From Pseudomonadota bacterium (GTDB taxonomy: Bacteria > Pseudomonadota > Gammaproteobacteria > Steroidobacterales > Steroidobacteraceae): DNA of 64,000 nucleotides. The notes beneath the pieces were generated by a model, which was not told the origin of the DNA, made no database searches, and worked only from the letters and a program-made list of their open reading frames with translations. The translations under genes and the position numbers were made by a program. Of the stretch, positions 1 through 64,000 are shown piece by piece. The stretch is from contig JBDTPN010000007.1 of the NCBI GenBank assembly GCA_039932715.1, positions 19,503 through 83,502 of the forward strand, given 5' to 3'. Numbering within the stretch: position 1 is the first letter of the stretch; the number at the start of each line of letters is the position of its first letter.

Positions 1-1526
1 GCTACATCGGCGACGAAGACAAGCACCGCAGGGCGACCACCGAACAATCCATCGTCGAGCTCAATGCCGACGGCAAGCTCTTCGATGCCTGGGCAGGGGC
101 GGTCAGCGGTGCGGTGGGCGCGCATTACCGCAAGGAGAGCATCGACCAGAAGGTATGGGATTCGCAGGGCAACACAGCCGCCGACCCGACGTACTTCCCG
201 GTCTGGTGTCCTGACAATGTGGCCATCCTTCTGCCCAACCAGGCGGGCTACCAAGCCCGCTGCGCCCAGCAGATCGCACAGGGAATCCGTCCTCCGGGCG
301 TCATCGGCGTGAAAGGCGTGCCCAGCAACCCGTACACGAACAGCGTCGATACCCAGTTCTCGAACGTGCCGTTCATCGCCGGGTCGTTCAACGTGACCGA
401 GCTCTATGCGGAAACCCTGTTCCCGCTGATCTCGGAAAAGCCATGGATGAAGAACCTGACCCTGGATGCCTCGGCCCGCTGGGCGAATTATGAAGGTTCG
501 GGCAGCATCTGGTCCTACAAGGCGGGCCTGAATGCGGCGTTCACCGATGAGGTCCGGCTGCGCGGCACCTACTCGCACGATGCACGCGCGGCCAACATTG
601 CGGAACGCTTTGACCGCACCGGTGGATTCACCGCGGGCATCAACGACCCGCTTGCTCCTCCGGGCTGGGTGCAGGGTACGTTGGTCACCACGGTCACGGG
701 CGGCAATCCGGAAGTCGATCCGGAGCAGGCCGATACCTACACGGCAGGCATCGTCTACCGACCCGACTGGGCGCAGGGACTGGACATGTCGGTGGATTGG
801 CTGAGCGTCAACATCAAGGGGGCGATTGAGCAGCTGACCGCGCAAAACGTGATCAACCAGTGCTATCTCGAAGGTGACCAGGACCAGTGCAAACTGATCG
901 TTCGTGATCCGACCACGAATTTCATCCTCTACGTTCCGCAGCTGTACCAGAACCTCTCCCATGCCAAGAATGAATCCATCGACGCGGAGATCGGTTATAC
1001 GCATGGTGTGCACATCCTGGGTGGCAACGAGCAAATGTCGTTCCGGCTCCTGGGCACCTATCTTCTCGAGAGCTCGACCACCAATACTGCTGGCGTCAAG
1101 ACAGATCTCACTGGCGGTGTGCTTGAGCAGCTACAGACGACGCGTATCAACGCGACCATGACTTACAACAATGGTCCGTTCAGCTGGTTCATGCAGGCGC
1201 GTTATCTGGGTGGCGGCGATCTCAGTGCCCGTTACAACCAGGAGCGGTTGCTGGGCACTACTGCCGCAGGGGTGACCACCGTCACCGGGTCGGCTGTGAT
1301 CTATGACGTGGCAGACAATAAAGTCGGCAGTTCGTTGTACTGGGATACCCGTCTTGGGTACACCATTCCGACGGGTGACGGGACGCTCGAGATCTTCGCC
1401 AACGTGAACAACCTCTTCGACAAGGACCCCCCCTTGATCCTCGGCGAGGCAATCGTTTCCCAGACGGGTGGCGGCTACGACGTCATTGGTCGCTTCTTCA
1501 CCTTGGGTATCAACCTGCGCTTCTAG
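1..1526 (+). CDS. TonB-dependent outer-membrane receptor, C-terminal beta-barrel portion (5' end outside window)
   Basis: Frame 3 is open from nt 3 (YIGDEDKHRRATTEQ...), so the listed GTG at 114 is internal. Gly/aromatic-rich beta-strand sequence ends in GRFFTLGINLRF with terminal Phe, the classic TonB-dependent receptor C-terminus. Confidence 0.85.
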   Translation, partial: YIGDEDKHRRATTEQSIVELNADGKLFDAWAGAVSGAVGAHYRKESIDQKVWDSQGNTAADPTYFPVWCPDNVAILLPNQAGYQARCAQQIAQGIRPPGVIGVKGVPSNPYTNSVDTQFSNVPFIAGSFNVTELYAETLFPLISEKPWMKNLTLDASARWANYEGSGSIWSYKAGLNAAFTDEVRLRGTYSHDARAANIAERFDRTGGFTAGINDPLAPPGWVQGTLVTTVTGGNPEVDPEQADTYTAGIVYRPDWAQGLDMSVDWLSVNIKGAIEQLTAQNVINQCYLEGDQDQCKLIVRDPTTNFILYVPQLYQNLSHAKNESIDAEIGYTHGVHILGGNEQMSFRLLGTYLLESSTTNTAGVKTDLTGGVLEQLQTTRINATMTYNNGPFSWFMQARYLGGGDLSARYNQERLLGTTAAGVTTVTGSAVIYDVADNKVGSSLYWDTRLGYTIPTGDGTLEIFANVNNLFDKDPPLILGEAIVSQTGGGYDVIGRFFTLGINLRF

Positions 1527-1549
1527 CCAACCCGACATGTGCGTTGACT

Positions 1550-1582
1550 GGCCCGTCCCCGAAATGGGACGGGCCTTTTTTT
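1550..1582 (+). terminator. Rho-independent terminator after the TonB-dependent receptor gene
   Basis: Perfect 10-bp GC-rich stem ggcccgtccc (1550-1559) / gggacgggcc (1566-1575), 6-nt loop cgaaat, then a run of 7 T (1576-1582), 24 nt after the stop codon. Confidence 0.8.
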
Positions 1583-1615
1583 GCAGTGGCACCCCGCCTG
1601 TGGTGAAGTCAGTGC

Positions 1616-3853
1616 ATGTGGCAGATCGGTGCGATTGGCTGCCTGATGGGCATAACTCTACTGGCTGGCTGCGGCTCCGGTACAGGGGGCGGTGACCCGG
1701 CAACGCCTGCGCCACCCACACCGACGCCGCCTATATCGGGTCTGGATGCGCGACCGTTGAGCACCAGCTGCCTCGCAGGCGAAGCCCCAGACAGTGCAGT
1801 TGCAATTGCAACCACGCGTGTGTTCCCCAGCCTGCCTGCCTTCAACTCGCCAGTGCTGATGTTGCAGGAGCCGGCCAGCAGCGCGCGTTGGTACGTGGTG
1901 CAGAAGACCGGCATCGTCTACCAGTTCGACAACCAGCCCAACGTGGCGACGCGCCGTGAATTCATCAACGCCAGCGCGTTGATCGCGACGGACCCCAGCA
2001 ATCCGAATGACGAACGCGGACTGTTGGGCATGGCGTTTCACCCGGACTATCCGGGCAACCCCAGGGTTTACCTGTCGTACACGGCCAACGCAGGTGGTGC
2101 GGTGTCGCGCGTGGTGGAGTTCCAGACGCGCGATGGTGGACAGACCCTGGACACCAGCTCTGCGGTGGTGATCCTGCAGACCTATCAACCCGAATCCAAT
2201 CACAACGGTGGCAACATCGCGTTTGGTCCTGATGGCTTCATGTACATCGGGCTGGGGGACGGTGGTGGCGGCGGCGATCAGCATGGAACCATCGGCAACG
2301 GCCAGCGCCTGTCCACGTTGCTGGGCAAGATGCTGCGCATCGACGTCAATGGCAGCACGGGCTCCGCGCACTATGCCATTCCAGCCGGCAATCCCTACGC
2401 CGGAAATCCGGTATGCACGGGGGATACGGGTGCATTCACTCAGATTTGTCCGGAAATCTACGCCTATGGTTTGCGCAATCCGTGGCGCTGGAGCTTTGAT
2501 CAGGGCAGTGGCGAATTGTGGGCGGGCGACGTGGGGCAGGGTGCCTGGGAAGAGGTCGACAAGATTGTGTCCGGGGGCAACTACGGCTGGCGTTGCGGTG
2601 AAGGGGCCCATGCATACAACGGCATTTGCGGAGCCAATGCAGCGGCCGCGCTTGAACCGATTGCCGAATACAGCCACACACAGGGCATTTCGATCACCGG
2701 CGGTTACGTCTACCGCGGCAATGCCATACCTGCGCTGGTGGGTCGGTACGTGTTTGGTGATTTTGGCTCCGGTCGCATCTGGCATGTTGCGCGGGATACG
2801 CCGCCCACGTTGCAGGTCACTTCCGGGTTCGGCAGTGGGCTAAGCATTGCCTCCTTTGCACAGGACCATTCTGGAGAGATGTACGTAGTCAATTTCTCTG
2901 GCACGCTCTATCAGCTGACTGCCGCAGGCGCCAGTGGACGCGTTATTCCGACCCAGCTTTCAGCCACCGGCTGCGCAGCTGCCGGCAATGCATCGCAGCC
3001 TGCAGGAGGAATGATTACATACGCACCCAACGCTGCCTTCTGGTCCGACAGTGCGCTCAAGACGCGTTTTCTGGCGCTGCCGGATGGGCAGAAGATCAAC
3101 ATCAATACTGATGCAGACTTCGAGTTTCCCGCCGGCAGCGTACTGCGTAAGGATTTCCGCCTCGATGGCCGGTTGGTCGAAACCCGGCTGTTCATGCGCC
3201 ACAACAATGGGGATTGGGCGGGCTACACCTACGAGTGGAATACCGGGCAGACAGATGCCACGCGGGTAGTGGGCGGCAAGACAGTGCAGATAGGCAGCCA
3301 GCAATGGCTGTTTCCCAGCGAGGCGCAGTGCCTCATCTGTCATACCAGCGCGGCGGGGCGAACGCTGGGGCTCGAGACTGCGCAGCTCAATGGACTGCTG
3401 AACTATACGCAAACCGGGCGCACGGCCAACCAGCTGGATACGCTCAATGCGATTGGAGCGTTGACGCCCGCGCTGACGCAGCCGGTGGACCAGCTGCCGT
3501 CACTGCCGGATCCGTACGCAACAGCGGGCACCGTGGCATCCAGGGCGCGCGCCTGGCTGCACGTCAACTGTTCCAATTGCCATCGTCCCGGAGGCGGAAC
3601 GCCAGTCAATCTGGATCTGCGTTACACCACCGCGCTTGCCAGCACCAATGCCTGCGAGGTGGCCCCGGTCAATGATCTGGGGGTGGTGAATGCGCGGTTG
3701 ATTGCTGTGGGCGCGGCCGCGCGCTCACTCATCGCGGTGCGTCCATTACGCACCGACAGCAGTTCGATGCCGCCGCTTCAGCCGCGGGTGGTGGATGTGG
3801 CAGGCATTGCCTTGCTCAACAGCTGGATCAACGGTCTGACCAGCTGCAACTGA
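1616..3853 (+). CDS. Lipoprotein: PQQ-dependent sugar (glucose/sorbosone-type) dehydrogenase beta-propeller fused to a C-terminal dihaem c-type cytochrome domain
   Basis: Lipobox LLAGC (Cys19). Signatures of the soluble PQQ dehydrogenase family: GLLGMAFHPDY, HNGGNIAFGPDGFMYIGLGDGG, YAYGLRNPWRWSFD, ITGGYVYRG. The C-terminal ~280 aa carry two CXXCH motifs (CLICH nt 3329-3343, CSNCH nt 3569-3583) and resemble the SO2930/TIGR03806-type dihaem domain from memory. Confidence 0.75.
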   Translation: MWQIGAIGCLMGITLLAGCGSGTGGGDPATPAPPTPTPPISGLDARPLSTSCLAGEAPDSAVAIATTRVFPSLPAFNSPVLMLQEPASSARWYVVQKTGIVYQFDNQPNVATRREFINASALIATDPSNPNDERGLLGMAFHPDYPGNPRVYLSYTANAGGAVSRVVEFQTRDGGQTLDTSSAVVILQTYQPESNHNGGNIAFGPDGFMYIGLGDGGGGGDQHGTIGNGQRLSTLLGKMLRIDVNGSTGSAHYAIPAGNPYAGNPVCTGDTGAFTQICPEIYAYGLRNPWRWSFDQGSGELWAGDVGQGAWEEVDKIVSGGNYGWRCGEGAHAYNGICGANAAAALEPIAEYSHTQGISITGGYVYRGNAIPALVGRYVFGDFGSGRIWHVARDTPPTLQVTSGFGSGLSIASFAQDHSGEMYVVNFSGTLYQLTAAGASGRVIPTQLSATGCAAAGNASQPAGGMITYAPNAAFWSDSALKTRFLALPDGQKININTDADFEFPAGSVLRKDFRLDGRLVETRLFMRHNNGDWAGYTYEWNTGQTDATRVVGGKTVQIGSQQWLFPSEAQCLICHTSAAGRTLGLETAQLNGLLNYTQTGRTANQLDTLNAIGALTPALTQPVDQLPSLPDPYATAGTVASRARAWLHVNCSNCHRPGGGTPVNLDLRYTTALASTNACEVAPVNDLGVVNARLIAVGAAARSLIAVRPLRTDSSSMPPLQPRVVDVAGIALLNSWINGLTSCN

Positions 3854-3854
3854 T

Positions 3855-4253
3855 TTACTTGAGCGTCGCCATGTAGGCGATTACGTCGGCGCGTTCCTTG
3901 TCGTCAGGCAGCATCATGGGCATGACAGTGCCGGGCACTTTCTGCATGGGCATGGTCAGGAATTCGCTCAGCGTCTTGGGATTCCAGGTGAGCCCGGACT
4001 TCTTGAGCGCTTCGGAATACATGGCGAATCCTGGCACGCTGGCGGCCTTGCGGCCCAAAATGCCGACCATATTGGGGCCGGCCACGGGGCCAGACGGATC
4101 CTTGTTCACGGCATGGCAGATGCCACAGCGCTGCGTGAAAATCAGATTGCCGTTTTCCACGTCAGCTTTGTCGCCGGCTGCCATTGCAGAAACGCTGGCC
4201 AGCAGCACTGCGGAAACGGTGATCGCGGACCGGGAAATTCTCATCAGGGACAT
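3855..4253 (-). CDS. Periplasmic class I c-type cytochrome (monohaem)
   Basis: Start placed at ATG 4253 (GGAG 7 nt upstream), giving the signal peptide MSLMRISRSAITVSAVLLASVSAMA. One CGICH haem motif and a distal Met-rich segment (MPMM). The track ORF extends to 4319. Confidence 0.8.
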   Translation of the reverse strand: MSLMRISRSAITVSAVLLASVSAMAAGDKADVENGNLIFTQRCGICHAVNKDPSGPVAGPNMVGILGRKAASVPGFAMYSEALKKSGLTWNPKTLSEFLTMPMQKVPGTVMPMMLPDDKERADVIAYMATLK

Positions 4254-4315
4254 GAACGGACTCCGTGTGTCTGTGGCAATGGTGGCTGCGAAACCATGAA
4301 CGCGGGCTGAAGAGT

Positions 4316-6046
4316 TCACTGTGCAGCGCGCGGATCGTAACTGATCGCGCGATCGACGTGACCCCTGGTTGCGCAGTCGGCGCTGGCGGGGCCGCGCACC
4401 AGATACCAGTCATCTCCCGCCGAGTCCCCCACCGCCTGCCGGCTGGCGGACCCTTCAAAACAGGGATGCAGGGATGACTTGGGAACCAGCAGCACGCGAT
4501 CCGCAGCGGCGTCCAGCCAGGCAGAGGCGTCGTAGCCTTCCAGAGGTCCTTCCAGCCAGCGGCGGTGCCCGAAATTGACCGTTGGTCGCTCCAGGTAAAG
4601 CAAAAACTGTTCCTTGTAAGCCACCAGCGCCAGCAGTTCCCCAGGTCGCAGCTTTGCCTGTACTTCGTGCATGAACGCAGCGCCCGAGCGCTCAGGATTC
4701 ATCGCCGGGGAAATCGCATAGGAAAAAGTGATGGCCAATGCTGCTGTTGCGGCCAGCCAGGCGGCGATGGGCTTGCGCCACAAGGCCGCGCCGACCCCCG
4801 CCAGGGAAAGCGCAAGGAACAGGTACAGCGGCCACCCACTGCCGAGATTAGCGTCCTGGATGGCCTTGCGCGCGAAGTGCGCGCCGCTGAGCAGGGCACC
4901 GGCGAATACCACCGCGCCGATGATCAGCAAACCTGCCAGAGCGACGCTGAGCCGTTGCACGCTGCGGCGCTGGTATAGCACCACGAGAAAAGGCGTCGCC
5001 GCCAGCGCCAGGGCGGGCAAGGCGGGGTTCATGTAGATGCTGCGCTTTCCCGGTGTGAGCGAAAAGAACAGCAGCAGCAGCAGCAACCATCCCAAGGGCA
5101 GCCATACACGGGCGTCGCGGGCCCGCCACGCATCCCGCCATCGGGGCACCAACCAGAACAGCAGCAGGCTCCACGGCAACCACAACGCGGGGATTACCTG
5201 GACCAGAAAGTAGTGCCATGGCTGATGGTGATGCCAGGCGGCTGCGTACCGGGTAACGGTCTGATGAAAAAGTATTTCGTCGCGATAGGCGGTGTAGGCG
5301 GGATTTCCCTTTGAGGCCACCGTCAGGAGCATGGGTACGAACCACAGGAAAATGCCCAGCAGCATGGCCAGTGGCGCAAGTGCCCAACGCCAGCCGCCCG
5401 GGGTAATCGGCGCCAGTCCCTGCCATTTGAAATGCCGCATCGGCCAGTAAAGCAGCAGCACCAGTATCGGCAGGAATCCCACGCCCTTGGTGATCACACC
5501 CAGTCCTGCCGCAAAGCCGCCCAGGAAATACCAACCCCACGCGGGTCCCCACAACAGGTGTCTCAGGAGCGAGTACAACGACAGCGTCGTCAACAGGCAC
5601 AGCGTGGCGTCAATCTGTGCAGAGCGCATGGTGGTCAGGAACTGCACGGTGCAGGACAGCGTCAGTGCTGCAAGCAGACCAGCCTGTCGTCCCGACAGGC
5701 GCCGCCCCATGTCATACACCAGGAACAGGACACCAGCGGCAGACAGCAGCGAGGGGATCAGGAATGACCAGCGCACGCTGCCGATCACTTCATATGCGGC
5801 GGCCAGCATCCAGAAATACAGCGGCGGTTTGTCCTGGTAGAGGTCACCGCCTATGCGCGGGAACAGCCATTCGCCTCCCATGGCCATGTCGCGCGCCAGC
5901 GCGGCGAAGCGTGGTTCGTCAGCCGGCCAGGGTTCGCGCACCCCGATGCCGGTGGCGACCAGCAGCAACAGCGCTGCAATCAGCCACAGCACGTCGCTGC
6001 GACGAATGGCTTCGAATGGACTGCCAGCCCGGGGGTTATCAAACAC
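4316..6046 (-). CDS. Glycosyltransferase family 39 (ArnT / PMT-like polyprenyl-phosphate-sugar dependent membrane glycosyltransferase)
   Basis: Polytopic membrane protein with N-terminal DEPRFAALARDM...YQDKPPLYFW, matching the ArnT/PMT periplasmic-loop signature. The GTG start overlaps the upstream LAB_N stop by 8 nt. An alternative internal GTG start is possible. Confidence 0.8.
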   Translation of the reverse strand: MFDNPRAGSPFEAIRRSDVLWLIAALLLLVATGIGVREPWPADEPRFAALARDMAMGGEWLFPRIGGDLYQDKPPLYFWMLAAAYEVIGSVRWSFLIPSLLSAAGVLFLVYDMGRRLSGRQAGLLAALTLSCTVQFLTTMRSAQIDATLCLLTTLSLYSLLRHLLWGPAWGWYFLGGFAAGLGVITKGVGFLPILVLLLYWPMRHFKWQGLAPITPGGWRWALAPLAMLLGIFLWFVPMLLTVASKGNPAYTAYRDEILFHQTVTRYAAAWHHHQPWHYFLVQVIPALWLPWSLLLFWLVPRWRDAWRARDARVWLPLGWLLLLLLFFSLTPGKRSIYMNPALPALALAATPFLVVLYQRRSVQRLSVALAGLLIIGAVVFAGALLSGAHFARKAIQDANLGSGWPLYLFLALSLAGVGAALWRKPIAAWLAATAALAITFSYAISPAMNPERSGAAFMHEVQAKLRPGELLALVAYKEQFLLYLERPTVNFGHRRWLEGPLEGYDASAWLDAAADRVLLVPKSSLHPCFEGSASRQAVGDSAGDDWYLVRGPASADCATRGHVDRAISYDPRAAQ

Positions 6047-6359
6047 TGGAGTTGCCAGGAACTGACTGGCGCCGGTGGCGTATATCCATCACAAGGTTGT
6101 AGAAGGCCACGGTGGTGGGAAACAGGTTGGAGAGTATTCCCACCGAGTCGTTCTTGCCCCATATGAAATAGGACGCCAGCATGGCGCTGCCCACCAGGCT
6201 CATGATCCAGAAGGCGCGCGGAATCGTAGGTTTTCCCTGGCGACGCGTAGCCAGCATCTGCACCAGCCAGCGGCCGGTAAACATCAGCATCCCGCCATAG
6301 CCGATCAGTTTCCAGGGGGTGATGACGACGCCAAAGGCGTTGAGGATGACGTCGTTCAT
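6039..6359 (-). CDS. Small membrane protein with lipid-A-disaccharide-synthase N-terminal (LAB_N) domain
   Basis: 106 aa, three hydrophobic segments. The motif RWLVQMLATRRQGKPTIPRAFWIMSLVGSAMLASYFIWGKNDSVGI is typical of LAB_N. It starts 1 nt after the GT2 stop. Confidence 0.75.
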   Translation of the reverse strand: MNDVILNAFGVVITPWKLIGYGGMLMFTGRWLVQMLATRRQGKPTIPRAFWIMSLVGSAMLASYFIWGKNDSVGILSNLFPTTVAFYNLVMDIRHRRQSVPGNSSV

Positions 6360-6360
6360 T

Positions 6361-7134
6361 TCATTCCTCGGTGGAGGTGAGACCGGGTCGGTAACGCCGC
6401 CGCAGCCACATCACTCCAAAGATATCGACGATGCCCACCCACAGGCGGTCGAACATTCCGTACTTCGAAACGCCGCGTTCGCGTGACCGGTGGCCCACGG
6501 GCACGGAAATGACCCGATTGCCGCGGCGTTGGAACAACGCCGGCATGAAGCGATGCATGTGATCGAAGTAGGGCAGGTCGAGGAACGCCGCGCGCGAAAA
6601 AAGCTTGATGCCGCAGCCCGTATCGGGTGTGCCGTCGCCCAGCATCCATCCACGCACGCCATTGGCGATGCGCGATTGCATGCGCCGGAAACCGGTGTCC
6701 TTGCGAGTGGTGCGGTTGCCCATGAACAGCAGTACGCTGGCATTGGCCGGATCCTCCCGCGCCGCCAGCAATCTCGGGATATCGGCCGGATCGTTCTGCC
6801 CATCGCCGTCGAGCGTTGCGATCCAGGTGCCGCGCGCGGCGCGAACGCCGGTGGCAACGGCAGCGCTTTGCCCCGAGCGCCGCGAGTGCCGCAGTATGCG
6901 CAAGGTATTCATGCCTTCAATGCGCAGGCGCTGCAGCTGGGCCACCGTGTCGTCGGTGCTGCCATCGTCCACGAACAGCATTTCGTAACTGCGACCCTGC
7001 AATGCGGCGGCGATTTCGCGCGCCAGGGGCGCGACGTTTTCCGCCTCGTTGCAGACAGGGACAACAACGGAGAGTTCGCTCACTACATCCCCAAAGGGGC
7101 GCAGGATACCATCGGCAGGCCCAAGGCTGACCAT
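6361..7134 (-). CDS. Glycosyltransferase family 2 (ArnC / polyprenyl-phosphate glycosyltransferase-like)
   Basis: LSVVVPVCNEAENV ... LFVDDGSTDDT ... DGDGQNDP are GT2 DxD-type motifs. ATG 7134 lies only 18 nt from the divergent LpxL-like start. An alternative GTG at 7083 is preceded by GGGGA. Confidence 0.85.
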   Translation of the reverse strand: MVSLGPADGILRPFGDVVSELSVVVPVCNEAENVAPLAREIAAALQGRSYEMLFVDDGSTDDTVAQLQRLRIEGMNTLRILRHSRRSGQSAAVATGVRAARGTWIATLDGDGQNDPADIPRLLAAREDPANASVLLFMGNRTTRKDTGFRRMQSRIANGVRGWMLGDGTPDTGCGIKLFSRAAFLDLPYFDHMHRFMPALFQRRGNRVISVPVGHRSRERGVSKYGMFDRLWVGIVDIFGVMWLRRRYRPGLTSTEE

Positions 7135-7152
7135 CCGGTAAGATCAGGGCGC

Positions 7153-8037
7153 ATGGAAATCAATCCCGAGTCCCCCCTGGTACCGTTTTGGCTGCGCAGC
7201 CTGTCGCGGTTGCCCTTGCCTTTGCTCTATGGACTGGCTGGCCTGCTGATATTCGTGGCCCACCGGCTGCTGCGCATGAAACTAGGCGTGATTCGCCAGA
7301 ACATCGGGGCGTGTTTCCCACAACTGACGCCGCGCGAACGGGCGCGCATGGTGGCGGGACATTACCGCCAGATCGGGCAGATGATTGCCGAGGTCATCAA
7401 GGGCGCCACCCTGTCGCGCCAGTCGTTCATGGATCGCGTGCGCATGCGCAATCTAGCGTTACCGCAAGGGCTGTTGGCACAGGGTCGGCCCGTGTTGCTG
7501 GTGGCCGCGCACCAGGGCAACTGGGAGTGGGTGTTGCAGGCATTGGCGCTGCAGCTGGGGTATCCGCTGGACGTGGGCTACAAACCCATCAAGAGCCCAT
7601 GGGCCGAAAACGCGATGAATGCCATTCGCCGGCGCTTCGGTGCGCACCTGGTGCCTGCCAAGCAATTGCTGGCGGACATGCTCAAGCGACGCAACATCGT
7701 GCGCGGCATAGCGATGCTGGCCGACCAGGAGCCCACCACCAGCGATCACAAGCATTGGGTGACGTTCCTTGGGCGTGATACTGCGTTCTACATGGGGCCC
7801 GAGCAGATGGCCCGCGCGGCGCGTTACGCGGCGGTGTTCGTGGCACTGCGCCGCACCGCGCGTGGCCACTACGAGATCGAGTTCCTGGAGCTGGCCGCCA
7901 CTGGTGAACAGATGGCGCCGGGGGAATTCACTGCGCGCTATGCGCGACTGGTAGAGAAGGAAATACTCGCGGCACCCACGGACTGGACGTGGGGACACCG
8001 CAGGTGGAAGCTTAAACGAGGCGTGTACGCGAGCTGA
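7153..8037 (+). CDS. Lipid A biosynthesis (LpxL/HtrB/LpxXL-family) acyltransferase
   Basis: Start at ATG 7153 (MEINPESPLVPFWLRSLSRLP...). N-terminal membrane anchor, HQGNWE catalytic motif and overall Lip_A_acyltrans layout. The 6490-7152 part of the track ORF is antisense to the GT2 gene. Confidence 0.8.
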   Translation: MEINPESPLVPFWLRSLSRLPLPLLYGLAGLLIFVAHRLLRMKLGVIRQNIGACFPQLTPRERARMVAGHYRQIGQMIAEVIKGATLSRQSFMDRVRMRNLALPQGLLAQGRPVLLVAAHQGNWEWVLQALALQLGYPLDVGYKPIKSPWAENAMNAIRRRFGAHLVPAKQLLADMLKRRNIVRGIAMLADQEPTTSDHKHWVTFLGRDTAFYMGPEQMARAARYAAVFVALRRTARGHYEIEFLELAATGEQMAPGEFTARYARLVEKEILAAPTDWTWGHRRWKLKRGVYAS

Positions 8038-8051
8038 ATCGCGCGATCAGC
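8033..8051. terminator. Imperfect palindrome between convergent genes (possible bidirectional terminator hairpin)
   Basis: gctgaatcgc/gcgat-cagc is a palindrome with one bulge. It straddles the LpxL-like stop (8035-8037) and is followed by a T-rich stretch (cttttccttta). There is no clean U-tract, so this is weak. Confidence 0.3.
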
Positions 8052-8063
8052 CAGGCTTTTCCT

Positions 8064-10034
8064 TTATCCGGCCTGCGCCAATTTTGCTGACAGGTGTTTG
8101 GCCAGATCCGCCACGGTGGGGTGATCGAACAGCTCGGTGAGATCAATGTGCCCCGGGTATTCACGATCCACCTGCTCATGAATCTCGATGAGCTTGAGCG
8201 AGCTGGCACCGATCTCGAACAGGTTGTCGCTGGGCCCGATCTGCCTGGCCGCCAGCACGCCGTTGCAGATGCGCAGCAACCGCGATTCGATGGAATCCGC
8301 CGCGACACTTGCACCCGGCTGCAGGCCGCCGCTGTGCTTCGAGACTTCGGCAAGATCCTCTGCGAACTCACCGTCGAGAAAGTTCTGCTCTAGCAGATGA
8401 CGCTGGATCTTGCCGCTGGTGGTCTTGGGGATGCGCTTCACTGGCACCACCTGCGCGACTTCGAGGCCTGCCTGCTCGTTGACCAGGCGCGTGATCTGCG
8501 CTGCCAGCGCGGGGAATTGCGCCAGGTCACCGCGATAGAGCGCGAACACGGTCAACTGGTCGGTTTCGGCGCCTGGCGGGCGTACGCCGGCCACTACTAT
8601 CTTGCCCAGCTCCATACCGTCGGCGCGTTGCGCGATGGCTTCAAGATCGTGCGGGTAGTAGTTCTGGCCGTTGACGAAGAGGATCTCCTTGGCGCGACCG
8701 GTGATGTAGGTTTCGCCATCGAGCATCAATCCAAGGTCGCCGGTCTTGAGCCAGCCGTCAGCGGTAAATGTCTCGGCATTGGCCGCGGGTTCTTCGAAAT
8801 AGCCAGCTGTGACGTTGTCGCCGCGAATGTGGATGTGTCCCACATGGCCATCGGCCAGCGGCGCGTCGTCGTTATCGGTGATGCGCAGTTCGCACAGTGG
8901 GATGGCCTTGCCCACGCTGACCAGGCCCAGTGCATCGCGGCCTGCGTCAGGTAGCACCTCGGCGCGGTCGCCGATCCCGACCTTGTGCCGGTTGAGCTGG
9001 ATGATGCGCAGCGGTCGCCCCACAGGCGGAAAGCTCACAGCCAGCGAGGCTTCGGCCAGTCCATAGACCGGATACATGGCATTGCGCCTGAGACCCAGTC
9101 CGTTGAGCCGCGCCAGGAATTCCTCGCAAAGCTCCACGGAGATGGGCTCGGCCCCGTTGAAGATCAGCCGCACGCTTGAGAGGTCGAGATTGCCCGGCGA
9201 ACGATCTCCCAGCACCTTGAGGAAATGCCGGTAGCCGAAATTGGGTGAGCACAGGATGGTCGCGCGCTGCTGCGCGGCGATCTGCAGCCACAGCAAGGGA
9301 CGTCGCACGAACAGCTCGGTGGGCATCAGGTTCATGTGCACGCGATTGGCGAACATGATCAGGTGAAAGCCGATAAGACCCATGTCATGCGTCAATGGCA
9401 TCCACGACAGGCTCACGTCGTTTTCGTTGAAGCCGCCCACCTGCGTGGAGCCGATCCAGTTGGCTATCAGGTTGGCGTGCGTGAGCACCACGCCCTTGGG
9501 GTCGCTGGTAGATCCGGAAGAAAACTGGATGAACGCGGTGTCTTGCGGTTGCGCCGGGTGAGGCACGCCCTCGCGGCTGATGTCCTTGAGGTCATCGACC
9601 AGGAAGGCGCGCTGGCGCAGTGTCGCGAACGTCGCCGCTTCGTCAGCCTCTGCTGACTGCGTGGCGAACTGGCCCACGCGATCCAGCGTCTTGCGATCGC
9701 TGTATATGAAAGGTTTGCCCAGCTTGCGCGCGATACGCAGCAACTTGTGCCGGTGTTCGTCGCTGATGCCGATGGCTACCGGCACCGGCACGATGCCACC
9801 CAGCACTGCGCCCCAGAAGGCATCAATGAACTGCTCGTTGTTATTGAGCAGCAGGATCATGCGGTCCCCGGGCCTGGCACCCAGTTGCTGCAGATGATGC
9901 AGGATGCCCAGTGCCCGATCATGCATCTGGCCGTAGGTCACGCGACGCGATTCGTTTTCGCCACTGTGGTAGACGATGGCGCGATCCGCGCTGCGGTGCT
10001 GCGCCATCAGTTCATTGAGCGTGCGGGCTTGCAT
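8064..10034 (-). CDS. Fatty-acyl-AMP ligase (FAAL) fused to a C-terminal acyl/peptidyl carrier domain
   Basis: Adenylation motifs FSSGSTSDPKGVVLTH, YGLAE, GDLG and KIQR. C-terminal ~80 aa carry the carrier-protein signature LFEIGASSLKLIEI (phosphopantetheine Ser). The ATG at 10034 is 2 nt after the P450 stop. Confidence 0.85.
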   Translation of the reverse strand: MQARTLNELMAQHRSADRAIVYHSGENESRRVTYGQMHDRALGILHHLQQLGARPGDRMILLLNNNEQFIDAFWGAVLGGIVPVPVAIGISDEHRHKLLRIARKLGKPFIYSDRKTLDRVGQFATQSAEADEAATFATLRQRAFLVDDLKDISREGVPHPAQPQDTAFIQFSSGSTSDPKGVVLTHANLIANWIGSTQVGGFNENDVSLSWMPLTHDMGLIGFHLIMFANRVHMNLMPTELFVRRPLLWLQIAAQQRATILCSPNFGYRHFLKVLGDRSPGNLDLSSVRLIFNGAEPISVELCEEFLARLNGLGLRRNAMYPVYGLAEASLAVSFPPVGRPLRIIQLNRHKVGIGDRAEVLPDAGRDALGLVSVGKAIPLCELRITDNDDAPLADGHVGHIHIRGDNVTAGYFEEPAANAETFTADGWLKTGDLGLMLDGETYITGRAKEILFVNGQNYYPHDLEAIAQRADGMELGKIVVAGVRPPGAETDQLTVFALYRGDLAQFPALAAQITRLVNEQAGLEVAQVVPVKRIPKTTSGKIQRHLLEQNFLDGEFAEDLAEVSKHSGGLQPGASVAADSIESRLLRICNGVLAARQIGPSDNLFEIGASSLKLIEIHEQVDREYPGHIDLTELFDHPTVADLAKHLSAKLAQAG

Positions 10035-10036
10035 GG

Positions 10037-11371
10037 CTATTGACTACCGGTGCGGGATTCGAGCCGCATGATAAACGGTCTGGTGGCCCGCAGATTGATC
10101 AACGCCTCGAAGTGCACCGGTTCCTGGTCGACGCGGCGCAGCCGGAAGCGGCGTGCAAAGCGGTTGAGGTGCACCAGCATCTCGAAGATCGCCAGGGTCT
10201 CGCCGATGCAGTGATGTGCGCCGGCGGAAAACGGCAGATAGGTCAGTTTCGGACGCGCTTCGTCATCCTTCACGAACCGGTCCGGGTTGAACGCTTCCGG
10301 GTCGGTCCAGAAATCCGGGTGCCGGTGCACGAAGTAGGGGCTGAAGAACACGTCGGTGCCCGGTGGTACGATGTAGCCGCCCAGTGTGTCCGCCTCGATG
10401 GTCTTGCGCGAGATCACCCACACGGGCGGATACAGGCGCATGGCTTCGCGGATCACCTTGTTGGAATAGGGCAGTGCCTCCATCTCCTGCAGTGTCGGCA
10501 CTGCAACCTCCGCCGCTGCATCGATCTCGGCGTGCAGCTTGGCTTCCACATCCGCATGCTCGCCCAGCAGGTGCCAGGTCCAGGCCAGCGCACTGGCCGT
10601 TGTTTCATGGCCGGCCACGATCAGCGTGGTGATTTCGTCGACGATTTCCTTGTCGGTCATGCCAGCGCCGGTTTCCTTGTCACGCGCATTGAGCAGCATG
10701 GAAACGTAATCAGGGCTGTCGCCGGCAGACAGGGCACCTTCGGGCCCGCTGCCGGCCGCGCGCCGTCGCGCTACACACACCGCGATCATTGCCGCCAGTT
10801 TGCGAAAGCGGTAGGCAAAACGTAGGTCGCGCGCGGATTCCTGCGTCAACACTGCGAATGGATTTTCGCCTGCTTCCCTGGCCATGACATCCATGTCATC
10901 ACCGAAGATGGCGCGCAGGACAATCTCCAGCGTCATCTCGCTCATGTCGTCGGTGACATTGACCGGTTCGCCGCGGGCGCACTTGTCCTGCCAGGCTGCC
11001 AGCAACCGATCGTTGGCCTGCGCGATGCTGCGGTCGAACTGCGCCAGGATGCGGCGATGAAAGGTCGGTTGCATCATGCGCCGCTGGCGCTTCCAGAATT
11101 CACCCTCGCTGACTATGATCCCATTGCCCAGCAGGATCTTGATCCGGTCGAAACCCACACCCTTGGCGTAGTTGCGGTGGTTGCTGATCAGGATGCGCCG
11201 CACATCGTCGGGGTGGTTGAATACCCAGGTGTGCGATTGCCGGCCCGGGGCATAGACGCGATAGGCGTCGCCGTGCCGGGCGTATATCTCCCGCATGCGG
11301 TCCAGCGAGTCAGGCGTGGAGCCGATGTCGAAGCGTTGCTCGGATTCTGGGGGAAGGGGAGTCTCGGTCAT
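10037..11371 (-). CDS. Cytochrome P450
   Basis: Cys-haem ligand loop FSAGAHHCIGETLA, I-helix AGHETT and the EALRL/ExxR region. Start taken at ATG 11371. Alternatives are TTG 11398 or ATG 11296. Confidence 0.85.
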   Translation of the reverse strand: MTETPLPPESEQRFDIGSTPDSLDRMREIYARHGDAYRVYAPGRQSHTWVFNHPDDVRRILISNHRNYAKGVGFDRIKILLGNGIIVSEGEFWKRQRRMMQPTFHRRILAQFDRSIAQANDRLLAAWQDKCARGEPVNVTDDMSEMTLEIVLRAIFGDDMDVMAREAGENPFAVLTQESARDLRFAYRFRKLAAMIAVCVARRRAAGSGPEGALSAGDSPDYVSMLLNARDKETGAGMTDKEIVDEITTLIVAGHETTASALAWTWHLLGEHADVEAKLHAEIDAAAEVAVPTLQEMEALPYSNKVIREAMRLYPPVWVISRKTIEADTLGGYIVPPGTDVFFSPYFVHRHPDFWTDPEAFNPDRFVKDDEARPKLTYLPFSAGAHHCIGETLAIFEMLVHLNRFARRFRLRRVDQEPVHFEALINLRATRPFIMRLESRTGSQ

Positions 11372-12095
11372 GGATCCGGAAATGGTAGCGCAACCCAAGG
11401 TGTCACGGCGCCGGCTGACTCCAATGCGCCGCTTGATCTATCGCCTTGCCGCGCCAGCAGGCCTTGCGGTGCTGCGCAGCTGGTGGCGCAGCTGCCGCAT
11501 CGTCAGTGTGGTGGGAGCGGAGCACCTGGACGCAGCGCTGGCGCAGTGGCCCTCACTGCTGCCCTGCTATTGGCACCAGCATGAACTGTTCTGCGCGCGC
11601 TACCTGCTGTTGCAGATGCCGCGCGGATTGAAGCTGGGTTTTCTGGTCAGCCCTTCGGTGGACGGTGAAGTGCCGGCCATGATCGCAACACGACTGGGCG
11701 CCAGGGTGATCCGCGGATCTTCCACACATACTGGCGCACGGGCGCTGCGCGATTATTACCAGCTGCTGGTCAAGGACCAGGTTTCGCCTGTGATAACGCC
11801 GGATGGTCCTTCGGGGCCGCGGTTCAGGTTCAAGCCGGGGGCCATCATGCTGGCCCAGATCTCTGGCAGACCCATGTTGCCCATGGCGTACGCGGCTTCG
11901 AGCGCGTGGCTGGTGGCCTGGGACAAATTCGTCATCCCGCGGCCCTTTTCCCGGATTGCGATTGCCATCGGCCAGCCGGTGAGTGTGACGCGGGATTTCC
12001 CCATCAGCGATGAGGCGGCGCTGCAGGCGTTGCAGGCCCAAATGGAGCGGGCGCTGCACGAGCAGTTCCAGCGGGCAAAGGCAGCGTTGGGGTGA
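11370..12095 (+). CDS. DUF374-family protein (lysophospholipid-acyltransferase-like fold)
   Basis: ATG 11370 is preceded by AAGGGGAG with an 8-nt spacer. Sequence SPSVDGE...RGSSTHTGARAL...ITPDGPSGPRFRFKPGAIMLAQISGRPMLP matches DUF374 as I remember it. Confidence 0.7.
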   Translation: MDPEMVAQPKVSRRRLTPMRRLIYRLAAPAGLAVLRSWWRSCRIVSVVGAEHLDAALAQWPSLLPCYWHQHELFCARYLLLQMPRGLKLGFLVSPSVDGEVPAMIATRLGARVIRGSSTHTGARALRDYYQLLVKDQVSPVITPDGPSGPRFRFKPGAIMLAQISGRPMLPMAYAASSAWLVAWDKFVIPRPFSRIAIAIGQPVSVTRDFPISDEAALQALQAQMERALHEQFQRAKAALG

Positions 12096-12252
12096 ATTTC
12101 TCCATATTTGCTAGATAGTTGGCTGCTATTCTTTACATATCATGCAAGAATCGTCATTGACAGAATCCGCTAACAAACTGTGGCGGTGTTCGTAGCGCAG
12201 TTAAGTGACGCAAGCTCAGACTTGGGACCCGAACAGGGGAAATCATCGGTAA
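12096..12252 (+). promoter_or_regulatory. AT-rich intergenic region, probable promoter/leader of the GAF-PAS-GGDEF-EAL gene
   Basis: This is the only long (157 nt), visibly AT-rich non-coding stretch in the window. It contains TTGACA (12157-12162) and TATCAT (12138-12143), but no properly spaced -35/-10 pair that I can defend. Confidence 0.25.
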
Positions 12253-14922
12253 ATGTCGTCGACCCGTCCCATCAACCAGGTGGACCACACCGCTTCAGAC
12301 GTACTGGCTGTTCACAGCTGGACGGGATCAGCGGGCGGGTTGAATGTTGCCTGCACCAAGGCCGCGGTCGACCTGCAGAACATCACGCCCAAGAACCGCC
12401 TGTCATGCATCGAAGCCAGCCTCGCAACCCTGCGTGAAGTGTCGGGTGCCGATGCCGCATTTCTGGCCATGCTCGACGCACCCGGTCTGGCGTTTGATGA
12501 GATCACCATGGCGCAACTTTCCGGGGTGTCCTGCAGACCCGAGGCCCTGAGTGGGATTGCGTTGGCCGACCTGCCATTCCTGGCATCGCGCTTCGAACAT
12601 CTGCGGCTCACCGAATATCGCGATACCGCCGCGCCGCGCCGCGAACTGCCCGCAGAGGCGCAGCGCCTGGCGCAACTGGGTATCGCCTCGGCGCTGTTGC
12701 TGGCATTTCATATCGAGAGTCGTCCGGCTGGCATCGTGGTGATATTGCGCTCTGTGGTGCGCGGTCCCTGGGATGTCAACGTGCAGTTGTTGCTCAAGCT
12801 CATCGGCACCAGCATGGCCAGCGGACTGGAGCGCCTGTCGATCTGCGCGCGCCTTGCGGAAATCGAGGAGCGCGATGCGCTGGCCGATGCGGCCGCCAAT
12901 GATGGATTGTGGGATTTCAATTTCGACACCAATGAGCTTTACCTCTCGCCGCGCTGGAAGGCGATGCTGGGCTATGAGGACACCGGCCCCACCGGCGTAA
13001 TCGACTGGCGCGGCCTGGTGCATCCCGACGACCTGTCGCGCGTGCAGGACTCCATCCAGAAGCATGTTTCCGGCGCCGCGCCGCTGTTCGACAGCGTGCA
13101 CCGCATGCGCCACTGCAATGGCGAATACCGCTGGGTGATCAGCCGCGCCAAGGGCAAGATCGACAAGCAGGGGCGGTTGCAGCGGCTGGTGGGTGTTGAG
13201 CTCGACATCACCGAGCGCAAGCTGTACGAGGAAGCGCTGTTCAGGGAAAAGGAAAGCGCGCAGATCACGCTGCAGTCCATCGGTGATGGCGTCATCACCA
13301 CCGACGCCGATTCGATCATCGATTACATCAACCCGGTGGCGGAAACGCTGTCGGGCTGGCGCCTCGAAGACGCCATGGGGCGTAACGTGGACGAAGTGTT
13401 CCGCGCCTTCCACGAGGAGACCTGCGAACCGCTGGAAAATCCGCTGACCGGTTCGATTCGCCGTGAACGCCCCATCAAGGCATCGCGACCCATGCTGATG
13501 ATCCGTCGCGACGGCAACGAGCTGTACGTGGAAAGTACGGCGGCACCGATACGTGACGGTCACGGGAACATTTGCGGAGCGGTGCTGGTGTTCCATGACG
13601 TCAGCGAAAGCCGGGAGCTCAATCGCAAACTGTCCTATCACGCCAGCCATGATCTGCTGACGGGGCTGGTCAATCGACGCGAATTCGAGGGTCGCGTCGA
13701 GCGTTGCCAGCAAAGTGCCAAGGCCAAGGAAGGTTCCTACGCGCTGTGCCACCTCGACATTGACCAGTTCAAGATGATCAACGATTCGTGCGGTCACACG
13801 GCGGGCGATGCACTGCTGGGACAGATTGGCGCGTTGCTCAAGTCCAAGGTGCGCTGGCGCGACACCCTGTCGCGCATCGGTGGCGACGAATTCGGCATCC
13901 TGCTGGAAAACTGCACGCTGGAAGAAGCGCTGCGTACGGCCGAGGTGCTGCGTGAGGCGGTGCGTAATTTCCGGTTTGTCTGGGAAGAACGGGTGTTCAA
14001 GCTGGGCGCCAGCATCGGCGTAGTGCCGATCACCGCCGACAACGAGGATGTGGCGTCCATACTCTCGGCGGCAGAGGGCGCTTGCGCGGCAGCCAAGGAG
14101 CAGGGGCGCAACCGCGTGCACAGCTTCGCCGAAAACGACATTGAACTGATGCGACGGCGCCGCGAAACGCAGTGGGCCGCGCGCATCAGCGCCGCGCTGG
14201 ACGAAGGCCGGTTCGAGCTTTACCGCATGCCCATCATGCCGCTGCAGGGTCAGATCGAGGGCGAGCACTACGAGATCCTGCTGCGCATGCGCGATGAGGC
14301 GGGCAAGATCGTGACGCCGGACCATTTCATTTCCGCTGCCGAGCGCTACAACATCACCCCCAACATCGATCGCTGGGTAATCGAAAACACGCTGCGTTGG
14401 CTGGTATCGGAAGCCGATGAGCGTGAACGCCTGACACTGTGCGCGATCAACCTCTCGGGGCAGAGCCTCGGCGACGACAAGTTCCTGCCCTTTGTGATCG
14501 AGCAGTTCCAGAAGAGCGGGCTGGACCCGCGCAAGATCTGCTTTGAAATCACGGAGACCTCGGCCATTGCCAGCTTCTCCCAGGCCAATCGCTTCATCAA
14601 TTCGCTCAAGGACCTGGGCTGCCGGTTCGCGCTCGACGATTTCGGCACCGGCCTGTCGTCGTTCGGATATCTCAAGCATTTCCCGGTGGATTTCCTCAAA
14701 ATTGACGGCAGCTTCGTGCGCGGCATCCTGACCGATCCCATAGACCGTGAAATGGTGCGCTCCATCAACGAAATCGGCCACCTGACCGGCAAGCTGGTGA
14801 TCGCCGAGTTTGCGGAGAACGAGGAGATCATTCAGGCCCTGCGCGGGCTGGGCGTGGATTACGCACAGGGTTATGGCATCGCGCAGCCCAGTCGCCTCAG
14901 CAAGAATCCTTCGCCTGTCTAA
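12253..14922 (+). CDS. GAF-PAS-PAS-GGDEF-EAL cyclic-di-GMP signalling protein
   Basis: Two PAS cores (NDGLWDFNFDTNELYLSPRW..., IGDGVITTDADSIIDYINP...). GGDEF domain with RIGGDEFGILL. EAL domain with EILLRMRD, DDFGTG and QGYGI. Confidence 0.9.
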   Translation: MSSTRPINQVDHTASDVLAVHSWTGSAGGLNVACTKAAVDLQNITPKNRLSCIEASLATLREVSGADAAFLAMLDAPGLAFDEITMAQLSGVSCRPEALSGIALADLPFLASRFEHLRLTEYRDTAAPRRELPAEAQRLAQLGIASALLLAFHIESRPAGIVVILRSVVRGPWDVNVQLLLKLIGTSMASGLERLSICARLAEIEERDALADAAANDGLWDFNFDTNELYLSPRWKAMLGYEDTGPTGVIDWRGLVHPDDLSRVQDSIQKHVSGAAPLFDSVHRMRHCNGEYRWVISRAKGKIDKQGRLQRLVGVELDITERKLYEEALFREKESAQITLQSIGDGVITTDADSIIDYINPVAETLSGWRLEDAMGRNVDEVFRAFHEETCEPLENPLTGSIRRERPIKASRPMLMIRRDGNELYVESTAAPIRDGHGNICGAVLVFHDVSESRELNRKLSYHASHDLLTGLVNRREFEGRVERCQQSAKAKEGSYALCHLDIDQFKMINDSCGHTAGDALLGQIGALLKSKVRWRDTLSRIGGDEFGILLENCTLEEALRTAEVLREAVRNFRFVWEERVFKLGASIGVVPITADNEDVASILSAAEGACAAAKEQGRNRVHSFAENDIELMRRRRETQWAARISAALDEGRFELYRMPIMPLQGQIEGEHYEILLRMRDEAGKIVTPDHFISAAERYNITPNIDRWVIENTLRWLVSEADERERLTLCAINLSGQSLGDDKFLPFVIEQFQKSGLDPRKICFEITETSAIASFSQANRFINSLKDLGCRFALDDFGTGLSSFGYLKHFPVDFLKIDGSFVRGILTDPIDREMVRSINEIGHLTGKLVIAEFAENEEIIQALRGLGVDYAQGYGIAQPSRLSKNPSPV

Positions 14923-15767
14923 GGGTCTGGCGCGAACCGCAGCGACAGGTCGATGGCGTTCACATGCTTGGTGAGCGCACCCACCGAGATGAAGTCGATG
15001 CCGCTGGCGGCGACCGCGCGAATGTTGCCAATGTCGATACCGCCAGACGCCTCGATACGCGTGGCGCTTTTTGCGGCATTGCGTTCGGCCACGGCGGTGC
15101 GCATGTCCGCTGCAGTGAATTCATCCAGCAGGATTACGTCGGGCTGCACGACCAGCGCCTCGCGGAATTCCTGGAGCGTTTCTACTTCGATTTCCACCGG
15201 CACCCCTGACGCTGACTCGCGCGCCCGGCGAATTGCCGCGCTGATCGATCCGGCGGCGATTATGTGGTTTTCCTTGACCAGCACCATGTCGTGCAGCCCC
15301 ATGCGATGGTTGCGGCCACCACCGCAGCGCACCGCGTATTTTTGCGCCAGTCGCAGGCCGGGAATGGTCTTGCGTGTGTCGAGGATCTGGCATCCGGTGC
15401 CGGAAACTGCAGTGACATAGCGGCGGGTCTCGGTGGCCGTGCCGGATAGTGTCTGCAGGAAATTGAGCGCGCATCGCTCGCCGGTCAGGATGGCGCGTGC
15501 CGGGCCACGGATTTCGCAGATCGTGGAATTGGCAAGGATCATGTCGCCGTCGGACGCGCGCCAGTCAATGGCCACGTCAGTGTCTAGTTGGCGAAAGGTC
15601 TCGCGCATCCATGCCGAACCGCACAGGATCATCTCCTGTCTGGTGACCAGCGTAGCCCTTACCCGCGCCGAGGCGGGAATCAGCGCTGCAGTAACGTCAC
15701 CCGGGCCGACGTCCTCCGCCAAGGCCTGGGCCACCTGTTCTGCAATATCCGGTGGTGCGAAACTCAG
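14919..15767 (-). CDS. nadC: Nicotinate-nucleotide diphosphorylase (carboxylating), quinolinate phosphoribosyltransferase
   Basis: Collinear with E. coli NadC (ALAEDVGPGDVT, LTGERCALNFLQTLSG, DTRKTIPGLR, GGGRNHRMGL, VGALTKHV). The conserved N-terminus begins where only a CTG (15767-15765, overlapping the upstream TGA) is available. The nearest canonical start is GTG 15734. Confidence 0.85.
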   Translation of the reverse strand: MSFAPPDIAEQVAQALAEDVGPGDVTAALIPASARVRATLVTRQEMILCGSAWMRETFRQLDTDVAIDWRASDGDMILANSTICEIRGPARAILTGERCALNFLQTLSGTATETRRYVTAVSGTGCQILDTRKTIPGLRLAQKYAVRCGGGRNHRMGLHDMVLVKENHIIAAGSISAAIRRARESASGVPVEIEVETLQEFREALVVQPDVILLDEFTAADMRTAVAERNAAKSATRIEASGGIDIGNIRAVAASGIDFISVGALTKHVNAIDLSLRFAPDP

Positions 15768-16366
15768 AACGCGAAGCCAAAGGTTGCCCCGTGCCCTGCC
15801 GCCGCCATGCAGGCCAGCAGCGGAATCGAAAGCACGAAGTTGGTTCGCGAGGCCATGGCTGCAACCTTGCGCGCCTTGGCCTTCTCTGCGTCGGTTGCCG
15901 GGACGATACCCAGTATTTTTTTCTGGTTGGGCCAGATCAGCACCCAGACGTTGAACAGCATGATGGTTCCCAGCCAGGCGCCGATACCGATAGTGAGGCC
16001 GTAGGCGTCCTGCCCGAAGTTGCCAAACGTAAAGGCACTGGTGAAGTTCTTGCCGAGGTACCATGCGCCGGTCAGCCAAGTGGCCAGTGCCGACCAGCGA
16101 AACCACAGCAGTGCGCGCGGCGCGATGTACTTGCTGACCCCGGCGCCGCCTGGGCCACCCTTGTCTGCAGCGGCGACCGCCAGGCCTGGAGTCTGGACGA
16201 CGTTGAAGTAGTAAAGCAGGCCAATCCACATGACGCCGGAGAGGATATGCAGCCAGCGCGCGAGGCCTAGGGCATTGAAATGCACGGGGCCGACCCCCAG
16301 AAACAGCAACAGTGCCAGCACCACGCCTGTTGCGACCGAACCTTTTACGGTGTTCAGTGGATTCAT
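15764..16366 (-). CDS. Conserved integral membrane protein, function unknown
   Basis: ATG 16366 is preceded by GGGGAG with an 8-nt spacer. About five hydrophobic helices. The WLHILSGVMWIGLLYYFNVVQ segment faintly resembles the membrane domain of PuuD-type proteins (unverified). Confidence 0.7.
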   Translation of the reverse strand: MNPLNTVKGSVATGVVLALLLFLGVGPVHFNALGLARWLHILSGVMWIGLLYYFNVVQTPGLAVAAADKGGPGGAGVSKYIAPRALLWFRWSALATWLTGAWYLGKNFTSAFTFGNFGQDAYGLTIGIGAWLGTIMLFNVWVLIWPNQKKILGIVPATDAEKAKARKVAAMASRTNFVLSIPLLACMAAAGHGATFGFAF

Positions 16367-16450
16367 GTCAGAGTCTCCCCATTGATGTTCCTTGAAGAAT
16401 AGGCCAGCAGATTTCATAATTCAAATCCGTAACTTACAGGCACAGATTCA

Positions 16451-16801
16451 ATGAAAAGATCCACTCTACCGACCATTGCGCTGCTGCTTGCATGCGGCAC
16501 ACTGGTTTCCGGATGTGCCGCCGCCGTGGTGGGTGGTGCAGCGGTAGGTGGTTACTACCTCGGCAAGGACGACCGTTCCGCGGATGTAATCGCCAAGGAC
16601 GCAGCGATAACCGGCGAAGTTAAATCCAAGCTGATCGGCGAGCCGGGCATCCGTTCGGGCCAGATCAATGTGGACACCTATGAAGGCATTGTGACGCTCA
16701 AGGGTGAAGTTGCCAGTTCAGAACAAGGCGCCACGGCCGAAAACCTCGCGCGCAGTGTCAAGGGTGTCAAGGCTGTGAAGACGGAGTTGAAAGTAAAATG
16801 A
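16451..16801 (+). CDS. BON-domain lipoprotein (OsmY-like)
   Basis: Signal peptide with lipobox LVSGC. A single BON domain (INVDTYEGIVTLKGEVASSEQ...VKGVKAVKTELKV). Confidence 0.8.
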   Translation: MKRSTLPTIALLLACGTLVSGCAAAVVGGAAVGGYYLGKDDRSADVIAKDAAITGEVKSKLIGEPGIRSGQINVDTYEGIVTLKGEVASSEQGATAENLARSVKGVKAVKTELKVK

Positions 16802-17133
16802 ACATGCCCCAGCTATCCACTGAAGTGGCCGAGAGAATCAAACAGCATCTGGCTGCTGAGCCGGTGGTGCTATTCATGAAGGGCACGCCGGACTTTCCGC
16901 AATGCGGTTTTTCGGCGCAGACCGTGGGCGCTTTGCGCCAGGTGGGCGCCAACTTCCATGCAGTGAACATCTTTGACGACATGGAACTTCGCGACGCGCT
17001 CAAGGCATATTCCAACTGGCCTACCTATCCCCAGTTGTATGTCAAAGGCGAATTGATCGGCGGCTGCGACATCGCCATGCAGATGCTGCGCAATGGCGAA
17101 TTGAAACAGCTGGTGGACGAGACCAAGGTCTAG
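16798..17133 (+). CDS. grxD: Monothiol glutaredoxin (Grx4 family)
   Basis: CGFS active site (PQCGFSAQ), WPTYPQLYVKGELIGGCDI. ATGA overlap with the BON gene. Confidence 0.9.
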   Translation: MNMPQLSTEVAERIKQHLAAEPVVLFMKGTPDFPQCGFSAQTVGALRQVGANFHAVNIFDDMELRDALKAYSNWPTYPQLYVKGELIGGCDIAMQMLRNGELKQLVDETKV

Positions 17134-17148
17134 CGCGCGGCCGCACGA

Positions 17149-17841
17149 TCAGGGTTCGGACTCGACCAGGTCCAGTGGCGCCGGCGCGCCGTCCTTCCAG
17201 CCCAGCGCCCGGGCGCGCTCGTCGGAGCGCATGAAGTGCTCATGCATTGCGTTGCATACGTGGCAGAACAGGTCAGCCGTGCGCTCCGCGTCGTACCTGG
17301 CCGAATGCGCCTGCTCGTGATCCCAGTCGATGCCCGCCACGGTGGTGGCACGCGCCAGTACGGTCTGGCCCAGCGCCGCGCCGCCCAGCGTTGCAGTGTC
17401 GAAGCATGAAAAGGGATGAAACGGATTGCGCTTGATGCCGGTGCGTTCCACTGCGGCATTAAGGAAACCCAGGTCAAATGCTGCGTTGTGGCCGACGAGA
17501 ATCGCGCGCCGGCAGCCATGCGCGCGTATGGCGGTGCGCACCTCGCGAAACATCGCCTGCAGCGCCACCTGTTCATCAACGGCCGGCCGCAAAGGATGCC
17601 AGGGATCGATGCCGTTGACTTCCAGCGATGCCGGATCAAGGCGCGAGCCCTCGAAAGGCTTTACATGCCAGGCGTGCGACACGCCGCGACTCACGCGACC
17701 GCTGCCATCAATCTGGACAATGACTGCAGCCAATTCCAGCAGGGCGTCGGTGCGGGAGTGGAATCCCCCGGTTTCGACATCGATCACCACGGGCAGGTAG
17801 CCGCGAAAACGGCGTGAAGTCAGTTCCGTGACAGAACTCAC
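17149..17841 (-). CDS. rnt: Ribonuclease T
   Basis: DEDDh exonuclease motifs ([30 protein letters not shown]) with RNase T-like length and N-terminus. GTG start in a GTGA overlap with the pyrC stop. Confidence 0.9.
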
Positions 17842-18875
17842 TGGCTCACGCGCCAGCGCAACTGCTCACCGGCCCCCATGGGCACGACCACATCCTGGCC
17901 GAAGGGATAGCTTGGGGGCACAGTCCAGGTCACTCGCGACAATGTGATGAATCCTTCATTGAGAGGCAGGCCGTAGAACTGCGCCCCGAATTCCGACGCA
18001 AAGGCCTGCAGGCGGTGCAGGGCACCTGCGTCCTCCAGTATCTGCGCATACAGCTCAAGCGCCGCGTGCGCTGAAAAGATTCCGGCGCAGCCGCAGGCCT
18101 GCTCCTTGGCGGCGCGCGCATGGGGAGCACTGTCGGTGCCAAGGAAAAAACGCTGGTCGCCGCTGACCACCGCGTCCAGCAGTGCCACGCGGTCGGTCTC
18201 GCGCTTGAGTACGGGCAAACAATAATTGTGCGGACGGATGCCACCGACAAACAGTGCGTTGCGATTGAGGGCCAGGTGCTGCGGTGTCAGCGTGGCAGCG
18301 ACGTTGTCGTGCTGGTCGCGCACGAACTGCGCTGCCACACGTGTGGTGACATGCTCGAACACGATGCGCAGTTGTGGCAGCCGTCGACGCAGTGGCGCCA
18401 GCACATCGTCAATGAAGCGCGCTTCGCGATCAAACACGTCAACGTCCGGTCGGGTGATTTCCCCGTGCACCTGCAGCGGCATACCCACTTCGGCCATGGT
18501 TTCCAGCGCGGCGTCGATGCGGCGGATGTCAGTGACGCCAGAATCGGAGTTGGTGGTGGCGCCCGCCGGATATAACTTGCAACCATGGATGATGCCGCTG
18601 GCGCGGGCCGTGCGGATCTCCGCGGACTGTGTCTGGTCTGTCAGGTACAGCGTCATCAGCGGCTGGAAATCGCTGCCCGCGGGTCGCGCGGCGAGTATGC
18701 GCTCGCGATACGCGCGCGCCAGGGCAGTGGTGGTTACCGGAGGCTGCAAGTTGGGCATGACAATGGCGCGGGCAAATTGCTGCGCCGTATGCGGCAGCAC
18801 CTGACCCAGCGCGACTCCGTCGCGCAGGTGCAAGTGCCAGTCGTCCGGCCGGCGGATCCGCAGTGAGTCGCTCAT
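17838..18875 (-). CDS. pyrC: Dihydroorotase (class II, homodimeric type)
   Basis: Start at ATG 18875 ([20 protein letters not shown]). Metal-ligand motifs [17 protein letters not shown] and FLGTDSAPH as in E. coli PyrC. Confidence 0.9.
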
Positions 18876-19101
18876 TTGATCAGTCGCACCTGGGCGGCAG
18901 GGCCTGCCAGGGAGTCCGGGAAGCAGTTGGCCGCGGCGCGCCATTTCGGGGCTGGAGTGGGAGCATTCTGCACCGATGTCGTTTGCTTGACCGAAGTGAA
19001 TGAAAACCGGATCATCGCGCGCGTCCCTGTCGGCGCCGGCGGATCGTAGCACAGCGCCGTTGTTGACTTTTTTCCCGAAATGGGGTGCCCAACGGCAAGC
19101 G

Positions 19102-21765
19102 ATGACCGACGTCCAGCACATCCAGGATCAGGATCCAGAAGAAACCCGCGAGTGGCTTGAGTCCATCGAATCCGTACTGCGCGCCGGTGGTGGCGAGCGT
19201 GCACATTTCCTGCTCGAGCGACTCATTGATCACGCGCGGCGCTCCGGGGCATACCTGCCGTTCAAGCCCAATACGGCCTACGTCAACACCATTCCCGTTG
19301 CCCAGGAGCCGGCGTATCCCGGTGATCGCGCCGTGGAGAAGCGGCTCGAGGCGTACATGCGCTGGAACGCGGTGGCCATGGTCGCGCAGGCCAACAAGGT
19401 GTCGTCGGAGTTTGGCGGCCACCTGGCCAGCTACGCGTCGTCATCGACGCTGTACGAAGTCGGCTTCAACCATTTCTGGCGCGGGGCATCGGACCTGCAC
19501 CCTGGCGACATGGTGTTCATGCAGGGCCACAGTTCCCCTGGTGTTTACGCGCGCGCCTACCTTGAAGGTCGCCTCAGCGAAGACCAGCTCAAGCGCTTCC
19601 GCCAGGAGGTCGGTGGCGGCGGGCTGTCTTCATATCCGCATCCCTGGTTGATGCCCGACTTCTGGCAGTTCCCGACGGTGTCGATGGGGCTGGGTCCGAT
19701 GATGGCCATCTACCAGGCGCGCTTCCAGCGTTACATGGAAAACCGTGGCTTGACGCCGCCCACAGACCGCAAGGTCTGGTGCTTCTGCGGCGATGGCGAG
19801 ATGGACGAACCGGAGTCCATGGGTGCGCTGACCATGCCGGTGCGCGAAGGCCTCGACAACCTTATCTTTGTCGTGAACTGCAACCTGCAGCGACTCGACG
19901 GACCCGTGCGCGGCAACGGCAAGATCATCCAGGAACTGGAAGCCGCATTCCTGGGCGCAGGCTGGAATGTGATCAAGGTTATCTGGGGCCGCCGCTGGGA
20001 TCCACTGCTGGCCAAGGACCATACCGGCGTACTGCAGCGTGTGATGGAAGCCTGCGTCGACGGCGAATACCAGAATTTCAAGGCCAAGGGCGGCGCGTAT
20101 ACGCGCGAGCATTTCTTCGGCCGGGATCCGGAGCTGGCAGCGATGGTTGCCAACATGTCTGACGACGAGATCTGGCGCCTCAATCGTGGCGGCCATGATG
20201 CCCACAAGGTGCATGCGGCCTATGCAGCGGCCGTGGCGCACAAGGGCCAGCCCACCGTTATTCTGGCGCATACCGTCAAGGGTTTCGGACTGGGCAAGGC
20301 GGCCGAAGGGCAGATGGTCGCGCACCAGCAGAAGAAGATGGACGCGGAATCCATGAACAGCTTCCGGGTGAACCTTGGCATCACGCTCAGCGACGATGAC
20401 ATTGCCAAGTTCACTTTTCGCAAGCCCGCGGACGACAGCGAGGAGATCCGCTACCTCAAAGCGCAGCGCACCGCTCTGGGGGGCTACCTGCCACGCCGCG
20501 ACACCAATGTGCCGCCCCTGGAATTGCCCCCGATCACCACGTACCAGGCATTGCTGGATGGAACGGGCGAGCGTGAGATCTCCACCACCATGGCTTTTGT
20601 GCGCATCCTCACGGCGCTGCTCAAGGACAAGAACATAGGCAAGTTCATCGTGCCCATTGTTCCGGACGAGGCGCGCACTTTCGGTATGGAAGGTCTGTTC
20701 CGCCAGATCGGCATCTACTCGGCGGTGGGACAGCTGTATACCCCGCAGGATTCCGAACAGTTGATGTCATACAAGGAAGAGCGCAAGGGCCAGATGCTCG
20801 AAGAGGGCATCAACGAGGCCGGCTCGCTGTGTTCATGGATCGCCGCAGGCACGGCCTATGCCAATCACCGGCAGATCATGGTGCCGTTCTACATCTACTA
20901 CTCGATGTTCGGCTTCCAGCGGGTGGGCGATTTTATCTGGGCTGCGGGCGACATCCAGGCGCGCGGGTTCCTGATGGGCGCCACTGCTGGTCGCACGACG
21001 CTGGCGGGCGAGGGCCTGCAGCACCAGGACGGCCATAGCCAGATCGTGGCGACCACAGTGCCCAACTGCCGCGCCTATGACCCGGCGTATGCCTATGAAC
21101 TGGCTGTCATTATCCATGACGGCATGAAGAAGATGTACGTCGAACAGCAAAGCATCTTCTATTACCTCTCGGTGATGAACGAGAACTATGTGCAGCCCGC
21201 CATGCCGGCCGGCAGCGAGGAAGGCATTCTCAAGGGCGCCTACAAATTGAAGGAAGGTTCGCGCGGCAAGTTGCGCGCCACACTGCTGGGATCGGGGACG
21301 ATTCTGCGCGAGGTGCTGGCAGCGGCCGAATTGCTCGAGAACCAATACAAGATTCCAGCCGATGTTTATTCAGTGACCAGCTTCAGCGAACTGCGACGTG
21401 AAGCACTGTTGGTGGAACGCGAGAACCTGCTGCATCCCGAACGCCAACAGCAAGTGCCTTTCGTGCAGCAGCTGTTTGCAGATCAAACCCTGCCCATTGT
21501 GGCCGCTACTGACAACATGCGCCTGGTGCCGGACCAGATCCGCCAGTGGATCCCGAGCCGCTACGTGACGCTGGGCACCGATGGCTTCGGCCGCAGCGAC
21601 GGTCGCGCGGCGCTGCGCGGACATTTCGAGGTGGATCGTCGTTTCATCGTGCTGGCTGCGCTCAAGGCGCTGGCGGACGAAGGTTCGATTGATCGCTCAC
21701 TGCTGGGCGAAGCGTTGACGCGACTGGGTATCGATCCGGGCAAGGGCAACCCGCTCAACACTTAG
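19102..21765 (+). CDS. aceE: Pyruvate dehydrogenase E1 component (homodimeric type)
   Basis: Start at ATG 19102 gives 887 aa, the same as E. coli Ace[17 protein letters not shown]-terminus and the ThDP motif [10 protein letters not shown]. Confidence 0.95.
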
Positions 21766-21780
21766 AGTGGAGACGCACGC

Positions 21781-23394
21781 TTGAGCCAGCTAATCGAAGT
21801 GCGCGTGCCCGACATGGGGAACTTCACGGAAGTCGGGGTCATCGACATCCTTGTGAAGGTGGGCGATCGCGTCGAAATTGATACGCCACTGATCACCCTC
21901 GAGACCGAGAAGGCCACCATGGATGTGCCATCCACGGCGGCCGGTGTGATCGACGCGGTGCACGTGGCCAAGGGCGGCAAGATTTCTCCCGGCGGCCTGG
22001 TCGTCACTGTGCGCGGTGACGCGCCGGCAGAAGCCAGCGCGGCGGCGCCGCAAACGGCGACACCTGCGCCCGCGGGCAGTGCGCAGGCCGCTACCACAGC
22101 GCCAACTGCGGCTGTACCGGCCGCGCCGACTGCTCCCATCTCCCTGGATGTCCTGGTTCCCGACATGGGGAATTTCACCGAAGTCGGCGTGGTTGAAGTT
22201 CTGGTCAAGCCCGGCGACAAGGTAGAGGTGGACACACCACTGGTCACTCTCGAAACCGAGAAGGCCACCATGGATGTGCCGTCCACGGCAGCTGGCGTGG
22301 TCGACGCCGTGCATGTCACCAAGGGCGGCAAGATCTCCGCCGGTGGCCGGGTTGTGACACTCAGCGGCGTGGTCGCCGCTGCTCCGGCGGCGGCAGCGCC
22401 GGCACCGCCCACAAAGGCGGCACCTGCACCCGCTGCGCCGCGTCCCGCCTCCCGCGTCATGCCTGCGACCATCGACGAGGCCGGCTTCAGCAGGGCCCAC
22501 GCTGGTCCGTCCGTGCGCAAGCTGGCACGCGAACTGGGGGTGGATCTTGGCCGCGTGAAAGGCACGGGCCTCAAGGACCGCGTTACCCACGAAGACGTCA
22601 AGGCCTGGGTCAAGCAGATCCTGACCGGTGGCGCAGCGGCCAGTGGTCCGGCACTGCCTGCAGTTCCAGTGGTCGACTTCTCAAAATTCGGCCCCATCGA
22701 GGTCAAGCCGCTGGGTCGCATCCAGAAGATTTCTGCGAAGCGACTGCAGGCTGCATGGATCAACCTGCCGCATGTCACGCAGTTCGACGAAGCCGATATC
22801 ACTGCGCTTGAAGTCGAGCGCGCGAAACTCAAGGACAAGGCCGTCGCAGCCGGCGTCAAGCTGACGCCCCTGGCCTTCGTCATCCGCGCCTGCGTCAAGG
22901 CGCTGCAGGAATACCCGACCTTCAATGCATCGCTGCATGCGGACGGCGAGTCCGTGGTGATGAAGCAGTACATGCACATCGGCTTCGCCGCCGACACTCC
23001 CAATGGCCTGCTGGTGCCGGTAATTCGCGACGCCGACAAGCTCGATATCTACGGCATTGCGCGCGCGCTGGCCGACCTGTCGGACCGCGCACGCAATGGA
23101 ACGCTCAAGGGCGCGGAGATGCAGGGCGGCTGCTTCACCGTGTCCAGCCTTGGAGGCATTGGCGGCACGGCGTTCACACCCATCATCAACGCGCCGGAAG
23201 TGGCGATTCTCGGTGTGTCGCGAACGCAGACTCGGCCCGTCTGGCAGGACACCCAATTTGTGCCGCGCCAGATGTTGCCGCTGTCGCTGTCTTATGACCA
23301 TCGCCTGATCGACGGCGCACTGGGCGCGCGCTTCGCGGTGTACCTCTCGAAGATGCTGGCCGATCCGGCGGCATTGATCGGAGCCACTGCTTGA
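21781..23394 (+). CDS. aceF: Dihydrolipoyllysine-residue acetyltransferase (PDH E2) with two lipoyl domains
   Basis: TTG start with GGAG 8 nt upstream. Two lipoyl domains (ETEKATMDVPS twice), Ala/Pro linkers, an E3-binding domain and the catalytic SYDHRLIDGA motif. Confidence 0.95.
   Translation: MSQLIEVRVPDMGNFTEVGVIDILVKVGDRVEIDTPLITLETEKATMDVPSTAAGVIDAVHVAKGGKISPGGLVVTVRGDAPAEASAAAPQTATPAPAGSAQAATTAPTAAVPAAPTAPISLDVLVPDMGNFTEVGVVEVLVKPGDKVEVDTPLVTLETEKATMDVPSTAAGVVDAVHVTKGGKISAGGRVVTLSGVVAAAPAAAAPAPPTKAAPAPAAPRPASRVMPATIDEAGFSRAHAGPSVRKLARELGVDLGRVKGTGLKDRVTHEDVKAWVKQILTGGAAASGPALPAVPVVDFSKFGPIEVKPLGRIQKISAKRLQAAWINLPHVTQFDEADITALEVERAKLKDKAVAAGVKLTPLAFVIRACVKALQEYPTFNASLHADGESVVMKQYMHIGFAADTPNGLLVPVIRDADKLDIYGIARALADLSDRARNGTLKGAEMQGGCFTVSSLGGIGGTAFTPIINAPEVAILGVSRTQTRPVWQDTQFVPRQMLPLSLSYDHRLIDGALGARFAVYLSKMLADPAALIGATA
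21793..22359 (+). repeat. Intragenic tandem duplication encoding the two lipoyl domains of AceF
   Basis: Units begin at about 21793 and 22144 (offset 351 nt). VPDMGNFTEVGV...LETEKATMDVPSTAAGV.DAVHV.KGGKIS is repeated almost verbatim at protein level and closely at DNA level. Confidence 0.9.
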
Positions 23395-24812
23395 GTGAGG
23401 CTGCCAGCACCGCGCAGCTGGTAGTGCTGGGTGCCGGGCCCGGCGGCTACACCGCTGCATTCCGCGCCGCCGACCTCGGCGTTGCCGTGACGCTGATCGA
23501 GCGCTGGGAAAATCTCGGTGGCGTCTGTCTCAACGTCGGCTGCATTCCTTCCAAGGCGCTGTTGCACGCTGCAAAAGTCATCGACGAAGCCGCTTCCATG
23601 GGGGCGCATGGCGTCAGCTTTGGCGCGCCGCAGATTGATCTCGACAAGCTGCGCAGCTGGAAGACCAGCGTGGTACGCAGGTTGACCAATGGACTCACCG
23701 GGCTGGCCAAGCAACGCAAGGTCCAGGTGGTGCGAGGGATCGGAAAGTTCGCGGGGCCCAATGTCATTGAAGTGATCGGCGCCGACGGTGCGCGCCAGCA
23801 ACTCACATTCGAAAAGTGCATCATCGCGGCGGGTTCAGAACCGGTGAAGCTGCCGTTCATACCGGAAGATCCGCGCATCATCGATTCCACTGGCGCACTT
23901 GAGCTGGGTGGCATTCCGAAAAGATTGCTGGTGATCGGCGGCGGCATCATCGGGCTGGAGATGGCCTGCGTGTATGAGGCCCTGGGAGCCAAGGTGTCTG
24001 TGGTCGAGCTTACCGATCAGTTGATGCCCGGCGCTGACATCGACCTGGTGCGTCCACTGGAAAAACGCCTCAAGGCGCGCTACGAGCAGATACTGCTGGG
24101 CACCAAGGTGACGAAGGTTGATGCATTGCCCGAGGGCATCAAGGTCACGTTCGACGCCGGTGGCAAGATCTCCGATTCCCTCTTCGACCGCGTGCTGGTG
24201 GCGGTGGGCCGGGTGCCCAACGGGCGCCTGATCAATGCCGCCGCTGCGGGTGTCACGGTCAATGATCGCGGATTCATTCCGGTCGATCGCCAGATGCGCA
24301 CCAATGTGCCGCACATCTTTGCCATCGGCGATATCGTCGGCCAGCCCATGCTTGCGCACAAGGCAATGCATGAAGCCAAGGTGGCCGCTGAAGTAGCGGC
24401 CGGCCACAAGGCGTCCTTCGATGCGCGCGCGATTCCGTCTGTGGCCTACACGGATCCGGAAGTGGCATGGGTAGGCGTCACCGAAGGGCAGGCCAAGCGC
24501 GACGGTCTCAACATTCGCAAAGGCACGTTTCCGTGGTTGGCCAGTGGCCGCTCCCTGTCGTTGGGTCGTGACGAGGGCATGACCAAGCTTATTGTCGATG
24601 CCGCGACTGGGCATGTGATTGGCGGCGGTATTGTCGGTCCCAATGCTGGCGAACTGATTGCGGAAATTGGCCTGGCCATTGAACTGGGCGCCGATGCTGC
24701 CGACATCGGACTGACCATCCATCCACATCCCACATTGTCCGAGACGGTTGGCCTTAGCGCCGAGGCGCTCGAAGGCACACTCACCGACCTGTACCTGCCA
24801 AAGAAGACGTAA
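23391..24812 (+). CDS. lpdA: Dihydrolipoyl dehydrogenase (E3)
   Basis: FAD motif GAGPGGY, redox-active CLNVGCIPSK, and HAHPT-type C-terminal motif (IHPHPTLSE). TTG start (GGAG 8 nt upstream) in a TTGA overlap with the aceF stop. Confidence 0.95.
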   Translation: MSEAASTAQLVVLGAGPGGYTAAFRAADLGVAVTLIERWENLGGVCLNVGCIPSKALLHAAKVIDEAASMGAHGVSFGAPQIDLDKLRSWKTSVVRRLTNGLTGLAKQRKVQVVRGIGKFAGPNVIEVIGADGARQQLTFEKCIIAAGSEPVKLPFIPEDPRIIDSTGALELGGIPKRLLVIGGGIIGLEMACVYEALGAKVSVVELTDQLMPGADIDLVRPLEKRLKARYEQILLGTKVTKVDALPEGIKVTFDAGGKISDSLFDRVLVAVGRVPNGRLINAAAAGVTVNDRGFIPVDRQMRTNVPHIFAIGDIVGQPMLAHKAMHEAKVAAEVAAGHKASFDARAIPSVAYTDPEVAWVGVTEGQAKRDGLNIRKGTFPWLASGRSLSLGRDEGMTKLIVDAATGHVIGGGIVGPNAGELIAEIGLAIELGADAADIGLTIHPHPTLSETVGLSAEALEGTLTDLYLPKKT

Positions 24813-26695
24813 TGCGTACAGCCGCGCGCATCGCCTCGCTGCTGCTGCTCGGCGGCATCGCAACGGTACAGGCCGCGGGTGGTTATCCCGGCGTGATTAC
24901 GCTGCAGGTGGATGCCACCGACGTGCAGCGGCGCATTTACCGCGTCACCGAAACCATTCCTGTGCGGCCTGGCCGCCTGGTGCTTTATTTCCCGCAATGG
25001 CTGCCCGGCAATCATGCGCCGCGCGGGCTGATCGAGCAGTTGGCTGGACTGCGATTTCGAGCCGGCCAACAAGAGCTCACCTGGAAGCGTGATCCGCTGA
25101 ACGTGTACGCGTTCCAGTTGCAGGTGCCGGCAGGTGTCTCGCAGCTGCAAGCCGAATTCCAGGTTGCTACGCCACAGGCCACGGACTCGAGCCGCGTCAC
25201 GCGGGTGGTCATGACGCCCAACCTGCTGGGGCTGCAGTGGAACCAGGTGTTGTTGTATCCAGCCGGATATGCGGCACGTGACATCCAGGTCCGTGCCTCG
25301 GTGCAACTGCCTGCGGGATGGAAACACGCCAGCACGCTGCCGCAGGACCTGACTGCAGCAGCCAACCAGCTGCAGTTTGCTGCAGTGTCGCTGGAAGACC
25401 TGGTGGACTCGCCGCTCTATGCTGGTCGACTCCTGCGCCAGCTCGACCTGACCCCTGCAGGCGGCCGCCCGGTGCATCTCAATGTGATTGCGGAAGACGA
25501 AGCCAGTCTCGCGGCAACCGATGAGCAGATGGGCATCCATCGTGCCCTGGTTCGGGAAACCCTGGCGGCCATGGGGCCTGCGCGTTACTCCCATTACGAA
25601 TTCCTGGTGGTGCTCAGTGACCACCTGGGCGGCATCGGCATAGAGCATCTGCAATCCAGCGAAAATACGCTTGATCCCGCGTATTTCCAGTCCTGGAGTG
25701 ATGACGTGGATTCGCGCGACCAGTTGGCGCATGAATACACGCACTCGTGGAATGGCAAGTATCGCCGTCCGGCGCGCAACTGGACTGCGCACTACAACAC
25801 CCCCATGCAAAACGAGCTGCTGTGGGTGTATGAGGGCATGACCCAGTATTACGGCATGGTTCTGGCGGCGCGTTCCGGGTTGTGGCCCCGGGATTTCGCT
25901 GCGGAGGAGTTCGCACTGACGGCGGCAATCTACGCCGAGAAGCGCCCGGGGCGCTCATGGAGATCGCTTGAAGACACCACTTACCAGCCCATCATCGCAG
26001 CGCGGCGACCGCTGTCATGGGTGAGCTGGCAACGCACCGAGGACTATTACAGCGAGGGTGCGCTGCTGTGGCTGGACGTGGACACCCGGCTGCGGGAATT
26101 GAGCAACGGACGCAGGTCACTGGATGATTTCGCGCGCAAGTTCTTTGCCGCGCCGGCGTCGAAGGGAACCATCTCCACCTACGAATATGCCGATGTGGTC
26201 AATGGCCTCAATGCCGTTGCGGCGTACGACTGGAATGCATTTCTTCGCGCTCGCGTTGCGGGCACGGATCAGCCATTGACCCAGGGGCTGGAGCGCGCGG
26301 GCTTTCGCCTCACCTTCACCGACACGCCCAACGCAGTCATCAGCGACTACGAGAAGTCCGGCGGAGTCACCGATCTGGGCTACTCGCTGGGCGTGATGAT
26401 TTCGCGCGAGGCCGTGTTGACCGAGGTGGTATGGGAAGGCCCGGCGTACAAGGCAGGATTGACCACGCAGACCACGCTGATTGCGGTCAATGGGCTGTCC
26501 TACAAGCCTGCGGTACTCAAGGATGCAATCAGGCAGTCGGGCAGTGATGGCAAGCCGATTGAACTGCTGGTCCGCAACCAGGATCGGTATCGAACGGTGA
26601 CCGTAATTTGTCCTGGGGGGCTGCGTTATCCGCACCTGGAGCCCATTGCAGGCAAGGCCGACGCAATGAAAGATATTCTCAGCCCATCGGGTTGA
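24812..26695 (+). CDS. Secreted M61-family (glycyl aminopeptidase-like) metallopeptidase with C-terminal PDZ domain
   Basis: Signal peptide (ASLLLLGGIATVQA). HEYTHSWNGKY zinc motif typical of M61. PDZ-like C-terminus (GLTTQTTLIAVNG). The ATG overlaps the lpdA TAA by 1 nt. Confidence 0.85.
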   Translation: MRTAARIASLLLLGGIATVQAAGGYPGVITLQVDATDVQRRIYRVTETIPVRPGRLVLYFPQWLPGNHAPRGLIEQLAGLRFRAGQQELTWKRDPLNVYAFQLQVPAGVSQLQAEFQVATPQATDSSRVTRVVMTPNLLGLQWNQVLLYPAGYAARDIQVRASVQLPAGWKHASTLPQDLTAAANQLQFAAVSLEDLVDSPLYAGRLLRQLDLTPAGGRPVHLNVIAEDEASLAATDEQMGIHRALVRETLAAMGPARYSHYEFLVVLSDHLGGIGIEHLQSSENTLDPAYFQSWSDDVDSRDQLAHEYTHSWNGKYRRPARNWTAHYNTPMQNELLWVYEGMTQYYGMVLAARSGLWPRDFAAEEFALTAAIYAEKRPGRSWRSLEDTTYQPIIAARRPLSWVSWQRTEDYYSEGALLWLDVDTRLRELSNGRRSLDDFARKFFAAPASKGTISTYEYADVVNGLNAVAAYDWNAFLRARVAGTDQPLTQGLERAGFRLTFTDTPNAVISDYEKSGGVTDLGYSLGVMISREAVLTEVVWEGPAYKAGLTTQTTLIAVNGLSYKPAVLKDAIRQSGSDGKPIELLVRNQDRYRTVTVICPGGLRYPHLEPIAGKADAMKDILSPSG

Positions 26696-26757
26696 CATAA
26701 CACCGCGACAGCGCGCCGCAGCGTAACTGTGGACCGCCTCAAGGTCTGGCTCACCGT

Positions 26758-28683
26758 ATGTCGTCAGACTCGTCGGAACTCTTTGGACATAGCGCCAGAA
26801 ATTTTCCGCCGCAACACAATATCGTGGACATAACAGCCAACCCAAAGCGCGGGCGAAACAGACCATTCGCCGGGTTCATGCAGTCAATCGGGCTGGGGCC
26901 GGGCCGTGGCGGCGGAACCAGAAAATCCATCGACAGCCGCGCAATGGAAGTGACCTGTCGCCAGATCATCGAGCTGACCGGCGATGGCGTGCTGATCATC
27001 AGCACTGATGGCAAGCAGATATTGGATGCCAACACTGCCATCCAGAAACTCTCAGGCAAGAATATCGAGCAGTTGCGTACAGTGGCCCTGCAGGGCTTGT
27101 TCCAAATGGGCGAAGCGGCGGACCGCCTGGCCTTTGCACAATTGCTGATCGGTGGCGCAACCCTGACGGTCGAAGTGACGGTGTCCGTCCCTGAGGGCGA
27201 TCCGCGCGCTGTTGAAATCAGCCGGATCGAGGTCGACCTTCCCAACCGGCAAATGCTGGGGCTGGTGGTGCGCGACCTGAGCCTGCGCAAGAAAGCGGAA
27301 TCGAACCTGCTGGCCAAGCAGAAGCATCTTGATAAGCTGGCACACCACGACCAGCTGACCGGCCTGCCCAACCGCGTTTTCCTGCAGGCGCATCTGCCCA
27401 AGGCCATCGAGCGCGCCACCGCAGAAAAAACCCTGATGGGCGTGCTGTTCCTGGACCTGGACCGCTTCAAGCATGTCAACGATTCGCTGGGCCATGAGGT
27501 AGGCGACAAGCTGCTGCAGGAAATCGCCAAGCGCGTGCGCACGGCCGTACGCCCGGATGACGTAGTCGTGCGCATGGGCGGCGACGAGTTTGTGGTGCTG
27601 CTGCACAGCGCACGATCGTATGACGAGATCAACAGCGCGGCCAACCGCATCAACACGGTGCTGGGCAGTCCGGTGGTGATCGACGGCCGGGCAGTGGTGG
27701 CCACGGTCAGCATTGGTGTCAGTGTGTTTCCGCGCGACGGCGCCACCATGGGTGAGCTGCTCAAGCATTCGGATACCGCGATGTACCAGGCCAAGGATTC
27801 CGGCCGCAACAATTTCCAGGTCTTCAGTCCCAAGATGGACCAGCAGATCAAGCGGCGCGTGGCCATAGAGAGTGCGCTGCGCACGGCGTTGAAACTCGGT
27901 CAGCTCGAGGTGCACTACCAGCCGGTGATCGAGATTGCGACCAAGAAACTGGCGGGAATGGAAGCGCTGCTGCGCTGGAAACATCCCACTCAGGGCTACA
28001 TTGCGCCGGCCAGCTTCGTGGAAGTGGCCGAGGATTCGGGGCTGATCCTGCCTATCGGGCAATTCGTCCTGGATCGAGTCACTGACGACATCGCGGACTG
28101 GCGCAAGCGCAAGCGCAAGCTGGTGCCGATAGCGGTCAACATCTCGGCCGTGCAGCTGGAGCGCACCAAACTGCACGATGTCATTCGCACCGCGCTGGCA
28201 AAACACGACATCCCTCCGAATCTGCTGCAGCTGGAGCTCACCGAGAGCTCGCTATTTGAAAAGCGTACTGGTGAATTCCGCGGGGACGCGCTGGAAAGCC
28301 TGCGCGACCTGGGTGTTAAGATTGTCATCGACGATTTCGGCACCGGCTATTCCAGCTTGCAATATCTAAAGCGCTGGCATGTCGATGCGCTCAAGATCGA
28401 CCGCGGGTTCGTCGCCGACATTGTCACCGATCCATCGGACTTCGCCATCGTCAGTGCCATCATTGCAATGGCGCGCAGCCTCAAGATCCAGGTGGTCGCC
28501 GAAGGCATAGAAGGCTGGCAGCAGCTGGAGATGCTGCGTAGCATGGGGTGCCACATGGCACAGGGTTTCCTGTTTGCCGCACCGGTTCCCGCTGAACAGG
28601 CCATCCGGTTCCTCAAGGCCGATGATGCGGATGGCGCCGGCGAGCTGACCATGCTTTTGTCACTGGCCAATACCGGTACCTGA
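26758..28683 (+). CDS. PAS-GGDEF-EAL cyclic-di-GMP signalling protein
   Basis: PAS core (IIELTGDGVLIISTDGKQILDAN), GGDEF (RMGGDEFVVLL), EAL (EALLRWKHP, DDFGTGYSSL, QGFLF). The true start may be an internal ATG because the first ~40 codons are atypically AT-rich. Confidence 0.9.
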   Translation: MSSDSSELFGHSARNFPPQHNIVDITANPKRGRNRPFAGFMQSIGLGPGRGGGTRKSIDSRAMEVTCRQIIELTGDGVLIISTDGKQILDANTAIQKLSGKNIEQLRTVALQGLFQMGEAADRLAFAQLLIGGATLTVEVTVSVPEGDPRAVEISRIEVDLPNRQMLGLVVRDLSLRKKAESNLLAKQKHLDKLAHHDQLTGLPNRVFLQAHLPKAIERATAEKTLMGVLFLDLDRFKHVNDSLGHEVGDKLLQEIAKRVRTAVRPDDVVVRMGGDEFVVLLHSARSYDEINSAANRINTVLGSPVVIDGRAVVATVSIGVSVFPRDGATMGELLKHSDTAMYQAKDSGRNNFQVFSPKMDQQIKRRVAIESALRTALKLGQLEVHYQPVIEIATKKLAGMEALLRWKHPTQGYIAPASFVEVAEDSGLILPIGQFVLDRVTDDIADWRKRKRKLVPIAVNISAVQLERTKLHDVIRTALAKHDIPPNLLQLELTESSLFEKRTGEFRGDALESLRDLGVKIVIDDFGTGYSSLQYLKRWHVDALKIDRGFVADIVTDPSDFAIVSAIIAMARSLKIQVVAEGIEGWQQLEMLRSMGCHMAQGFLFAAPVPAEQAIRFLKADDADGAGELTMLLSLANTGT

Positions 28684-29313
28684 TTCCAGCATCTGCAGCG
28701 CATTGCCGGTCGCGCCGCTGCTGGCCGTGTTGTCGAATACGCACCAGGCGGTGGTGCCGCGCGGCAGGGCCTTGAGTTCCCGTGCCCACTGCGCCAGGCG
28801 CTTGCGTTCGTATGTAGACCAGTACTTTCTTGGCGAGCCGTGCAGGCGGTAGTAGACGAGTCCATGCCAGCCACCCGGCAGCGCAGCGGCGGGCACAACC
28901 ACCGGATCTGCAGCAATCCGCGCGATTTTGTAGCGCCGTAGCAGCGCATCGGCGCGCGCATCGAACCAGCTGGGATGCCGTGGCTCACAGGCCACGGGCC
29001 CGGCATGCAGTTGGCGCAGCAGTGCGAAAAACGTGCGTGCGATGCGGGGTTCAAAGGCCAGCGAGGGTGGCAGTTGCACAACCAGCGGGCCCAGCCGTCG
29101 GCCCAGTCCGGTGACGCCGTCGAGGAATTCCTGCAGCGGCCGGCGCGCAGCGCGCAGGCGCTGAGCATGGGTGATTTGTCGCGGCAGTTTCACCGAGAAA
29201 CGGAAAGCGCGTGGTGTCTGGCTTGCCCAGCGCGCATAAGTGGTGCGCGCATGATTGCGATAGAAGGACGAGTTGATCTCCACGCCACGCAGCACTTGTG
29301 CATAGCGCCGCAA
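28660..29313 (-). CDS. DUF72 (UPF0759, YecE-like) protein; the conserved N-terminus extends to about 29388
   Basis: VEINSSFYR, FRFSVKLPRQITH and the rest are collinear with DUF72. The first canonical start is TTG 29313. The family N-terminus ([22 protein letters not shown]) is encoded in frame upstream, from a CTG at 29388 that overlaps the lhr TGA. Confidence 0.85.
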   Translation of the reverse strand: MRRYAQVLRGVEINSSFYRNHARTTYARWASQTPRAFRFSVKLPRQITHAQRLRAARRPLQEFLDGVTGLGRRLGPLVVQLPPSLAFEPRIARTFFALLRQLHAGPVACEPRHPSWFDARADALLRRYKIARIAADPVVVPAAALPGGWHGLVYYRLHGSPRKYWSTYERKRLAQWARELKALPRGTTAWCVFDNTASSGATGNALQMLESGTGIGQ

Positions 29314-29384
29314 ATGGGTTCCCTCGGCAGGAAAGCGCGCGGCCCAGCTGCGCGAAATGGACCATCCTGCTGTGGCAATGACGA

Positions 29385-32300
29385 TCAGAGGCCTACTACC
29401 CTGTCTGTGCCAGACTTATTCCTGTGACGCAGCAGCGCGGTGCGTAACTGCCATTCCTCACCCTGCGCAACGGCCTCGAGAAACTGCGTCTGCCCGGCTA
29501 CGTAAATGGCCAGCGGCACGCCATCGCGCAGCAGCAAGCGGTTTCCCGCCAGGGCAGCCAGCCTTGCACCGGGGGTCACGATACCCAGCAGATTGAGCGG
29601 GTCCGCTGCGCTCAGTGAAACCAGAAGGCCCTGCTTGTCACGCCGGCGCACCGCACGCAGCGCGGCCACCGCGTCTGGCAAGGCGTATTGCTCGCCACTG
29701 CTATTGGCTACGAACCGGCCGCCACGGATCTGTCCCTGCGCCTCGAGCCGGCGATAGACGCGCAGCAGCAGGTGCCACGGCGGCAGCCACTGCGACTCCC
29801 GGGTCAGCAGCTTGCGAAACACCACCCCATAGCGGCGCAGCAACAGCCATGCAATGGACTCCAGTTGCTCGGGTTGCAGCTGGCCTGCGGCCGCATCAGC
29901 AGTAGTGTGCAATGGACGTATCAGGCTCCAGCGACCGGCCTCTTCGAGGCCATGCAATGCCAGCCGCCTGCCACGGGCGGCAAGCTTGCGCCGGCGTTCC
30001 AGGGGCAACAGCAGGGCGCGCAGCCCGCCAAAGCTGTCGGCAGTGGCAAGTCCCGCGGCAACCAGTTCCCCCAGTGCACCCTCGGCCTGCGAGTGCAGTA
30101 ATCGCGTGCCGCCAAGCATCTCGTTGAAGAACGACGCGCCCTGGGCCTGCAGGTATTGCGCCAGCGCTTGTGCGTTGGCAGACAGCTTCGTGATTTCCCC
30201 TTGGGGCGACAGTTCGCGCCACATGGTGGAATGCTGCCGACGCAACAGGGCTATAGGGGTGGCGCGCACCGGTCCGGTGGTGGCATTGCGCGGCGGATCC
30301 AGGCGTGTCCAAAGCGTGCGGCCCGAGAGGCAAAGGCTGTCGAGCCACGCGGCGTCGTACGCGCCCATGCGCGCGGGCAACACGTCGGCCTCCCACGCCA
30401 CTGCTGGCACCTCAAAGCCTTCGAGCTGCTCGATAATCGCAGCAAGACTGGCCACTCCTTCGGGTCGTGGCTGAGTTGTGATCCCCTGCCAGTCGAGCAG
30501 GAAGCGCATGAAATCCGCGGACGCCACAGGCTCGATCTCGGCGCGCAAGGTGCGGATGGTATAGCGGTGGATGCGGGCCAGCAGGCGGCGCTCACACCAT
30601 TCAGTGTCGTTTGACTCGTGGCTGAATTGCCCGCGCAGCACAAACCCTTCGCTTTCCAGCTGCAGCAGTGCGGCGTCGAGCATCCCCACAGGCAGGGACA
30701 GCGTGGCAGCCAGGGCCACTGCGGTCACCGGGCCCATGGCCTGCAGGCGACCGCGCACCAGCTCGGTACAGGCCACCTCGGGTGACCATGCGCGCGCGGC
30801 GTAGGGGGCAGGAACCAAGGACAGCGGCGCTACGCTGGCCTGCGTGTACAGCACCCCCAGCATGTGCAACTGCTCCACGGCCACCCAGTAGCTGCCGGTC
30901 GTAGTCAACAGCCGCGCAGCGCGTCGCTCCCGCACCAGTGCTTCAAACCATTGCTGCCATGGCGGCTCTTCCGCCATCACCCCCAGCAGCATCAGCGCGT
31001 CATGCAGTTCATCGGGATTTTCGACATTGGGCCAGGCTTCTGCGCGCACCTGTGCGATGGCAATCGGATCAAGCTTGCCAAATTCCGCGGCAGTCTGCGG
31101 ATCCAGCCAGCGCCGCGACGCCACTGCCTGGGTGCGGCGCTCTTCCAGCGGCGCATCGTCAAGATAGGCATAAGGGCGAGCGCCCAGGATCTCCATGGCC
31201 AGTGGCGATGGATGTGGCAGGTCACGCGTGAGCACACGCCGCTGCCCCGACTCGATTGACTGCAGCAATGCAATCAGGCCGTCCACATCCATGGCCTCGT
31301 GCAGGCAATCGTGCAGTGTCTGCTGCACCAGCGGATGCTCCGGCACCTGGCGCTCACCGCGCAGGTTCTCGGCGCAGGCCAGCTGGTCAGGAAAAATCAC
31401 CGAGAGCAGATCCTCGGACGCCATGCGCAGCAGTGGCGGCGCCACCTTCTTGCCCGCGCGCGAAGTCCTCACTGCCAGCGATACCGTGGCGTTCCAGCGC
31501 CAGCGGGTGGCAAACAGCGGCGCATCGAGCACGGCCTGTGTCAGCACCTGCTCGACGGTGCGACTATTGAGATAACGCGGCACGTCGTCGAGCGCGAAGC
31601 TGTGGGTTTCACCCAGGGACAGGACAATCGCATCTTCAGTGGCAGCGGCCTGCAATTCGAAATTGAAGGTCTGGCAGAAGCGCTTGCGCAGCGCCAGTCC
31701 CAGCGCCCGGTTGATGCGCGCCCCGAAGGGCACGTGCAGCACCAGTTGCATGCCGCCGCCCTCATCGAAGAAGCGCTCGATGACCAGCAGCTGCTGCGTT
31801 GGCAGACTGCCCAGGGCGGCCTTGGCGGCTGCAAGATATTCGACGATCTGTCGCGCGGCGGTCGCATCGAGGCCGTGTCGCTGCATAGTGATGCCAATGG
31901 CGCCCTCGATGGTGTCGGGATCTACATCCGGCAGCGCGGCGTCGATTTCTGCGCGCAGTGACGAGACTGCCACGGACAATTCATTGCTGCGCGCAGGGGC
32001 TTCACCCAGCCAGAACGGAATGGTTGGCGGCTGCCCTGCAGCATCCTCGACGCGCACGCGACCGGCCTCCACCCGCAGGATCCGGTATGAGGTGTTGCCC
32101 AGCTGGAAGATGTCGCCCGCCAGGCTCTCGACTGCGAAGTCCTCATTGAGCGTTCCAACGAAAATCCCCGCCGGTTCGAGGACTACCTGGTAGTCCGCAT
32201 TTGCCGGGATGGCGCCGCCACAGGTCAACGCAGTGAGGCGCGCGCCGCGCCGCGCGCGTAAACGATGATTGACCGTATCGCGATGCAGATAGGCGCTCTG

Positions 32301-33692
32301 CTGGCCGCGACGTGAGGCGTATCCCTCCGCCAGCATGCGCAGCACCGCGTCATAATTATCTTGGTGCAAATCTCGATAAGGCCATGCGCGGCGCAGCAGC
32401 GCCAGCAGTTCGCCTTCGTCATACTCGCGCGCACTGACTTCCGCGACGATTTGTTGGGCGAGGACGTCAAGCGGCCTGACAGGAATATGCAGCCGGTCCA
32501 GTTCGCCGGCACGCACGGCGTCCAGCAACGCGGTGCATTCGATCAACTCGTCGCGACTCAGGGGGAAGAGCCGGCCCTTGGGCACGCCTCCCACCGCATG
32601 GTTGGCGCGACCCACGCGCTGCAGGAAGGTGGAAATCGCGCGCGGCGTCGCCAGCTGACACACCAGTTCCACGTCCCCGATGTCGATTCCCAGTTCCAGC
32701 GAGGCGGTGGCCACCAGTGCGCGCAGCGTCCCGGCCTTGAGGCGCTGTTCTGCATCCAGTCGCTGTTCGCGTGACAGGCTGCCGTGGTGCGCCGCCACGT
32801 TTTCCGCGCCGATGCGTTCGCTCAGGTTTCGCGTGACCCGTTCAACCATGCGCCGGGTATTGGCGAAGATCAGCGTGGTGTGGTGCTGACTGATCAGTGA
32901 TGCGATCTTGTCGTACAGCGTTTGCCATATCTCGTTGGACATCACCGCCTCAAGCGGCGAGTCGGGCAGCACCAGCGCCAGGTCGCGAACCCGGCTGTGG
33001 CCGCTGTCAACGACCACGCAGGCATCGGCTGCATCGGTGACGCCGACAAGGAAATGCGCAACTTCCTCGATGGGCTTCTGCGTGGCCGAGAGGCCTATGC
33101 GTTGCAGCCGCCGACCCGCCAGCGCGGCCAGGCGCTCCAGAGACAGCGCCAGATGCGAGCCGCGCTTGGTGCCGGCGACGGCATGTATCTCATCGACAAT
33201 GACACTGCGCGTGCTGGCCAGCATCGCGCGCCCGGACTCGCTGGTCAGCAGCAAGTAAAGGGATTCGGGCGTGGTCACGAGTATATGCGGCGGGGACTTG
33301 CGCATGGCCACGCGCTCGCCTTGCGGCGTGTCCCCGGTGCGCACCTGCGCGCGAATGGGTGTGGTCTGGATTCCCTGCGATCTGAGTTCCTCTTCAATGC
33401 CCCGCAGCGGGGCTTCCAGATTGCGCTGGATATCGTTGGACAAGGCCTTGAGGGGAGACACGTATACCACCTGCACCGCGTTCACCAGCGAACCACTGAC
33501 GGCTTCGCGTACCAGGCTGTCGATGGCTGCGAGGAATGCCGCCAGTGTCTTGCCCGATCCGGTGGGCGCGGCAATCAGGGTGTGACGACCCGCCTGTATG
33601 GGTGGCCACGCCGCGCGTTGCGGCGCGGTGGGCTCATTGAAGTTGCGGCTGAACCAACCCGCAACGGCAGGGTGAAAGTTGTGGAGCGCCAT
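29385..33692 (-). CDS. lhr: Lhr-family large ATP-dependent DNA/RNA helicase
   Basis: 1435 aa. Superfamily 2 motifs ([22 protein letters not shown]), followed by the long Lhr-type DEAD-associated/winged-helix C-terminal extension. Confidence 0.9.
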
Positions 33693-33761
33693 CCGCGATA
33701 TTTTACGCCAGTCGTCAAGCCCCGGTGCCAGGGCGCGGCAGAGCGTCGGCCACAGTGCCCG

Positions 33762-34187
33762 TCAGAGTCGGCGCAGCCGCTCCAGGTAGACCAGCTCATC
33801 CGGCGCACGACCGGCGCGCTGTGCTTCCCACAGCGTCTCCGCCAGCACATCGATCATGCGGTGCTCGACTTCATGGGCATCGCCAACACTGCGGTCCAGG
33901 CGCAGGTATTCCTGCTGGATGCCCATGGGCCGGTCCGTGCCCAGCTGTTCGCGCAGGGCCAGGTGCAGACCCATGTGCAGGAAGGGATTCACCTGACCGT
34001 GTTCAACCGTGAACGGCCGCGACAGTGACTCCTCATCCGCAAGCATTGCCTGGTATTCCGGGTGCAGCTCGATCACATCCGCGATCAGCGCATCCAGCGG
34101 TTCCAGGGGCAGTCTTTCCATGCGTCGCCGCCACGAGTCGAAATAGCGTTGCCGCAGTTCGTCCTTGCCGGAGTTGGCGAAGATCAA
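33762..34187 (-). CDS. DUF1841-family protein
   Basis: TTG start at 34187 (AGAGG 7 nt upstream) in a TTGA overlap with the nth stop. RQRYFDSWRRRMERLPLEPLDALIADVIELHPEY...NPFLHMGLHLALREQLGTDRP matches DUF1841 as I recall it. Confidence 0.7.
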   Translation of the reverse strand: MIFANSGKDELRQRYFDSWRRRMERLPLEPLDALIADVIELHPEYQAMLADEESLSRPFTVEHGQVNPFLHMGLHLALREQLGTDRPMGIQQEYLRLDRSVGDAHEVEHRMIDVLAETLWEAQRAGRAPDELVYLERLRRL

Positions 34188-34837
34188 GTTGTTACCTCTG
34201 TCAGCCCGGAGGTCTTTGGCCGGTACGCACACCAGGCGGCAATGCAGCACTCTGGACAGCGCGGCTTGCGGGCCACGCATACATGTCGTCCGTGCAATAT
34301 CAACCAATGATGCGCGTGTGGCAGGAATTCCTCTGGCGTCACCTTGAGCAGGCGCTGCTCCACGGCCAGTGGCGTGGCGCCCCGTGCCAGCCCGGTGCGA
34401 TTGGCGACGCGAAACACATGCGTGTCCACCGCGATGGTGGGTTCACCGAATGACACATTGAGCACCACATTCGCGGTTTTGCGGCCCACTCCAGGCAAGG
34501 CTTGTAGCGCCTCCCGATCATGGGGCACCGTGCCCCCATGGCGTTCGATGAGCAGGCGACACATCTCGATCACGTTCTTCGCCTTGGCGTTGAAGAGGCC
34601 AATGTGCCGAATGTACGGCGTCAGGCCGGTAACGCCAAGTTCCAATATGGATTGCGGGGTGCGAGCCTGCGCAAACAGGCGTCGCGTCGCGATATTGACG
34701 CTGCGATCCGTGGCCTGTGCCGAAAGGATGACCGCCACCAGCAGCTCGAATGGCGTGGCGAACGCAAGTTCGCTGCGCGGCGCGGGGTTGGCAGCGCGCA
34801 ACGCGCCGAAAATCGCCGCGACGCGCGCCGGGGTCAA
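34184..34837 (-). CDS. nth: Endonuclease III
   Basis: HhH-GPD motif (LPGVGRKTANVVL), catalytic VDTHVFRV, and a C-terminal 4Fe-4S cluster CX6CX2CX5C (CVARKPRCPECCIAAWC). TTG start in a TTGA overlap with the metG stop. Confidence 0.95.
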   Translation of the reverse strand: MTPARVAAIFGALRAANPAPRSELAFATPFELLVAVILSAQATDRSVNIATRRLFAQARTPQSILELGVTGLTPYIRHIGLFNAKAKNVIEMCRLLIERHGGTVPHDREALQALPGVGRKTANVVLNVSFGEPTIAVDTHVFRVANRTGLARGATPLAVEQRLLKVTPEEFLPHAHHWLILHGRHVCVARKPRCPECCIAAWCAYRPKTSGLTEVTT

Positions 34838-36816
34838 CTGATCTTCATGCCGGGCGTGACGCCCGCATCCGCCGACAACAGGAATACGCCGCTATCGTTG
34901 CCGCTGGCGCACAGCACCATTCCCTCGGAGACGCCGAAGCGCATCTTGCGCGGCGCGAGGTTGGCGATCATTACCACGTAGCGGCCTACTAGTGATTCAG
35001 GCGCGTAGCTGGCGCTGATGCCGGAGAACACATTGCGCTGCTCGGTGCCGAGGTCGAGCTTCAGCTGCAGCAGCTTGTCAGAACCGGCCACGCGTGTGGC
35101 CTCCAGCACCAGTGCGGCGCGCAGGTCGAGCTTGGCGAAGTCATCAATGCTGATCACGGGTTTTCCTGAGGTAACTGGCGTGGGCGCAGCGACGAGCTGC
35201 TTGACGATGACCGGGTCAAGTCGTGCAGCCAGCTGTGGATATTTTGCAATGGCTGCTCCCAGCAGCGGCTCGTCAACACTGTGCCACGCCTGCGAAGCGC
35301 TGCATCCCAGCCACTGCGCCGCATTGGCCGCAATGCCGGGCATCACGGGAGCCAGCCAGGTCATCAATACGCGAAACAGATTGATGCCCTGCGTGGCCAC
35401 CGCGCGCGCCTCATCCAGTCGCGCCGCATCCTTGGCAAGTACCCAGGGTTTCTGCTGGTCTACATACTGGTTGGCGCGATCAGCCAGCGCCATGATTTCG
35501 CGTATCGCACCTGCATAGTCGCGGGATTCATAAAGCGCAGCGATCGGCTCCGCGGCAGCGCTGAAGCTCTCGTAAAGGGCTGGATCAGGAAGCCGGTCCG
35601 CAAGTTTGCCGCCGCCGCGCTCGATGAACGGTGCGCAGCGGCTGGCGATATTGACCAGCTTGCCCACGATGTCCGAGTTCACGCGCGCGCAGAAATCCTC
35701 AAGGGTGAAATCGATGTCATCCAGGCCATTGCCCAGCTTGGCCGCAAAGTAATAGCGCAGGTGATCGGAAGGCAGCAGGTCGAGATAGCGGCGCGCGGTG
35801 ATGTTGGTGCCGCGTGACTTCGACATCTTCTGGCCGTCGACGGTGAGGAAGCCATGCACGTGAACACCGGTGGGACGCCGGAATCCTGACCCCTGCAGCA
35901 TGGCAGGCCAGAACAGGGTGTGGAAATAGCTGATGTCCTTGCCGATGAAATGATGCAGCTCGGTGGTGGCGCCGGCCTTCCAGTATTTGTCGAAATCCAG
36001 GCCGCGCGCGGCGGCCAGTGCCGCGAAACTGCCGATGTAGCCCACCGGTGCATCGAACCATACATAGAAGAACTTGCCCGGTGCATCCGGGATCTCGAAC
36101 CCGAAGTACGGTGCATCACGCGAGATGTCCCAGTCCTTGAGGCCGGTCTCCAGCCATTCGTCCAGCTTGGCGCGTACGGCAGTCTGCAGGCCTTTGCCCG
36201 CCAGCCACTCACGCAGATCCGCTTCGTAATCTCCCAGCTTGAAGAACAGGTGCTCGGAGTCGCGCAGCACCGGCTTCGTACCGGTGATAGTCGAAACTGC
36301 GTCCTTGAGATCTTCGGGGGAATAGGTTGCCCCGCAATTCTCGCAACTGTCGCCGTACTGGTCGGCCGTGCCGCAGCGCGGGCAGGTGCCGCGGACAAAG
36401 CGGTCGGGCAGGAACATGCCGGCCGTTTCATCATAAGCCTGGCGCACCACGCGCCGCGCTATGGAGCCGCGCTGGCGCAATGCCTCATACATCAGCGTGG
36501 AATAACGGCGGTTTTCCTCGCTGTGCGTGGAATGGAAATGATCGAATGCGATCTGGAAGCCGGCGTAGTCACGCTGGTGTTCGGTGGCGTATGCGGCCAC
36601 CAGCGCCTCGGGCGTGATGCCATCCTGGCGGGCGCGGATCATGATCGGTGTGCCATGGCAATCCTCGGCACAAACGTATAGGCATGCATTGCCACGCATA
36701 CGCTGGAAGCGACACCAGATATCGGTCTGCACTGCCTCGACGATATGACCGAGGTGCAGGGGGCCGTTGGCGTAGGGCAGGGCGCTGGTGACCAGTATCG
36801 TGCGGGGCTGACTCAA
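34834..36816 (-). CDS. metG: Methionine--tRNA ligase
   Basis: Collinear with E. coli MetG: ALPYANGPLHLGH, Zn knuckle CPRCG...CENCG, KMSKS, and a C-terminal tRNA-binding domain. TTG start (GAAGGA 6 nt upstream) overlaps the upstream TGA. Confidence 0.95.
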   Translation of the reverse strand: MSQPRTILVTSALPYANGPLHLGHIVEAVQTDIWCRFQRMRGNACLYVCAEDCHGTPIMIRARQDGITPEALVAAYATEHQRDYAGFQIAFDHFHSTHSEENRRYSTLMYEALRQRGSIARRVVRQAYDETAGMFLPDRFVRGTCPRCGTADQYGDSCENCGATYSPEDLKDAVSTITGTKPVLRDSEHLFFKLGDYEADLREWLAGKGLQTAVRAKLDEWLETGLKDWDISRDAPYFGFEIPDAPGKFFYVWFDAPVGYIGSFAALAAARGLDFDKYWKAGATTELHHFIGKDISYFHTLFWPAMLQGSGFRRPTGVHVHGFLTVDGQKMSKSRGTNITARRYLDLLPSDHLRYYFAAKLGNGLDDIDFTLEDFCARVNSDIVGKLVNIASRCAPFIERGGGKLADRLPDPALYESFSAAAEPIAALYESRDYAGAIREIMALADRANQYVDQQKPWVLAKDAARLDEARAVATQGINLFRVLMTWLAPVMPGIAANAAQWLGCSASQAWHSVDEPLLGAAIAKYPQLAARLDPVIVKQLVAAPTPVTSGKPVISIDDFAKLDLRAALVLEATRVAGSDKLLQLKLDLGTEQRNVFSGISASYAPESLVGRYVVMIANLAPRKMRFGVSEGMVLCASGNDSGVFLLSADAGVTPGMKIS

Positions 36817-37874
36817 GACTGGTCCTTCACCGCCTCGAACCGGCCCTTGCTGATGGCTTTCTTGTAGGCCTCCGAGCCGCTGATGATGCGCTGGTCGAGC
36901 AGCGCCTGGATGGAGCTGTCCATGGTGCGCATGCCGTTCTGCGCGCCGGACTGCATCGCGTTCTCCAGCTGGTCGAGCTTGCCCTGGCGGATCAGGTTGG
37001 CCGTGGCCGGTGTGTTGACCAGGATTTCCAGCGCTGCCACGCGTCCAGATTTGTCGGCCCGCTGCAGCAATTGCTGCGAGACCACGCCGCGCAGTGAAGT
37101 CGACAGCATGGTGCGCACATGCGACTGCTTGTCGGAGGGGAAGACGTTGATGATGCGATCGACCGTGGGCGCCGCGCCATTGGTATGCAGGGTGCCCATG
37201 ACGAGGATGCCCATTTCCGCGGCGGTCACGGCTATGCCGATGGTTTCAAGGTCGCGCATTTCGCCCACCAGCACCACATCGGGATCCTCACGCAGCGCCG
37301 AGTGCAACGCCGACGCGAAGTTGGGCGCGTGTACGCCGATCTCGCGCTGGCTGATGAGGCAGTTGCGGCGCTGATGCACAAATTCGATGGGATCCTCCAC
37401 CGTGAGGATGTGTCCTTTCTCGCGCTTGTTGATGTCATCGATCATGGCCGCCAGCGTCGTAGACTTGCCTGAACCGGTCTTGCCCGTGACCAGGATCAGC
37501 CCGTTGTTGGCGCGTGCCAGCGTGCGCACCGCTTCGGGCAGCTTCAGCTCGTCCATGGTCAGGGCCTTGGAGGGAATGGCGCGAAACACCGCGCCCAAAC
37601 CGTTGAGCTGTCGCAACACGTTGACGCGGAACCGGCCCAGGTCGCCCAGCGTGTAGGCGAAATCCGCGCCGTCATGCGCCTCGAGTCTCTGCTGGGCCTT
37701 CATGGGCATGATTTCAAACAGCAGCTGGCGCACGAATTCCGCAGGCAGGGTCTCCGGCCGTAGCGGAGTCAGGTCGCCATTCACGCGGATCCGGGCCGGA
37801 TCACCAGCGATAAAGTGCAGGTCTGACCCGCGTCGCTGCAGTACATCGTTGAGGTATGAATCGATCTCGGCCAC
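36813..37874 (-). CDS. PilT-family hexameric ATPase, copy B (variant His box)
   Basis: Walker A GKTGSGKSTT, Asp box TVEDPIEF, Walker B DPDVVLVGEMRD, and a His box that reads EMGILVMGTLHT. GTG start 6 nt after the copy A stop. Confidence 0.85.
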   Translation of the reverse strand: MAEIDSYLNDVLQRRGSDLHFIAGDPARIRVNGDLTPLRPETLPAEFVRQLLFEIMPMKAQQRLEAHDGADFAYTLGDLGRFRVNVLRQLNGLGAVFRAIPSKALTMDELKLPEAVRTLARANNGLILVTGKTGSGKSTTLAAMIDDINKREKGHILTVEDPIEFVHQRRNCLISQREIGVHAPNFASALHSALREDPDVVLVGEMRDLETIGIAVTAAEMGILVMGTLHTNGAAPTVDRIINVFPSDKQSHVRTMLSTSLRGVVSQQLLQRADKSGRVAALEILVNTPATANLIRQGKLDQLENAMQSGAQNGMRTMDSSIQALLDQRIISGSEAYKKAISKGRFEAVKDQS

Positions 37875-37880
37875 GGGCGA

Positions 37881-38981
37881 CTAACCTGATCCGGGTGCTG
37901 CGTCGAGCTTGGGAACCAGCGATGTATCGGTGACGAATTTCTGCAGCGCCTTTTTGTCCGTGGCGTAGAGATAGGCGTCGTCAGGATCGATCTCGCGCGC
38001 CTGGACTGCGGCCAGCAGCGCCTGGTCCAGCACCTGCATGCCGAACTCGCGGCCCATCAGCAGCTGGCTGGGTACCTGGTGTGTCTGGTCGGTCTGGATG
38101 AGTTTGGCAATCGCCTTGGTCATCACCATGACTTCGCAGATGGCCTTGCGACCCTGGCCGTCACCGGTCTTCACCAGCACCTGCGTGATCACTGCCAGCA
38201 GGCTCTGCGAGAGAAAGCTCTTGGTCTGTTCGCGCTCTTCTATAGGCAATGCGTCGATGATGCGATCGATGGTCTTGACCGCGCCGGTGGTATGCAGTGT
38301 GCCCAGCACCAGGTGGCCGGTCTCCGCCGCCGTCATGGCCATGGAGATGGTCTCGGCGTCGCGCATTTCTCCTACCAGTATCACGTCCGGGTCTTCGCGC
38401 ATTGCCGCGCGCAGGCCTTCGGCAAAACTGGGCAGGTGCGTGCCCAGTTCGCGCTGTATGACCTGGCAGGTCTTGCTGCGATGGACGAACTCAATGGGAT
38501 CCTCAAGGCTGATAATGTTGAGGCGCCTGGTGGTGTTGAGCAGGTCGATCATCGCGGCCAGCGTCGTCGACTTGCCGGACCCGGTGGCGCCCGTCACCAG
38601 GATCATTCCCTGGTGGTAGTCGCACAATTTCCTGACCACCGGCGGCAGGCCCAGCTTGTCGAGAGTGGGCACTTCAGTAGGGATGGCACGGAACACCGCG
38701 CCGATCCCGGAATCCTTGCGAAATACGTTGACGCGAAAGCGCCCGCCCTCGGAGGAGACATAGGAGAAGTCGGCGTCATGGCCCTGCGAGAAGCGGGCGG
38801 CCTGCGAAGTGGGGATGATTTCCGAGATATAGCCTTCGAGCTCGGTGTCGCGCAGGTCACGGAACTTGATGGGCAGCAGTTCGCCATACATGCGCAGCAT
38901 GGGTGGCACGCCCACGGCGAGGTGTATGTCCGAGCAGCCCTGCTGCGTGCCGAGCTTCAAGAATGCGTCAATGCGGGCCAT
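37881..38981 (-). CDS. PilT-family hexameric ATPase, copy A
   Basis: N-terminal GCSDIHLAVGVPPMLRMYGEL, Walker A GATGSGKSTT, SLEDPIEF, DPDVILVGEMRD, and a canonical His box ETGHLVLGTLHT. ATG 16 nt after the kinase stop. Confidence 0.85.
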   Translation of the reverse strand: MARIDAFLKLGTQQGCSDIHLAVGVPPMLRMYGELLPIKFRDLRDTELEGYISEIIPTSQAARFSQGHDADFSYVSSEGGRFRVNVFRKDSGIGAVFRAIPTEVPTLDKLGLPPVVRKLCDYHQGMILVTGATGSGKSTTLAAMIDLLNTTRRLNIISLEDPIEFVHRSKTCQVIQRELGTHLPSFAEGLRAAMREDPDVILVGEMRDAETISMAMTAAETGHLVLGTLHTTGAVKTIDRIIDALPIEEREQTKSFLSQSLLAVITQVLVKTGDGQGRKAICEVMVMTKAIAKLIQTDQTHQVPSQLLMGREFGMQVLDQALLAAVQAREIDPDDAYLYATDKKALQKFVTDTSLVPKLDAAPGSG

Positions 38982-38997
38982 GGAACGTTAGTCTACG

Positions 38998-41433
38998 TTA
39001 TGCGAAGCGTTCCAGCGCGACCCGCATTTCTTCCATGCTCTGGAAGCGCTTGGCCTTGTCGACGGCCATGGCCTTCATGATCAGGTCCGCCAGGCCGGTA
39101 GGCAGGTTGGGATTGATTTCCAGCGGCGGTCGGGCCTTGCCCTGGACATGCTGGTACATCACGGCCATGTGATCGCCACGCGAATACGGCGGCACGCCGG
39201 TGAACATCTCGTACATGATCACGCCGATGGCATAGACGTCCGCGCGTTCGTCCACCTTGCGGCCCAGGATTTGTTCCGGGGCCATGTATTTGGGCGACCC
39301 GATCACGTAGCCGGTCTTGGTCAGCTGCGTGTCGCCCTCGCGATGGGCGGCGGCCACGCCGAAATCCACGATCTTAAGCAGACCATCGGCGTTAATGAGA
39401 ATGTTGGCCGGCTTGAGGTCGCGATGCACGATGCCGACCTTGTGGGCCACCGTCATGCCCTTGCACATATCCATGCTGAAGCGCACCGCGCGTTTGGTCT
39501 CGACCGGTTTTTCGTTGACGACTTCCGCACCCAGCGTGTGGGACTGGAAATACTCCATCGAAATGGCGTAGTTGCCCTGAATATGCAGGAAGTCGTAGAT
39601 GCGGATGACGTTCTGGTGCGTGATTTTGCGCGAGTAGCGCAGCTCGTGCACGAACCGCTTCATCATCTCCTCGTCTTCTGAGACATTGGGGTTTAGGAAC
39701 TTGAGGATCAGGCGATCGTCCACCACCGTGTCTTCCATCAGCAGCACGGTGCCGAAGGCGCCCTTGCCGATCTTGTCGATGAACTTGTAGCGACCCTCGA
39801 TCATGTCGCCCTTCTTGAGGGTGCCTATGTCGAGCTTGATGGGCGTGCCCTGGTCGACCTGGCGCAGCATGGGCTTGAGCTCGGCCTCCTCCATCGGCAC
39901 AGGTCGTGAAGGCTCGCCGGCACGCGTGCCCGAGGCGCCTGCTGCGACGGTCTGGGAGCCACTTGCTGCGCCGCTGATCGACGGGCGCCCCGTGGCTTCG
40001 CCCGACATGCGCAGCGCCAGTTCCTTGAGGCCGGCCCCTGCAGCCTTGGCGATGGTTTCTTCCTGGCTCTGCGCCTGCGCCTGCAGTTGCAGGCGCACGT
40101 GTTCGGCACGTTTCTCGTCGCTGACGCGCGCCAGCGCCTGGATGACTTCAACGCGGATCTCTTTTTCGGCGCGCGACAGCAGCGGCAGCAGCAATTCCAC
40201 CTGGCGTGCATCGCCCAGCTTGCCGATGGCGTGCACCACAATAGGCAGCGAGCGGGCCGGCGTGTTCTGCAACATCTCGGTGAGGCGCGGCAATGCGCGC
40301 TTGCTGCCAATGTCGGCCAGCGCGTCCACGGCGCGCTCGCTGACCCACCAGTCCGGATCGCGGGTGGCATCAATCAGGCTGTTGACTGCGCGTTCATCCT
40401 TGGTCTGGTTGAGGATCTCGATGGCGGCGCGACGGATGTTGTCGTCCCGGTCGCGAACCAGTTCCAGCACCGCATCGATGACCTTGGGGCCGCCAATCTT
40501 GCCCAGCGCGTCGCCCGCGCGACTACGCACCCACCAGTCGTCGTCCTTGATGGCCTCCAGCAGGAACTTGACTGATTTGGGATCGCCGATCTCGTTGAGC
40601 ACTTCCACTGCCGCGCGGCGCGCAAACTCGTTTTCGTCCTTGAGCACATCGATCAGGTAACGGATGGTGTCCGGATCGTTGGCACGGATCAGCACGTCGA
40701 TGGCGCGATTCTGCACATCGATTTCGCTGTCACGCAGCAGCAGGCAGATGGCGGGAATATCCACCGGCCCTTCCATGCGCGACAGCGCAGCCAGCGCCGA
40801 CGAACGTATCATCCGGTTGTTGTCACGCAGCTGGGCGACCAGCGCCGCCTTGACCTCAGGCTTGCTGAAACGCGACAGGATATTGATGATGTGCATGCGC
40901 GCGATCGGGTCCTTGCCCTCGACGCGGCTGAGCAATTCAGGGATAGCGTTGGCGTCGGCGACTTCGCCCACCACGCGAAACAATGCGGCCTTCTCGCTTG
41001 GCTCCTGCGCATAGGCGGCGGTGAGCAGTTCGCGCACGTTGAACCGGTCACGCTGGGCATGGATGGCGTCCATCAGCGCCGATTTGGCCATGCCCTTGAC
41101 GCTCAGGGCATCCAGCAACAGTCCCGGTGCGTAGTTACGACTGCTGCTGAGCGCCCAGCCGATACCGGCGGCAATGCGCGGCCCGCCATCGCACAGGCCC
41201 TGCACGAACTGCGGGAAGGTCTTGTTGGACACCAGCGTGGACAGCACGTCCACCAGTGCCACCGTGGCATTCTTGTCGGCGTCGGCCAGGGCCTGGATGG
41301 TGGGATCAATGACCCCCGCGCCAAGGCTCTTGAGGGCGGCCACGGCCTTCAGTGTTTCGGCACCCAGAGGCTCGTTGCTCGACTTGATCTGGACGATCAG
41401 CCGGTCAGACCGCAGATTCGTGAAAAAACCCAT
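38998..41433 (-). CDS. HEAT-repeat (PBS-lyase type) protein with C-terminal Hanks-type Ser/Thr protein kinase domain
   Basis: About 480 aa of repeated D.D..VR..A...L..IGD..A HEAT-like units, then a low-complexity linker. The kinase carries GKGAFGTV, an invariant Lys (LILKF), HRDLKPANILI, DFGVA and GSPKYMAPE. Confidence 0.85.
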   Translation of the reverse strand: MGFFTNLRSDRLIVQIKSSNEPLGAETLKAVAALKSLGAGVIDPTIQALADADKNATVALVDVLSTLVSNKTFPQFVQGLCDGGPRIAAGIGWALSSSRNYAPGLLLDALSVKGMAKSALMDAIHAQRDRFNVRELLTAAYAQEPSEKAALFRVVGEVADANAIPELLSRVEGKDPIARMHIINILSRFSKPEVKAALVAQLRDNNRMIRSSALAALSRMEGPVDIPAICLLLRDSEIDVQNRAIDVLIRANDPDTIRYLIDVLKDENEFARRAAVEVLNEIGDPKSVKFLLEAIKDDDWWVRSRAGDALGKIGGPKVIDAVLELVRDRDDNIRRAAIEILNQTKDERAVNSLIDATRDPDWWVSERAVDALADIGSKRALPRLTEMLQNTPARSLPIVVHAIGKLGDARQVELLLPLLSRAEKEIRVEVIQALARVSDEKRAEHVRLQLQAQAQSQEETIAKAAGAGLKELALRMSGEATGRPSISGAASGSQTVAAGASGTRAGEPSRPVPMEEAELKPMLRQVDQGTPIKLDIGTLKKGDMIEGRYKFIDKIGKGAFGTVLLMEDTVVDDRLILKFLNPNVSEDEEMMKRFVHELRYSRKITHQNVIRIYDFLHIQGNYAISMEYFQSHTLGAEVVNEKPVETKRAVRFSMDMCKGMTVAHKVGIVHRDLKPANILINADGLLKIVDFGVAAAHREGDTQLTKTGYVIGSPKYMAPEQILGRKVDERADVYAIGVIMYEMFTGVPPYSRGDHMAVMYQHVQGKARPPLEINPNLPTGLADLIMKAMAVDKAKRFQSMEEMRVALERFA

Positions 41434-41539
41434 TACTGCATGTGGCCATTGGCTGTGCGTACAACCGTTAAATTATGCCATACGGGCCTCTGGCGACGCG
41501 TGAACCGTGTCGCTCGCTGCTAGAATCGGACCTCTTTTC

Positions 41540-42643
41540 ATGAGTGAACCTGTGGCACAAATGGCCGGAATCCGGGCTGCAATCGAGCAGTACCAGGACC
41601 CATGGATTGGACAGACGCTGGGCGCGTTGGGGGCCATCTCGTTTCTTGACGCAGATCACACCCAGATCAAGGCCGGCATCCGCCTGCCGGTGCCGGTAGG
41701 CGGCTATGAGGCGGAACTGGCTGCCGCCCTGGCAAACCACCTGCGCGCGGCCGGGTTTGCGCAAAGCCTTTCGCTGGACCTGCAAGCCGTCATCGTGGCC
41801 CATGCAGTGCAAAAACCGCTGAAGCCACTGCCTGGCATCCGCAATATCGTAGCCGTGGGCTCGGCCAAGGGTGGGGTGGGCAAGTCCACGGTGGCGGTCA
41901 ACCTGGCGCTGGCCTGGGCTGCCATGGGCGCAAAAGTGGGCATGCTGGACGCCGATATCTATGGGCCCAGCCAGCCCACCATGTTGGGCCTGGGCCGCCA
42001 GCGGCCAACCGCCATAGAAGACAAACGCATCCGTCCGCTGGAGGCATTCGGCGTCAAGGCCATGTCCATCGGGTTCCTCATTGATCCGGATCAGCCCGCA
42101 ATCTGGCGCGGGCCCATGGTGACCCAGGCGCTGACCCAGTTGCTGGGCGAGACCGAATGGGGAGATCTGGACTACCTGGTCATCGACATGCCGCCCGGAA
42201 CAGGTGACCTGCAGCTGACACTGGCGCAGCGCGTGCCCGTGGCCGGCGCGATTATCGTGACCACGCCGCAGGAAATCGCGGTGGCCGACGCGCGCAAGGG
42301 ATTGCGCATGTTCGAGAAGGTGCTGGTGCCGGTGCTGGGCATCGTCGAGAACATGAGCACGCATCACTGCACCAACTGTGGCCATGAGGACGCAATCTTC
42401 GGTACCGGTGGGGGTGAAGCCCTGGCCGCCGAATCCGGCACGCGACTGCTGGGCAGGTTGCCCCTGGACACACGCATCCGCATCGAGGCTGACGCCGGCA
42501 CGCCGTCGGTAGTGGCCGCGGCCGACTCGCCGCGCGGCATTGCCTATCGCGACCTGGCGCGTCATGCCGCCGGCGCGCTGGCATGCCGCCCCCGTGATCG
42601 CAGTTCCGCGTTTCCTGAAATCGTCGTCGAGAGAGCTTCATGA
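41540..42643 (+). CDS. apbC: Iron-sulfur cluster carrier ATPase (Mrp/NBP35 family)
   Basis: Start at ATG 41540. Deviant Walker [12 protein letters not shown] and the CXXC cluster-binding motif (HHCTNCGH). Divergent from the metG operon, as in E. coli. Confidence 0.9.
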
Positions 42644-43206
42644 CCATCAAGTCCGACAACTGGATCCGTCGCATGGCCGCATCCGGCGCAATGATCGAGC
42701 CCTTTGAGCCGGGACAGGTGCGCGAGGCCAATGGCACGCGCATAGTTTCCTACGGCACGTCCAGCTACGGTTACGACGTGCGCTGTGCGCGCGAATTCAA
42801 GATATTCACCAACATCAACAGCACCATTGTCGACCCGAAGAACTTCGATCCGCAGAGCTTCGTGGATGTGGCGTCGGACGTGTGCATCATTCCGCCCAAT
42901 TCATTCGCGCTGGCGCGGACGGTGGAATATTTCCGCATCCCACGTAATGTGCTGGTGGTGTGCCTGGGCAAATCCACTTACGCGCGCTGCGGCATCATCG
43001 TCAACGTCACGCCGCTGGAGCCCGAGTGGGAAGGGCATGTGACGCTGGAGTTCTCGAACACCACGCCGCTGCCGGCAAAGATCTATGCCAATGAAGGGGT
43101 GGCGCAGATGCTGTTCTTCGAATCGGACGAGGTGTGCAGCACTTCTTACCGCGACCGCGGCGGCAAATACCAGGGTCAGAAAGGCGTGACCTTGCCGAAA
43201 GCTTAA
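42640..43206 (+). CDS. dcd: dCTP deaminase
   Basis: Collinear with E. coli Dcd ([43 protein letters not shown], ...[12 protein letters not shown]). ATGA overlap with apbC. Confidence 0.95.
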
Positions 43207-43302
43207 GCTTCTAACGGCGTGGGTCAGAAAGGCGTGACCTTGCCGAAAGCTTAAGCTTCTAACGGCGTGGGTCAGAAAGGCGTTACGCTTCCCAAAGCCT
43301 GA
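43173..43302 (+). repeat. Tandem 48-bp repeat (2 identical copies plus 1 diverged partial copy) duplicating the 3' end of dcd
   Basis: 43173-43220 and 43221-43268 are identical. 43269-43302 shares the first 15 nt and then encodes the same [10 protein letters not shown]-stop with synonymous changes. Each full unit contains the 12-bp palindrome AAGCTTAAGCTT. Confidence 0.95.
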
Positions 43303-43304
43303 AC

Positions 43305-44021
43305 TCAGGTTCCGCCCACTTTGGCGCTTTCCAGGGTCATGGACCATTCCACGCTGGTGCCACTGCGCCGCTCTACCTTCACCGGAAGAAAGCCCAGCTG
43401 CGGATCACACCAGAACCACGTGCCGTGTGGTGAGTCGGGGCGACCACTGCGATAGATGATGGTCTGGCTAACACCCAGTGGTGTCTTGATGGAGGCAGTG
43501 CCTTCCTCGGAATACACGTATTCCTTGATCTTGGTCTTGTCCACCATCAGCACGCGCGTCGGCGCCTGCCCGGCAAGCAGCGCATGCATCAGGGACACCT
43601 GGATGGACATTCCATCCTGCAGGCCGGACTGCGTTGGCAGGTCCACTGGCTGCTTCTCGGCGGTGCCGGTCACGCGCCCACGTTCCCAATCGAAAACCAG
43701 GTCCTGGTCGCGGCGCTGGCTGTCGGTGCCATCGTCGCCGGTGAAGTGCTCGGGAAAGATCTGGCCGTTGCGAATGGAGAAAACGCTGCGGGATTTGAGT
43801 TCCGCGGGCAGCGCCAGCCGGAACAGGCCCTGCGCATCGCTTCGCGACGAATAAGACCAGCGACCGTCCGGCAGCTTTTGCAATTCGAGCTTGCTGCGAC
43901 CCGCCGACATGCCGTGCCACATGACATTGAAGCTGACGCTGAACGGCTGCAATTCAGCCGCGTACACCGGCGGTACCAGTGCTGCGGACAGTGCGATCAA
44001 GCCGGCGAAATGTTTGAACAT
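43305..44021 (-). CDS. DUF3108-family secreted/outer-membrane protein
   Basis: Start at ATG 44021 gives the signal peptide MFKHFAGLIALSAALVPPVYA. Beta-rich sequence. Its position directly downstream of purN matches the DUF3108 gene next to purN in Pseudomonas and Xanthomonadales (from memory). Confidence 0.7.
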   Translation of the reverse strand: MFKHFAGLIALSAALVPPVYAAELQPFSVSFNVMWHGMSAGRSKLELQKLPDGRWSYSSRSDAQGLFRLALPAELKSRSVFSIRNGQIFPEHFTGDDGTDSQRRDQDLVFDWERGRVTGTAEKQPVDLPTQSGLQDGMSIQVSLMHALLAGQAPTRVLMVDKTKIKEYVYSEEGTASIKTPLGVSQTIIYRSGRPDSPHGTWFWCDPQLGFLPVKVERRSGTSVEWSMTLESAKVGGT

Positions 44022-44023
44022 GA

Positions 44024-44638
44024 TTACAGCGCAGTGCCATCCAGGGTTGGCGAACCGTCGTTCCATTCCAGGCGTCGGTCGGCCATCCAGCCGATCACCT
44101 GCGGGTAGATGATGTGCTCAATCGCATGAACGCGGGCTGAAAGTGTCTCCGCATCATCACCGGGCAGCACCGGTACGCGTCGCTGCAGCACCACCGGGCC
44201 GCCGTCGAGCTGGGCAGTGACAAAGTGCACGCTCGCGCCGTGTTCGGCATCCCCTGCTGCCAGTGCCCGGGCGTGCGTGTCCAGGCCTTTGTGGTGGGGC
44301 AGCAGCGAGGGATGGATGTTGAGCAGTCGGCCGGCGTAACGCGACACAAATCCTGCGGACAGCACGCGCATGAAGCCTGCCAGCACCACCAGCGTGGCCT
44401 GGCTGGCATCGATGGCAGCGGCCAGCGCGGACTCGAATACAGTGCGATCGGCTGCACTGTCAACCACCTGCGTGGCCAGGCCCAGCGCGCGCGCGCGCTG
44501 CAGTCCGGCCGCGGCGGGTTGATCGGAAATCACCACTGCGACGTCGGCGGCGATCTGCCCGGCGGCGCAGGCCCTGGCGATGGCCAGCATGTTGGTTCCG
44601 GTTCCGGAAATCAGGATGGCGAGCCGCAAGCGCTCCAT
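44024..44638 (-). CDS. purN: Phosphoribosylglycinamide formyltransferase
   Basis: Start at ATG 44638 (MERLRLAILISGTGTNMLAI). Motifs LAGFMRVL, NIHPSLLP and the C-terminal folate-binding region. An alternative ATG lies at 44656. Confidence 0.9.
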   Translation of the reverse strand: MERLRLAILISGTGTNMLAIARACAAGQIAADVAVVISDQPAAAGLQRARALGLATQVVDSAADRTVFESALAAAIDASQATLVVLAGFMRVLSAGFVSRYAGRLLNIHPSLLPHHKGLDTHARALAAGDAEHGASVHFVTAQLDGGPVVLQRRVPVLPGDDAETLSARVHAIEHIIYPQVIGWMADRRLEWNDGSPTLDGTAL

Positions 44639-44658
44639 GCTGCCTGGGCGGGGCATCC

Positions 44659-45687
44659 CTAACTGATGACGACGCCGGCAGTTCCGGCCCGGATTTCGCC
44701 TATGAAGGTGGCACGTTCGCCCTGCGACGTCAGTAGTTGCACAGACTGCTGCACGTGTTGTGGGGGAACAATGACCACCATGCCGATGCCGCAATTGAAC
44801 GTGCGATGCATCTCGGCTGCAGCAATGCGTCCGGTGGCGGCCAGCCATTCGAATACCGGGTCGCGATGCCATTGATCGCGATGCAGTTCCGCCTGCAGCC
44901 CTTCGGGCAATACGCGCGGAATGTTGTCGGTGAGTCCGCCGCCGGTGATATGGGCAAACGCGGAAACCGGCACGGCTGCAGCCAGCGCCAGCATCGACTT
45001 CACATAGATGCGCGTGGGTTCGAGCAGGCGGTCGAACAGCAGCTTGCCCTCGACCAGGGTCTTGTCGTCGGCGCCGGCGACCTCAAGCAGCTTGCGAACC
45101 AGCGAATAGCCGTTGGAATGCACTCCCGAAGAGGCCAGCCCGATGATGGCGTCTCCCGCACGCACGCGGGTGCCGTCGATGACGCCGCTGCGTTCGACAA
45201 CGCCTACGCAGAAGCCGGCCAGATCGTAGTCACCGCCGTGATACATGCCGGGCATCTCGGCAGTCTCGCCGCCCACCAGCGCGCAACCGGCCTGCACACA
45301 GCCTTCGGCAATACCACCGATCACAGCGGTGGCCACTTCGACGGAAAGCTTGCCGGTGGCGTAGTAATCGAGGAAGAACAGGGGCTCTGCGCCTTGCACC
45401 GCCACGTCGTTGACGCACATGGCCACCAGGTCGATGCCGATGCGATCATGGCGACCGGTGTCTATGGCCAGGCGCAGTTTGGTGCCCACGCCATCGGTGC
45501 CGGACACCAGCACCGGCTCGCGATAACGCTGCGGCAGGCTTACCAGGGCGCCGAAACCCCCGACGCCGGCCAGCACTTCCGGGCGTTGCGTGCGGCGGAC
45601 CAACGGTTTAATGCGCTCAACCAGTTCATCGCCGGCATCGATATCGACGCCAGCGTCACGATAAGTCAGGCCACGGGAGTCTTGCAT
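44659..45687 (-). CDS. purM: Phosphoribosylformylglycinamidine cyclo-ligase (AIR synthetase)
   Basis: Start at ATG 45687 ([19 protein letters not shown]). [19 protein letters not shown] and TFNCGIGMV motifs. Confidence 0.95.
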
Positions 45688-45759
45688 GCGGATGGGGTCT
45701 GGAGTGTCGGCCGCGGACAGGCTTAGGCTATTGTATAGGAGGCAGCCGGCTGCCGCGTC

Positions 45760-46299
45760 ATGCGCCATATACCCAACCTCATCTGCCTGTTCCGTATCGT
45801 CCTGATCTTCCCGCTGCTGCAGGCCATGCTGGCGGGTAACCAGGCGCACATCCTTGTGCTGTTCACCGTCGCTGCCGTGTCCGACGGCCTGGATGGTTAC
45901 CTCGCCAAGCGTTTTGGCTGGACCTCGGAACTGGGGCGGTTCCTGGATCCCATGGCCGACAAGCTGTTACTGGTTTCGGTATTCATCGTTGCCTCCTGGC
46001 TGGACATCGCGCCCTGGTGGGTGGCGGCCGTGGCGGCGGCTCGCGACCTTATGATCGCCGGGGGCGCGCTGATCTACCGGCTGTGGTTCGGGCCGGTGCG
46101 TGGGCGCCCCACTATCATCAGCAAGATCAACACCGGGGTGCAGATCAGCTACCTGCTTGCCGTCATCCTCGCCAGCGCCATTGGGCTGCCACCGCGCGAG
46201 GTACTCGACGCGCTGGCCGTAGTGGTGCTGGTGACCACGGTGGCCAGTGGCGTGGACTATGCGACGCGTTTCGTGCAGCGGGCGTTCGCACACGCATGA
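45760..46299 (+). CDS. CDP-alcohol phosphatidyltransferase family protein
   Basis: Signature DG(x)2AR(x)8G(x)3D(x)3D is present as [28 protein letters not shown]. Multi-pass membrane protein of 179 aa. Confidence 0.8.
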
Positions 46300-46976
46300 A
46301 ACAGATTCCGCTGGGCGTGCGTTTGCAGGACCGCACTGTGTTCGGCAGCTTTGTTGCAGGCGACAACGCCCTCGCGCTGGCCGCCTTGCAGCGCATTGCC
46401 AGTGGCACCGAGCGCTGTGCATATCTTCATGGACCTGCCGGCAGCGGCAAATCGCATTTATTACAGGCGCTGTGCGCGGCCGTGCCGGGTAGTGCGTATT
46501 TCCCTTTGGCGCTGCTGCTGGCCAGTGGCCCAGATGTGCTTGAAGGCGCCGATCGGCTTGCCGCAGTGGCGTTGGACGAACTGCAGATGGTGGCCGGTGA
46601 CGCACAGTGGGAACGCCGGCTGTTCATCCTCTACAACGATTGCGATGCGCGCGGCACGCGGCTGGCAATTGCCGCGCAGCAGCCCGCCATAGCGTTGGGC
46701 GTGGCATTGCCGGACCTGCGCTCGCGGCTGGCATCCATGCCGTATTTCGCATTGCATCCGCTCAACGAATCCCAGCAGCGCGAGGCCCTGCAATTGCGCG
46801 CGGCACAAAGGGGACTCGAGCTGCCGGACGAAACTGTGCGTTACCTGCAGCGCAGATATGCGCGAGACATGTCGAGCATGCAGGCCCTGCTGGACAAACT
46901 CGATGCGGCGTCGCTTGCAGAGCAACGCCGCCTCACCGTGCCATTCATCCGCCAGGTGACCGGCGAGACATCTTGA
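46296..46976 (+). CDS. hda: DnaA regulatory inactivator Hda
   Basis: Start at ATG 46296 (ATGA overlap). MKQIPLGV N-terminal clamp-binding-like motif, Walker A GPAGSGKSHLL, and a DnaA domain III-like sequence of 226 aa. Confidence 0.85.
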   Translation: MKQIPLGVRLQDRTVFGSFVAGDNALALAALQRIASGTERCAYLHGPAGSGKSHLLQALCAAVPGSAYFPLALLLASGPDVLEGADRLAAVALDELQMVAGDAQWERRLFILYNDCDARGTRLAIAAQQPAIALGVALPDLRSRLASMPYFALHPLNESQQREALQLRAAQRGLELPDETVRYLQRRYARDMSSMQALLDKLDAASLAEQRRLTVPFIRQVTGETS

Positions 46977-47568
46977 GGTTCTGTGCGATGCGGGCCAGGC
47001 GCGCGCCCAGTACGCGGGCCAGGTGCGCCTCGTCTTGCGAAAGTTGGCCATCGCTGGCTACGGCAACCACATGCGAGGCGCCATACGGGCTCCCGCCGCT
47101 GCGGGTGGTGGAAAGCGCGTTTTCTGTATAAGGCAGGCCCATCACAATCATGCCCTGGTGCAGCAGCGGCAGGAGCATGGAAAGCAGCGTGCTTTCCTGG
47201 CCGCCGTGCATGGACTGCGTTGACGTGAACACCACCGCGGGTTTGTCCACCAATGCACCCTGTACCCACAGGGCAGAACCCTGGTCGATGTAGTGTTTCA
47301 TCGGCGCGGCCATGTTGCCAAAGCGGGTGGGGCTGCCCAATGCAAGTCCGTCGGTGTCACGCAGGTCCTCGATGGTGGCAAAGGGCGCGCCGGAGTCGGG
47401 AACATTGGTAACCGGTCGTTCACTTTCGGCACTGACCGCGGGTACGGTGCGCAGGCGCGCGCGCGCGCCGGCAACGGATTCCACGCCGCGGCACACCTGG
47501 CGCGCCAGCTGGGCTGTCATGCCCGTGCGCGAGTAATAAAGCACCAGGATTTCCACCGGCGTGCTCAT
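46945..47568 (-). CDS. NAD(P)H:quinone oxidoreductase, WrbA/flavodoxin-like
   Basis: ILVLYYSRTGMTAQLARQV flavodoxin-like N-terminus, with GSPTRFGNMAAPMK as in WrbA. The 3' end overlaps the convergent hda by 32 nt. Confidence 0.8.
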   Translation of the reverse strand: MSTPVEILVLYYSRTGMTAQLARQVCRGVESVAGARARLRTVPAVSAESERPVTNVPDSGAPFATIEDLRDTDGLALGSPTRFGNMAAPMKHYIDQGSALWVQGALVDKPAVVFTSTQSMHGGQESTLLSMLLPLLHQGMIVMGLPYTENALSTTRSGGSPYGASHVVAVASDGQLSQDEAHLARVLGARLARIAQNLKMSRRSPGG

Positions 47569-48179
47569 CGGCTGGCACGCACGTCAAGGCCCAGGTCATC
47601 GGCGCCGTTCCAGTTGCGGGTCCAGCGGTTGACCACCTGGTCAGGATATTGGCGGCGGCCAACGCTGCCGTTGTAGCGCGCCAGGGCTTTGCGCACGTCG
47701 TTGTGTTCGCGCAGCAGGTAGAAACGCAGGATGGCGCAACCCATTCGCATGTTGGCGTCGATCTGCGTCAGCTGGTGACGCTTCATCCCCAGCTCACTGG
47801 GCCAGAAGGGCATCACCTGCATCAGGCCAACGGCGCCTGCCGATGATACAGCCCAGCGATCGAAACGACTTTCCACGTCGATGACGGCCATGACAAGCCC
47901 CGGGGGCAGGCGCTGCTGACCGGGGCGATGTGACTCGCAGAACACGTTCTTGAGTATCTGCATGCGTTCCGCCGAGTCGGGAACCAGCTTGTGCAGCTTG
48001 GGCTCCATCAGCGTGTACCAGACTGCGGACTCGAATTTATCGGGGAAGCAATCTGCCGCAGTGATCGCCGCGGAGACAATGCCCCTGAGTTCGGGGTCGC
48101 GCTGGGCATCGGCCCACGTTGGCAGCGCAATGGCCAGCGCCATTGCCGCAAGGCCCATGCGTGCCATGGCCCGCATCAT
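47565..48179 (-). CDS. Lytic transglycosylase (SLT domain) with signal peptide
   Basis: Start at ATG 48179 (MMRAMARMGLAAMALAIALPTWA). SLT catalytic motif VIDVESRFDRWAVSSAGAVGLMQV and YNGS. ATGA overlap with the downstream wrbA-like gene. Confidence 0.8.
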   Translation of the reverse strand: MMRAMARMGLAAMALAIALPTWADAQRDPELRGIVSAAITAADCFPDKFESAVWYTLMEPKLHKLVPDSAERMQILKNVFCESHRPGQQRLPPGLVMAVIDVESRFDRWAVSSAGAVGLMQVMPFWPSELGMKRHQLTQIDANMRMGCAILRFYLLREHNDVRKALARYNGSVGRRQYPDQVVNRWTRNWNGADDLGLDVRASR

Positions 48180-48198
48180 GGGTCGCGCTGCGCGGCGT

Positions 48199-49908
48199 TT
48201 ATCCCGCGATGCGATGACGCAGTTCTGCCAGTACGGCATCAGCGGCCAACTCCCCGGTCTCGCCCGTGCGTCGATTGCGGTATTCCAGCTTGCCAGCGGC
48301 AACGCCCCGGTCACCAATCACCACGCAGTGGGGGATGCCCAGCAATTCCGCATCGGCAAACTTTACACCCGGCCGGGCATCGCGGTCGTCATACAGCACG
48401 TCAATGCCGGCTTTCTCCAGTTCTGCGTACAAAGTGTCTGCAGTCTGGCGCACGGCTTCAGAACGATCGTGATTGAGGGTCAGCAGCATGACAGTGAAGG
48501 GCGCAATGGGCTCCGGCCAGCAAATACCCTTTTCATCATGGTTCTGTTCAATGGCCGCCGCCACGATGCGCGTCACACCGATTCCATAGCAGCCCATGAA
48601 TGGAGCCAGGTTCTGGCCGGAAGGGTCGAGCACGGTGGCCTTCATGGCGTCGCTGTACTTGCGCCCCAGCTGGAAAATGTGGCCCACCTCGATGCCGCGA
48701 CGAATGGTCAACGTGCCTGATCCAGCCGGGCTGGGATCCCCATTTACCACGTTTCGCAGGTCGGCTACCTGTGGCTCGGAAAGATCGCGTGCCCAGTTGA
48801 CGCCGGTCAAGTGCAGGTCTTTTTCGTTGGCGCCGCAGACAAAATCTGCCAATGCCGCTGCCGCATGGTCGACCATGACGGGGATCTTCAACCCCACCGG
48901 CCCGATGAAACCTGGCGCCACGCCCGTAGCCTCGATGATGCGTGCGGGGCTTGCCATGCGCAGAGGTGACGCAATGCCATCAAGCTTCTGCGCTTTCACG
49001 GCGTTGAGTTCGTGATCGCCGCGCAACACCAGGGCCACGACATTTCCTGCGCTGCCGTCGACCACCAGAGTCTTGACGCACTGGGCAGCGGCAACGTTGA
49101 GCATAGAACTGACCTGGGCAATGCTGCGCGCGGCCGGCGTGGCGACTGGGGTCAAAGCCTGCTGTGCAGGCGCGCGCACTCCGGACCAAGCTGGCGCAGG
49201 CGCCAGTTCCACGTTGGCCGCGTAGTCGCCGCTGCTGGACACGGCAATGGCGTCCTCGCCTGAATCCGCCAGCACCTGGAATTCCTCGGAGGCATTGCCA
49301 CCTATGGCGCCGGTGTCGGCACGTACGGCACAGAAGCTGAGTCCCATGCGTTCGAACATGCGCGAATAGGCGACCTTCATGGTCTCGTAACCTTGGGCCA
49401 GCGATGCTTCATCGATGTGGAAGGAATAAGCATCTTTCATGATGAATTCGCGACCGCGCATCACGCCGAAGCGCGGCCGGATCTCATCCCTGAACTTGGT
49501 CTGGATCTGGTAGAAATTGACTGGCAGCTGGCGATAGCTCTTGAGGTCGCGGCGCGCGATGTCGGTGATCACCTCTTCGTGCGTGGGGCCGATCACGAAT
49601 TCGCGGGCGTGGCGGTCCTTGAGGCGCAGCAGTTCCGGGCCGTATTGTTCCCAGCGACCTGACTCCTGCCAAAGCTCTGCCGGTTGGACGGCTGGCATCA
49701 GCAGTTCCAACGCCCCGGCGCGGTCCATTTCCTCGCGGATGATGCGTTCCACCTTGCGCAGGGTGCGCAGGCCCATGGGCAGGAAGGTGTAGATGCCGGC
49801 CGCGAGGCGGCGGATCAGGCCCGCGCGCAGCATGAGCTGGTGACTGATGACTTCCGCTTCGGCTGGGGTTTCCTTGGCGGTATTGATGGGATATCGGGAC
49901 AGGCGCAT
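48199..49908 (-). CDS. proS: Proline--tRNA ligase (bacterial type with INS editing domain)
   Basis: Start at ATG 49908 ([30 protein letters not shown]). Class II motifs [10 protein letters not shown] and GCYGIGVTR, plus a C-terminal anticodon-binding domain. Confidence 0.95.
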
Positions 49909-49971
49909 GGCGCAAATTCTAGCAGTACGGCCCGCGAACTGCCCCGCATCGTCTATCATCGCCGGTCAATC

Positions 49972-50754
49972 ATGGAACATGAACCAGAAACAACACGACC
50001 GCGCAGCCGCAGCATCTACCTGCTGCCCAACCTGCTGACTACCGGATGCCTGTTCTCAGGCTTCTACGCCATTGTCGCCGCCATAGACGGAAACTTCGAA
50101 CGCGCTGGCTTTGCGATATTCGCCGCCATGCTGTTCGACACACTGGATGGCCGCGTTGCGCGCATGACGCGCACCGAGAGTGCCTTCGGCAAGGAATACG
50201 ACAGCCTCGCCGACATGGTGTCATTCGGAGTCGCGCCTGCCATCGTGGCTTACCAATGGGGCGTGGCGCGACTGTTTGAATATGGCGCCGAATGGGGACG
50301 AGCCGGATGGTTGGCCGCGTTCTTCTATGCCACCTGCGCGGCGCTGCGCCTGGCGCGCTTCAACACGCGCTCGTCCCAGGACAAGCGATTCTTCGAAGGC
50401 CTGCCCAGCCCTTCGGCGGCGGCTATAGTCTCCGCGTTCATCTGGTCGTCCAGCGAGTGGCGCGAGCCTGGCCTTCCCGGTCTGCTGATGGCGCTGCTGG
50501 TTACCGCTTCGGCTGGCGCGCTGATGGTCAGCCGCTTCGGCTACAACAGTTTCAAGCAGATGAACATGGAAGGTCCGGTCAAATTTGCCACCTTCATCCT
50601 GGTTCCCCTGGGCTTCGTGTTGATTGCCATTTATCCGCCGATCAGCCTGATGGTGATATTTGGTGGCTATGCGCTGTCCGGTCCCTTGCTGTGGCTGTAT
50701 CGCCGTTCAAGCCGGGGCCAGCGACGTGTGCCCCCGCGGGGCACGCAGGAGTAA
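49972..50754 (+). CDS. pssA: CDP-diacylglycerol--serine O-phosphatidyltransferase (CDP-alcohol type)
   Basis: Start at ATG 49972. IYLLPNLLTTGCLFSGFYAI and DTLDGRVARMTRTESAFGKEYDSLADM match the PssA type II signature. Confidence 0.85.
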   Translation: MEHEPETTRPRSRSIYLLPNLLTTGCLFSGFYAIVAAIDGNFERAGFAIFAAMLFDTLDGRVARMTRTESAFGKEYDSLADMVSFGVAPAIVAYQWGVARLFEYGAEWGRAGWLAAFFYATCAALRLARFNTRSSQDKRFFEGLPSPSAAAIVSAFIWSSSEWREPGLPGLLMALLVTASAGALMVSRFGYNSFKQMNMEGPVKFATFILVPLGFVLIAIYPPISLMVIFGGYALSGPLLWLYRRSSRGQRRVPPRGTQE

Positions 50755-50757
50755 GCC

Positions 50758-51399
50758 ATGAGCCGGCGCTCGTCGTACCTGCAGGCCATGGGGCTTGAAG
50801 ACTGGCGACTGCGTGAGCCGCCCATGCCTGCAGTGAGCGGTGAGCAATGGCACACCATCGAAGAGGAAGTCGCCGGTTGTGTGCGCTGCCCACTGCATGA
50901 GTGCCGCACGCGCACGGTGTTTGGTGTGGGCGATCGCAGCGCCGGATGGCTGGTGGTGGGCGAAGCGCCCGGGGCCGAAGAAGACCGGCAGGGCCTGCCC
51001 TTCGTGGGACGGGCCGGGGGACTGCTCAATTCGATGCTGCGTGGCATCGGCCTGGCACGTGAACAGGTGTTCATTGCCAATGTGCTCAAGTGCCGGCCGC
51101 CCAACAATCGTGACCCGAAGCCCGAGGAAGTGGCGCAGTGCCTGCCATACCTGCAGCGCCAGATCGCGCTGCTGCAGCCGCGCATCATGCTGGCCGTGGG
51201 GCGAATTGCGGCACAGAACCTGCTGGCGACGGATACGCCCATCGGAAAACTGCGCGGCAGTGTCCATGCCTTCGGCGCCGAGCGCACACCGCTGGTTGTG
51301 ACGTATCACCCAGCATACCTGCTGCGGTCACCCACGGAAAAGCGCAAGGCCTGGGAAGACCTCAAGTTCGCGCGACGCGTGTTCAATGGCACAGCCTGA
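50758..51399 (+). CDS. Uracil-DNA glycosylase, family 4
   Basis: CVRCPL...R..VFG.G, GEAPGAEEDRQGLPFVGRAGGLL, and HPAYLLR C-terminal motifs typical of family 4 UDG. Confidence 0.85.
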   Translation: MSRRSSYLQAMGLEDWRLREPPMPAVSGEQWHTIEEEVAGCVRCPLHECRTRTVFGVGDRSAGWLVVGEAPGAEEDRQGLPFVGRAGGLLNSMLRGIGLAREQVFIANVLKCRPPNNRDPKPEEVAQCLPYLQRQIALLQPRIMLAVGRIAAQNLLATDTPIGKLRGSVHAFGAERTPLVVTYHPAYLLRSPTEKRKAWEDLKFARRVFNGTA

Positions 51400-51871
51400 T
51401 GTAAGCCTGCTGCCGCAGATCCTGATCCGCGACATGGGTCCGGAGGATGTCGCGGCCGTGCTGCAGGTGGAGCAGCAGTCCTATCCCTTTCCCTGGTCTG
51501 AGGGAATATTCCGTGACTGCCTGCGGGTGGGTTACTACGGCTGTGTTGCCGAGCTGCAGCACATTCTCATCGGCTATGCCGTGCTGAGCACGGGCGCCGG
51601 CGAAGCGCATGTGCTCAACCTCTGCGTTGCAGATCCCTATCGATGCCGCGGTCTCGGGGGAGCGTTGCTCGAACACCTGCTTGAATTTGCCAAGGGTCTG
51701 GACGTAGCCGAAGTGTTCCTCGAAGTGCGTCCTTCAAACCCCGCCGCGATCCGCCTCTACCAGGCACACGGTTTCAGCCAGATCGGCATACGCCCGGGGT
51801 ACTACCAGGCCGCGGGTGGTCGCGAAGACGCAGTGGTGCTGCGCCGAACGCTGGGAAAGCGCCGCCGCTAG
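51386..51871 (+). CDS. rimI: Ribosomal-protein-alanine N-acetyltransferase
   Basis: GNAT fold with the acetyl-CoA motif RCRGLGGALLEHLL and FLEVRPSNPAAIRLYQAHGF. Overlaps the UDG gene by 14 nt. Confidence 0.85.
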   Translation: MAQPDVSLLPQILIRDMGPEDVAAVLQVEQQSYPFPWSEGIFRDCLRVGYYGCVAELQHILIGYAVLSTGAGEAHVLNLCVADPYRCRGLGGALLEHLLEFAKGLDVAEVFLEVRPSNPAAIRLYQAHGFSQIGIRPGYYQAAGGREDAVVLRRTLGKRRR

Positions 51872-51887
51872 GTGTGGCGGACCCGTT

Positions 51888-52352
51888 TTATTGGGGCTTT
51901 GCCGGCTCCGGCTTTGCAGGTTCCGGTTCGTGGATCTGTGTCACGCCGGTAAACAAGGCGCTGCCGTCGGCCAGCTTGATGGACCGTGCGTACGCGATAG
52001 TGGGGAAGTTTCTTGCGCGCGCGCCGTTGACCGTGACGTGGTCGCCGGGTTTGAGCGAATCGCGTTTCCATCCGCGGCGCATCAGTGTGTTGGGGCTGGG
52101 CAATTCAAAATTCCAGTTTTCGGTCTTGCCCTGGGCATTGACTACATCGACATAGAGCCTGGCATGCGGGCTCTTCCATTCCAGAACAGTGACCTTGCCC
52201 TCGACATCCACGTTCATCTTGAAGTCGAATTCCGACTGCGAGTGATGCGCCCACGCCTCCGGCGCTCGCGCCAGCGCCAGCGCCAGGGTAATGCCGGCAA
52301 CAAACAGCAGGCGCGAAAACACAGTTGGCATATTGCGGTTACCTCGGCTCAC
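51888..52352 (-). CDS. Secreted small beta-rich protein, DUF6152-like
   Basis: Signal peptide (FVAGITLALALARA) followed directly by AHHSQSEFD...VTVLEWKSPHARLYVDV...WNFELPSPNTLMRRGW...LKPGDHVTV, the pattern I associate with DUF6152. GTG 52352 overlaps the upstream stop. An alternative ATG is at 52331. Confidence 0.6.
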   Translation of the reverse strand: MSRGNRNMPTVFSRLLFVAGITLALALARAPEAWAHHSQSEFDFKMNVDVEGKVTVLEWKSPHARLYVDVVNAQGKTENWNFELPSPNTLMRRGWKRDSLKPGDHVTVNGARARNFPTIAYARSIKLADGSALFTGVTQIHEPEPAKPEPAKPQ

Positions 52353-53203
52353 TTGTAGAGCTTCACGTCCTGCTCATCGTCTAGGCAGATCTCCTCGAGC
52401 ATCTGCGTGTCCACCTGTATGGCCATCTCCACGGTGACCGACCAGGGACGGGTGTAGGCCTTGGGATCATTCACCGCGATCTCCACCTGCATGACGCCGA
52501 AGTTGAGGCGCTTGAGGCGCTCGGTGACACGCGCTGATTCGGTCACGGGGCTACCCTGAATATCGAGCCACATGTCGTCGCGGATCCCATTGGTCTCGAT
52601 CACCAGCGTGTCTGCGTCCCAGTGTCCAGTGGAGTAACCATTCCACGTCGGATTGGGGTTTTCCGGCAGCGGCCGGCCGTCGAGGTAAACCTCACGATAG
52701 GCAGCATTGAACTCGTGCAGCATCACCAGTTCACCGGGCGTCTGCACCAGTCTGATGTACTGCGGCAGTGTCCAGGCGCGCGGGAAATTCGGCGGCTTGC
52801 AATAGGTATGCGGATCTTCCCTGCCGTGATTTGCGCGCCGCGCAACCATCTGCTGCTTTGACCATTCGGTGTAGGGCAGGCCGTCCTTGAGCTTGATGCC
52901 CAGGTTGATCTGTTCGCGCGCCATGCGTTCTTCCTGGATGCAGTCCTGCCCCTTGCAGGCATCCTTCGATGGCACATTGGCAAACCACATGCCGGACAAA
53001 TCCGGCTTGCCGTCAGGCGTGCGCGGCGTCGCGGCCTTGAGATCCGGCGCACCGTCGCCAGTGCGCGGTATGCCGGGCGTGGGATAACCCAGCCATTGCG
53101 CCGGGGCCAGCAGGGGAGTTGCAGTCAGCATGACCAGTGCCAGCACGCACCAGGCGGTCCGCAAGGACTTTCGGTGGCAAAAAATGCAGCAGATGGTTGC
53201 CAT
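52349..53203 (-). CDS. Secreted protein of unknown function
   Basis: Start at ATG 53203. A hydrophobic signal-like segment (WCVLALVMLTATPLLAPA) is followed by a coherent GC3-rich coding frame of 284 aa. I recognise no family. It is coupled (GTGA) to the DUF6152-like gene. Confidence 0.6.
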   Translation of the reverse strand: MATICCIFCHRKSLRTAWCVLALVMLTATPLLAPAQWLGYPTPGIPRTGDGAPDLKAATPRTPDGKPDLSGMWFANVPSKDACKGQDCIQEERMAREQINLGIKLKDGLPYTEWSKQQMVARRANHGREDPHTYCKPPNFPRAWTLPQYIRLVQTPGELVMLHEFNAAYREVYLDGRPLPENPNPTWNGYSTGHWDADTLVIETNGIRDDMWLDIQGSPVTESARVTERLKRLNFGVMQVEIAVNDPKAYTRPWSVTVEMAIQVDTQMLEEICLDDEQDVKLYK

Positions 53204-53233
53204 GGTCGGTCGGGAGCATAGCAAAATAGGGCC

Positions 53234-53680
53234 ATGAATCGGCTCATCCTGCTGTTGCTCACCATGCCAATGGCCGCAGTCGCGGCGGACGACTTCAAGG
53301 TCGCGCAGCTTGAACAGGACGTTCGAGAGTTGCAGCGGCAGGTGCAGGCGCAGTCCCAGGAAATTGCACAGCTGCGAATGCAATTGAGCCGGCCCGCCGC
53401 TGCGCCAGGGGCAGCTGCCCCTGCGCTTCCTCGCGCGCCACCGGGTGTTGCGCCACCGGGCGCCATCTGGGTCGATGCGTCAAAGTGGCAGCAGGTAAAA
53501 CCGGGGATGAGTGAACTGGAAGTCGTCAGCCTGCTGGGGCCGCCGGTGTCGATGCGTGAAAAGGATGGAGAGCGGGTGCTGATGTACGCGATGGAAATCG
53601 GTGTGTCAGGATTCCTCAGCGGCAGCGTGACGCTGCATGATCGCGTGGTGTTGAGATTGCAAAAGCCCGAGCTTCGCTAA
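53234..53680 (+). CDS. Secreted coiled-coil protein with BamE/SmpA-OmlA-like C-terminal domain
   Basis: Signal peptide MNRLILLLLTMPMAAVA, heptad-like LEQDVRELQRQVQAQSQEIAQLR, a Pro/Ala linker, then KWQQVKPGMSELEVVSLLGPP, which resembles the BamE-fold motif. Confidence 0.55.
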   Translation: MNRLILLLLTMPMAAVAADDFKVAQLEQDVRELQRQVQAQSQEIAQLRMQLSRPAAAPGAAAPALPRAPPGVAPPGAIWVDASKWQQVKPGMSELEVVSLLGPPVSMREKDGERVLMYAMEIGVSGFLSGSVTLHDRVVLRLQKPELR

Positions 53681-54387
53681 CGCGGCAGCGGGCCTGCGCC
53701 CAGCGCGACGCGCTCGATCAGCGCCAGCGCCGCGGCCGGATTGCGCTTCTTGCAGCCGCTGATGACGTAGAGAAATACTTCGCGGCCGTCCCCTGCCCAC
53801 TTGCTGGCCCGAGCGGCCCAGGCATCCAGATCGCGACTGGAATATCCGTTTTTCAATTTCGCAGTGGTGCCCATGATGCGCACGTACACGAAGGGTGCGG
53901 TGTCCTGTGTGATTTGCGGAAATCTTGAATCCCCGGCAACCACGATAGCGACGCCATGGCGTCGCGCCAGCGCAGGAAATTCCGGCGTGTCGAAGCTGGG
54001 GTGGCGCACTTCGATGGCATGACGGATGGCGCGGCCTGCGATCTTCCTGGGCAACAACGCCAAAAAGTCCGCCAGATCCCCGGCGTCGAATTTCTTCTCC
54101 GGCCCCAGCTGCCAGTTGATGGGCCCCAGCTTCTCCTGCAGCAACAGCACGCCACTGGCGAAGAATCGCTCGATGGAATCGCCCGCCTCAGCCAGTACGC
54201 GTCGGTGGGTGGCAAACATAGGGCCTTTGACCGAAAACGTGAAGTCGTCGGGTGTCGCGGCATACCACTTCGTGAAACTGGCCGGTTTCTGCGAACCATA
54301 GAACGTGCTGTTGATTTCGATGGAAGTGAGCTTGCGGCTGGCGTATTCCAGCTCGCTTTTCTGCACCAGGCCCTTTGGATAAAACAC
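53677..54387 (-). CDS. DUF72 (UPF0759, YecE-like) protein, second paralogue; the conserved N-terminus extends upstream of the first canonical start
   Basis: IEINSTFYG, FTFSVKGP and the rest are collinear with DUF72. GTG 54387 is the first canonical start, yet the in-frame codons 54432-54388 encode [15 protein letters not shown], the family N-terminal motif. Confidence 0.85.
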   Translation of the reverse strand: MFYPKGLVQKSELEYASRKLTSIEINSTFYGSQKPASFTKWYAATPDDFTFSVKGPMFATHRRVLAEAGDSIERFFASGVLLLQEKLGPINWQLGPEKKFDAGDLADFLALLPRKIAGRAIRHAIEVRHPSFDTPEFPALARRHGVAIVVAGDSRFPQITQDTAPFVYVRIMGTTAKLKNGYSSRDLDAWAARASKWAGDGREVFLYVISGCKKRNPAAALALIERVALGAGPLPR

Positions 54388-54523
54388 ACCGCGCCAGGGC
54401 TTGTAGTTCCAGCCACCTATGCCGATGCGGATGTTGCCAGTGCGGGAGATTTTGGCTTTGCGGGGAATGGTTCGCGCTCACTGCATTCGGGTTATGATGG
54501 CTGTCACGTCGAGGGTAAGTTTG

Positions 54524-56113
54524 ATGTCCAGTTTCGGTTTTTCCGCGGATGCAGGCAAGAGAAGAACCTTCGCCATCATCTCGCACCCGGACGCCGGCAA
54601 AACCACCCTGACCGAAAAGCTGCTGCTGTTCGGTGGTGCTATACAGCTGGCGGGTACGGTCAAGGGCCGCAAGGCCGCGCGGCACGCAACTTCCGACTGG
54701 ATGCGCCTGGAACAGCAGCGCGGAATTTCCGTTACTTCATCGGTGATGCAGTTCCCCTTCGACGGTTGCATAGTCAACCTGCTGGACACACCCGGTCACG
54801 AGGATTTTTCGGAAGACACCTATCGAACATTGACCGCGGTGGATTCGGCGTTGATGGTCATCGACTGCGCCAAGGGCGTGGAGGAGCGCACCATTCGCCT
54901 GATGGAAGTGTGCCGGCTGCGCGCCACGCCCATCATGACGTTCATCAACAAGCTGGACCGCGACGGGCGCGCGCCGCTGGATCTGCTGGATGAAATCGAG
55001 CGGGTGCTGGGCCTGGCCGTGGCGCCGGTGACCTGGCCCATTGGCATGGGTCGCGACCTCAAGGGCACATACCACCTGTCGGAAGACAGGATTTACGTCT
55101 ACGAGGCCGGTGAGCGTGGACGCGTGGGTGAAAACCGCGTCATCGAAGGCCTGCACAGTGTTGAGGCGCGCGAATTCCTGGGTGAACGGGCGGCGGCATT
55201 CGACGAGGAAGTGGAGTTGGTGCGCGGTGCTGCCACCCGCTTCGATCCGGTGGCATACCTGGCTGGCAAGCAGACGCCGGTGTTCTTCGGTTCGGCAATC
55301 AGCAATTTCGGCGTGGAGGAGTTGCTGCGCGCGTTCACGCGGCATGCACCGCCGCCGCTGCCACGCGTGGCGCGCCAGCGTGAAGTCACGCCCGACGAAC
55401 TTAAACTCTCGGGATTCGTTTTCAAGATCCAGGCCAACATGGATCCGGGTCATCGCGATCGCATCGCGTTCCTGCGCGTGTGCTCGGGACGATACTCCCC
55501 GGGCATGCGCATGTATCACGTGCGCATGCAGAAGGAAGTGCGGGTTGCCGACGCATTGACGTTCATGGCCGGCGATCGATCGGCGGCGGGCGAGGCTTTC
55601 GCCGGCGATATCATCGGGCTGCACAACCACGGGACCATCAACATCGGCGATACCTTCACTGAAGGTGAACGGCTGGTGTTCACTGGCATCCCCAATTTTG
55701 CTCCGGAAATGTTTCGTCGTGCGGTGCTCAAGGATCCGCTCAAGATGAAGGCCCTGGCCAAGGGGCTGGCGCAACTGTGCGAGGAGGGGGCGACCCAGTT
55801 GTTCCGCCCGGTGCGCAACAATGAGTTGATACTGGGCGCGGTGGGCCAGTTGCAGTTCGAGGTGGTGGCGTTTCGCCTGCAGGACGAATACAGCGTGCAG
55901 TGTGCATTTGAGCCCATCGGCGTGCATACCGCGCGCTGGGTCACCGGGGATGAGCGCAAGCTGGCGGAATTCCGCACCAAGGCGCACGACAACCTTGCTG
56001 TGGACCACTCCGGCGCGTTGGTCTACCTGGCGCCGTCGCGCGTCAACCTTGGGCTCACGCTGGAGCGATGGCCAGACCTGCGCTTCAGCGAAACGCGCGA
56101 AAGCCAGCAATGA
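54524..56113 (+). CDS. prfC: Peptide chain release factor 3
   Basis: Start at ATG 54524 gives 529 aa, the same as E. coli Prf[39 protein letters not shown] and NKLD GTPase motifs. Confidence 0.95.
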
Positions 56114-57375
56114 TCGGCTGGCTCAAGTCGCGGCCCGCGGTTTCCTGGGCGCTGTATGACTGGGGCAATTCGGCGTTTGCCACCACCGTCATGGCGGGAT
56201 TCTTCCCGGCGTTCTTCCGCCAGTTCTGGAGCGCCGCAGAGGACGGCGCGCTGACCACCTACCGGCTGGGAATGGCCAACGCCGCGGCCGGTTTTGTCAT
56301 TGCCCTGCTGGCGCCGCTGCTGGGCGCCATCGCCGATCGCGGTGGCCAGCGCAAGCGCATGCTGCTGGCCTTCAGCCTGTTGGGCATTGCCACCACACTG
56401 GCCCTGTATTTCGTCGGCCAGGGACAGTGGCTGGCTGCGGCCACGCTGTTCGCACTGGCAACCCTGGGATTCAACGGCGGCGTGGTGTTCTATGACGCGC
56501 TGCTGCTGGACGTGGCGCATCCGGCGCAACTGGACCGTGTTTCAGCATTGGGCTATGCGCTGGGCTACCTCGGCGGTGGTTTGCTGTTTGCGCTCAACGT
56601 GCTGATGGTGGTGAAGCCGGCCCTGTTCGGATTGCACGATGCGGCCGAAGCGGTGCGCTGGTCATTCGTGACGGTATCCGTGTGGTGGCTGGTGTTCCTC
56701 CTGCCGCTGATGCTGTATGTGCGCGAATCCCCTGCCACGGGCGCGGCGCGAGACGTGAGCGCGTGGTCTGCGGGCTGGCGCGAACTGGCGGCCACGGCGC
56801 GACGACTGCGCGGATACAAGATGCTGCTGCAGTTCCTGCTGGCTTACTGGCTGTACATCGACGGCGTCAACACCATCATCAAGATGGCCGTGGACTATGG
56901 CATGGCGCTGGGACTCAAGAGTTCCGACCTCATGGGCGCATTACTGCTGACGCAGTTCGTTGCCTTTCCTGCGGCCATAGTCTTTGGCCGGTTGGGGGAA
57001 CGTTTCGGTGCGCGGCGCAGCCTGCTGTTGGGAGTGGCGGTATACGCGGGTGTCACCGTGTGGGCGTTTTATCTGTCGTCTGCCCTCGAGTTTTATGCGA
57101 TGGCAGTGGTCGTGGGGCTGGTGCAGGGCGGCGTGCAGAGCCTGTCGCGCTCGCTGTACGGAAAACTGGTACCGCCGGGGAAGTCCGGCGAATTCTTTGG
57201 TTTCTACAATATGGTCGGCAAATTCGGCACCGTGCTGGGCCCGGCGCTGATGGGCGTAATGGCGCTGCTTACCGGCAGCACGCGCGCATCTATCCTGTCG
57301 CTGTTGGTGCTGTTCGTGCTCGGCGGTGCGCTGTTGTATCGCGTGCGATCCGACGCAGCAGTACGCGCAGCCTGA
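56110..57375 (+). CDS. MFS transporter (UMF1 / Atg22-like family)
   Basis: Start at ATG 56110 (ATGA overlap with prfC). [25 protein letters not shown]-terminus and about 12 hydrophobic helices. Confidence 0.8.
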
Positions 57376-59386
57376 CCACCTCCTGCGACTTCCCATCGCT
57401 CATTGGGTTGGCTGCGGCGCCATAGCGCAGCGCCAGGTACTGCTGCGTGAATTCGCCGATCTGCGCTGCGGCCTGCGGGAATTGGGATGCCGCGCGACGC
57501 GCGACGGTACGCGGTGGTTCATGTGGCGCGACATCCATTCCGCGTCGGCGCAGCAGCGATTGAAAGCGCATCCATGTCTTGCCAATATCATCTGCACGAG
57601 CGCCGCGCGCACCTCGAGTGGTCCACACTGCCACCAGCAGACCCCAAACCGTGGCCACAGCAGCCAGCAGTAATGCCATGCCTCGGTAATCGATACTTCC
57701 CAATCCCAACCTCTGCAACAGGTTCATCTGGCTGGCGAGATTGAAACGCACCACGCGTTCTTCCCACCAGTTGCCGGAGGCATCCCAGGCGGCGGCCAGT
57801 TGCCGAATCCAGGGCGTTCGCAGCAGCCGGCTGGCCGCACCCCGATCCGGCATGAGATCCATTAATCCCTGCTCCAGTCTTTGCGGGGCTATCACGGCAG
57901 TGGGGTCAATGCGCACCCACCCTTGGCCATCCAGCCACACCTCGGCCCAGGCATGGGCATCGGATTGGCGGATCAGGAAGTAGCCGCCAATGGCATTCCA
58001 CTCTCCGCCAAGGTATCCGGTTACCACGCGTGCCGGAATGCCGGCGGCCCGCATCAACATCACGTAGGCAGATGCGAAGTGCCCACAGAATCCCAATCGG
58101 GTGTTGAAGATCAGGTCGTCAACGGAGTTATAGCCCAATCGCGGCGGGGTGAGTGTGTAGGCAAATCCGCCGGTACGAAACAGGTCCAGCACACGCGCGG
58201 TGTAATCGCGATCATTCATCGCCGCTGCCCGCATGGACAGCGCCAGTTCAACACTGCGCGGATTGCGATCTTTGGGCAGCTGTGTGTCGAGGCGCCGCCC
58301 CGTCATGGAGAGACGACCCGGGTTGCGCACCTCCAGGTTGGATCGGCCCTCGTAGGCGCGCAGGGAAGTCACCGGGCGCGCTGACATCACCTGTCCATCA
58401 AACGTCAGGAAGGTGAACTCGCCGGCCCCTTGGCTGGTAATCGCCTGGATTGTGTCCAGGCCAAAAAGCCAGTTGCGGCCATGCGGCTCCAGCATCACGC
58501 GGTAGCGTATTTCCGTGCCACGCGCTTCGCTGGCCGGCTTCGGAGCGATCTGGCCGCGGCTCCGACGCCACGTAAAGCCATCGAACTCATGCAGTACCGG
58601 GCCACGCCAGTAACGGGCTGACGCAGGTGGCGGCGTGCCTTCAAAACGCACGCGGAATGCAGGCGCGTCAGATGTGGACAATTCAGAGATGCTGCCTGGA
58701 CTCATCTGGTCATCCAGGCCGGTTTGGGCCTGATCTCCTGTCGACCAGCTCCACAAAGGTCCTGGCAAGCGCGGCACCAGCAGGAAGCTTGCGCCTGCAA
58801 AGGGCAGGGCAATCAGCAGTGCCCCCCCCGCGGTGCAGAACGCCCGGCGGGCGGACCGGGATGCGGGCGTGCCACCCAGCGCTGCAATCGCCGCGCAGGC
58901 GGACCATCCTGCCAGCAGATAAAGGGGCATTCGCGCCAGCGACTGGCGGTCGAGGCAGGCGGCAAGCAACAACACCAGCGACACGAAAGCCATGACCATG
59001 GCGTCGCGCCGCCTCCGTATTTCCAGCAGCTTGGCTGCGCCCATCACCAGGAGCAGGGCACTACCAGCACTAAGACCCTGCAGGCTGCGAAAAGATGCCA
59101 GCGTTGCAGCGAATAGGGTGGCGGCAATCAGCAGGCGCAATGGCGTACCCGGCAAACGCAGTCGACCCAGCAGATGCAGAAGATGCCACGTCAGCGCGAT
59201 GCCAGCGGCCGCGACACACCACACGGGAAGGCGATCCACGTGCAGCAGTACGCTGCATGCAAATGCAGCAAGCACCAGCAACATCGCCTGTCGGTCTGGC
59301 AAGGAGGCGACTGGTGCGCGCGCTGCTTTCAATTGCCACCCGCATGGCCGGCCACATGGCCAAAGAGCGCCAGCCTGGCAAGACAC
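57290..59386 (-). CDS. Transglutaminase-like membrane protein (DUF3488 + transglutaminase core + DUF4129; TgpA-like)
   Basis: N-terminal multi-helix membrane domain. Transglutaminase core GFCGHFASAYVMLMRAAGIPARVVTGY...DAHAWAEVW (Cys-His-Asp). GTG start at 59386 is uncertain. The 3' end overlaps the convergent MFS gene by 86 nt. Confidence 0.8.
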   Translation of the reverse strand: MSCQAGALWPCGRPCGWQLKAARAPVASLPDRQAMLLVLAAFACSVLLHVDRLPVWCVAAAGIALTWHLLHLLGRLRLPGTPLRLLIAATLFAATLASFRSLQGLSAGSALLLVMGAAKLLEIRRRRDAMVMAFVSLVLLLAACLDRQSLARMPLYLLAGWSACAAIAALGGTPASRSARRAFCTAGGALLIALPFAGASFLLVPRLPGPLWSWSTGDQAQTGLDDQMSPGSISELSTSDAPAFRVRFEGTPPPASARYWRGPVLHEFDGFTWRRSRGQIAPKPASEARGTEIRYRVMLEPHGRNWLFGLDTIQAITSQGAGEFTFLTFDGQVMSARPVTSLRAYEGRSNLEVRNPGRLSMTGRRLDTQLPKDRNPRSVELALSMRAAAMNDRDYTARVLDLFRTGGFAYTLTPPRLGYNSVDDLIFNTRLGFCGHFASAYVMLMRAAGIPARVVTGYLGGEWNAIGGYFLIRQSDAHAWAEVWLDGQGWVRIDPTAVIAPQRLEQGLMDLMPDRGAASRLLRTPWIRQLAAAWDASGNWWEERVVRFNLASQMNLLQRLGLGSIDYRGMALLLAAVATVWGLLVAVWTTRGARGARADDIGKTWMRFQSLLRRRGMDVAPHEPPRTVARRAASQFPQAAAQIGEFTQQYLALRYGAAANPMSDGKSQEVVRLRVLLRRIARDTTAHRRARTAPTATG

Positions 59387-60297
59387 TCCCGTTTATGCAC
59401 GGCCCCCCTGCCCCTCAGCGGAGATGTCCCTGGCAGTGACATCGTCCATGTCTCATTCTGCGCAGCCGCATCCACGACCCAGCGGCAAAGCTGTGAAAGC
59501 CTCGCCTCGATGTCGGGATCACTCAGTGCATCGAATGAAAAGTCGCGCGCTGCGGCCACATTGCCTTGGTATTCACGGACCAGCAGCGGGGCGCCGCGAG
59601 CGTAGGCTTTCCATGCCACCTGGCGCGGCGAGTCTCCTTCACGAAACGGACGCAGCCACGCCATTTCGTCCAGACCGGTTCCAGGCCGGGATCTTCCATT
59701 TGCGCCGGCCGGGACCTCTGGCACAAGCAGGCTGCCTTGCGGCGCGGGGTAAACCAGCGTGCCCACCTCCAGCTGCATCCATGCCCAGGTCCGGAAAAGG
59801 CCGAAGGGTGCGCTAGATTCCAGACGCAGTGGCGGCGCCCGCCACGGTCCGCGCGTAGCTGCGGGTAATTGCAACTCCAGTTGCAAAGTGCCCGCAACAT
59901 CGCCGGCCAGCACCGCGACACCCTGGCTACGCGCCAGTCCGACCATCAGGTCGCTGGTTCGACTCCGCGCTTCAAATAGAAGGTGCAGCGATACGTCATT
60001 ACCAGCAAAGGCAGGCTCGGCGGAACCACTTGTAATCCTGAGGCCCGAGAGCTGTCGCTGCGTCTGCAGCATGGCTACAAGTCCGAAGCCGGCCAGCCAG
60101 CAGCAAAGCAGCATGGCCAGTCCATTGCCATAGTTGATGCCGGCGATGAAAGTCACCGCAAGAACTGCGCCGAATGCCCAGCCGGCGCGAGTGGGGAGGA
60201 TGTAGACCCGACGCGAGGACAACACCAGGGGCGGCGTATCCTTGCCCTGCCGTCGCAACGCCCAGCTCAGCAGGCGATCGCGCCCAACTTCAGGCAC
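59329..60297 (-). CDS. DUF58-family protein
   Basis: Two N-terminal helices, then LRPFREGDSPRQVAWKAYAR, the DUF58 signature. Start placed at GTG 60297, 4 nt after the MoxR stop. The track ORF runs to 60378. Confidence 0.75.
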   Translation of the reverse strand: MPEVGRDRLLSWALRRQGKDTPPLVLSSRRVYILPTRAGWAFGAVLAVTFIAGINYGNGLAMLLCCWLAGFGLVAMLQTQRQLSGLRITSGSAEPAFAGNDVSLHLLFEARSRTSDLMVGLARSQGVAVLAGDVAGTLQLELQLPAATRGPWRAPPLRLESSAPFGLFRTWAWMQLEVGTLVYPAPQGSLLVPEVPAGANGRSRPGTGLDEMAWLRPFREGDSPRQVAWKAYARGAPLLVREYQGNVAAARDFSFDALSDPDIEARLSQLCRWVVDAAAQNETWTMSLPGTSPLRGRGAVHKRECLARLALFGHVAGHAGGN

Positions 60298-60301
60298 TTG
60301 C

Positions 60302-61225
60302 TTAGACGGGTACGGCAACGGACTCCAGGATGTTGCGCAGCAGCCGGCGCCGGGCAGCGGCGTCGCTGTGGACGGCATCTCGCGGCTCTATTCGATGCAA
60401 TGCCACTGCGGGCCATATGGCCTGCACGTCATCGGGAATGACACTGCCGCGTCCATCGAGCCGGGCCCAGGCGCGCGCCGCGCGCACCAGATTTTGTGCA
60501 GCACGTGGCGACAGACCAAGTTGCACATCCTTGCGTTCGCGGGTGCAGCGCACCAGCTCCTGGACGTAATCCAGCAGGGTGGGCGCAACATGGATGGAGT
60601 GCAGGCTGCGCTGCAACTCCAGCAGCGTGCCGCCGTTCATCACCGGCTTCGTCTGCAGCAGAAGCTCACGCCGATCTTCGCCGATCAGCAATGTGCGTTC
60701 GTGGGCCGCATCCGGATACCCCAGTTCAATGCGCATCAGGAACCGGTCCAGCTGCGATTCAGGCAGCGCGTAGGTGCCCAGCTGTTCATGCGGATTCTGG
60801 GTGGCAACGACGAAGAAGGGTTCAGGCAGCGCATGTGCCTGGCCATCGACACTGACCTGCCTTTCCTCCATGGCTTCCAGCAAGGCGCTCTGCGTGCGTG
60901 GACTGGCACGATTGACTTCATCGGCCAGCAGCAACTGCGTGAATACCGGGCCGTTGCGGAATTCGAATTTCTGCGTGGTCCGATCGAAGATGGAGACGCC
61001 GATGATGTCAGCGGGCAGCAGGTCACTGGTGAACTGCACGCGCTGCCACGACAGGCCCAGCACCTGCGCCAACGCATGGGCCAGCGTGGTCTTGCCCACG
61101 CCGGGAACGTCTTCGATCAGCAGGTGCCCACGGGCCAGCAGGCACGCAAGGCTGAGCCGAATGGCCTCGCCCTTGCCCAGTACGATGGAATCCAGCGCTC
61201 TTATGGCCGCCAGCAGCGGGTCCAT
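60302..61225 (-). CDS. MoxR-family AAA+ ATPase
   Basis: Walker A EDVPGVGKTTLA, Walker B LLADEVNRASP, and ATQNP sensor motifs, with typical MoxR length (307 aa). Confidence 0.9.
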   Translation of the reverse strand: MDPLLAAIRALDSIVLGKGEAIRLSLACLLARGHLLIEDVPGVGKTTLAHALAQVLGLSWQRVQFTSDLLPADIIGVSIFDRTTQKFEFRNGPVFTQLLLADEVNRASPRTQSALLEAMEERQVSVDGQAHALPEPFFVVATQNPHEQLGTYALPESQLDRFLMRIELGYPDAAHERTLLIGEDRRELLLQTKPVMNGGTLLELQRSLHSIHVAPTLLDYVQELVRCTRERKDVQLGLSPRAAQNLVRAARAWARLDGRGSVIPDDVQAIWPAVALHRIEPRDAVHSDAAARRRLLRNILESVAVPV

Positions 61226-61228
61226 GGG

Positions 61229-64000
61229 TTATACCTGACCAGTAGTCACCAGACCCTGCACGATCTGGATCTGCCTGGCGAGGCTGTCGTTCACCTTTTC
61301 GAACTGCGCGATGCGCTCGCGCTCGGTCGCGACCACTTCGGGTGGGGCGTGGTTCACAAAATTCGGGTTGGTCAGCTTGGCCCGCGCCCTGCCGATTTCC
61401 TGGTCGTTCTTTTCGCGCTTGCGTGTCAGTCGCGTCAGCTCGACGGCCGGATCAATCAGGCCCTGCATGGGCACCAGCACGGTCATGTTGCCGACCACGG
61501 CTGCGGCACTGGCCGGTGCCGCTTCGCCCGCATCGAGCAGCTTCACGGAATCAATGCCAGCCAGCCTGGCCAGCAGGGCGGCATGTCGTGCGAACTGCTG
61601 GCGATCGCTGTCCGCGGCATCGCGCACCAGGGGCGACAGGCGCCGGGCTGGGCTGATGTCCATCTCGCCGCGGATCTGGCGCAATCCCAGGATTACCCCC
61701 TTGATCCACTCAACATCAGCCAGCGCCACATTGTCGGCCATGAACGCGGCCTGGTCAGGCCAGGGCGTCAGCATGATGGATTCACCTGCCTCTCCGGCCA
61801 CGGGCGCAACGCGGCGCCAGATCTCCTCGGTAATGAAGGGCATCACCGGATGCAGGGCGCGCAGCAATGCCTCGAATACATCCAGCAGGGTGCGACGCGT
61901 CGCCGCGGCGGCCGCGGCATCGTCCCCCTGCAATACCGGCTTGGACAGTTCAAGGTACCAGTCGCAGAACTCATGCCAGGTGAACTCATACAACGCGGTG
62001 GCTGCCTGATCCAGCCGGTAATCGGCGAAGGCTGACTCGGTGGCAGCCAGCGCATCATGCAGGCGCGAGCGTATCCAGCGATCCACCACGCCCTGGGGCA
62101 AGGTGTGGGGCGCCGCGATGGGCTTGTCTTCACAGACCATCAGCACGAAGCGCGCTGCATTCCACAGCTTGTTGCAGAAATTTCGATATCCCGCGACACG
62201 TCCCAGCTCGAAGCGGATATCGCGGCTTTGTGTTGCCAGCGAAGCAAAGGTGAATCGCAGGGCATCAGTACCGTGGGCCTCTATGCCCGAGGGAAACTGC
62301 TTTCGGGTGGCTTTTTCTATGCCGGGCGCCAGATGTGGCTGCATCAGGCCCGTGGTGCGCTTGGCCACCAGATCTTCGAGCGAGATGCCGTCAACGATGT
62401 CCAGCGGATCAACAACGTTGCCCTTGGACTTGGACATCTTCTGGCCTTCACCATCGCGCACCAGTCCATGGACATAGACCTCGCGAAACGGCACATCGCC
62501 CATGAATTTGAGGCCCAGCATGATCATGCGCGCGACCCAGAAGAAGATGATGTCGAAACCGGTGACCAGCACATTGCCCGGATAGAACTGCCGGAGATCG
62601 GCATTGTCTTCGGGCCAACCCAGAGTCGAGAACGGCCACAGCGCAGACGAGAACCAGGTGTCGAGCACATCCGGATCGCGCGTGAGTGTTGTGTCCTCGC
62701 CGTGCATGAGCCGGGCCGCGGCCAGCGCCGCGGCTTCGCTGCGCGCAACAAATACATTGCCTGCCGCGTCATACCAGGCGGGGATCTGGTGACCCCACCA
62801 CAGCTGCCGGCTGATGCACCAGTCACGGATGTTCTTCATCCATTCGAAATAGGTCTTCGACCAGTTTTCCGGCACGAAGCGGATGCGCCCCTGTTCCACC
62901 GCCTCGATGGCTGGTCCGGCCAGTGGAGCAATCCGCACATACCATTGGTCGGTCAACAATGGCTCGAGTACGACCCCGCTGCGATCGCCGCGCGGCACCA
63001 TCAGGCGGTGTTTGTCGACGCGTTCGACCAGGCCGGCGCCGGACAATTCTTCGAGCACACGCTCACGTGCCTGCTCACGCGCCAGGCCGCGCAGCCTTGC
63101 CGGGACGCTGTCATTGAGACGCGCATCCAGGGTGAAGATGTTGAATAGTGGCAGGCCGTGCCGCTGGCCCACTTCGTTATCCGTGAAATCGTGGGCCGGG
63201 GTGATCTTGACGCAGCCGGACCCGAAATCACGGTCCACAAAAGCATCAGCAATGATGGGAATCAGCCGGTCGGTCAGTGGCAGCTTCACGCGCTTGCCCA
63301 CCAGGTGCCGGTAACGCTCGTCGTCGGGATGCACCGCAACCGCACTGTCGCCAAGCAGGGTCTCGGGACGCGTGGTCGCGACGACCAGGTGCCCACTGCC
63401 ATCCTCAAGGGGATAGCGCAGGTGCCACAGGCTGCCTTCTTCTTCGGTGGCGATCACTTCCAGGTCGGACAGCGCGGTCAGCAGTTTCGGGTCCCAGTTG
63501 ACCAGGCGCTTGCCGCGATAGATGAGCCCCTCTTCGTGCAGGCGGACAAACACTTCTGTCACCGAGCGCGACAGCTCTGCATCCATGGTGAAGCGCTCAC
63601 GCTGCCAGTCCACCGAGGCGCCCAGACGCCGCAACTGTCGCGCAATCGTGCCGCCGGATTGTGCCTTCCACTCCCACACGCGCTCAACGAAAGCTTCGCG
63701 TCCCATCTGCGTGCGACTCTGGCCTGCGGCATCCAGCTGACGCTGCACCACCATCTGCGTGGCAATGCCTGCGTGATCCGTGCCCACCTGCCACAACGTG
63801 CGGTCGCCGCGCATGCGGTGATAGCGGGTCAGCGCATCCATGATGGTGTCCTGGAAGGCATGGCCCATGTGCAGCGTGCCGGTCACATTGGGCGGGGGAA
63901 TCATGATGCAGTAGGGCGAACCGGATCCCTGTGGCGCGAAATAGCCGCGCGACTCCCACTCGGCGTAGAGACGCTGTTCGATATCGCGTGGTTCGTAGAC
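61229..64000 (-). CDS. valS: Valine--tRNA ligase (N-terminus outside window)
   Basis: [13 protein letters not shown] (HIGH), KMSKSKGN, a CP1 editing domain and a C-terminal coiled coil. The reading frame stays open to the window edge upstream of the listed Met at 63904. Confidence 0.95.

Follow-up and report, generated by a model that had tools for sequence, protein, structure and literature searches.

What links an acid-adenylating enzyme with its own carrier domain, a cytochrome P450 and two acyltransferases of lipid A type to the ArnC/ArnT-like glycosyltransferases beside them in a soil bacterium of the Steroidobacteraceae? The window, the whole 64,000-nt stretch of DNA analyzed here, contains seven such genes in direct succession. 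The identities and coordinates given to them in a first-pass annotation were borne out, with all open reading frames in place and the matches of all seven genes well above the curated Pfam cut-offs.

4316-6046, minus strand: GT39 (PMT_2/PMT), ArnT-like GT-C glycosyltransferase, Pfam 71.6 bits
6039-6359, minus strand: LAB_N, stand-alone small membrane protein, Pfam 70.4 bits
6361-7134, minus strand: GT2 (Glycos_transf_2), ArnC-like, Pfam 94.5 bits
7153-8037, plus strand: LpxL-like acyltransferase (Lip_A_acyltrans), Pfam 122 bits
7510-7527: HQGNWE, HX4E dyad of the LpxL-like protein
8064-10034, minus strand: FAAL-carrier fusion, Pfam AMP-binding 196 bits and PP-binding 43.5 bits
8091-8282: C-terminal carrier (thiolation) domain of the FAAL-carrier gene
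8196-8210: GASSL carrier motif, presumed phosphopantetheine-bearing Ser at 8199-8201
10037-11371, minus strand: cytochrome P450 monooxygenase (p450), Pfam 263 bits
10202-10231: FSAGAHHCIG, P450 heme loop, Cys codon at 10208-10210
10598-10615: AGHETT, P450 I-helix
about 11370-12095, plus strand: DUF374, LpxJ-family late acyltransferase, Pfam 64 bits
11568-11582, 11649-11669, 11796-11819 and 11916-11930: DUF374 motifs YWHQH, SPSVDGE, TPDGPSGP and AWDKF

The gene spacings and motifs also lie as they had been described: GT2 and LAB_N are separated by 1 nt, LAB_N and GT39 overlap by 8 nt, and the FAAL start follows the P450 stop after 2 nt. The P450 is the first gene of the P450-FAAL operon, from which the DUF374 gene diverges, and the LpxL-like gene converges with the FAAL gene across a 26-nt spacer. 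No genes for fatty-acid synthase, Kdo or the core Raetz pathway of lipid A are interleaved among the seven, as had been claimed, and neither a PPTase nor a P450 redox partner is present within the window. One flank of the locus has a TonB receptor, GSDH and cytochrome c; the opposite flank has PAS-GGDEF-EAL and nadC.

Co-occurrence in other genomes held only for part of the set of seven. The exact layout is confined to the window and one other genome (L005), but a P450-FAAL-DUF374 core recurs widely, both in Steroidobacteraceae-type loci (the in-group) and in loci outside that group (the out-group), the latter including cultured Salinisphaera. The FAAL gene is directly preceded by the P450 in 114/116 in-group and 24/32 out-group loci, with a spacing that varies across lineages between an 8-nt overlap and a 29-nt gap, and DUF374 lies upstream of the P450 in 91/93 and 13/26, respectively. 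The conserved core is thus a tightly coupled P450 and FAAL-carrier pair facing DUF374/LpxJ. Where flanks were adequate, at least one late acyltransferase stands beside the pair in 82 of the 83 in-group and 15 of the 20 out-group loci. Some lineages have cassettes without the P450, which is dispensable there. An Sfp-type PPTase accompanies many cassettes (31/93 in-group, 16/26 out-group loci), often between P450-FAAL and DUF374, sharing an operon with DUF374 and facing the P450, and this dedicated enzyme indicates that the carrier domain is in use. At least 498 relatives of the FAAL-carrier gene occur among species-representative genomes, metagenomes yield at least 547, and the carrier Ser motif is kept in nine diverse homologs.

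Such co-location could arise if DUF374/LpxJ, the LpxL-like gene and the glycosyltransferase module were ordinary lipid A genes that merely share a chromosomal neighborhood with a P450-FAAL/carrier operon making something unrelated, such as a signaling or secondary metabolite or a sphingolipid precursor. If the acyltransferases at the locus are the only late ones in the genome, then their adjacency might amount to housekeeping lipid A genes beside an unrelated operon. In-family synteny alone proves little here, since a GGDEF-EAL neighbor (76/83 in-group loci) is almost as constant as DUF374. In some out-group cassettes (L093, L119, L153, L172) no acyltransferase is visible, and in Salinisphaera hydrothermalis DUF374 is 6.7 kb away behind a glycerol-utilization insert. 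Others have different partners, namely a second FAAL with serine palmitoyltransferase (L121, L122, L164) or a 4HBT thioesterase with an MFS transporter (L091), so lipid A enzymes are not the sole partners of the donor cassette. We nevertheless regard a shared neighborhood without a shared pathway as unlikely. When GGDEF-EAL and nadC, the in-family syntenic neighbors, are used as a synteny control, they prove largely absent outside the family (GGDEF in 4/20 out-group loci), whereas DUF374 and/or the LpxL-like gene again lie beside P450-FAAL in 16 of 23 out-group sequence clusters (defined at 70% FAAL identity), in contexts otherwise as unrelated as an rRNA operon, type IV pilus genes, sulfite reductase and pncB/thiC. 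At about 2 to 4 genes per genome for the two acyltransferase families, chance placement within ±10 kb would be about 1-2%, a rough estimate from typical gene counts rather than a computed value, and the position of the PPTase within the DUF374 operon, facing the P450, argues in the same direction. The proposal of a private carrier-bound acyl donor linked to enzymes of the late-acyltransferase type therefore has strong comparative support, both within the Steroidobacteraceae and in these unrelated contexts.

The assignment of the DUF374 gene to the LpxJ family goes beyond the first-pass annotation and brings the lipid A interpretation into sharper focus. DUF374 and LpxJ denote one family, that of the lipid A 3'-secondary late acyltransferases, and every member characterized so far acts on lipid A (PMC6148475). 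The motifs of the protein encoded here match W60/H61, D86, D132 and W172/D173, the full complement of six essential residues of R. typhi LpxJ, and their retention in an LpxJ-family protein strengthens the case for lipid A as the acceptor.

The second acyltransferase is of the LpxL family. Its alignment to A. baumannii LpxM (5KN7) runs over the full length and places HQGNWE over HFGTWE. The protein falls under all NCBIfam equivalog cut-offs, those of LpxL, LpxM and PatA included (best PRK08419, 103 bits vs 248). Together with the LpxL-like proteins of other cassettes it forms a clade of its own, apart from E. coli LpxL and LpxM, with the common signature AAH(Q/H/F)xN(W/F)EW. Its membership in the island stood in some relatives and not in others: the gene lies directly downstream of FAAL in 29/112 in-group and 10/28 out-group loci, but in many Steroidobacteraceae it is found away from FAAL in a multidrug-type RND-pump operon. 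Given the separate clade and the sub-cut-off scores, the acceptor of these LpxL-like proteins could be another lipid. A version of the pathway in which the same donor cassette serves LpxJ-/LpxL-like enzymes that acylate a non-lipid-A envelope lipid, which the GT-C module then glycosylates (candidates being a glycolipid, an aminolipid, a lysophospholipid or a polyprenyl-linked sugar), is the most plausible of the alternatives, at roughly one chance in five. The Lip_A_acyltrans superfamily does include non-lipid-A enzymes such as PatA (42.5 bits for the LpxL-like protein), the RND-pump setting and the pairing with serine palmitoyltransferase in one lineage fit it as well, and set against these are the retained LpxJ-essential residues of the DUF374 protein, the recurrence of two distinct lipid A late-acyltransferase families with the cassette and the ArnC/ArnT-like character of the adjoining module.

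That module is not a fixed part of the island. GT39-LAB_N-GT2 lies within the DUF374 operon in five loci (L001, L029, L042, L048, L077) but in the window and L005 it is found on the LpxL side, its insertion marked by the remnant of an aldehyde dehydrogenase. In L007, L008, L012 and L013 the DUF374 operon contains a non-orthologous GT39b-GtrA-GT2b set, and GT39-GT2 also accompanies an out-group cassette of the L086 type. From these arrangements, GT-C modules were recruited to the cassette locus several separate times, with the ArnC/ArnT-like module as a facultative neighbor that can be replaced by the non-orthologous set. GT2 is 34% identical to E. coli ArnC over 218 aa (E = 1e-33), scores 99.6 bits on the ArnC equivalog (cut-off 529) and is short, without the C-terminal segment of about 90 residues found in ArnC; it is probably a polyprenyl-phosphate sugar synthase. 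GT39, for which ArnT of Cupriavidus (5EZM) was the only solved homolog found, is 28% identical to E. coli ArnT over 324 aa (E = 1e-16), in an alignment that includes WPADEPRFAALARDM...YQDKPP in GT39 against WQPDETRYAEISREM...YFEKP in E. coli ArnT, and scores 98.5 bits against the ArnT equivalog cut-off of 567. LAB_N has three predicted helices in a low-confidence AlphaFold2 single-sequence model (pLDDT 65.6). It takes the slot that GtrA fills between GT39b and GT2b in loci of the L012 type, which makes it a candidate flippase or membrane partner.

How might the donor cassette work? The top NCBIfam model for the FAAL-carrier protein is FAAL PRK09192, at 368 bits and under its 600-bit cut-off, and relative to E. 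coli FadD the protein has an insertion of about 27 residues at the FAAL-specific insertion site. The closest solved structures are the McyG A-PCP didomain, the Legionella and E. coli FAALs and FadD32/FadD28; since these relatives include loaders of phenylpropanoids and alpha-keto acids, a "fatty" substrate is not proven. The closest solved structures of the P450 are 7WZL, CYP97A/C, CYP3A, CYP46A1, CYP170A1, CYP4B1 and CYP102. LpxL, LpxM and LpxJ use acyl-carrier donors, and AcpXL/LpxXL and AlmE/F/G illustrate that lipid A enzymes of the LpxL superfamily can use dedicated carriers. The present cassette may be compared with both of these systems.

We infer that the island comprises two co-located envelope-lipid tailoring modules, the acyl-donor cassette with its conserved core and the facultative glycosyltransferase module. 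The FAAL-type enzyme would activate a free carboxylic acid by adenylation, with a fatty acid of medium or long chain as the likeliest substrate, and tether it through a thioester bond to its own phosphopantetheinylated carrier domain, bypassing fatty-acid synthesis and AcpP. The translationally coupled P450 would oxidize the chain, most likely by hydroxylation, with either the free acid or the carrier-bound form as substrate. The LpxJ/DUF374 enzyme and the LpxL-like enzyme of the distinct clade would then take the acyl group off the carrier and, working at the inner face of the inner membrane, attach it to lipid A as a secondary (acyloxyacyl) chain. Where the second module is present, the ArnC-like GT2 would make a polyprenyl-phosphate sugar, LAB_N (GtrA elsewhere) may act as flippase or partner, and the ArnT-like GT39 would transfer the sugar to lipid A or the inner core on the periplasmic side. 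To a cassette that makes a P450-oxidized acyl thioester on a private carrier, independent of fatty-acid synthesis, for installation on lipid A by LpxJ/LpxL-type enzymes we assign a probability of about 0.5. The first-pass annotation knew of no characterized pathway with this gene combination, and we likewise found no characterized precedent; the placement of such a cassette, in many lineages, beside enzymes of the two lipid A late-acyltransferase families points to an undescribed way of building an outer-membrane lipid.

Two other chemistries deserve mention. In Vibrio, AlmE, AlmF and AlmG proceed from adenylation through a carrier to an LpxL-superfamily transferase, and the cassette follows the same logic; a small non-fatty acid could thus be loaded on the carrier and esterified to a lipid A hydroxyl by the LpxL-family enzyme, altering surface charge or properties. 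The kinship of the adenylating enzyme with non-fatty-acid loaders (McyG, a keto-acid A domain) is in keeping with this, but its FAAL-type insertion, an HMM ranking that puts FAAL (368 bits) above the amino-acid adenylation domain (124 bits) and a CYP3/4/97/102-like P450 suited to aliphatic-substrate oxidation make such a decoration improbable. A pimelate route, in which P450 cleavage of the fatty acyl chain on the carrier would supply biotin synthesis with a pimeloyl thioester, is more improbable still, to the point that we give it very little weight. The P450 BioI does act on acyl-ACP, and bioB lies upstream of a FAAL-carrier gene in L119, but that gene is one without a P450, and several lineages have a functionally intact cassette that lacks the P450. 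bioF, bioA and bioD are absent among the annotated or inspected genes of the loci, the aminotransferase of L122 scores as a serine palmitoyltransferase (571 bits, above cut-off) and not as BioF (324 bits, below cut-off), and BioI (CYP107H) is not named among the best 60 solved-structure matches of the P450, which are of the CYP97/3/4/102 kind.

Two details of gene boundaries in the window bear on the coordinates given above. The starts in the open reading frame list for the P450 (TTG at 11398) and DUF374 (ATG at 11295) would make the two genes overlap; homolog lengths favor ATG 11371 for the P450 and 11370, 11382 or 11424 for DUF374. At the other end, a cytochrome c open reading frame (3855-4319, minus strand) overlaps the GT39 stop codon by 4 nt, so the two may be co-transcribed.

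Every one of the seven open reading frames that the first-pass annotation had placed in the island is present at the coordinates it gave, and each carries the Pfam family it had named at a score far above the curated cut-off:

4316-6046, minus strand, GT39/PMT_2 gene (Pfam match)
6039-6359, minus strand, LAB_N gene (Pfam match)
6361-7134, minus strand, GT2 gene (Pfam match)
7153-8037, plus strand, Lip_A_acyltrans (LpxL-like) gene (Pfam match)
8064-10034, minus strand, AMP-binding plus PP-binding gene (Pfam match)
10037-11371, minus strand, p450 gene (Pfam match)
about 11370-12095, plus strand, DUF374 gene (Pfam match)

The spacings hold as well, with a 1-nt gap between GT2 and LAB_N, an 8-nt overlap between LAB_N and GT39, a 2-nt gap between the P450 and the fatty-acyl-AMP ligase (FAAL), and a 26-nt convergent spacer between the FAAL and LpxL-like genes, and the motifs HQGNWE, FSAGAHHCIG, and GASSL could all be located.

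Unrelated housekeeping or sensory genes lie on either side, encoding a TonB receptor, a GSDH-family dehydrogenase, and a cytochrome c on one flank and PAS-GGDEF-EAL, nadC, BON, glutaredoxin, RNase T, and pyruvate dehydrogenase on the other. The G+C content is flat over this region, and the island is a chromosomal locus without the look of a recent import. Close homologs carry names that assign the organism to the Steroidobacteraceae. No condensing-enzyme or dehydratase gene turned up in the island, its flanks, or the annotated relatives. A scan of 3800-12400 returned no sigma-70-like promoters and no excess of terminator-like sites above shuffled expectation, with none inside the LpxL/FAAL convergent spacer. 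There is a 4-nt overlap between the GT39 stop codon and the cytochrome c ORF (3855-4319, minus strand), which may therefore belong to the transcript of the glycosyltransferase (GT) module; in relatives, its companion is the convergent GSDH-family dehydrogenase gene (window 1616-3853) and not GT39. At window 11369-11372, the likeliest P450 ATG on the minus strand and an in-frame DUF374 ATG on the plus strand overlap head to head in GGTCATGGATCC, which implies either that one of the two starts lies further in or that both genes are controlled divergently from one extremely compact region; in relatives that retain a PPTase gene, this interval measures about 700 bp. Further along the window and unrelated to the island are a second PAS-GGDEF-EAL protein (26758-28683, plus strand) and an 811-aa HEAT-repeat protein fused to a Ser/Thr protein kinase domain (38998-41433, minus strand).

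The adenylating enzyme (AMP-binding domain, 196 bits in Pfam) has the FAAL PRK09192 as its top NCBIfam model, at 368 bits, below that model's 600-bit cut-off, compared with 124 bits for the amino-acid adenylation model. Its nearest solved relatives include the McyG A-PCP, the Legionella and E. coli FAALs, FadD32, FadD28, and FadD23, and all of these outscore fatty acyl-CoA ligases by a wide margin. Compared with E. coli FadD, it has about 27 extra residues (…RPLRIIQLNRHKVGIGDRAEVLPDAGRDALGLV…) at the usual site of the N-terminal-domain insertion that is specific to FAALs and that acyl-CoA ligases lack. By its sequence, then, the enzyme is FAAL-type. The fused PP-binding domain is an NRPS-like carrier with the conserved Ser, and in relatives an Sfp-type PPTase is adjacent, features that are consistent with a predicted acyl transfer to the carrier and not to CoA. 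Since phenylpropanoid and keto-acid loaders are also among the nearest solved relatives, a fatty acid is a probable and not a certain substrate.

The P450 has the acid-alcohol pair in AGHETT, as in an O2-activating monooxygenase, and its nearest solved relatives are CYP97, CYP3A, CYP46, CYP170, CYP4B1, and CYP102, a group that includes many aliphatic-chain hydroxylases. The FAAL-carrier and its partners are intact in several lineages that have no P450 between PPTase and FAAL (L105, L111, L120:8438-13692, L124, L132, L134, and L151, all homologous loci from other genomes or metagenomes); these variants keep the PPTase, DUF374, two LpxL-like genes, and GT39/GT2, and the order in L134 is PPTase-FAAL-LpxL. 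The existence of such lineages argues that the P450 adds a tailoring step and does not form the cassette's core, and they are ready-made comparators for its contribution. A BioI-like reading, in which the P450 would belong to a biotin route, is a minor one and was rejected on the P450's nearest solved relatives, which belong to CYP97, 3A, 46, 170, 4, and 102 and not to CYP107H. We found no CYP107H-type P450 in a bio operon and no bioF, bioA, or bioD among the annotated or inspected locus genes; an AOS-family gene in L122 was excluded as a biotin gene, being a serine palmitoyltransferase.

The DUF374 protein of the window contains the PF04028 domain at 64.3 bits against a cut-off of 26.8. DUF374 is the LpxJ family, whose members replace LpxM non-orthologously in attaching the 3' secondary acyl chain to lipid A, and mutation of W60, H61, D86, D132, W172, and D173 abolished the activity of R. 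typhi LpxJ (PMC6148475). When matched by eye against the motifs in the mutagenesis primers and text of that paper, the window protein keeps all six essential residues, in YWHQH, SPSVDGE (the Asp of SxSxDG), TPDGPSGP (TPDGPxGP), and AWDKF (WDK). It has no HX4D/E motif on direct reading, as no His in the W-H motif has an Asp or Glu five residues on. The protein is an LpxJ-family member, and its predicted role is to acylate lipid IVA or Kdo2-lipid IVA at the 3' secondary position. The LpxJ enzymes of Helicobacter, Campylobacter, Wolinella, and Rickettsia belong to the same Pfam family and have the six essential residues in common with it, but those characterized are stand-alone housekeeping enzymes acting on ordinary acyl-ACP, whereas the DUF374 gene of the window faces a P450/FAAL-carrier cassette.

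The LpxL-like protein matches PF03279 over nearly its full length (122 bits, profile positions 21-294 of 295) and aligns end to end with A. baumannii LpxM, its HX4E dyad falling over the catalytic dyad and its HQGNWE over HFGTWE of that protein and HFLTLE of E. coli LpxL. It scores below every NCBIfam equivalog cut-off (best 103 versus 248 bits; LpxL/LpxP 86 versus 298, LpxM 49 versus 336, and PatA 42.5 versus 209). In a small neighbor-joining tree of the cassette LpxL-like proteins with E. coli LpxL and LpxM, the cassette proteins cluster together, apart from both E. coli enzymes, and they have the signature AAH(Q/H/F)xN(W/F)EW in common. In about 20 Steroidobacteraceae loci, an LpxL-like gene closes an operon that also encodes an Irr-like Fur-family regulator, an HlyD adaptor, and a multidrug-type RND permease, starting 6 nt after the permease gene (L024:12024-17949, also L025, L037, L039, L046, and others; inverted in L026, L062, L126, and L169). 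An intact aldehyde dehydrogenase gene adjoins it in L002-L022; this neighbor is limited to one in-group clade and absent outside it, and we treated it as synteny.

The GT module resembles ArnC/ArnT/ArnE-F and the analogous Bordetella Lgm and Francisella Flm systems, which modify lipid A by way of undecaprenyl-phosphate sugars, in that one operon combines an ArnC-like GT2, a small membrane partner, and a GT-C enzyme of the ArnT type. The GT2 is 34% identical to E. coli ArnC, without the ArnC C-terminal segment, and the GT39 is 28% identical to E. coli ArnT, with which it shares the N-terminal motifs DExR(Y/F)A...R(E/D)M and Y..KP; the sole solved homolog found for it is ArnT (5EZM). Unlike in Arn, the small partner is LAB_N or GtrA and not ArnE/F, and there are no sugar-nucleotide genes, as no arnA-, arnB-, or arnD-like (Ara4N synthesis) gene occurs in the island. 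Orthology to ArnC and ArnT is not indicated by the equivalog scores, which are far below the cut-offs (99.6 versus 529 bits for ArnC and 98.5 versus 567 for ArnT). The GT39-LAB_N-GT2 set lies within the DUF374 operon in L001, L029, L042, L048, and L077, and other loci fill the same slot with a non-orthologous GT39b-GtrA-GT2b set or with just one of its members, GT39b or GtrA, the latter following DUF374 on its own in some genomes. LAB_N (window 6039-6359) and GtrA (L012:5894-6325 and L002:8792-9208) thus occupy the same position in alternative GT2/GT-C modules beside DUF374, which suggests a GtrA-like role for LAB_N as a flippase or partner. A low-confidence single-sequence AlphaFold2 model of LAB_N has three helices (pLDDT 65.6), and the family may belong with the SWEET/PQ-loop three-helix transporters; we know of no established function for stand-alone LAB_N proteins. 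If these placements reflect function, this would be the first context-based role for them. In L005, the closest relative of the window, a 120-residue aldehyde dehydrogenase remnant (L005:12845-13204) lies between the LpxL-like gene and GT2, which shows that the GT2-LAB_N-GT39 module arrived at that site recently; the window has no such remnant.

The cassette is widespread in this soil family: a survey of the FAAL-carrier with one genome per species gave at least 498 relatives, the best 80 of which are 63-92% identical and all from Steroidobacteraceae-type MAGs, and a metagenome scan added 80 more loci. Gene occurrences were counted within ±10 kb, with HMMs built from the sequences gathered here and run on the six-frame ORFs of all loci, and a FAAL with at least 58% identity to that of the window placed a locus in the in-group. 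The P450 lies directly upstream of the FAAL in 114 of 116 in-group loci and DUF374 within 3.3 kb upstream in 91 of 93. The other genes are less constant: an LpxL-like gene occurs anywhere in the locus in 43 of 83 and directly downstream of the FAAL in 29 of 112, a GT39 gene in 17 of 83, and a divergent Sfp-type PPTase between DUF374 and P450 in 31 of 93, this last being absent from the window and its sub-lineage. The idea that the seven genes form a co-conserved set did not survive this count, as the exact layout is found only in the window and in L005 (92% identical). A GGDEF-EAL neighbor occurs in 76 of 83 in-group loci and is nearly as constant as DUF374, which makes synteny within the family weak evidence, and so we traced the cassette into the out-group through P450 representatives at 41-52% identity and FAAL relatives below 58%.

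Outside the family, the P450-FAAL pair recurs, always tightly coupled and in unrelated contexts. It is joined by two LpxL-like genes flanking a PPTase in L085, where the pair adjoins an rRNA operon; by GT39-GT2, DUF374, PPTase, and two LpxL-like genes beside pilus genes in loci of the L086 type; by a PPTase and two DUF374 genes in Salinisphaera-like loci; by DUF374 in L089; by DUF374 and a PPTase in L090; by an adjoining LpxL-like gene beside sulfite reductase genes in L092; by an LpxL-like gene in the pair's own operon in L095; and by an MFS transporter and a hotdog thioesterase coupled to it in L091. One or more genes from the two late-acyltransferase families are present in 15 of the 20 out-group loci with adequate flanks, and in 16 of 23 out-group clusters when counted by sequence cluster (70% FAAL identity), while the GGDEF neighbor is still present in only 4 of 20. 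Because these two families have few genes per genome, we would expect chance co-location within ±10 kb at a frequency of about 1%-2%, as a rough estimate rather than a computed one. The contig of L085 is Burkholderiales-like, and its rRNA operon is complete (16S, two tRNAs, 23S, and 5S; L085:4079-9557), immediately upstream of the pair.

What we observe are the gene identities, intact catalytic motifs, the coupling of P450 and FAAL, and the recurrence of a PPTase and of acyltransferases of the LpxJ and LpxL types at the same loci. The best explanation, to which we give a probability of about 0.5, is a private-carrier donor cassette that feeds the late acylation of lipid A, with a separate GT module. 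The FAAL would charge its own holo-carrier with a free acid, probably a fatty one, and the P450 would hydroxylate or otherwise oxidize the acyl chain. From the resulting private thioester, the LpxJ-like and LpxL-like enzymes would transfer the chain to a secondary position of lipid A. Separately, lipid A or core would be glycosylated from a polyprenyl-phosphate sugar by the ArnC/ArnT-like module, in which LAB_N or GtrA would be the small membrane partner. That the genes are mere neighbors with no shared pathway is a reading to which the in-family synteny could be accommodated, but the out-group data make it less likely, and we consider it improbable. Aminoacylation in the manner of AlmEFG is a minor candidate, judged unlikely because the ligase is FAAL-type with the FAAL insertion.

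The main rival keeps the same donor cassette and gives it another acceptor lipid, which we regard as unlikely, if the strongest of the alternatives. One point in its favor is a betaproteobacterial-type lineage (L121, L122:7937-15423, and L164) in which the PPTase and P450-FAAL/carrier are followed by a second FAAL (PRK09192, 748 bits) and a serine palmitoyltransferase (NF047599, 571 bits, above the equivalog cut-off), with no LpxL or DUF374 gene in view. From its gene content, the cassette in this lineage appears to be linked to sphingolipid synthesis, another outer-membrane lipid pathway, and so it may serve outer-membrane lipids more generally. A broader and rather doubtful proposal follows these lines, with P450-FAAL/carrier-PPTase as a general cassette that tailors the acyl chains of outer-membrane lipids and would pass scavenged, hydroxylated fatty acids to lipid A through LpxJ/LpxL-type enzymes and, in one lineage, to sphingolipid through serine palmitoyltransferase. 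The hydroxyl made by the P450 would then be a branch point, esterified by the second acyltransferase typical of these loci or glycosylated by the ArnT-like GT-C. If this were true, it would yield an acyloxyacyl lipid A, branched or glycosylated, for which we know of no description.

Returning to the private-carrier route into lipid A, the first-pass annotation knew of no characterized pathway with this gene combination, and a literature search, with most subscription journals outside its scope, likewise returned no description of one. The closest systems in logic are AlmE/F/G and AcpXL/LpxXL, and the cassette is a member of neither; we would class it, as proposed, with the dedicated-carrier late acylation of lipid A, in a new gene combination. 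In AlmE/AlmF/AlmG of Vibrio cholerae, the closest of all, adenylation likewise leads through a phosphopantetheinyl carrier to an LpxL-superfamily transferase acting on lipid A, but the ligase AlmE is DltA-like and activates an amino acid, the carrier AlmF is a protein of its own, glycine is transferred, and there is no P450. The cassette has instead a FAAL-type ligase with its insertion, a fused carrier, a P450 and a PPTase, and LpxJ-family enzymes. In the Rhizobiales, AcpXL as dedicated carrier and the LpxL-family enzyme LpxXL install 27-hydroxyoctacosanoate on lipid A, so that here too clustered genes provide a private carrier, and not AcpP, to offer an oxygenated chain to a Lip_A_acyltrans-superfamily enzyme. 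Dedicated enzymes of the FabF/FabZ type assemble that chain on the carrier, and it owes its hydroxyl to synthesis, whereas no such elongation or condensing genes lie beside the carrier of the cassette, whose FAAL would load a pre-made acid on a fused NRPS-type carrier for oxidation by the P450, and whose most constant partner is an LpxJ-family enzyme (LpxXL being compared by description only). Aas/AasS also bypass FAS II by adenylating a free fatty acid, which then reaches a membrane-lipid acyltransferase as a carrier thioester, but they use AcpP, supply phospholipids or general pools, and involve no P450, while the cassette has a fused private carrier, a dedicated PPTase, and partners from lipid A acyltransferase families. 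We know of no LpxJ described beside a divergently transcribed P450/FAAL-carrier/PPTase cassette.

How permeable the outer membrane is, how well it resists antimicrobial peptides, and how TLR4 and caspases recognize it are set by the secondary acyl chains of lipid A, and to our knowledge, all known late acylation has FAS-made acyl-ACP or, in the Rhizobiales, AcpXL as donor. If the proposed route operates, an NRPS-like, FAS-independent, P450-oxidized donor would be a new biosynthetic principle for the Raetz pathway, and unusual hydroxy-, oxo-, or dicarboxy-acyl lipid A would be predicted in an abundant and barely cultured soil family. The cassette is also found in cultured Salinisphaera (S. hydrothermalis, S. 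orenii, S. aquimarina, and S. dokdonensis), which makes the hypothesis directly testable.

A side observation, which we do not count as evidence, concerns the P450 slot in a single locus among 178, L034:8673-11959 (DASTAC010000155.1, Steroidobacteraceae MAG SMAG_U725). Here a paralogous FAAL-carrier, 65% identical to that of the window, has a stop/start overlap with a NirJ/AhbD-like radical-SAM/SPASM protein (best models NirJ2 and AhbD) that precedes it and sits exactly where the P450 would be; that MAG carries the usual P450 arrangement as well (L066). The radical-SAM protein is possibly a counterpart of the P450 step, and its place hints at an oxygen-independent version of the oxidation.

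Follow-up and report, generated by a model that had tools for sequence, protein, structure and literature searches.

A soluble HEAT-repeat Hanks kinase and two PilT-like ATPases, here termed A and B, are encoded one after another on the minus strand of the 64-kb window (the whole stretch of DNA analyzed, 64,000 nucleotides). Comparison with other genomes indicates that this trio is very probably a strictly conserved dedicated module and not a chance adjacency.

Organization of the locus

The ORF list places the three genes where the first-pass annotation had put them, in the order kinase, A, and B (Table 1). The junction sequences also bear out its account of the spacing: the kinase stop codon is followed after 16 nt by the ATG of ATPase A, the stop of A after 6 nt by the GTG start of ATPase B, and the TGA of B and the TTG start of metG overlap as TTGA. 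No terminator-like site was found on the minus strand inside the trio; the region scanned contains a single one, which is weak and located within metG. The kinase and ATPases A and B form a three-gene operon-like unit that runs on into metG in this lineage; metG is probably co-transcribed with the trio, since its start overlaps the stop of ATPase B. The region separating the kinase from the divergent apbC contains no σ70 consensus, and a promoter is therefore only presumed there.

Using Pfam and curated family models, we identified the flanking genes as apbC, metG, nth, and a DUF1841 gene. The last three had been described as coupled. This holds for metG and nth, which overlap by 4 nt, but not for nth and the DUF1841 gene: the 181-aa DUF1841 ORF and nth share 124 nt, the ORF is matched by Pfam from residue 48 onward, and the orthologue in L001 has 141 aa, suggesting that the true start probably lies later than that of the ORF, which makes translational coupling doubtful. 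In E. coli K-12, mrp (apbC) and metG are direct divergent neighbors separated by 131 bp, in line with the first-pass annotation, so the trio sits at a point where that organism has no intervening gene.

Table 1. Features of the trio and its immediate neighbors in the 64-kb window
Feature	Position	Strand	Basis and remarks
HEAT-repeat Hanks-type Ser/Thr kinase, soluble (predicted)	38998..41433	-	811 aa; ORF, Pfam HEAT_2 x4 and Pkinase
HEAT solenoid of kinase, residues 1-480	39994..41433	-	~30 helices, roughly 15 repeats; AF2, HEAT_PBS/HEAT_2
Disordered Ala/Gly/Ser/Pro-rich linker of kinase, residues 481-531	39841..39993	-	AF2 pLDDT, composition
Kinase domain, residues 532-811	39001..39840	-	Pkinase E = 3e-50
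PilT-like ATPase A	37881..38981	-	366 aa; TIGR01420 423 bits
ATPase A-specific C-terminal linear motif FVTDTSLVPKLD, residues 349-360	37902..37937	-	Conserved across phyla
PilT-like ATPase B	36813..37874	-	353 aa; TIGR01420 437 bits
Variant His box of ATPase B, EMGILVMGTLHT, residues 220-231	37182..37217	-	Alignment of B sequences
metG	34834..36816	-	NF001100 860 bits; start overlaps stop of ATPase B
apbC (mrp), divergent upstream neighbor of kinase	41507..42643	+	NF008669 390 bits
Kinase/apbC divergent intergenic region, presumed promoter	41434..41506	.	73 bp; sequence inspected

Conservation of the trio across genomes

The first-pass annotation had called for a search for loci combining a HEAT-repeat kinase with two PilT genes. 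We sampled 80 diverse metagenome loci and eight database loci, about 90 family loci overall. ATPase A directly follows the kinase in 53/53 metagenome loci with enough sequence, and the order kinase, A, B is found in all 39 that are informative for both ATPases, whereas any such ATPase lies nearby in only one of 78 unrelated Hanks-kinase loci used as a control. Trio order and adjacency are also kept in all eight database loci, and the retrieved Myxococcales kinase loci have no ATPase. The trio occurs in several bacterial phyla, its sources including Gammaproteobacteria and Ca. Methylomirabilis among others, and is conserved within Steroidobacteraceae. The intergenic gaps are short (medians of 8 and 7 nt), and the three proteins co-diverge (Spearman rho 0.90-0.94). 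Together, the synteny, the gaps, and the co-divergence strongly support the earlier proposal that the kinase and the two ATPases constitute one functional unit.

The surroundings are conserved as well. In all class II loci with enough upstream sequence (n = 32), dcd-apbC lies divergent to the kinase, and metG follows ATPase B wherever a class II locus extends far enough.

Architecture of the kinase

Pfam matched the 811-aa kinase to HEAT_2 in four stretches (E = 8e-55), to HEAT_PBS, and to Pkinase (residues 549-801). The motifs GKGAFGTV (Gly loop, 556-563), HRDLKPANI (670-678, with HRD at 670-672 and Asn-677), DFG (690-692), and SPKYMAPE (713-720, with APE at 718-720) were located together with Lys-578, Glu-597, and activation-loop threonines 702/705/707, confirming the combination of HEAT repeats and a complete C-terminal Ser/Thr kinase that had been read from the sequence. 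The catalytic residues are all invariant across 50 family members, and conservation in the activation-loop block is 99%. The protein has more than 120 homologues over its full length, at 68-93% identity.

The AF2 model of the kinase has a pLDDT of 85. Its HEAT solenoid is all-helical, with pLDDT values mostly of 85-95, and carries two invariant DWWV motifs (residues 299-302 and 361-364), the invariant columns including Trp-300, Trp-301, Val-302, Trp-363, and Val-364. The linker is the least conserved stretch (column identity 21-47%), and pLDDT falls below 50 over residues 480-531. We found no transmembrane segment in the kinase, the maximum KD19 hydropathy being 1.48 at a site in the kinase core. 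These predictions describe a soluble kinase with a full set of catalytic residues and an N-terminal HEAT solenoid on a disordered linker.

In bacterial Hanks kinases, the kinase domain is usually N-terminal. The best Foldseek matches of the kinase domain were Stk1, PknB, and PknA (TM 0.82-0.90), and PknB/Stk1-type kinases share its catalytic fold and all catalytic residues at 31-34% identity; unlike them, the trio kinase has neither PASTA domains nor a transmembrane helix, and its kinase domain is C-terminal, after a 480-aa HEAT solenoid. At 275 bits, it falls under the NF033483 cut-off of 450. The repeat type, judged by the HEAT_PBS and HEAT_2 matches, is that of the PBS-lyase-type proteins CpcE/F and NblB, but here the repeats are the N-terminal domain of a kinase without phycobilisome context. 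All lyase and NblB models scored far under their cut-offs.

Motifs and placement of ATPases A and B

Both ATPases score well over the 319-bit cut-off of TIGR01420 (pilT_fam) along their full length, in agreement with their original assignment to the PilT family, and the best PDB match of each is P. aeruginosa PilT (322 bits for A, 330 bits for B). ATPase A contains Walker A GATGSGKST (Lys-137), Asp box EDPIEFVH, Walker B DVILVGEMRD, and an intact His box, ETGHLVLGTLHT, whose first histidine is retained in 57/57 A sequences. In ATPase B, Walker A is GKTGSGKST (Lys-137) and the Asp box and Walker B are intact, but the first His-box histidine is replaced by Ile-223; this position is Ile in 42, Val in three, and His in none of 45 B sequences. 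The second histidine, the γ-phosphate contact, is present as His-230. In PaPilT, H222A led to less twitching and slower retraction, whereas H229A abolished twitching (PMC10187167). Judged by their motifs, ATP binding and hydrolysis sites are intact in both proteins. The PilT AIRNLIRE motif is degenerate, reading AIAKLIQT in A and ATANLIRQ in B. The C-terminal tail of ATPase A follows the consensus F-x-[RK]-[FY]-V-T-[DN]-x-x-[LVM]-L-P (FxRFVTDxxLLP) across phyla, is absent from PilT and from ATPase B, and might serve for docking or as a phospho-acceptor.

Among Gamma- and Betaproteobacteria, the canonical PilTs from Xanthomonas, Acinetobacter, Legionella, and Neisseria share 66-84% identity with PaPilT, whereas A and B share 49-53% with gammaproteobacterial PilT; PilU is their most distant reference (38-40%, 250-267 bits). 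In two trees, A and B each make up a clade of their own (bootstrap 87-99% for A and 53-100% for B), the two clades being congruent in topology; the deep branching order of PilT, A, and B is unstable and differs between the trees. By trees and identity, neither ATPase clusters with PilU or with the canonical PilT of Gammaproteobacteria. At the sequence level, A and B represent two old lineages of PilT-family hexameric ATPases that have been inherited together and are distinct from both.

These results bear on whether A and B are simply the lineage's own fast-evolved equivalents of PilT and PilU, its only retraction ATPases, with the kinase either a regulator added in this lineage or a neighbor that has nothing to do with them. 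Such an origin would suit their passing TIGR01420, their NCBI and JGI names (PilT or PilT/PilU), the tandem layout usual for pilT-pilU (PMC6762196), and their being the sole PilT-family genes in the 64-kb window. We nevertheless regard it as unlikely, given their low identity to PilT and PilU, the occurrence of the same kinase and A/B pair in unrelated phyla, and a kinase link that at 39/39 loci is not incidental. Adjacency is conserved and neither ATPase groups with PilT or PilU, the reverse of the plain orthologues beside an unconserved kinase that would have spoken against the first-pass annotation.

Partner genes and pilus context

Class I (sister-lineage) loci add FHA proteins, a PP2C phosphatase, and FHA-fused HD or EAL enzymes, and sister lineages also add a small DUF6812-like protein; PAS and GAF proteins are further accessory signaling genes near trio loci. 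The class I set is compatible with a circuit of reversible Ser/Thr phosphorylation that may connect to c-di-GMP. The 64-kb window contains no FHA, PP2C, or small-protein partner, which counts against the phosphorylation-gated motor proposed below.

As had been noted, the window has no pilus gene (Pfam on 47 ORFs), and a motif scan of it found neither a prepilin leader nor a third T2SSE ATPase. Likewise, within 6-10 kb of the ~90 family loci there was no prepilin motif and no gene for a pilus structural protein or an assembly ATPase. Canonical pilT-pilU also sits apart from pilus structural genes, for example beside yggS-proC in Xanthomonas, so their absence within 64 kb says little.

The trio could instead be a pilus-independent cytoplasmic signaling or remodeling machine, its Hanks kinase and PilT-fold hexamers (two of them, perhaps mixed or stacked A/B) acting on a non-pilus substrate. 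In Geobacter, PilT1 and recA are co-transcribed, and a non-retraction, DNA-uptake-related role was proposed for PilT1 (PMC5065972). Consistent with such a machine, the class II module sits among the housekeeping genes dcd-apbC and metG-nth, co-oriented with metG; the accessory genes of the wider family encode signaling proteins (FHA, PP2C, HD, EAL, PAS, and GAF) and no pilus parts; the AIRNLIRE motif is degenerate in both ATPases; and pilus genes never adjoin the module in the ~90 loci. This last point is weak evidence, as canonical pilT-pilU is equally unlinked, and A and B lie far over the curated family cut-off at full length. Moreover, we know of no PilT/PilU-family member that functions without a PilC-like platform. 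We consider this alternative improbable.

Discussion

We propose that the trio is most likely a phosphorylation-gated PilT-type motor pair that works on type IV pilus machinery whose genes lie elsewhere. The kinase and ATPases A and B would be made together and form a complex, with the HEAT solenoid as a docking platform, perhaps for the FxRFVTDxxLLP tail of ATPase A; both docking roles are conjecture. The kinase would be activated through phosphorylation of its invariant activation-loop threonines and would then phosphorylate the ATPases or associated proteins, turning the two-motor unit on or off. That unit would work on the PilC-type platform of the pilus machine, tuning retraction, and ATPase B, without the first His-box histidine, might be the slower or auxiliary partner. 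We rate the chances that the output is pilus retraction as roughly even. To our knowledge, every characterized PilT/PilU-family member acts on a type IV pilus-like machine. The scores of both ATPases over the curated PilT/PilU threshold speak for a pilus output; the lack of pilus genes beside the ~90 loci and the degenerate AIRNLIRE motifs speak against it.

The P. aeruginosa H1 type VI secretion threonine-phosphorylation pathway comprises the kinase PpkA, the PP2C phosphatase PppA, and Fha1. Class I loci follow the same logic, a Hanks kinase with PP2C and FHA readers beside the ATPase-driven machine that it presumably controls. The machines differ, the H1 ATPase being ClpV/AAA+ and that of the trio PilT; PpkA sits in the membrane and has a periplasmic domain, whereas the trio kinase is predicted to be soluble with a HEAT solenoid; and FHA and PP2C genes are missing from this window.

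PilT-PilU of type IVa pili (P. aeruginosa, V. cholerae, and Xanthomonas) is, like the trio, encoded by two adjacent PilT-family hexameric ATPase genes and shares with A/B the Walker A, Asp box, Walker B, and His box as well as scores over the TIGR01420 cut-off. PilU functions only jointly with PilT, a precedent for a two-motor unit (PMC6762196). Apart from the identities given above, A/B differ from PilT-PilU in the degenerate AIRNLIRE, the His box of B, and the C-terminal motif of A, and the trio has an obligatory HEAT-kinase gene ahead of the ATPase pair where canonical pilT-pilU has none. Extra PilT-family genes beside a main motor are represented by M. xanthus MXAN_6705/MXAN_6706, N. gonorrhoeae PilT2, and Geobacter PilT1-4, which we compared with A/B by description only and for which no kinase linkage is reported. 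MXAN_6705/6706 are likewise adjacent and conserved across an order, and extra PilT paralogues modulate pilus-dependent motility, deletion of MXAN_6706 causing a partial S-motility defect (bioRxiv 10.64898/2026.05.11.724270).

A mobile anti-phage defense or conflict system that had entered between apbC and metG, suggested by the interruption of a junction intact in E. coli and by domain-level matches of the kinase to PD-T4-6, MADS6, and PglW kinase models, is highly improbable, because the ATPases have no meaningful PADLOC match, the chromosomal position is constant in all class II loci whose upstream sequence is long enough, even where kinase identity is as low as 45%, indicating vertical inheritance, the family is on no plasmid (0/1023 plasmid matches with full coverage), no GC anomaly, tRNA, or RNA element lies nearby, and the trio protein sequences are highly conserved.

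We found no earlier description in the literature of a module combining a kinase with two PilT-like ATPases. The trio belongs to a widespread, apparently undescribed module that is probably a kinase-controlled motor, with a possible link to pili.

Genomic context of the kinase and the two ATPases

The first-pass annotation had placed an 811-aa HEAT-repeat Hanks kinase and two PilT-like ATPases, A and B, in tandem, and we recovered the three ORFs at those positions, all on the minus strand. The junctions also read as it had described them: 16 nt lie between the kinase stop and the ATG of A and 6 nt between the A stop and the GTG of B, and the TGA of B shares bases with the TTG of metG. The kinase start and the divergent apbC lie 73 bp apart. 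Profile matches verified the named neighbors apbC, metG, nth, and DUF1841. As had been stated, mrp (apbC) and metG are direct divergent neighbors in E. coli K-12, so that the trio sits at a junction that is uninterrupted there. The reported lack of pilin, PilB/C, PilM–Q, and secretin genes in the 64-kb window held up in a Pfam search of 47 ORFs combined with motif scans.

Rfam and tRNA scans of the window revealed no RNA family and no tRNA, no GC anomaly was seen, and a promoter scan found no promoter. A terminator scan returned four terminator-like sites, no more than in shuffled sequence, with none on the coding strand within the trio. The third-position GC content of the trio genes was 0.81–0.83 compared with 0.69–0.79 in the other listed ORFs of the window, the overall GC content being alike.

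Several further features of the window were recorded (see table). The longest DUF1841 ORF uses a TTG start and overlaps nth by 124 nt; because its Pfam match begins only at residue 48 and the orthologue in the comparison locus L001 has 141 aa, the true start probably lies farther downstream. A large Lhr-type helicase gene follows directly downstream of the DUF1841 gene. The window also holds two DUF72 genes, an ORF with gene-like codon usage and no Pfam match, and an unusual envelope or lipid cluster.

Coordinates of the trio and of other features in the window and in comparison loci (L-numbers)
Feature	Source	Position	Strand	Remark
Kinase ORF	window	38998-41433	-	811 aa
ATPase A ORF	window	37881-38981	-	366 aa
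ATPase B ORF	window	36813-37874	-	353 aa
Longest DUF1841 ORF	window	33762-34307	-	181 aa
Lhr-type large helicase	window	29385-33692	-	1435 aa
DUF72 gene	window	28660-29313		
DUF72 gene	window	53677-54387		
ORF lacking a Pfam match	window	52349-53383	-	344 aa
Envelope or lipid cluster	window	4316-11398	mixed	PMT_2 glycosyltransferase, LAB_N protein, 515-aa lipid A acyltransferase-like protein, 656-aa AMP-binding + phosphopantetheine-carrier protein, cytochrome P450
GGDEF-EAL protein	window	12253-14922	+	with PAS domains
GGDEF-EAL protein	window	26758-28683	+	
Class I small protein	L084	6481-6942		
Class I small protein	L085	6459-6959		
Class I small protein	L086	6464-6946		
Class I small protein	about 35 metagenome loci among L091-L166			
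Small FHA protein	L087	6431-6991		upstream of cluster 1 kinase
Small FHA protein	L088	6261-6872		upstream of cluster 1 kinase
Distant HEAT-kinase	L089	7001-9505		faint HEAT matches, no PilT-like genes, clpB/bolA context
Distant HEAT-kinase	L090	7001-9415		faint HEAT matches, no PilT-like genes, clpB/bolA context
Type IV pilus-like cluster	L173, CP114559.1 (Ca. Manganitrophus plasmid)	1-7038		PilT motif AIRNMIRE

The kinase and the two ATPases form a fixed three-gene unit

The nearest named relatives of the window are Steroidobacteraceae, and two genomes of this family retain the order dcd-apbC <> kinase-A-B-metG (kinase identity of 79% and 68%). A search against 50%-identity representatives extended the family to about 40 collinear kinases of ~800 aa, sharing 27–67% identity and falling into at least 14 clusters, with named members in Ectothiorhodospira, several Gammaproteobacteria MAGs, Kaarinaea lacus, Ca. 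Methylomirabilis, and Ca. Tectomicrobia. We read the gene context of five such loci, from Methylomirabilis (L084), a Gammaproteobacteria MAG (L085), Kaarinaea (L086), and two cluster 1 contigs (L087 and L088; 35–38% identity). In four of them, T2SSE ATPase genes of ~366 and ~355 aa directly follow the kinase; in the Kaarinaea locus, the contig ends after the first ATPase.

A metagenome scan with an alignment of the HEAT region only yielded 80 diverse loci, which we annotated with local HMMs. ATPase A lay directly downstream of the kinase in all 53 loci that extend 400 bp or more beyond the kinase gene, and A followed by B in all 39 loci that extend 1600 bp or more, these counts being of metagenome contigs that are not phylogenetically independent. 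As a control, we used 78 (of 80) unrelated Hanks-kinase loci obtained from a genome scan with generic HRDLKPxN and DFG patterns; a T2SSE-type ATPase occurred within 8 kb in only one. The median gaps were 8 nt between kinase and A and 7 nt between A and B, with stop and start codons often overlapping, and the identities of the three proteins to their window counterparts covaried across 43 loci (Spearman 0.90–0.94). Together, these data establish kinase-A-B as a fixed three-gene unit that forms the invariant core of a broad family.

The family does not comprise every HEAT-kinase of ~800 aa. The most distant clusters (27–34% identity) lie between clpB and bolA and lack the ATPases, and their representatives L089 and L090 show that the HEAT-kinase architecture exists outside the ATPase module.

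The kinase is predicted to be active and soluble

The domain content first proposed for the kinase was borne out by Pfam. Pkinase (PF00069) matched residues 549–801 with 172 bits (cut-off 31.7), HEAT_2 matched four stretches with 184 bits (cut-off 27.7), and HEAT_PBS matched with 61 bits (cut-off 20.9). The AF2 model (pLDDT 85) consists of an all-helical solenoid at residues 1–480, with ~30 helices at high confidence, a disordered linker at 480–531, and the kinase domain. In Foldseek, the kinase domain superposed on Stk1, PknB, and PknA with TM scores of 0.82–0.90; the full-length model returned kinase-domain matches only and none for the HEAT domain. By these matches, the protein is a Hanks-type Ser/Thr kinase of PknB-like fold with a predicted N-terminal α-solenoid of HEAT/PBS-lyase repeats.

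Across 50 homologues, no substitution was seen at G556/G558/G561, K578, E597, H670-R671-D672, N677, D690-F691-G692, or P719-E720, at Thr-705 in the activation loop, or in the two DWWV motifs of the solenoid. More than 120 full-length homologues share 68–93% identity; conservation is highest in the HEAT block at 271–390 and in the kinase domain, reaches 99% in the activation loop (691–720), and is poor in the linker (481–540). Phosphorylation of the activation loop is expected of RD kinases from established kinase biochemistry, and it would thus be expected of this enzyme, which is an RD kinase. PASTA kinases (PknB/Stk1, NF033483) carry a transmembrane helix and extracellular PASTA repeats, whereas a hydropathy scan found no hydrophobic segment in the window kinase, which scored 275 bits against the PASTA-kinase model, below 450, through its kinase domain only. 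Overall, the kinase looks active and soluble, with a large solenoid suited to protein binding.

ATPases A and B resemble PilT but appear distinct from PilT and PilU

Both ATPases exceeded the cut-off of the TIGR01420 PilT/PilU model (319 bits), as had been expected from their first description, with 423 bits for A and 437 bits for B over model positions 2–342. Both window proteins and the aligned orthologues have the Walker A lysine, the Asp box, the Walker B glutamate, and the γ-phosphate-contacting histidine of the His box. The Walker A and His-box positions were also tallied over 57 sequences of A and 45 of B. ETGHLV is kept in 57 of 57 A sequences, in which both His-box histidines are present. 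In B, the first His-box position (Ile-223 in the window) is isoleucine in 42 and valine in 3 of the 45 sequences, and the second histidine is kept. In P. aeruginosa PilT (PaPilT), the H222A substitution reduced twitching and slowed retraction, and H229A abolished twitching (PMC10187167); H229 is the histidine that contacts the γ-phosphate (bioRxiv 10.1101/672212).

The C termini also differ from that of PilT. A carries the C-terminal tail F-x-[RK]-[FY]-V-T-[DN]-x-x-L-L-P, which PilT and B lack. The five reference PilTs (P. aeruginosa, Xanthomonas, Geobacter, Aquifex, and Manganitrophus) all retain the C-terminal PilT motif AIRNLIRE, which is degenerate in both ATPases, reading AIAKLIQT in A and ATANLIRQ in B. 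The Manganitrophus reference is plasmid-borne; its type IV pilus-like cluster (L173), with prepilins, two GspE/T2SS ATPases, a GspF-like protein, and PilT, adjoins conjugation genes.

In a search of solved structures, PaPilT was the best match for both proteins (A, 322 bits; B, 330 bits), and PilU (PDB entry 9N32) scored below all PilTs (A, 250 bits; B, 267 bits). For calibration, PaPilT scores 365–369 bits against Aquifex and Geobacter PilT and 266 bits against PilU, indicating that A and B are farther from PaPilT than are the PilTs of other phyla. The canonical PilTs of Acinetobacter, Xanthomonas, Aeromonas, Legionella, and Neisseria share 66–84% identity with PaPilT; A and B share 49–53% with the PilTs of P. 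aeruginosa and Xanthomonas, 38–40% with Xanthomonas PilU, and 46% with each other. Neighbor-joining trees with a small reference sampling recovered an A clade (87–99% bootstrap) and a B clade (53–100%), with congruent subtrees in the order cluster 1, then Methylomirabilis with the Gammaproteobacteria MAG, and then Steroidobacteraceae. The deep order of PilT, A, and B shifted with method and outgroup; therefore, we claim no deep branching order. A and B likely share a PilT-like ancestor.

Judged by sequence, orthology of A or B to canonical PilT is not supported, given their own clades and 49–53% identity as opposed to 66–84%. We took as marks of a PilU a closest relationship to PilU, a length of ~375–400 aa, a PilU-type C terminus, and a gene downstream of pilT. 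This assignment is likewise not supported, since PilU gave the lowest structure score and 38–40% identity, and the longer protein, A, comes first rather than second. That A and B are simply the lineage's only PilT and PilU is thus unlikely, with the identity levels, the separate A and B clades, and the cross-phylum link to the kinase all speaking against it. Taken together, the motif, identity, and tree evidence suggests that A and B look catalytically competent yet are neither canonical PilT nor PilU. They emerge as co-inherited, active-looking ATPases of predicted PilT fold with complementary signatures.

Two locus classes differ in their accessory genes

Class II comprises the window, L001, L002, L005, and the metagenome loci that lack a small upstream gene; its kinases are 45–79% identical to that of the window. 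The arrangement dcd-apbC <> kinase-A-B was found in 32 class II metagenome loci, with metG next wherever the contig reaches. This constant context indicates that the unit was inserted once, long ago, between apbC and metG and has been inherited vertically since.

Class I kinases are 35–45% identical to that of the window. Immediately upstream of the kinase, 35 of 69 loci encode a conserved small protein of 153–166 aa; it is 53–58% identical between Ca. Methylomirabilis and Gammaproteobacteria, its sole Pfam match is a borderline DUF6812 at the C terminus, and it looks like two β-rich repeats. An FHA protein follows B in 12 of 33 class I loci, and other partners are a PP2C phosphatase, an FHA-GAF-HD protein, and FHA-EAL or HD-PP2C fusions. 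On guilt by association, the FHA, PP2C, HD, and EAL neighbors fit a reversible phosphothreonine circuit, and the same reasoning makes a link to c-di-GMP possible. None of these accessory genes (small protein, FHA, PP2C, or HD/EAL partners) is present in the window.

The small FHA proteins upstream of the two cluster 1 kinases carry a hydrophobic C-terminal segment that is probably membrane-spanning and could tether the module to the membrane. The window itself encodes two GGDEF-EAL proteins that are not adjacent to the trio; the pair is noteworthy in view of the FHA-fused EAL and HD enzymes encoded in class I loci.

Discussion

We favor a reading in which the kinase, A, and B would be co-translated and form a complex, with the HEAT solenoid serving as a docking surface, possibly for the A tail. 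Phosphorylation would then switch a two-motor unit that acts on a type IV pilus machine encoded elsewhere, at its PilC-type platform. The logic resembles the PpkA-PppA-Fha1 control of a type VI secretion system in P. aeruginosa.

A function independent of pili would agree with the housekeeping gene context of the module and with the finding of no pilus gene near ~90 family loci. However, canonical pilT-pilU is likewise unlinked from the pilus structural genes, which makes the absence of pilus genes weak evidence, and we consider this alternative improbable. Similarly doubtful is a more specific proposal, in which the HEAT-kinase, A, and B constitute a self-contained, phosphorylation-gated motor complex that is not a pilus retraction motor. 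A and B might assemble as a mixed or stacked double hexamer, with the A tail anchoring it to the HEAT solenoid. The complex would drive another process or would signal, being read out in other lineages by FHA-fused c-di-GMP-type enzymes. A defense island was rejected, as PADLOC matched only kinase models through the kinase domain, the ATPases matched only at P-loop level (E > 1e-8), and the constant chromosomal position of class II argues against mobile insertion; plasmid carriage of the family was rejected as well (full coverage in 0 of 1023 plasmid hits).

A full-text literature search retrieved no account of a HEAT or Hanks kinase coupled to a pair of PilTs, and the module was not found in the literature on Steroidobacter or Methylomirabilis with pilT. 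The nearest reports concern PilT paralogues that lack characterization, such as the adjacent M. xanthus genes MXAN_6705/6706, a candidate parallel to A and B (bioRxiv 10.64898/2026.05.11.724270); the contexts of Geobacter PilT1–4 differ from that of the trio (PMC5065972). In our view, the module brings together protein families that are already known, in a regulatory architecture that is new and strictly conserved.

Few known molecular motors are as strong as PilT-family ATPases, and the module bears on how these are switched and on what the many extra PilT paralogues do. It offers a clean genetic handle, a dedicated soluble Ser/Thr kinase tied without exception to two recognizable ATPase lineages, as well as diagnostic signatures in a B that lacks the first His-box histidine and an A with a C-terminal linear motif. 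If the kinase gates the motors, type IV pili would have a new regulatory layer in bacteria that abound in soil and sediment, among them Steroidobacteraceae, Methylomirabilis, and many uncultured Gammaproteobacteria. Were the pair to work without pili, the PilT fold would have a new function, one conserved from Gammaproteobacteria as far as Methylomirabilota. The three-gene version in the window is the minimal and simplest form of the module in which either idea could be tested.
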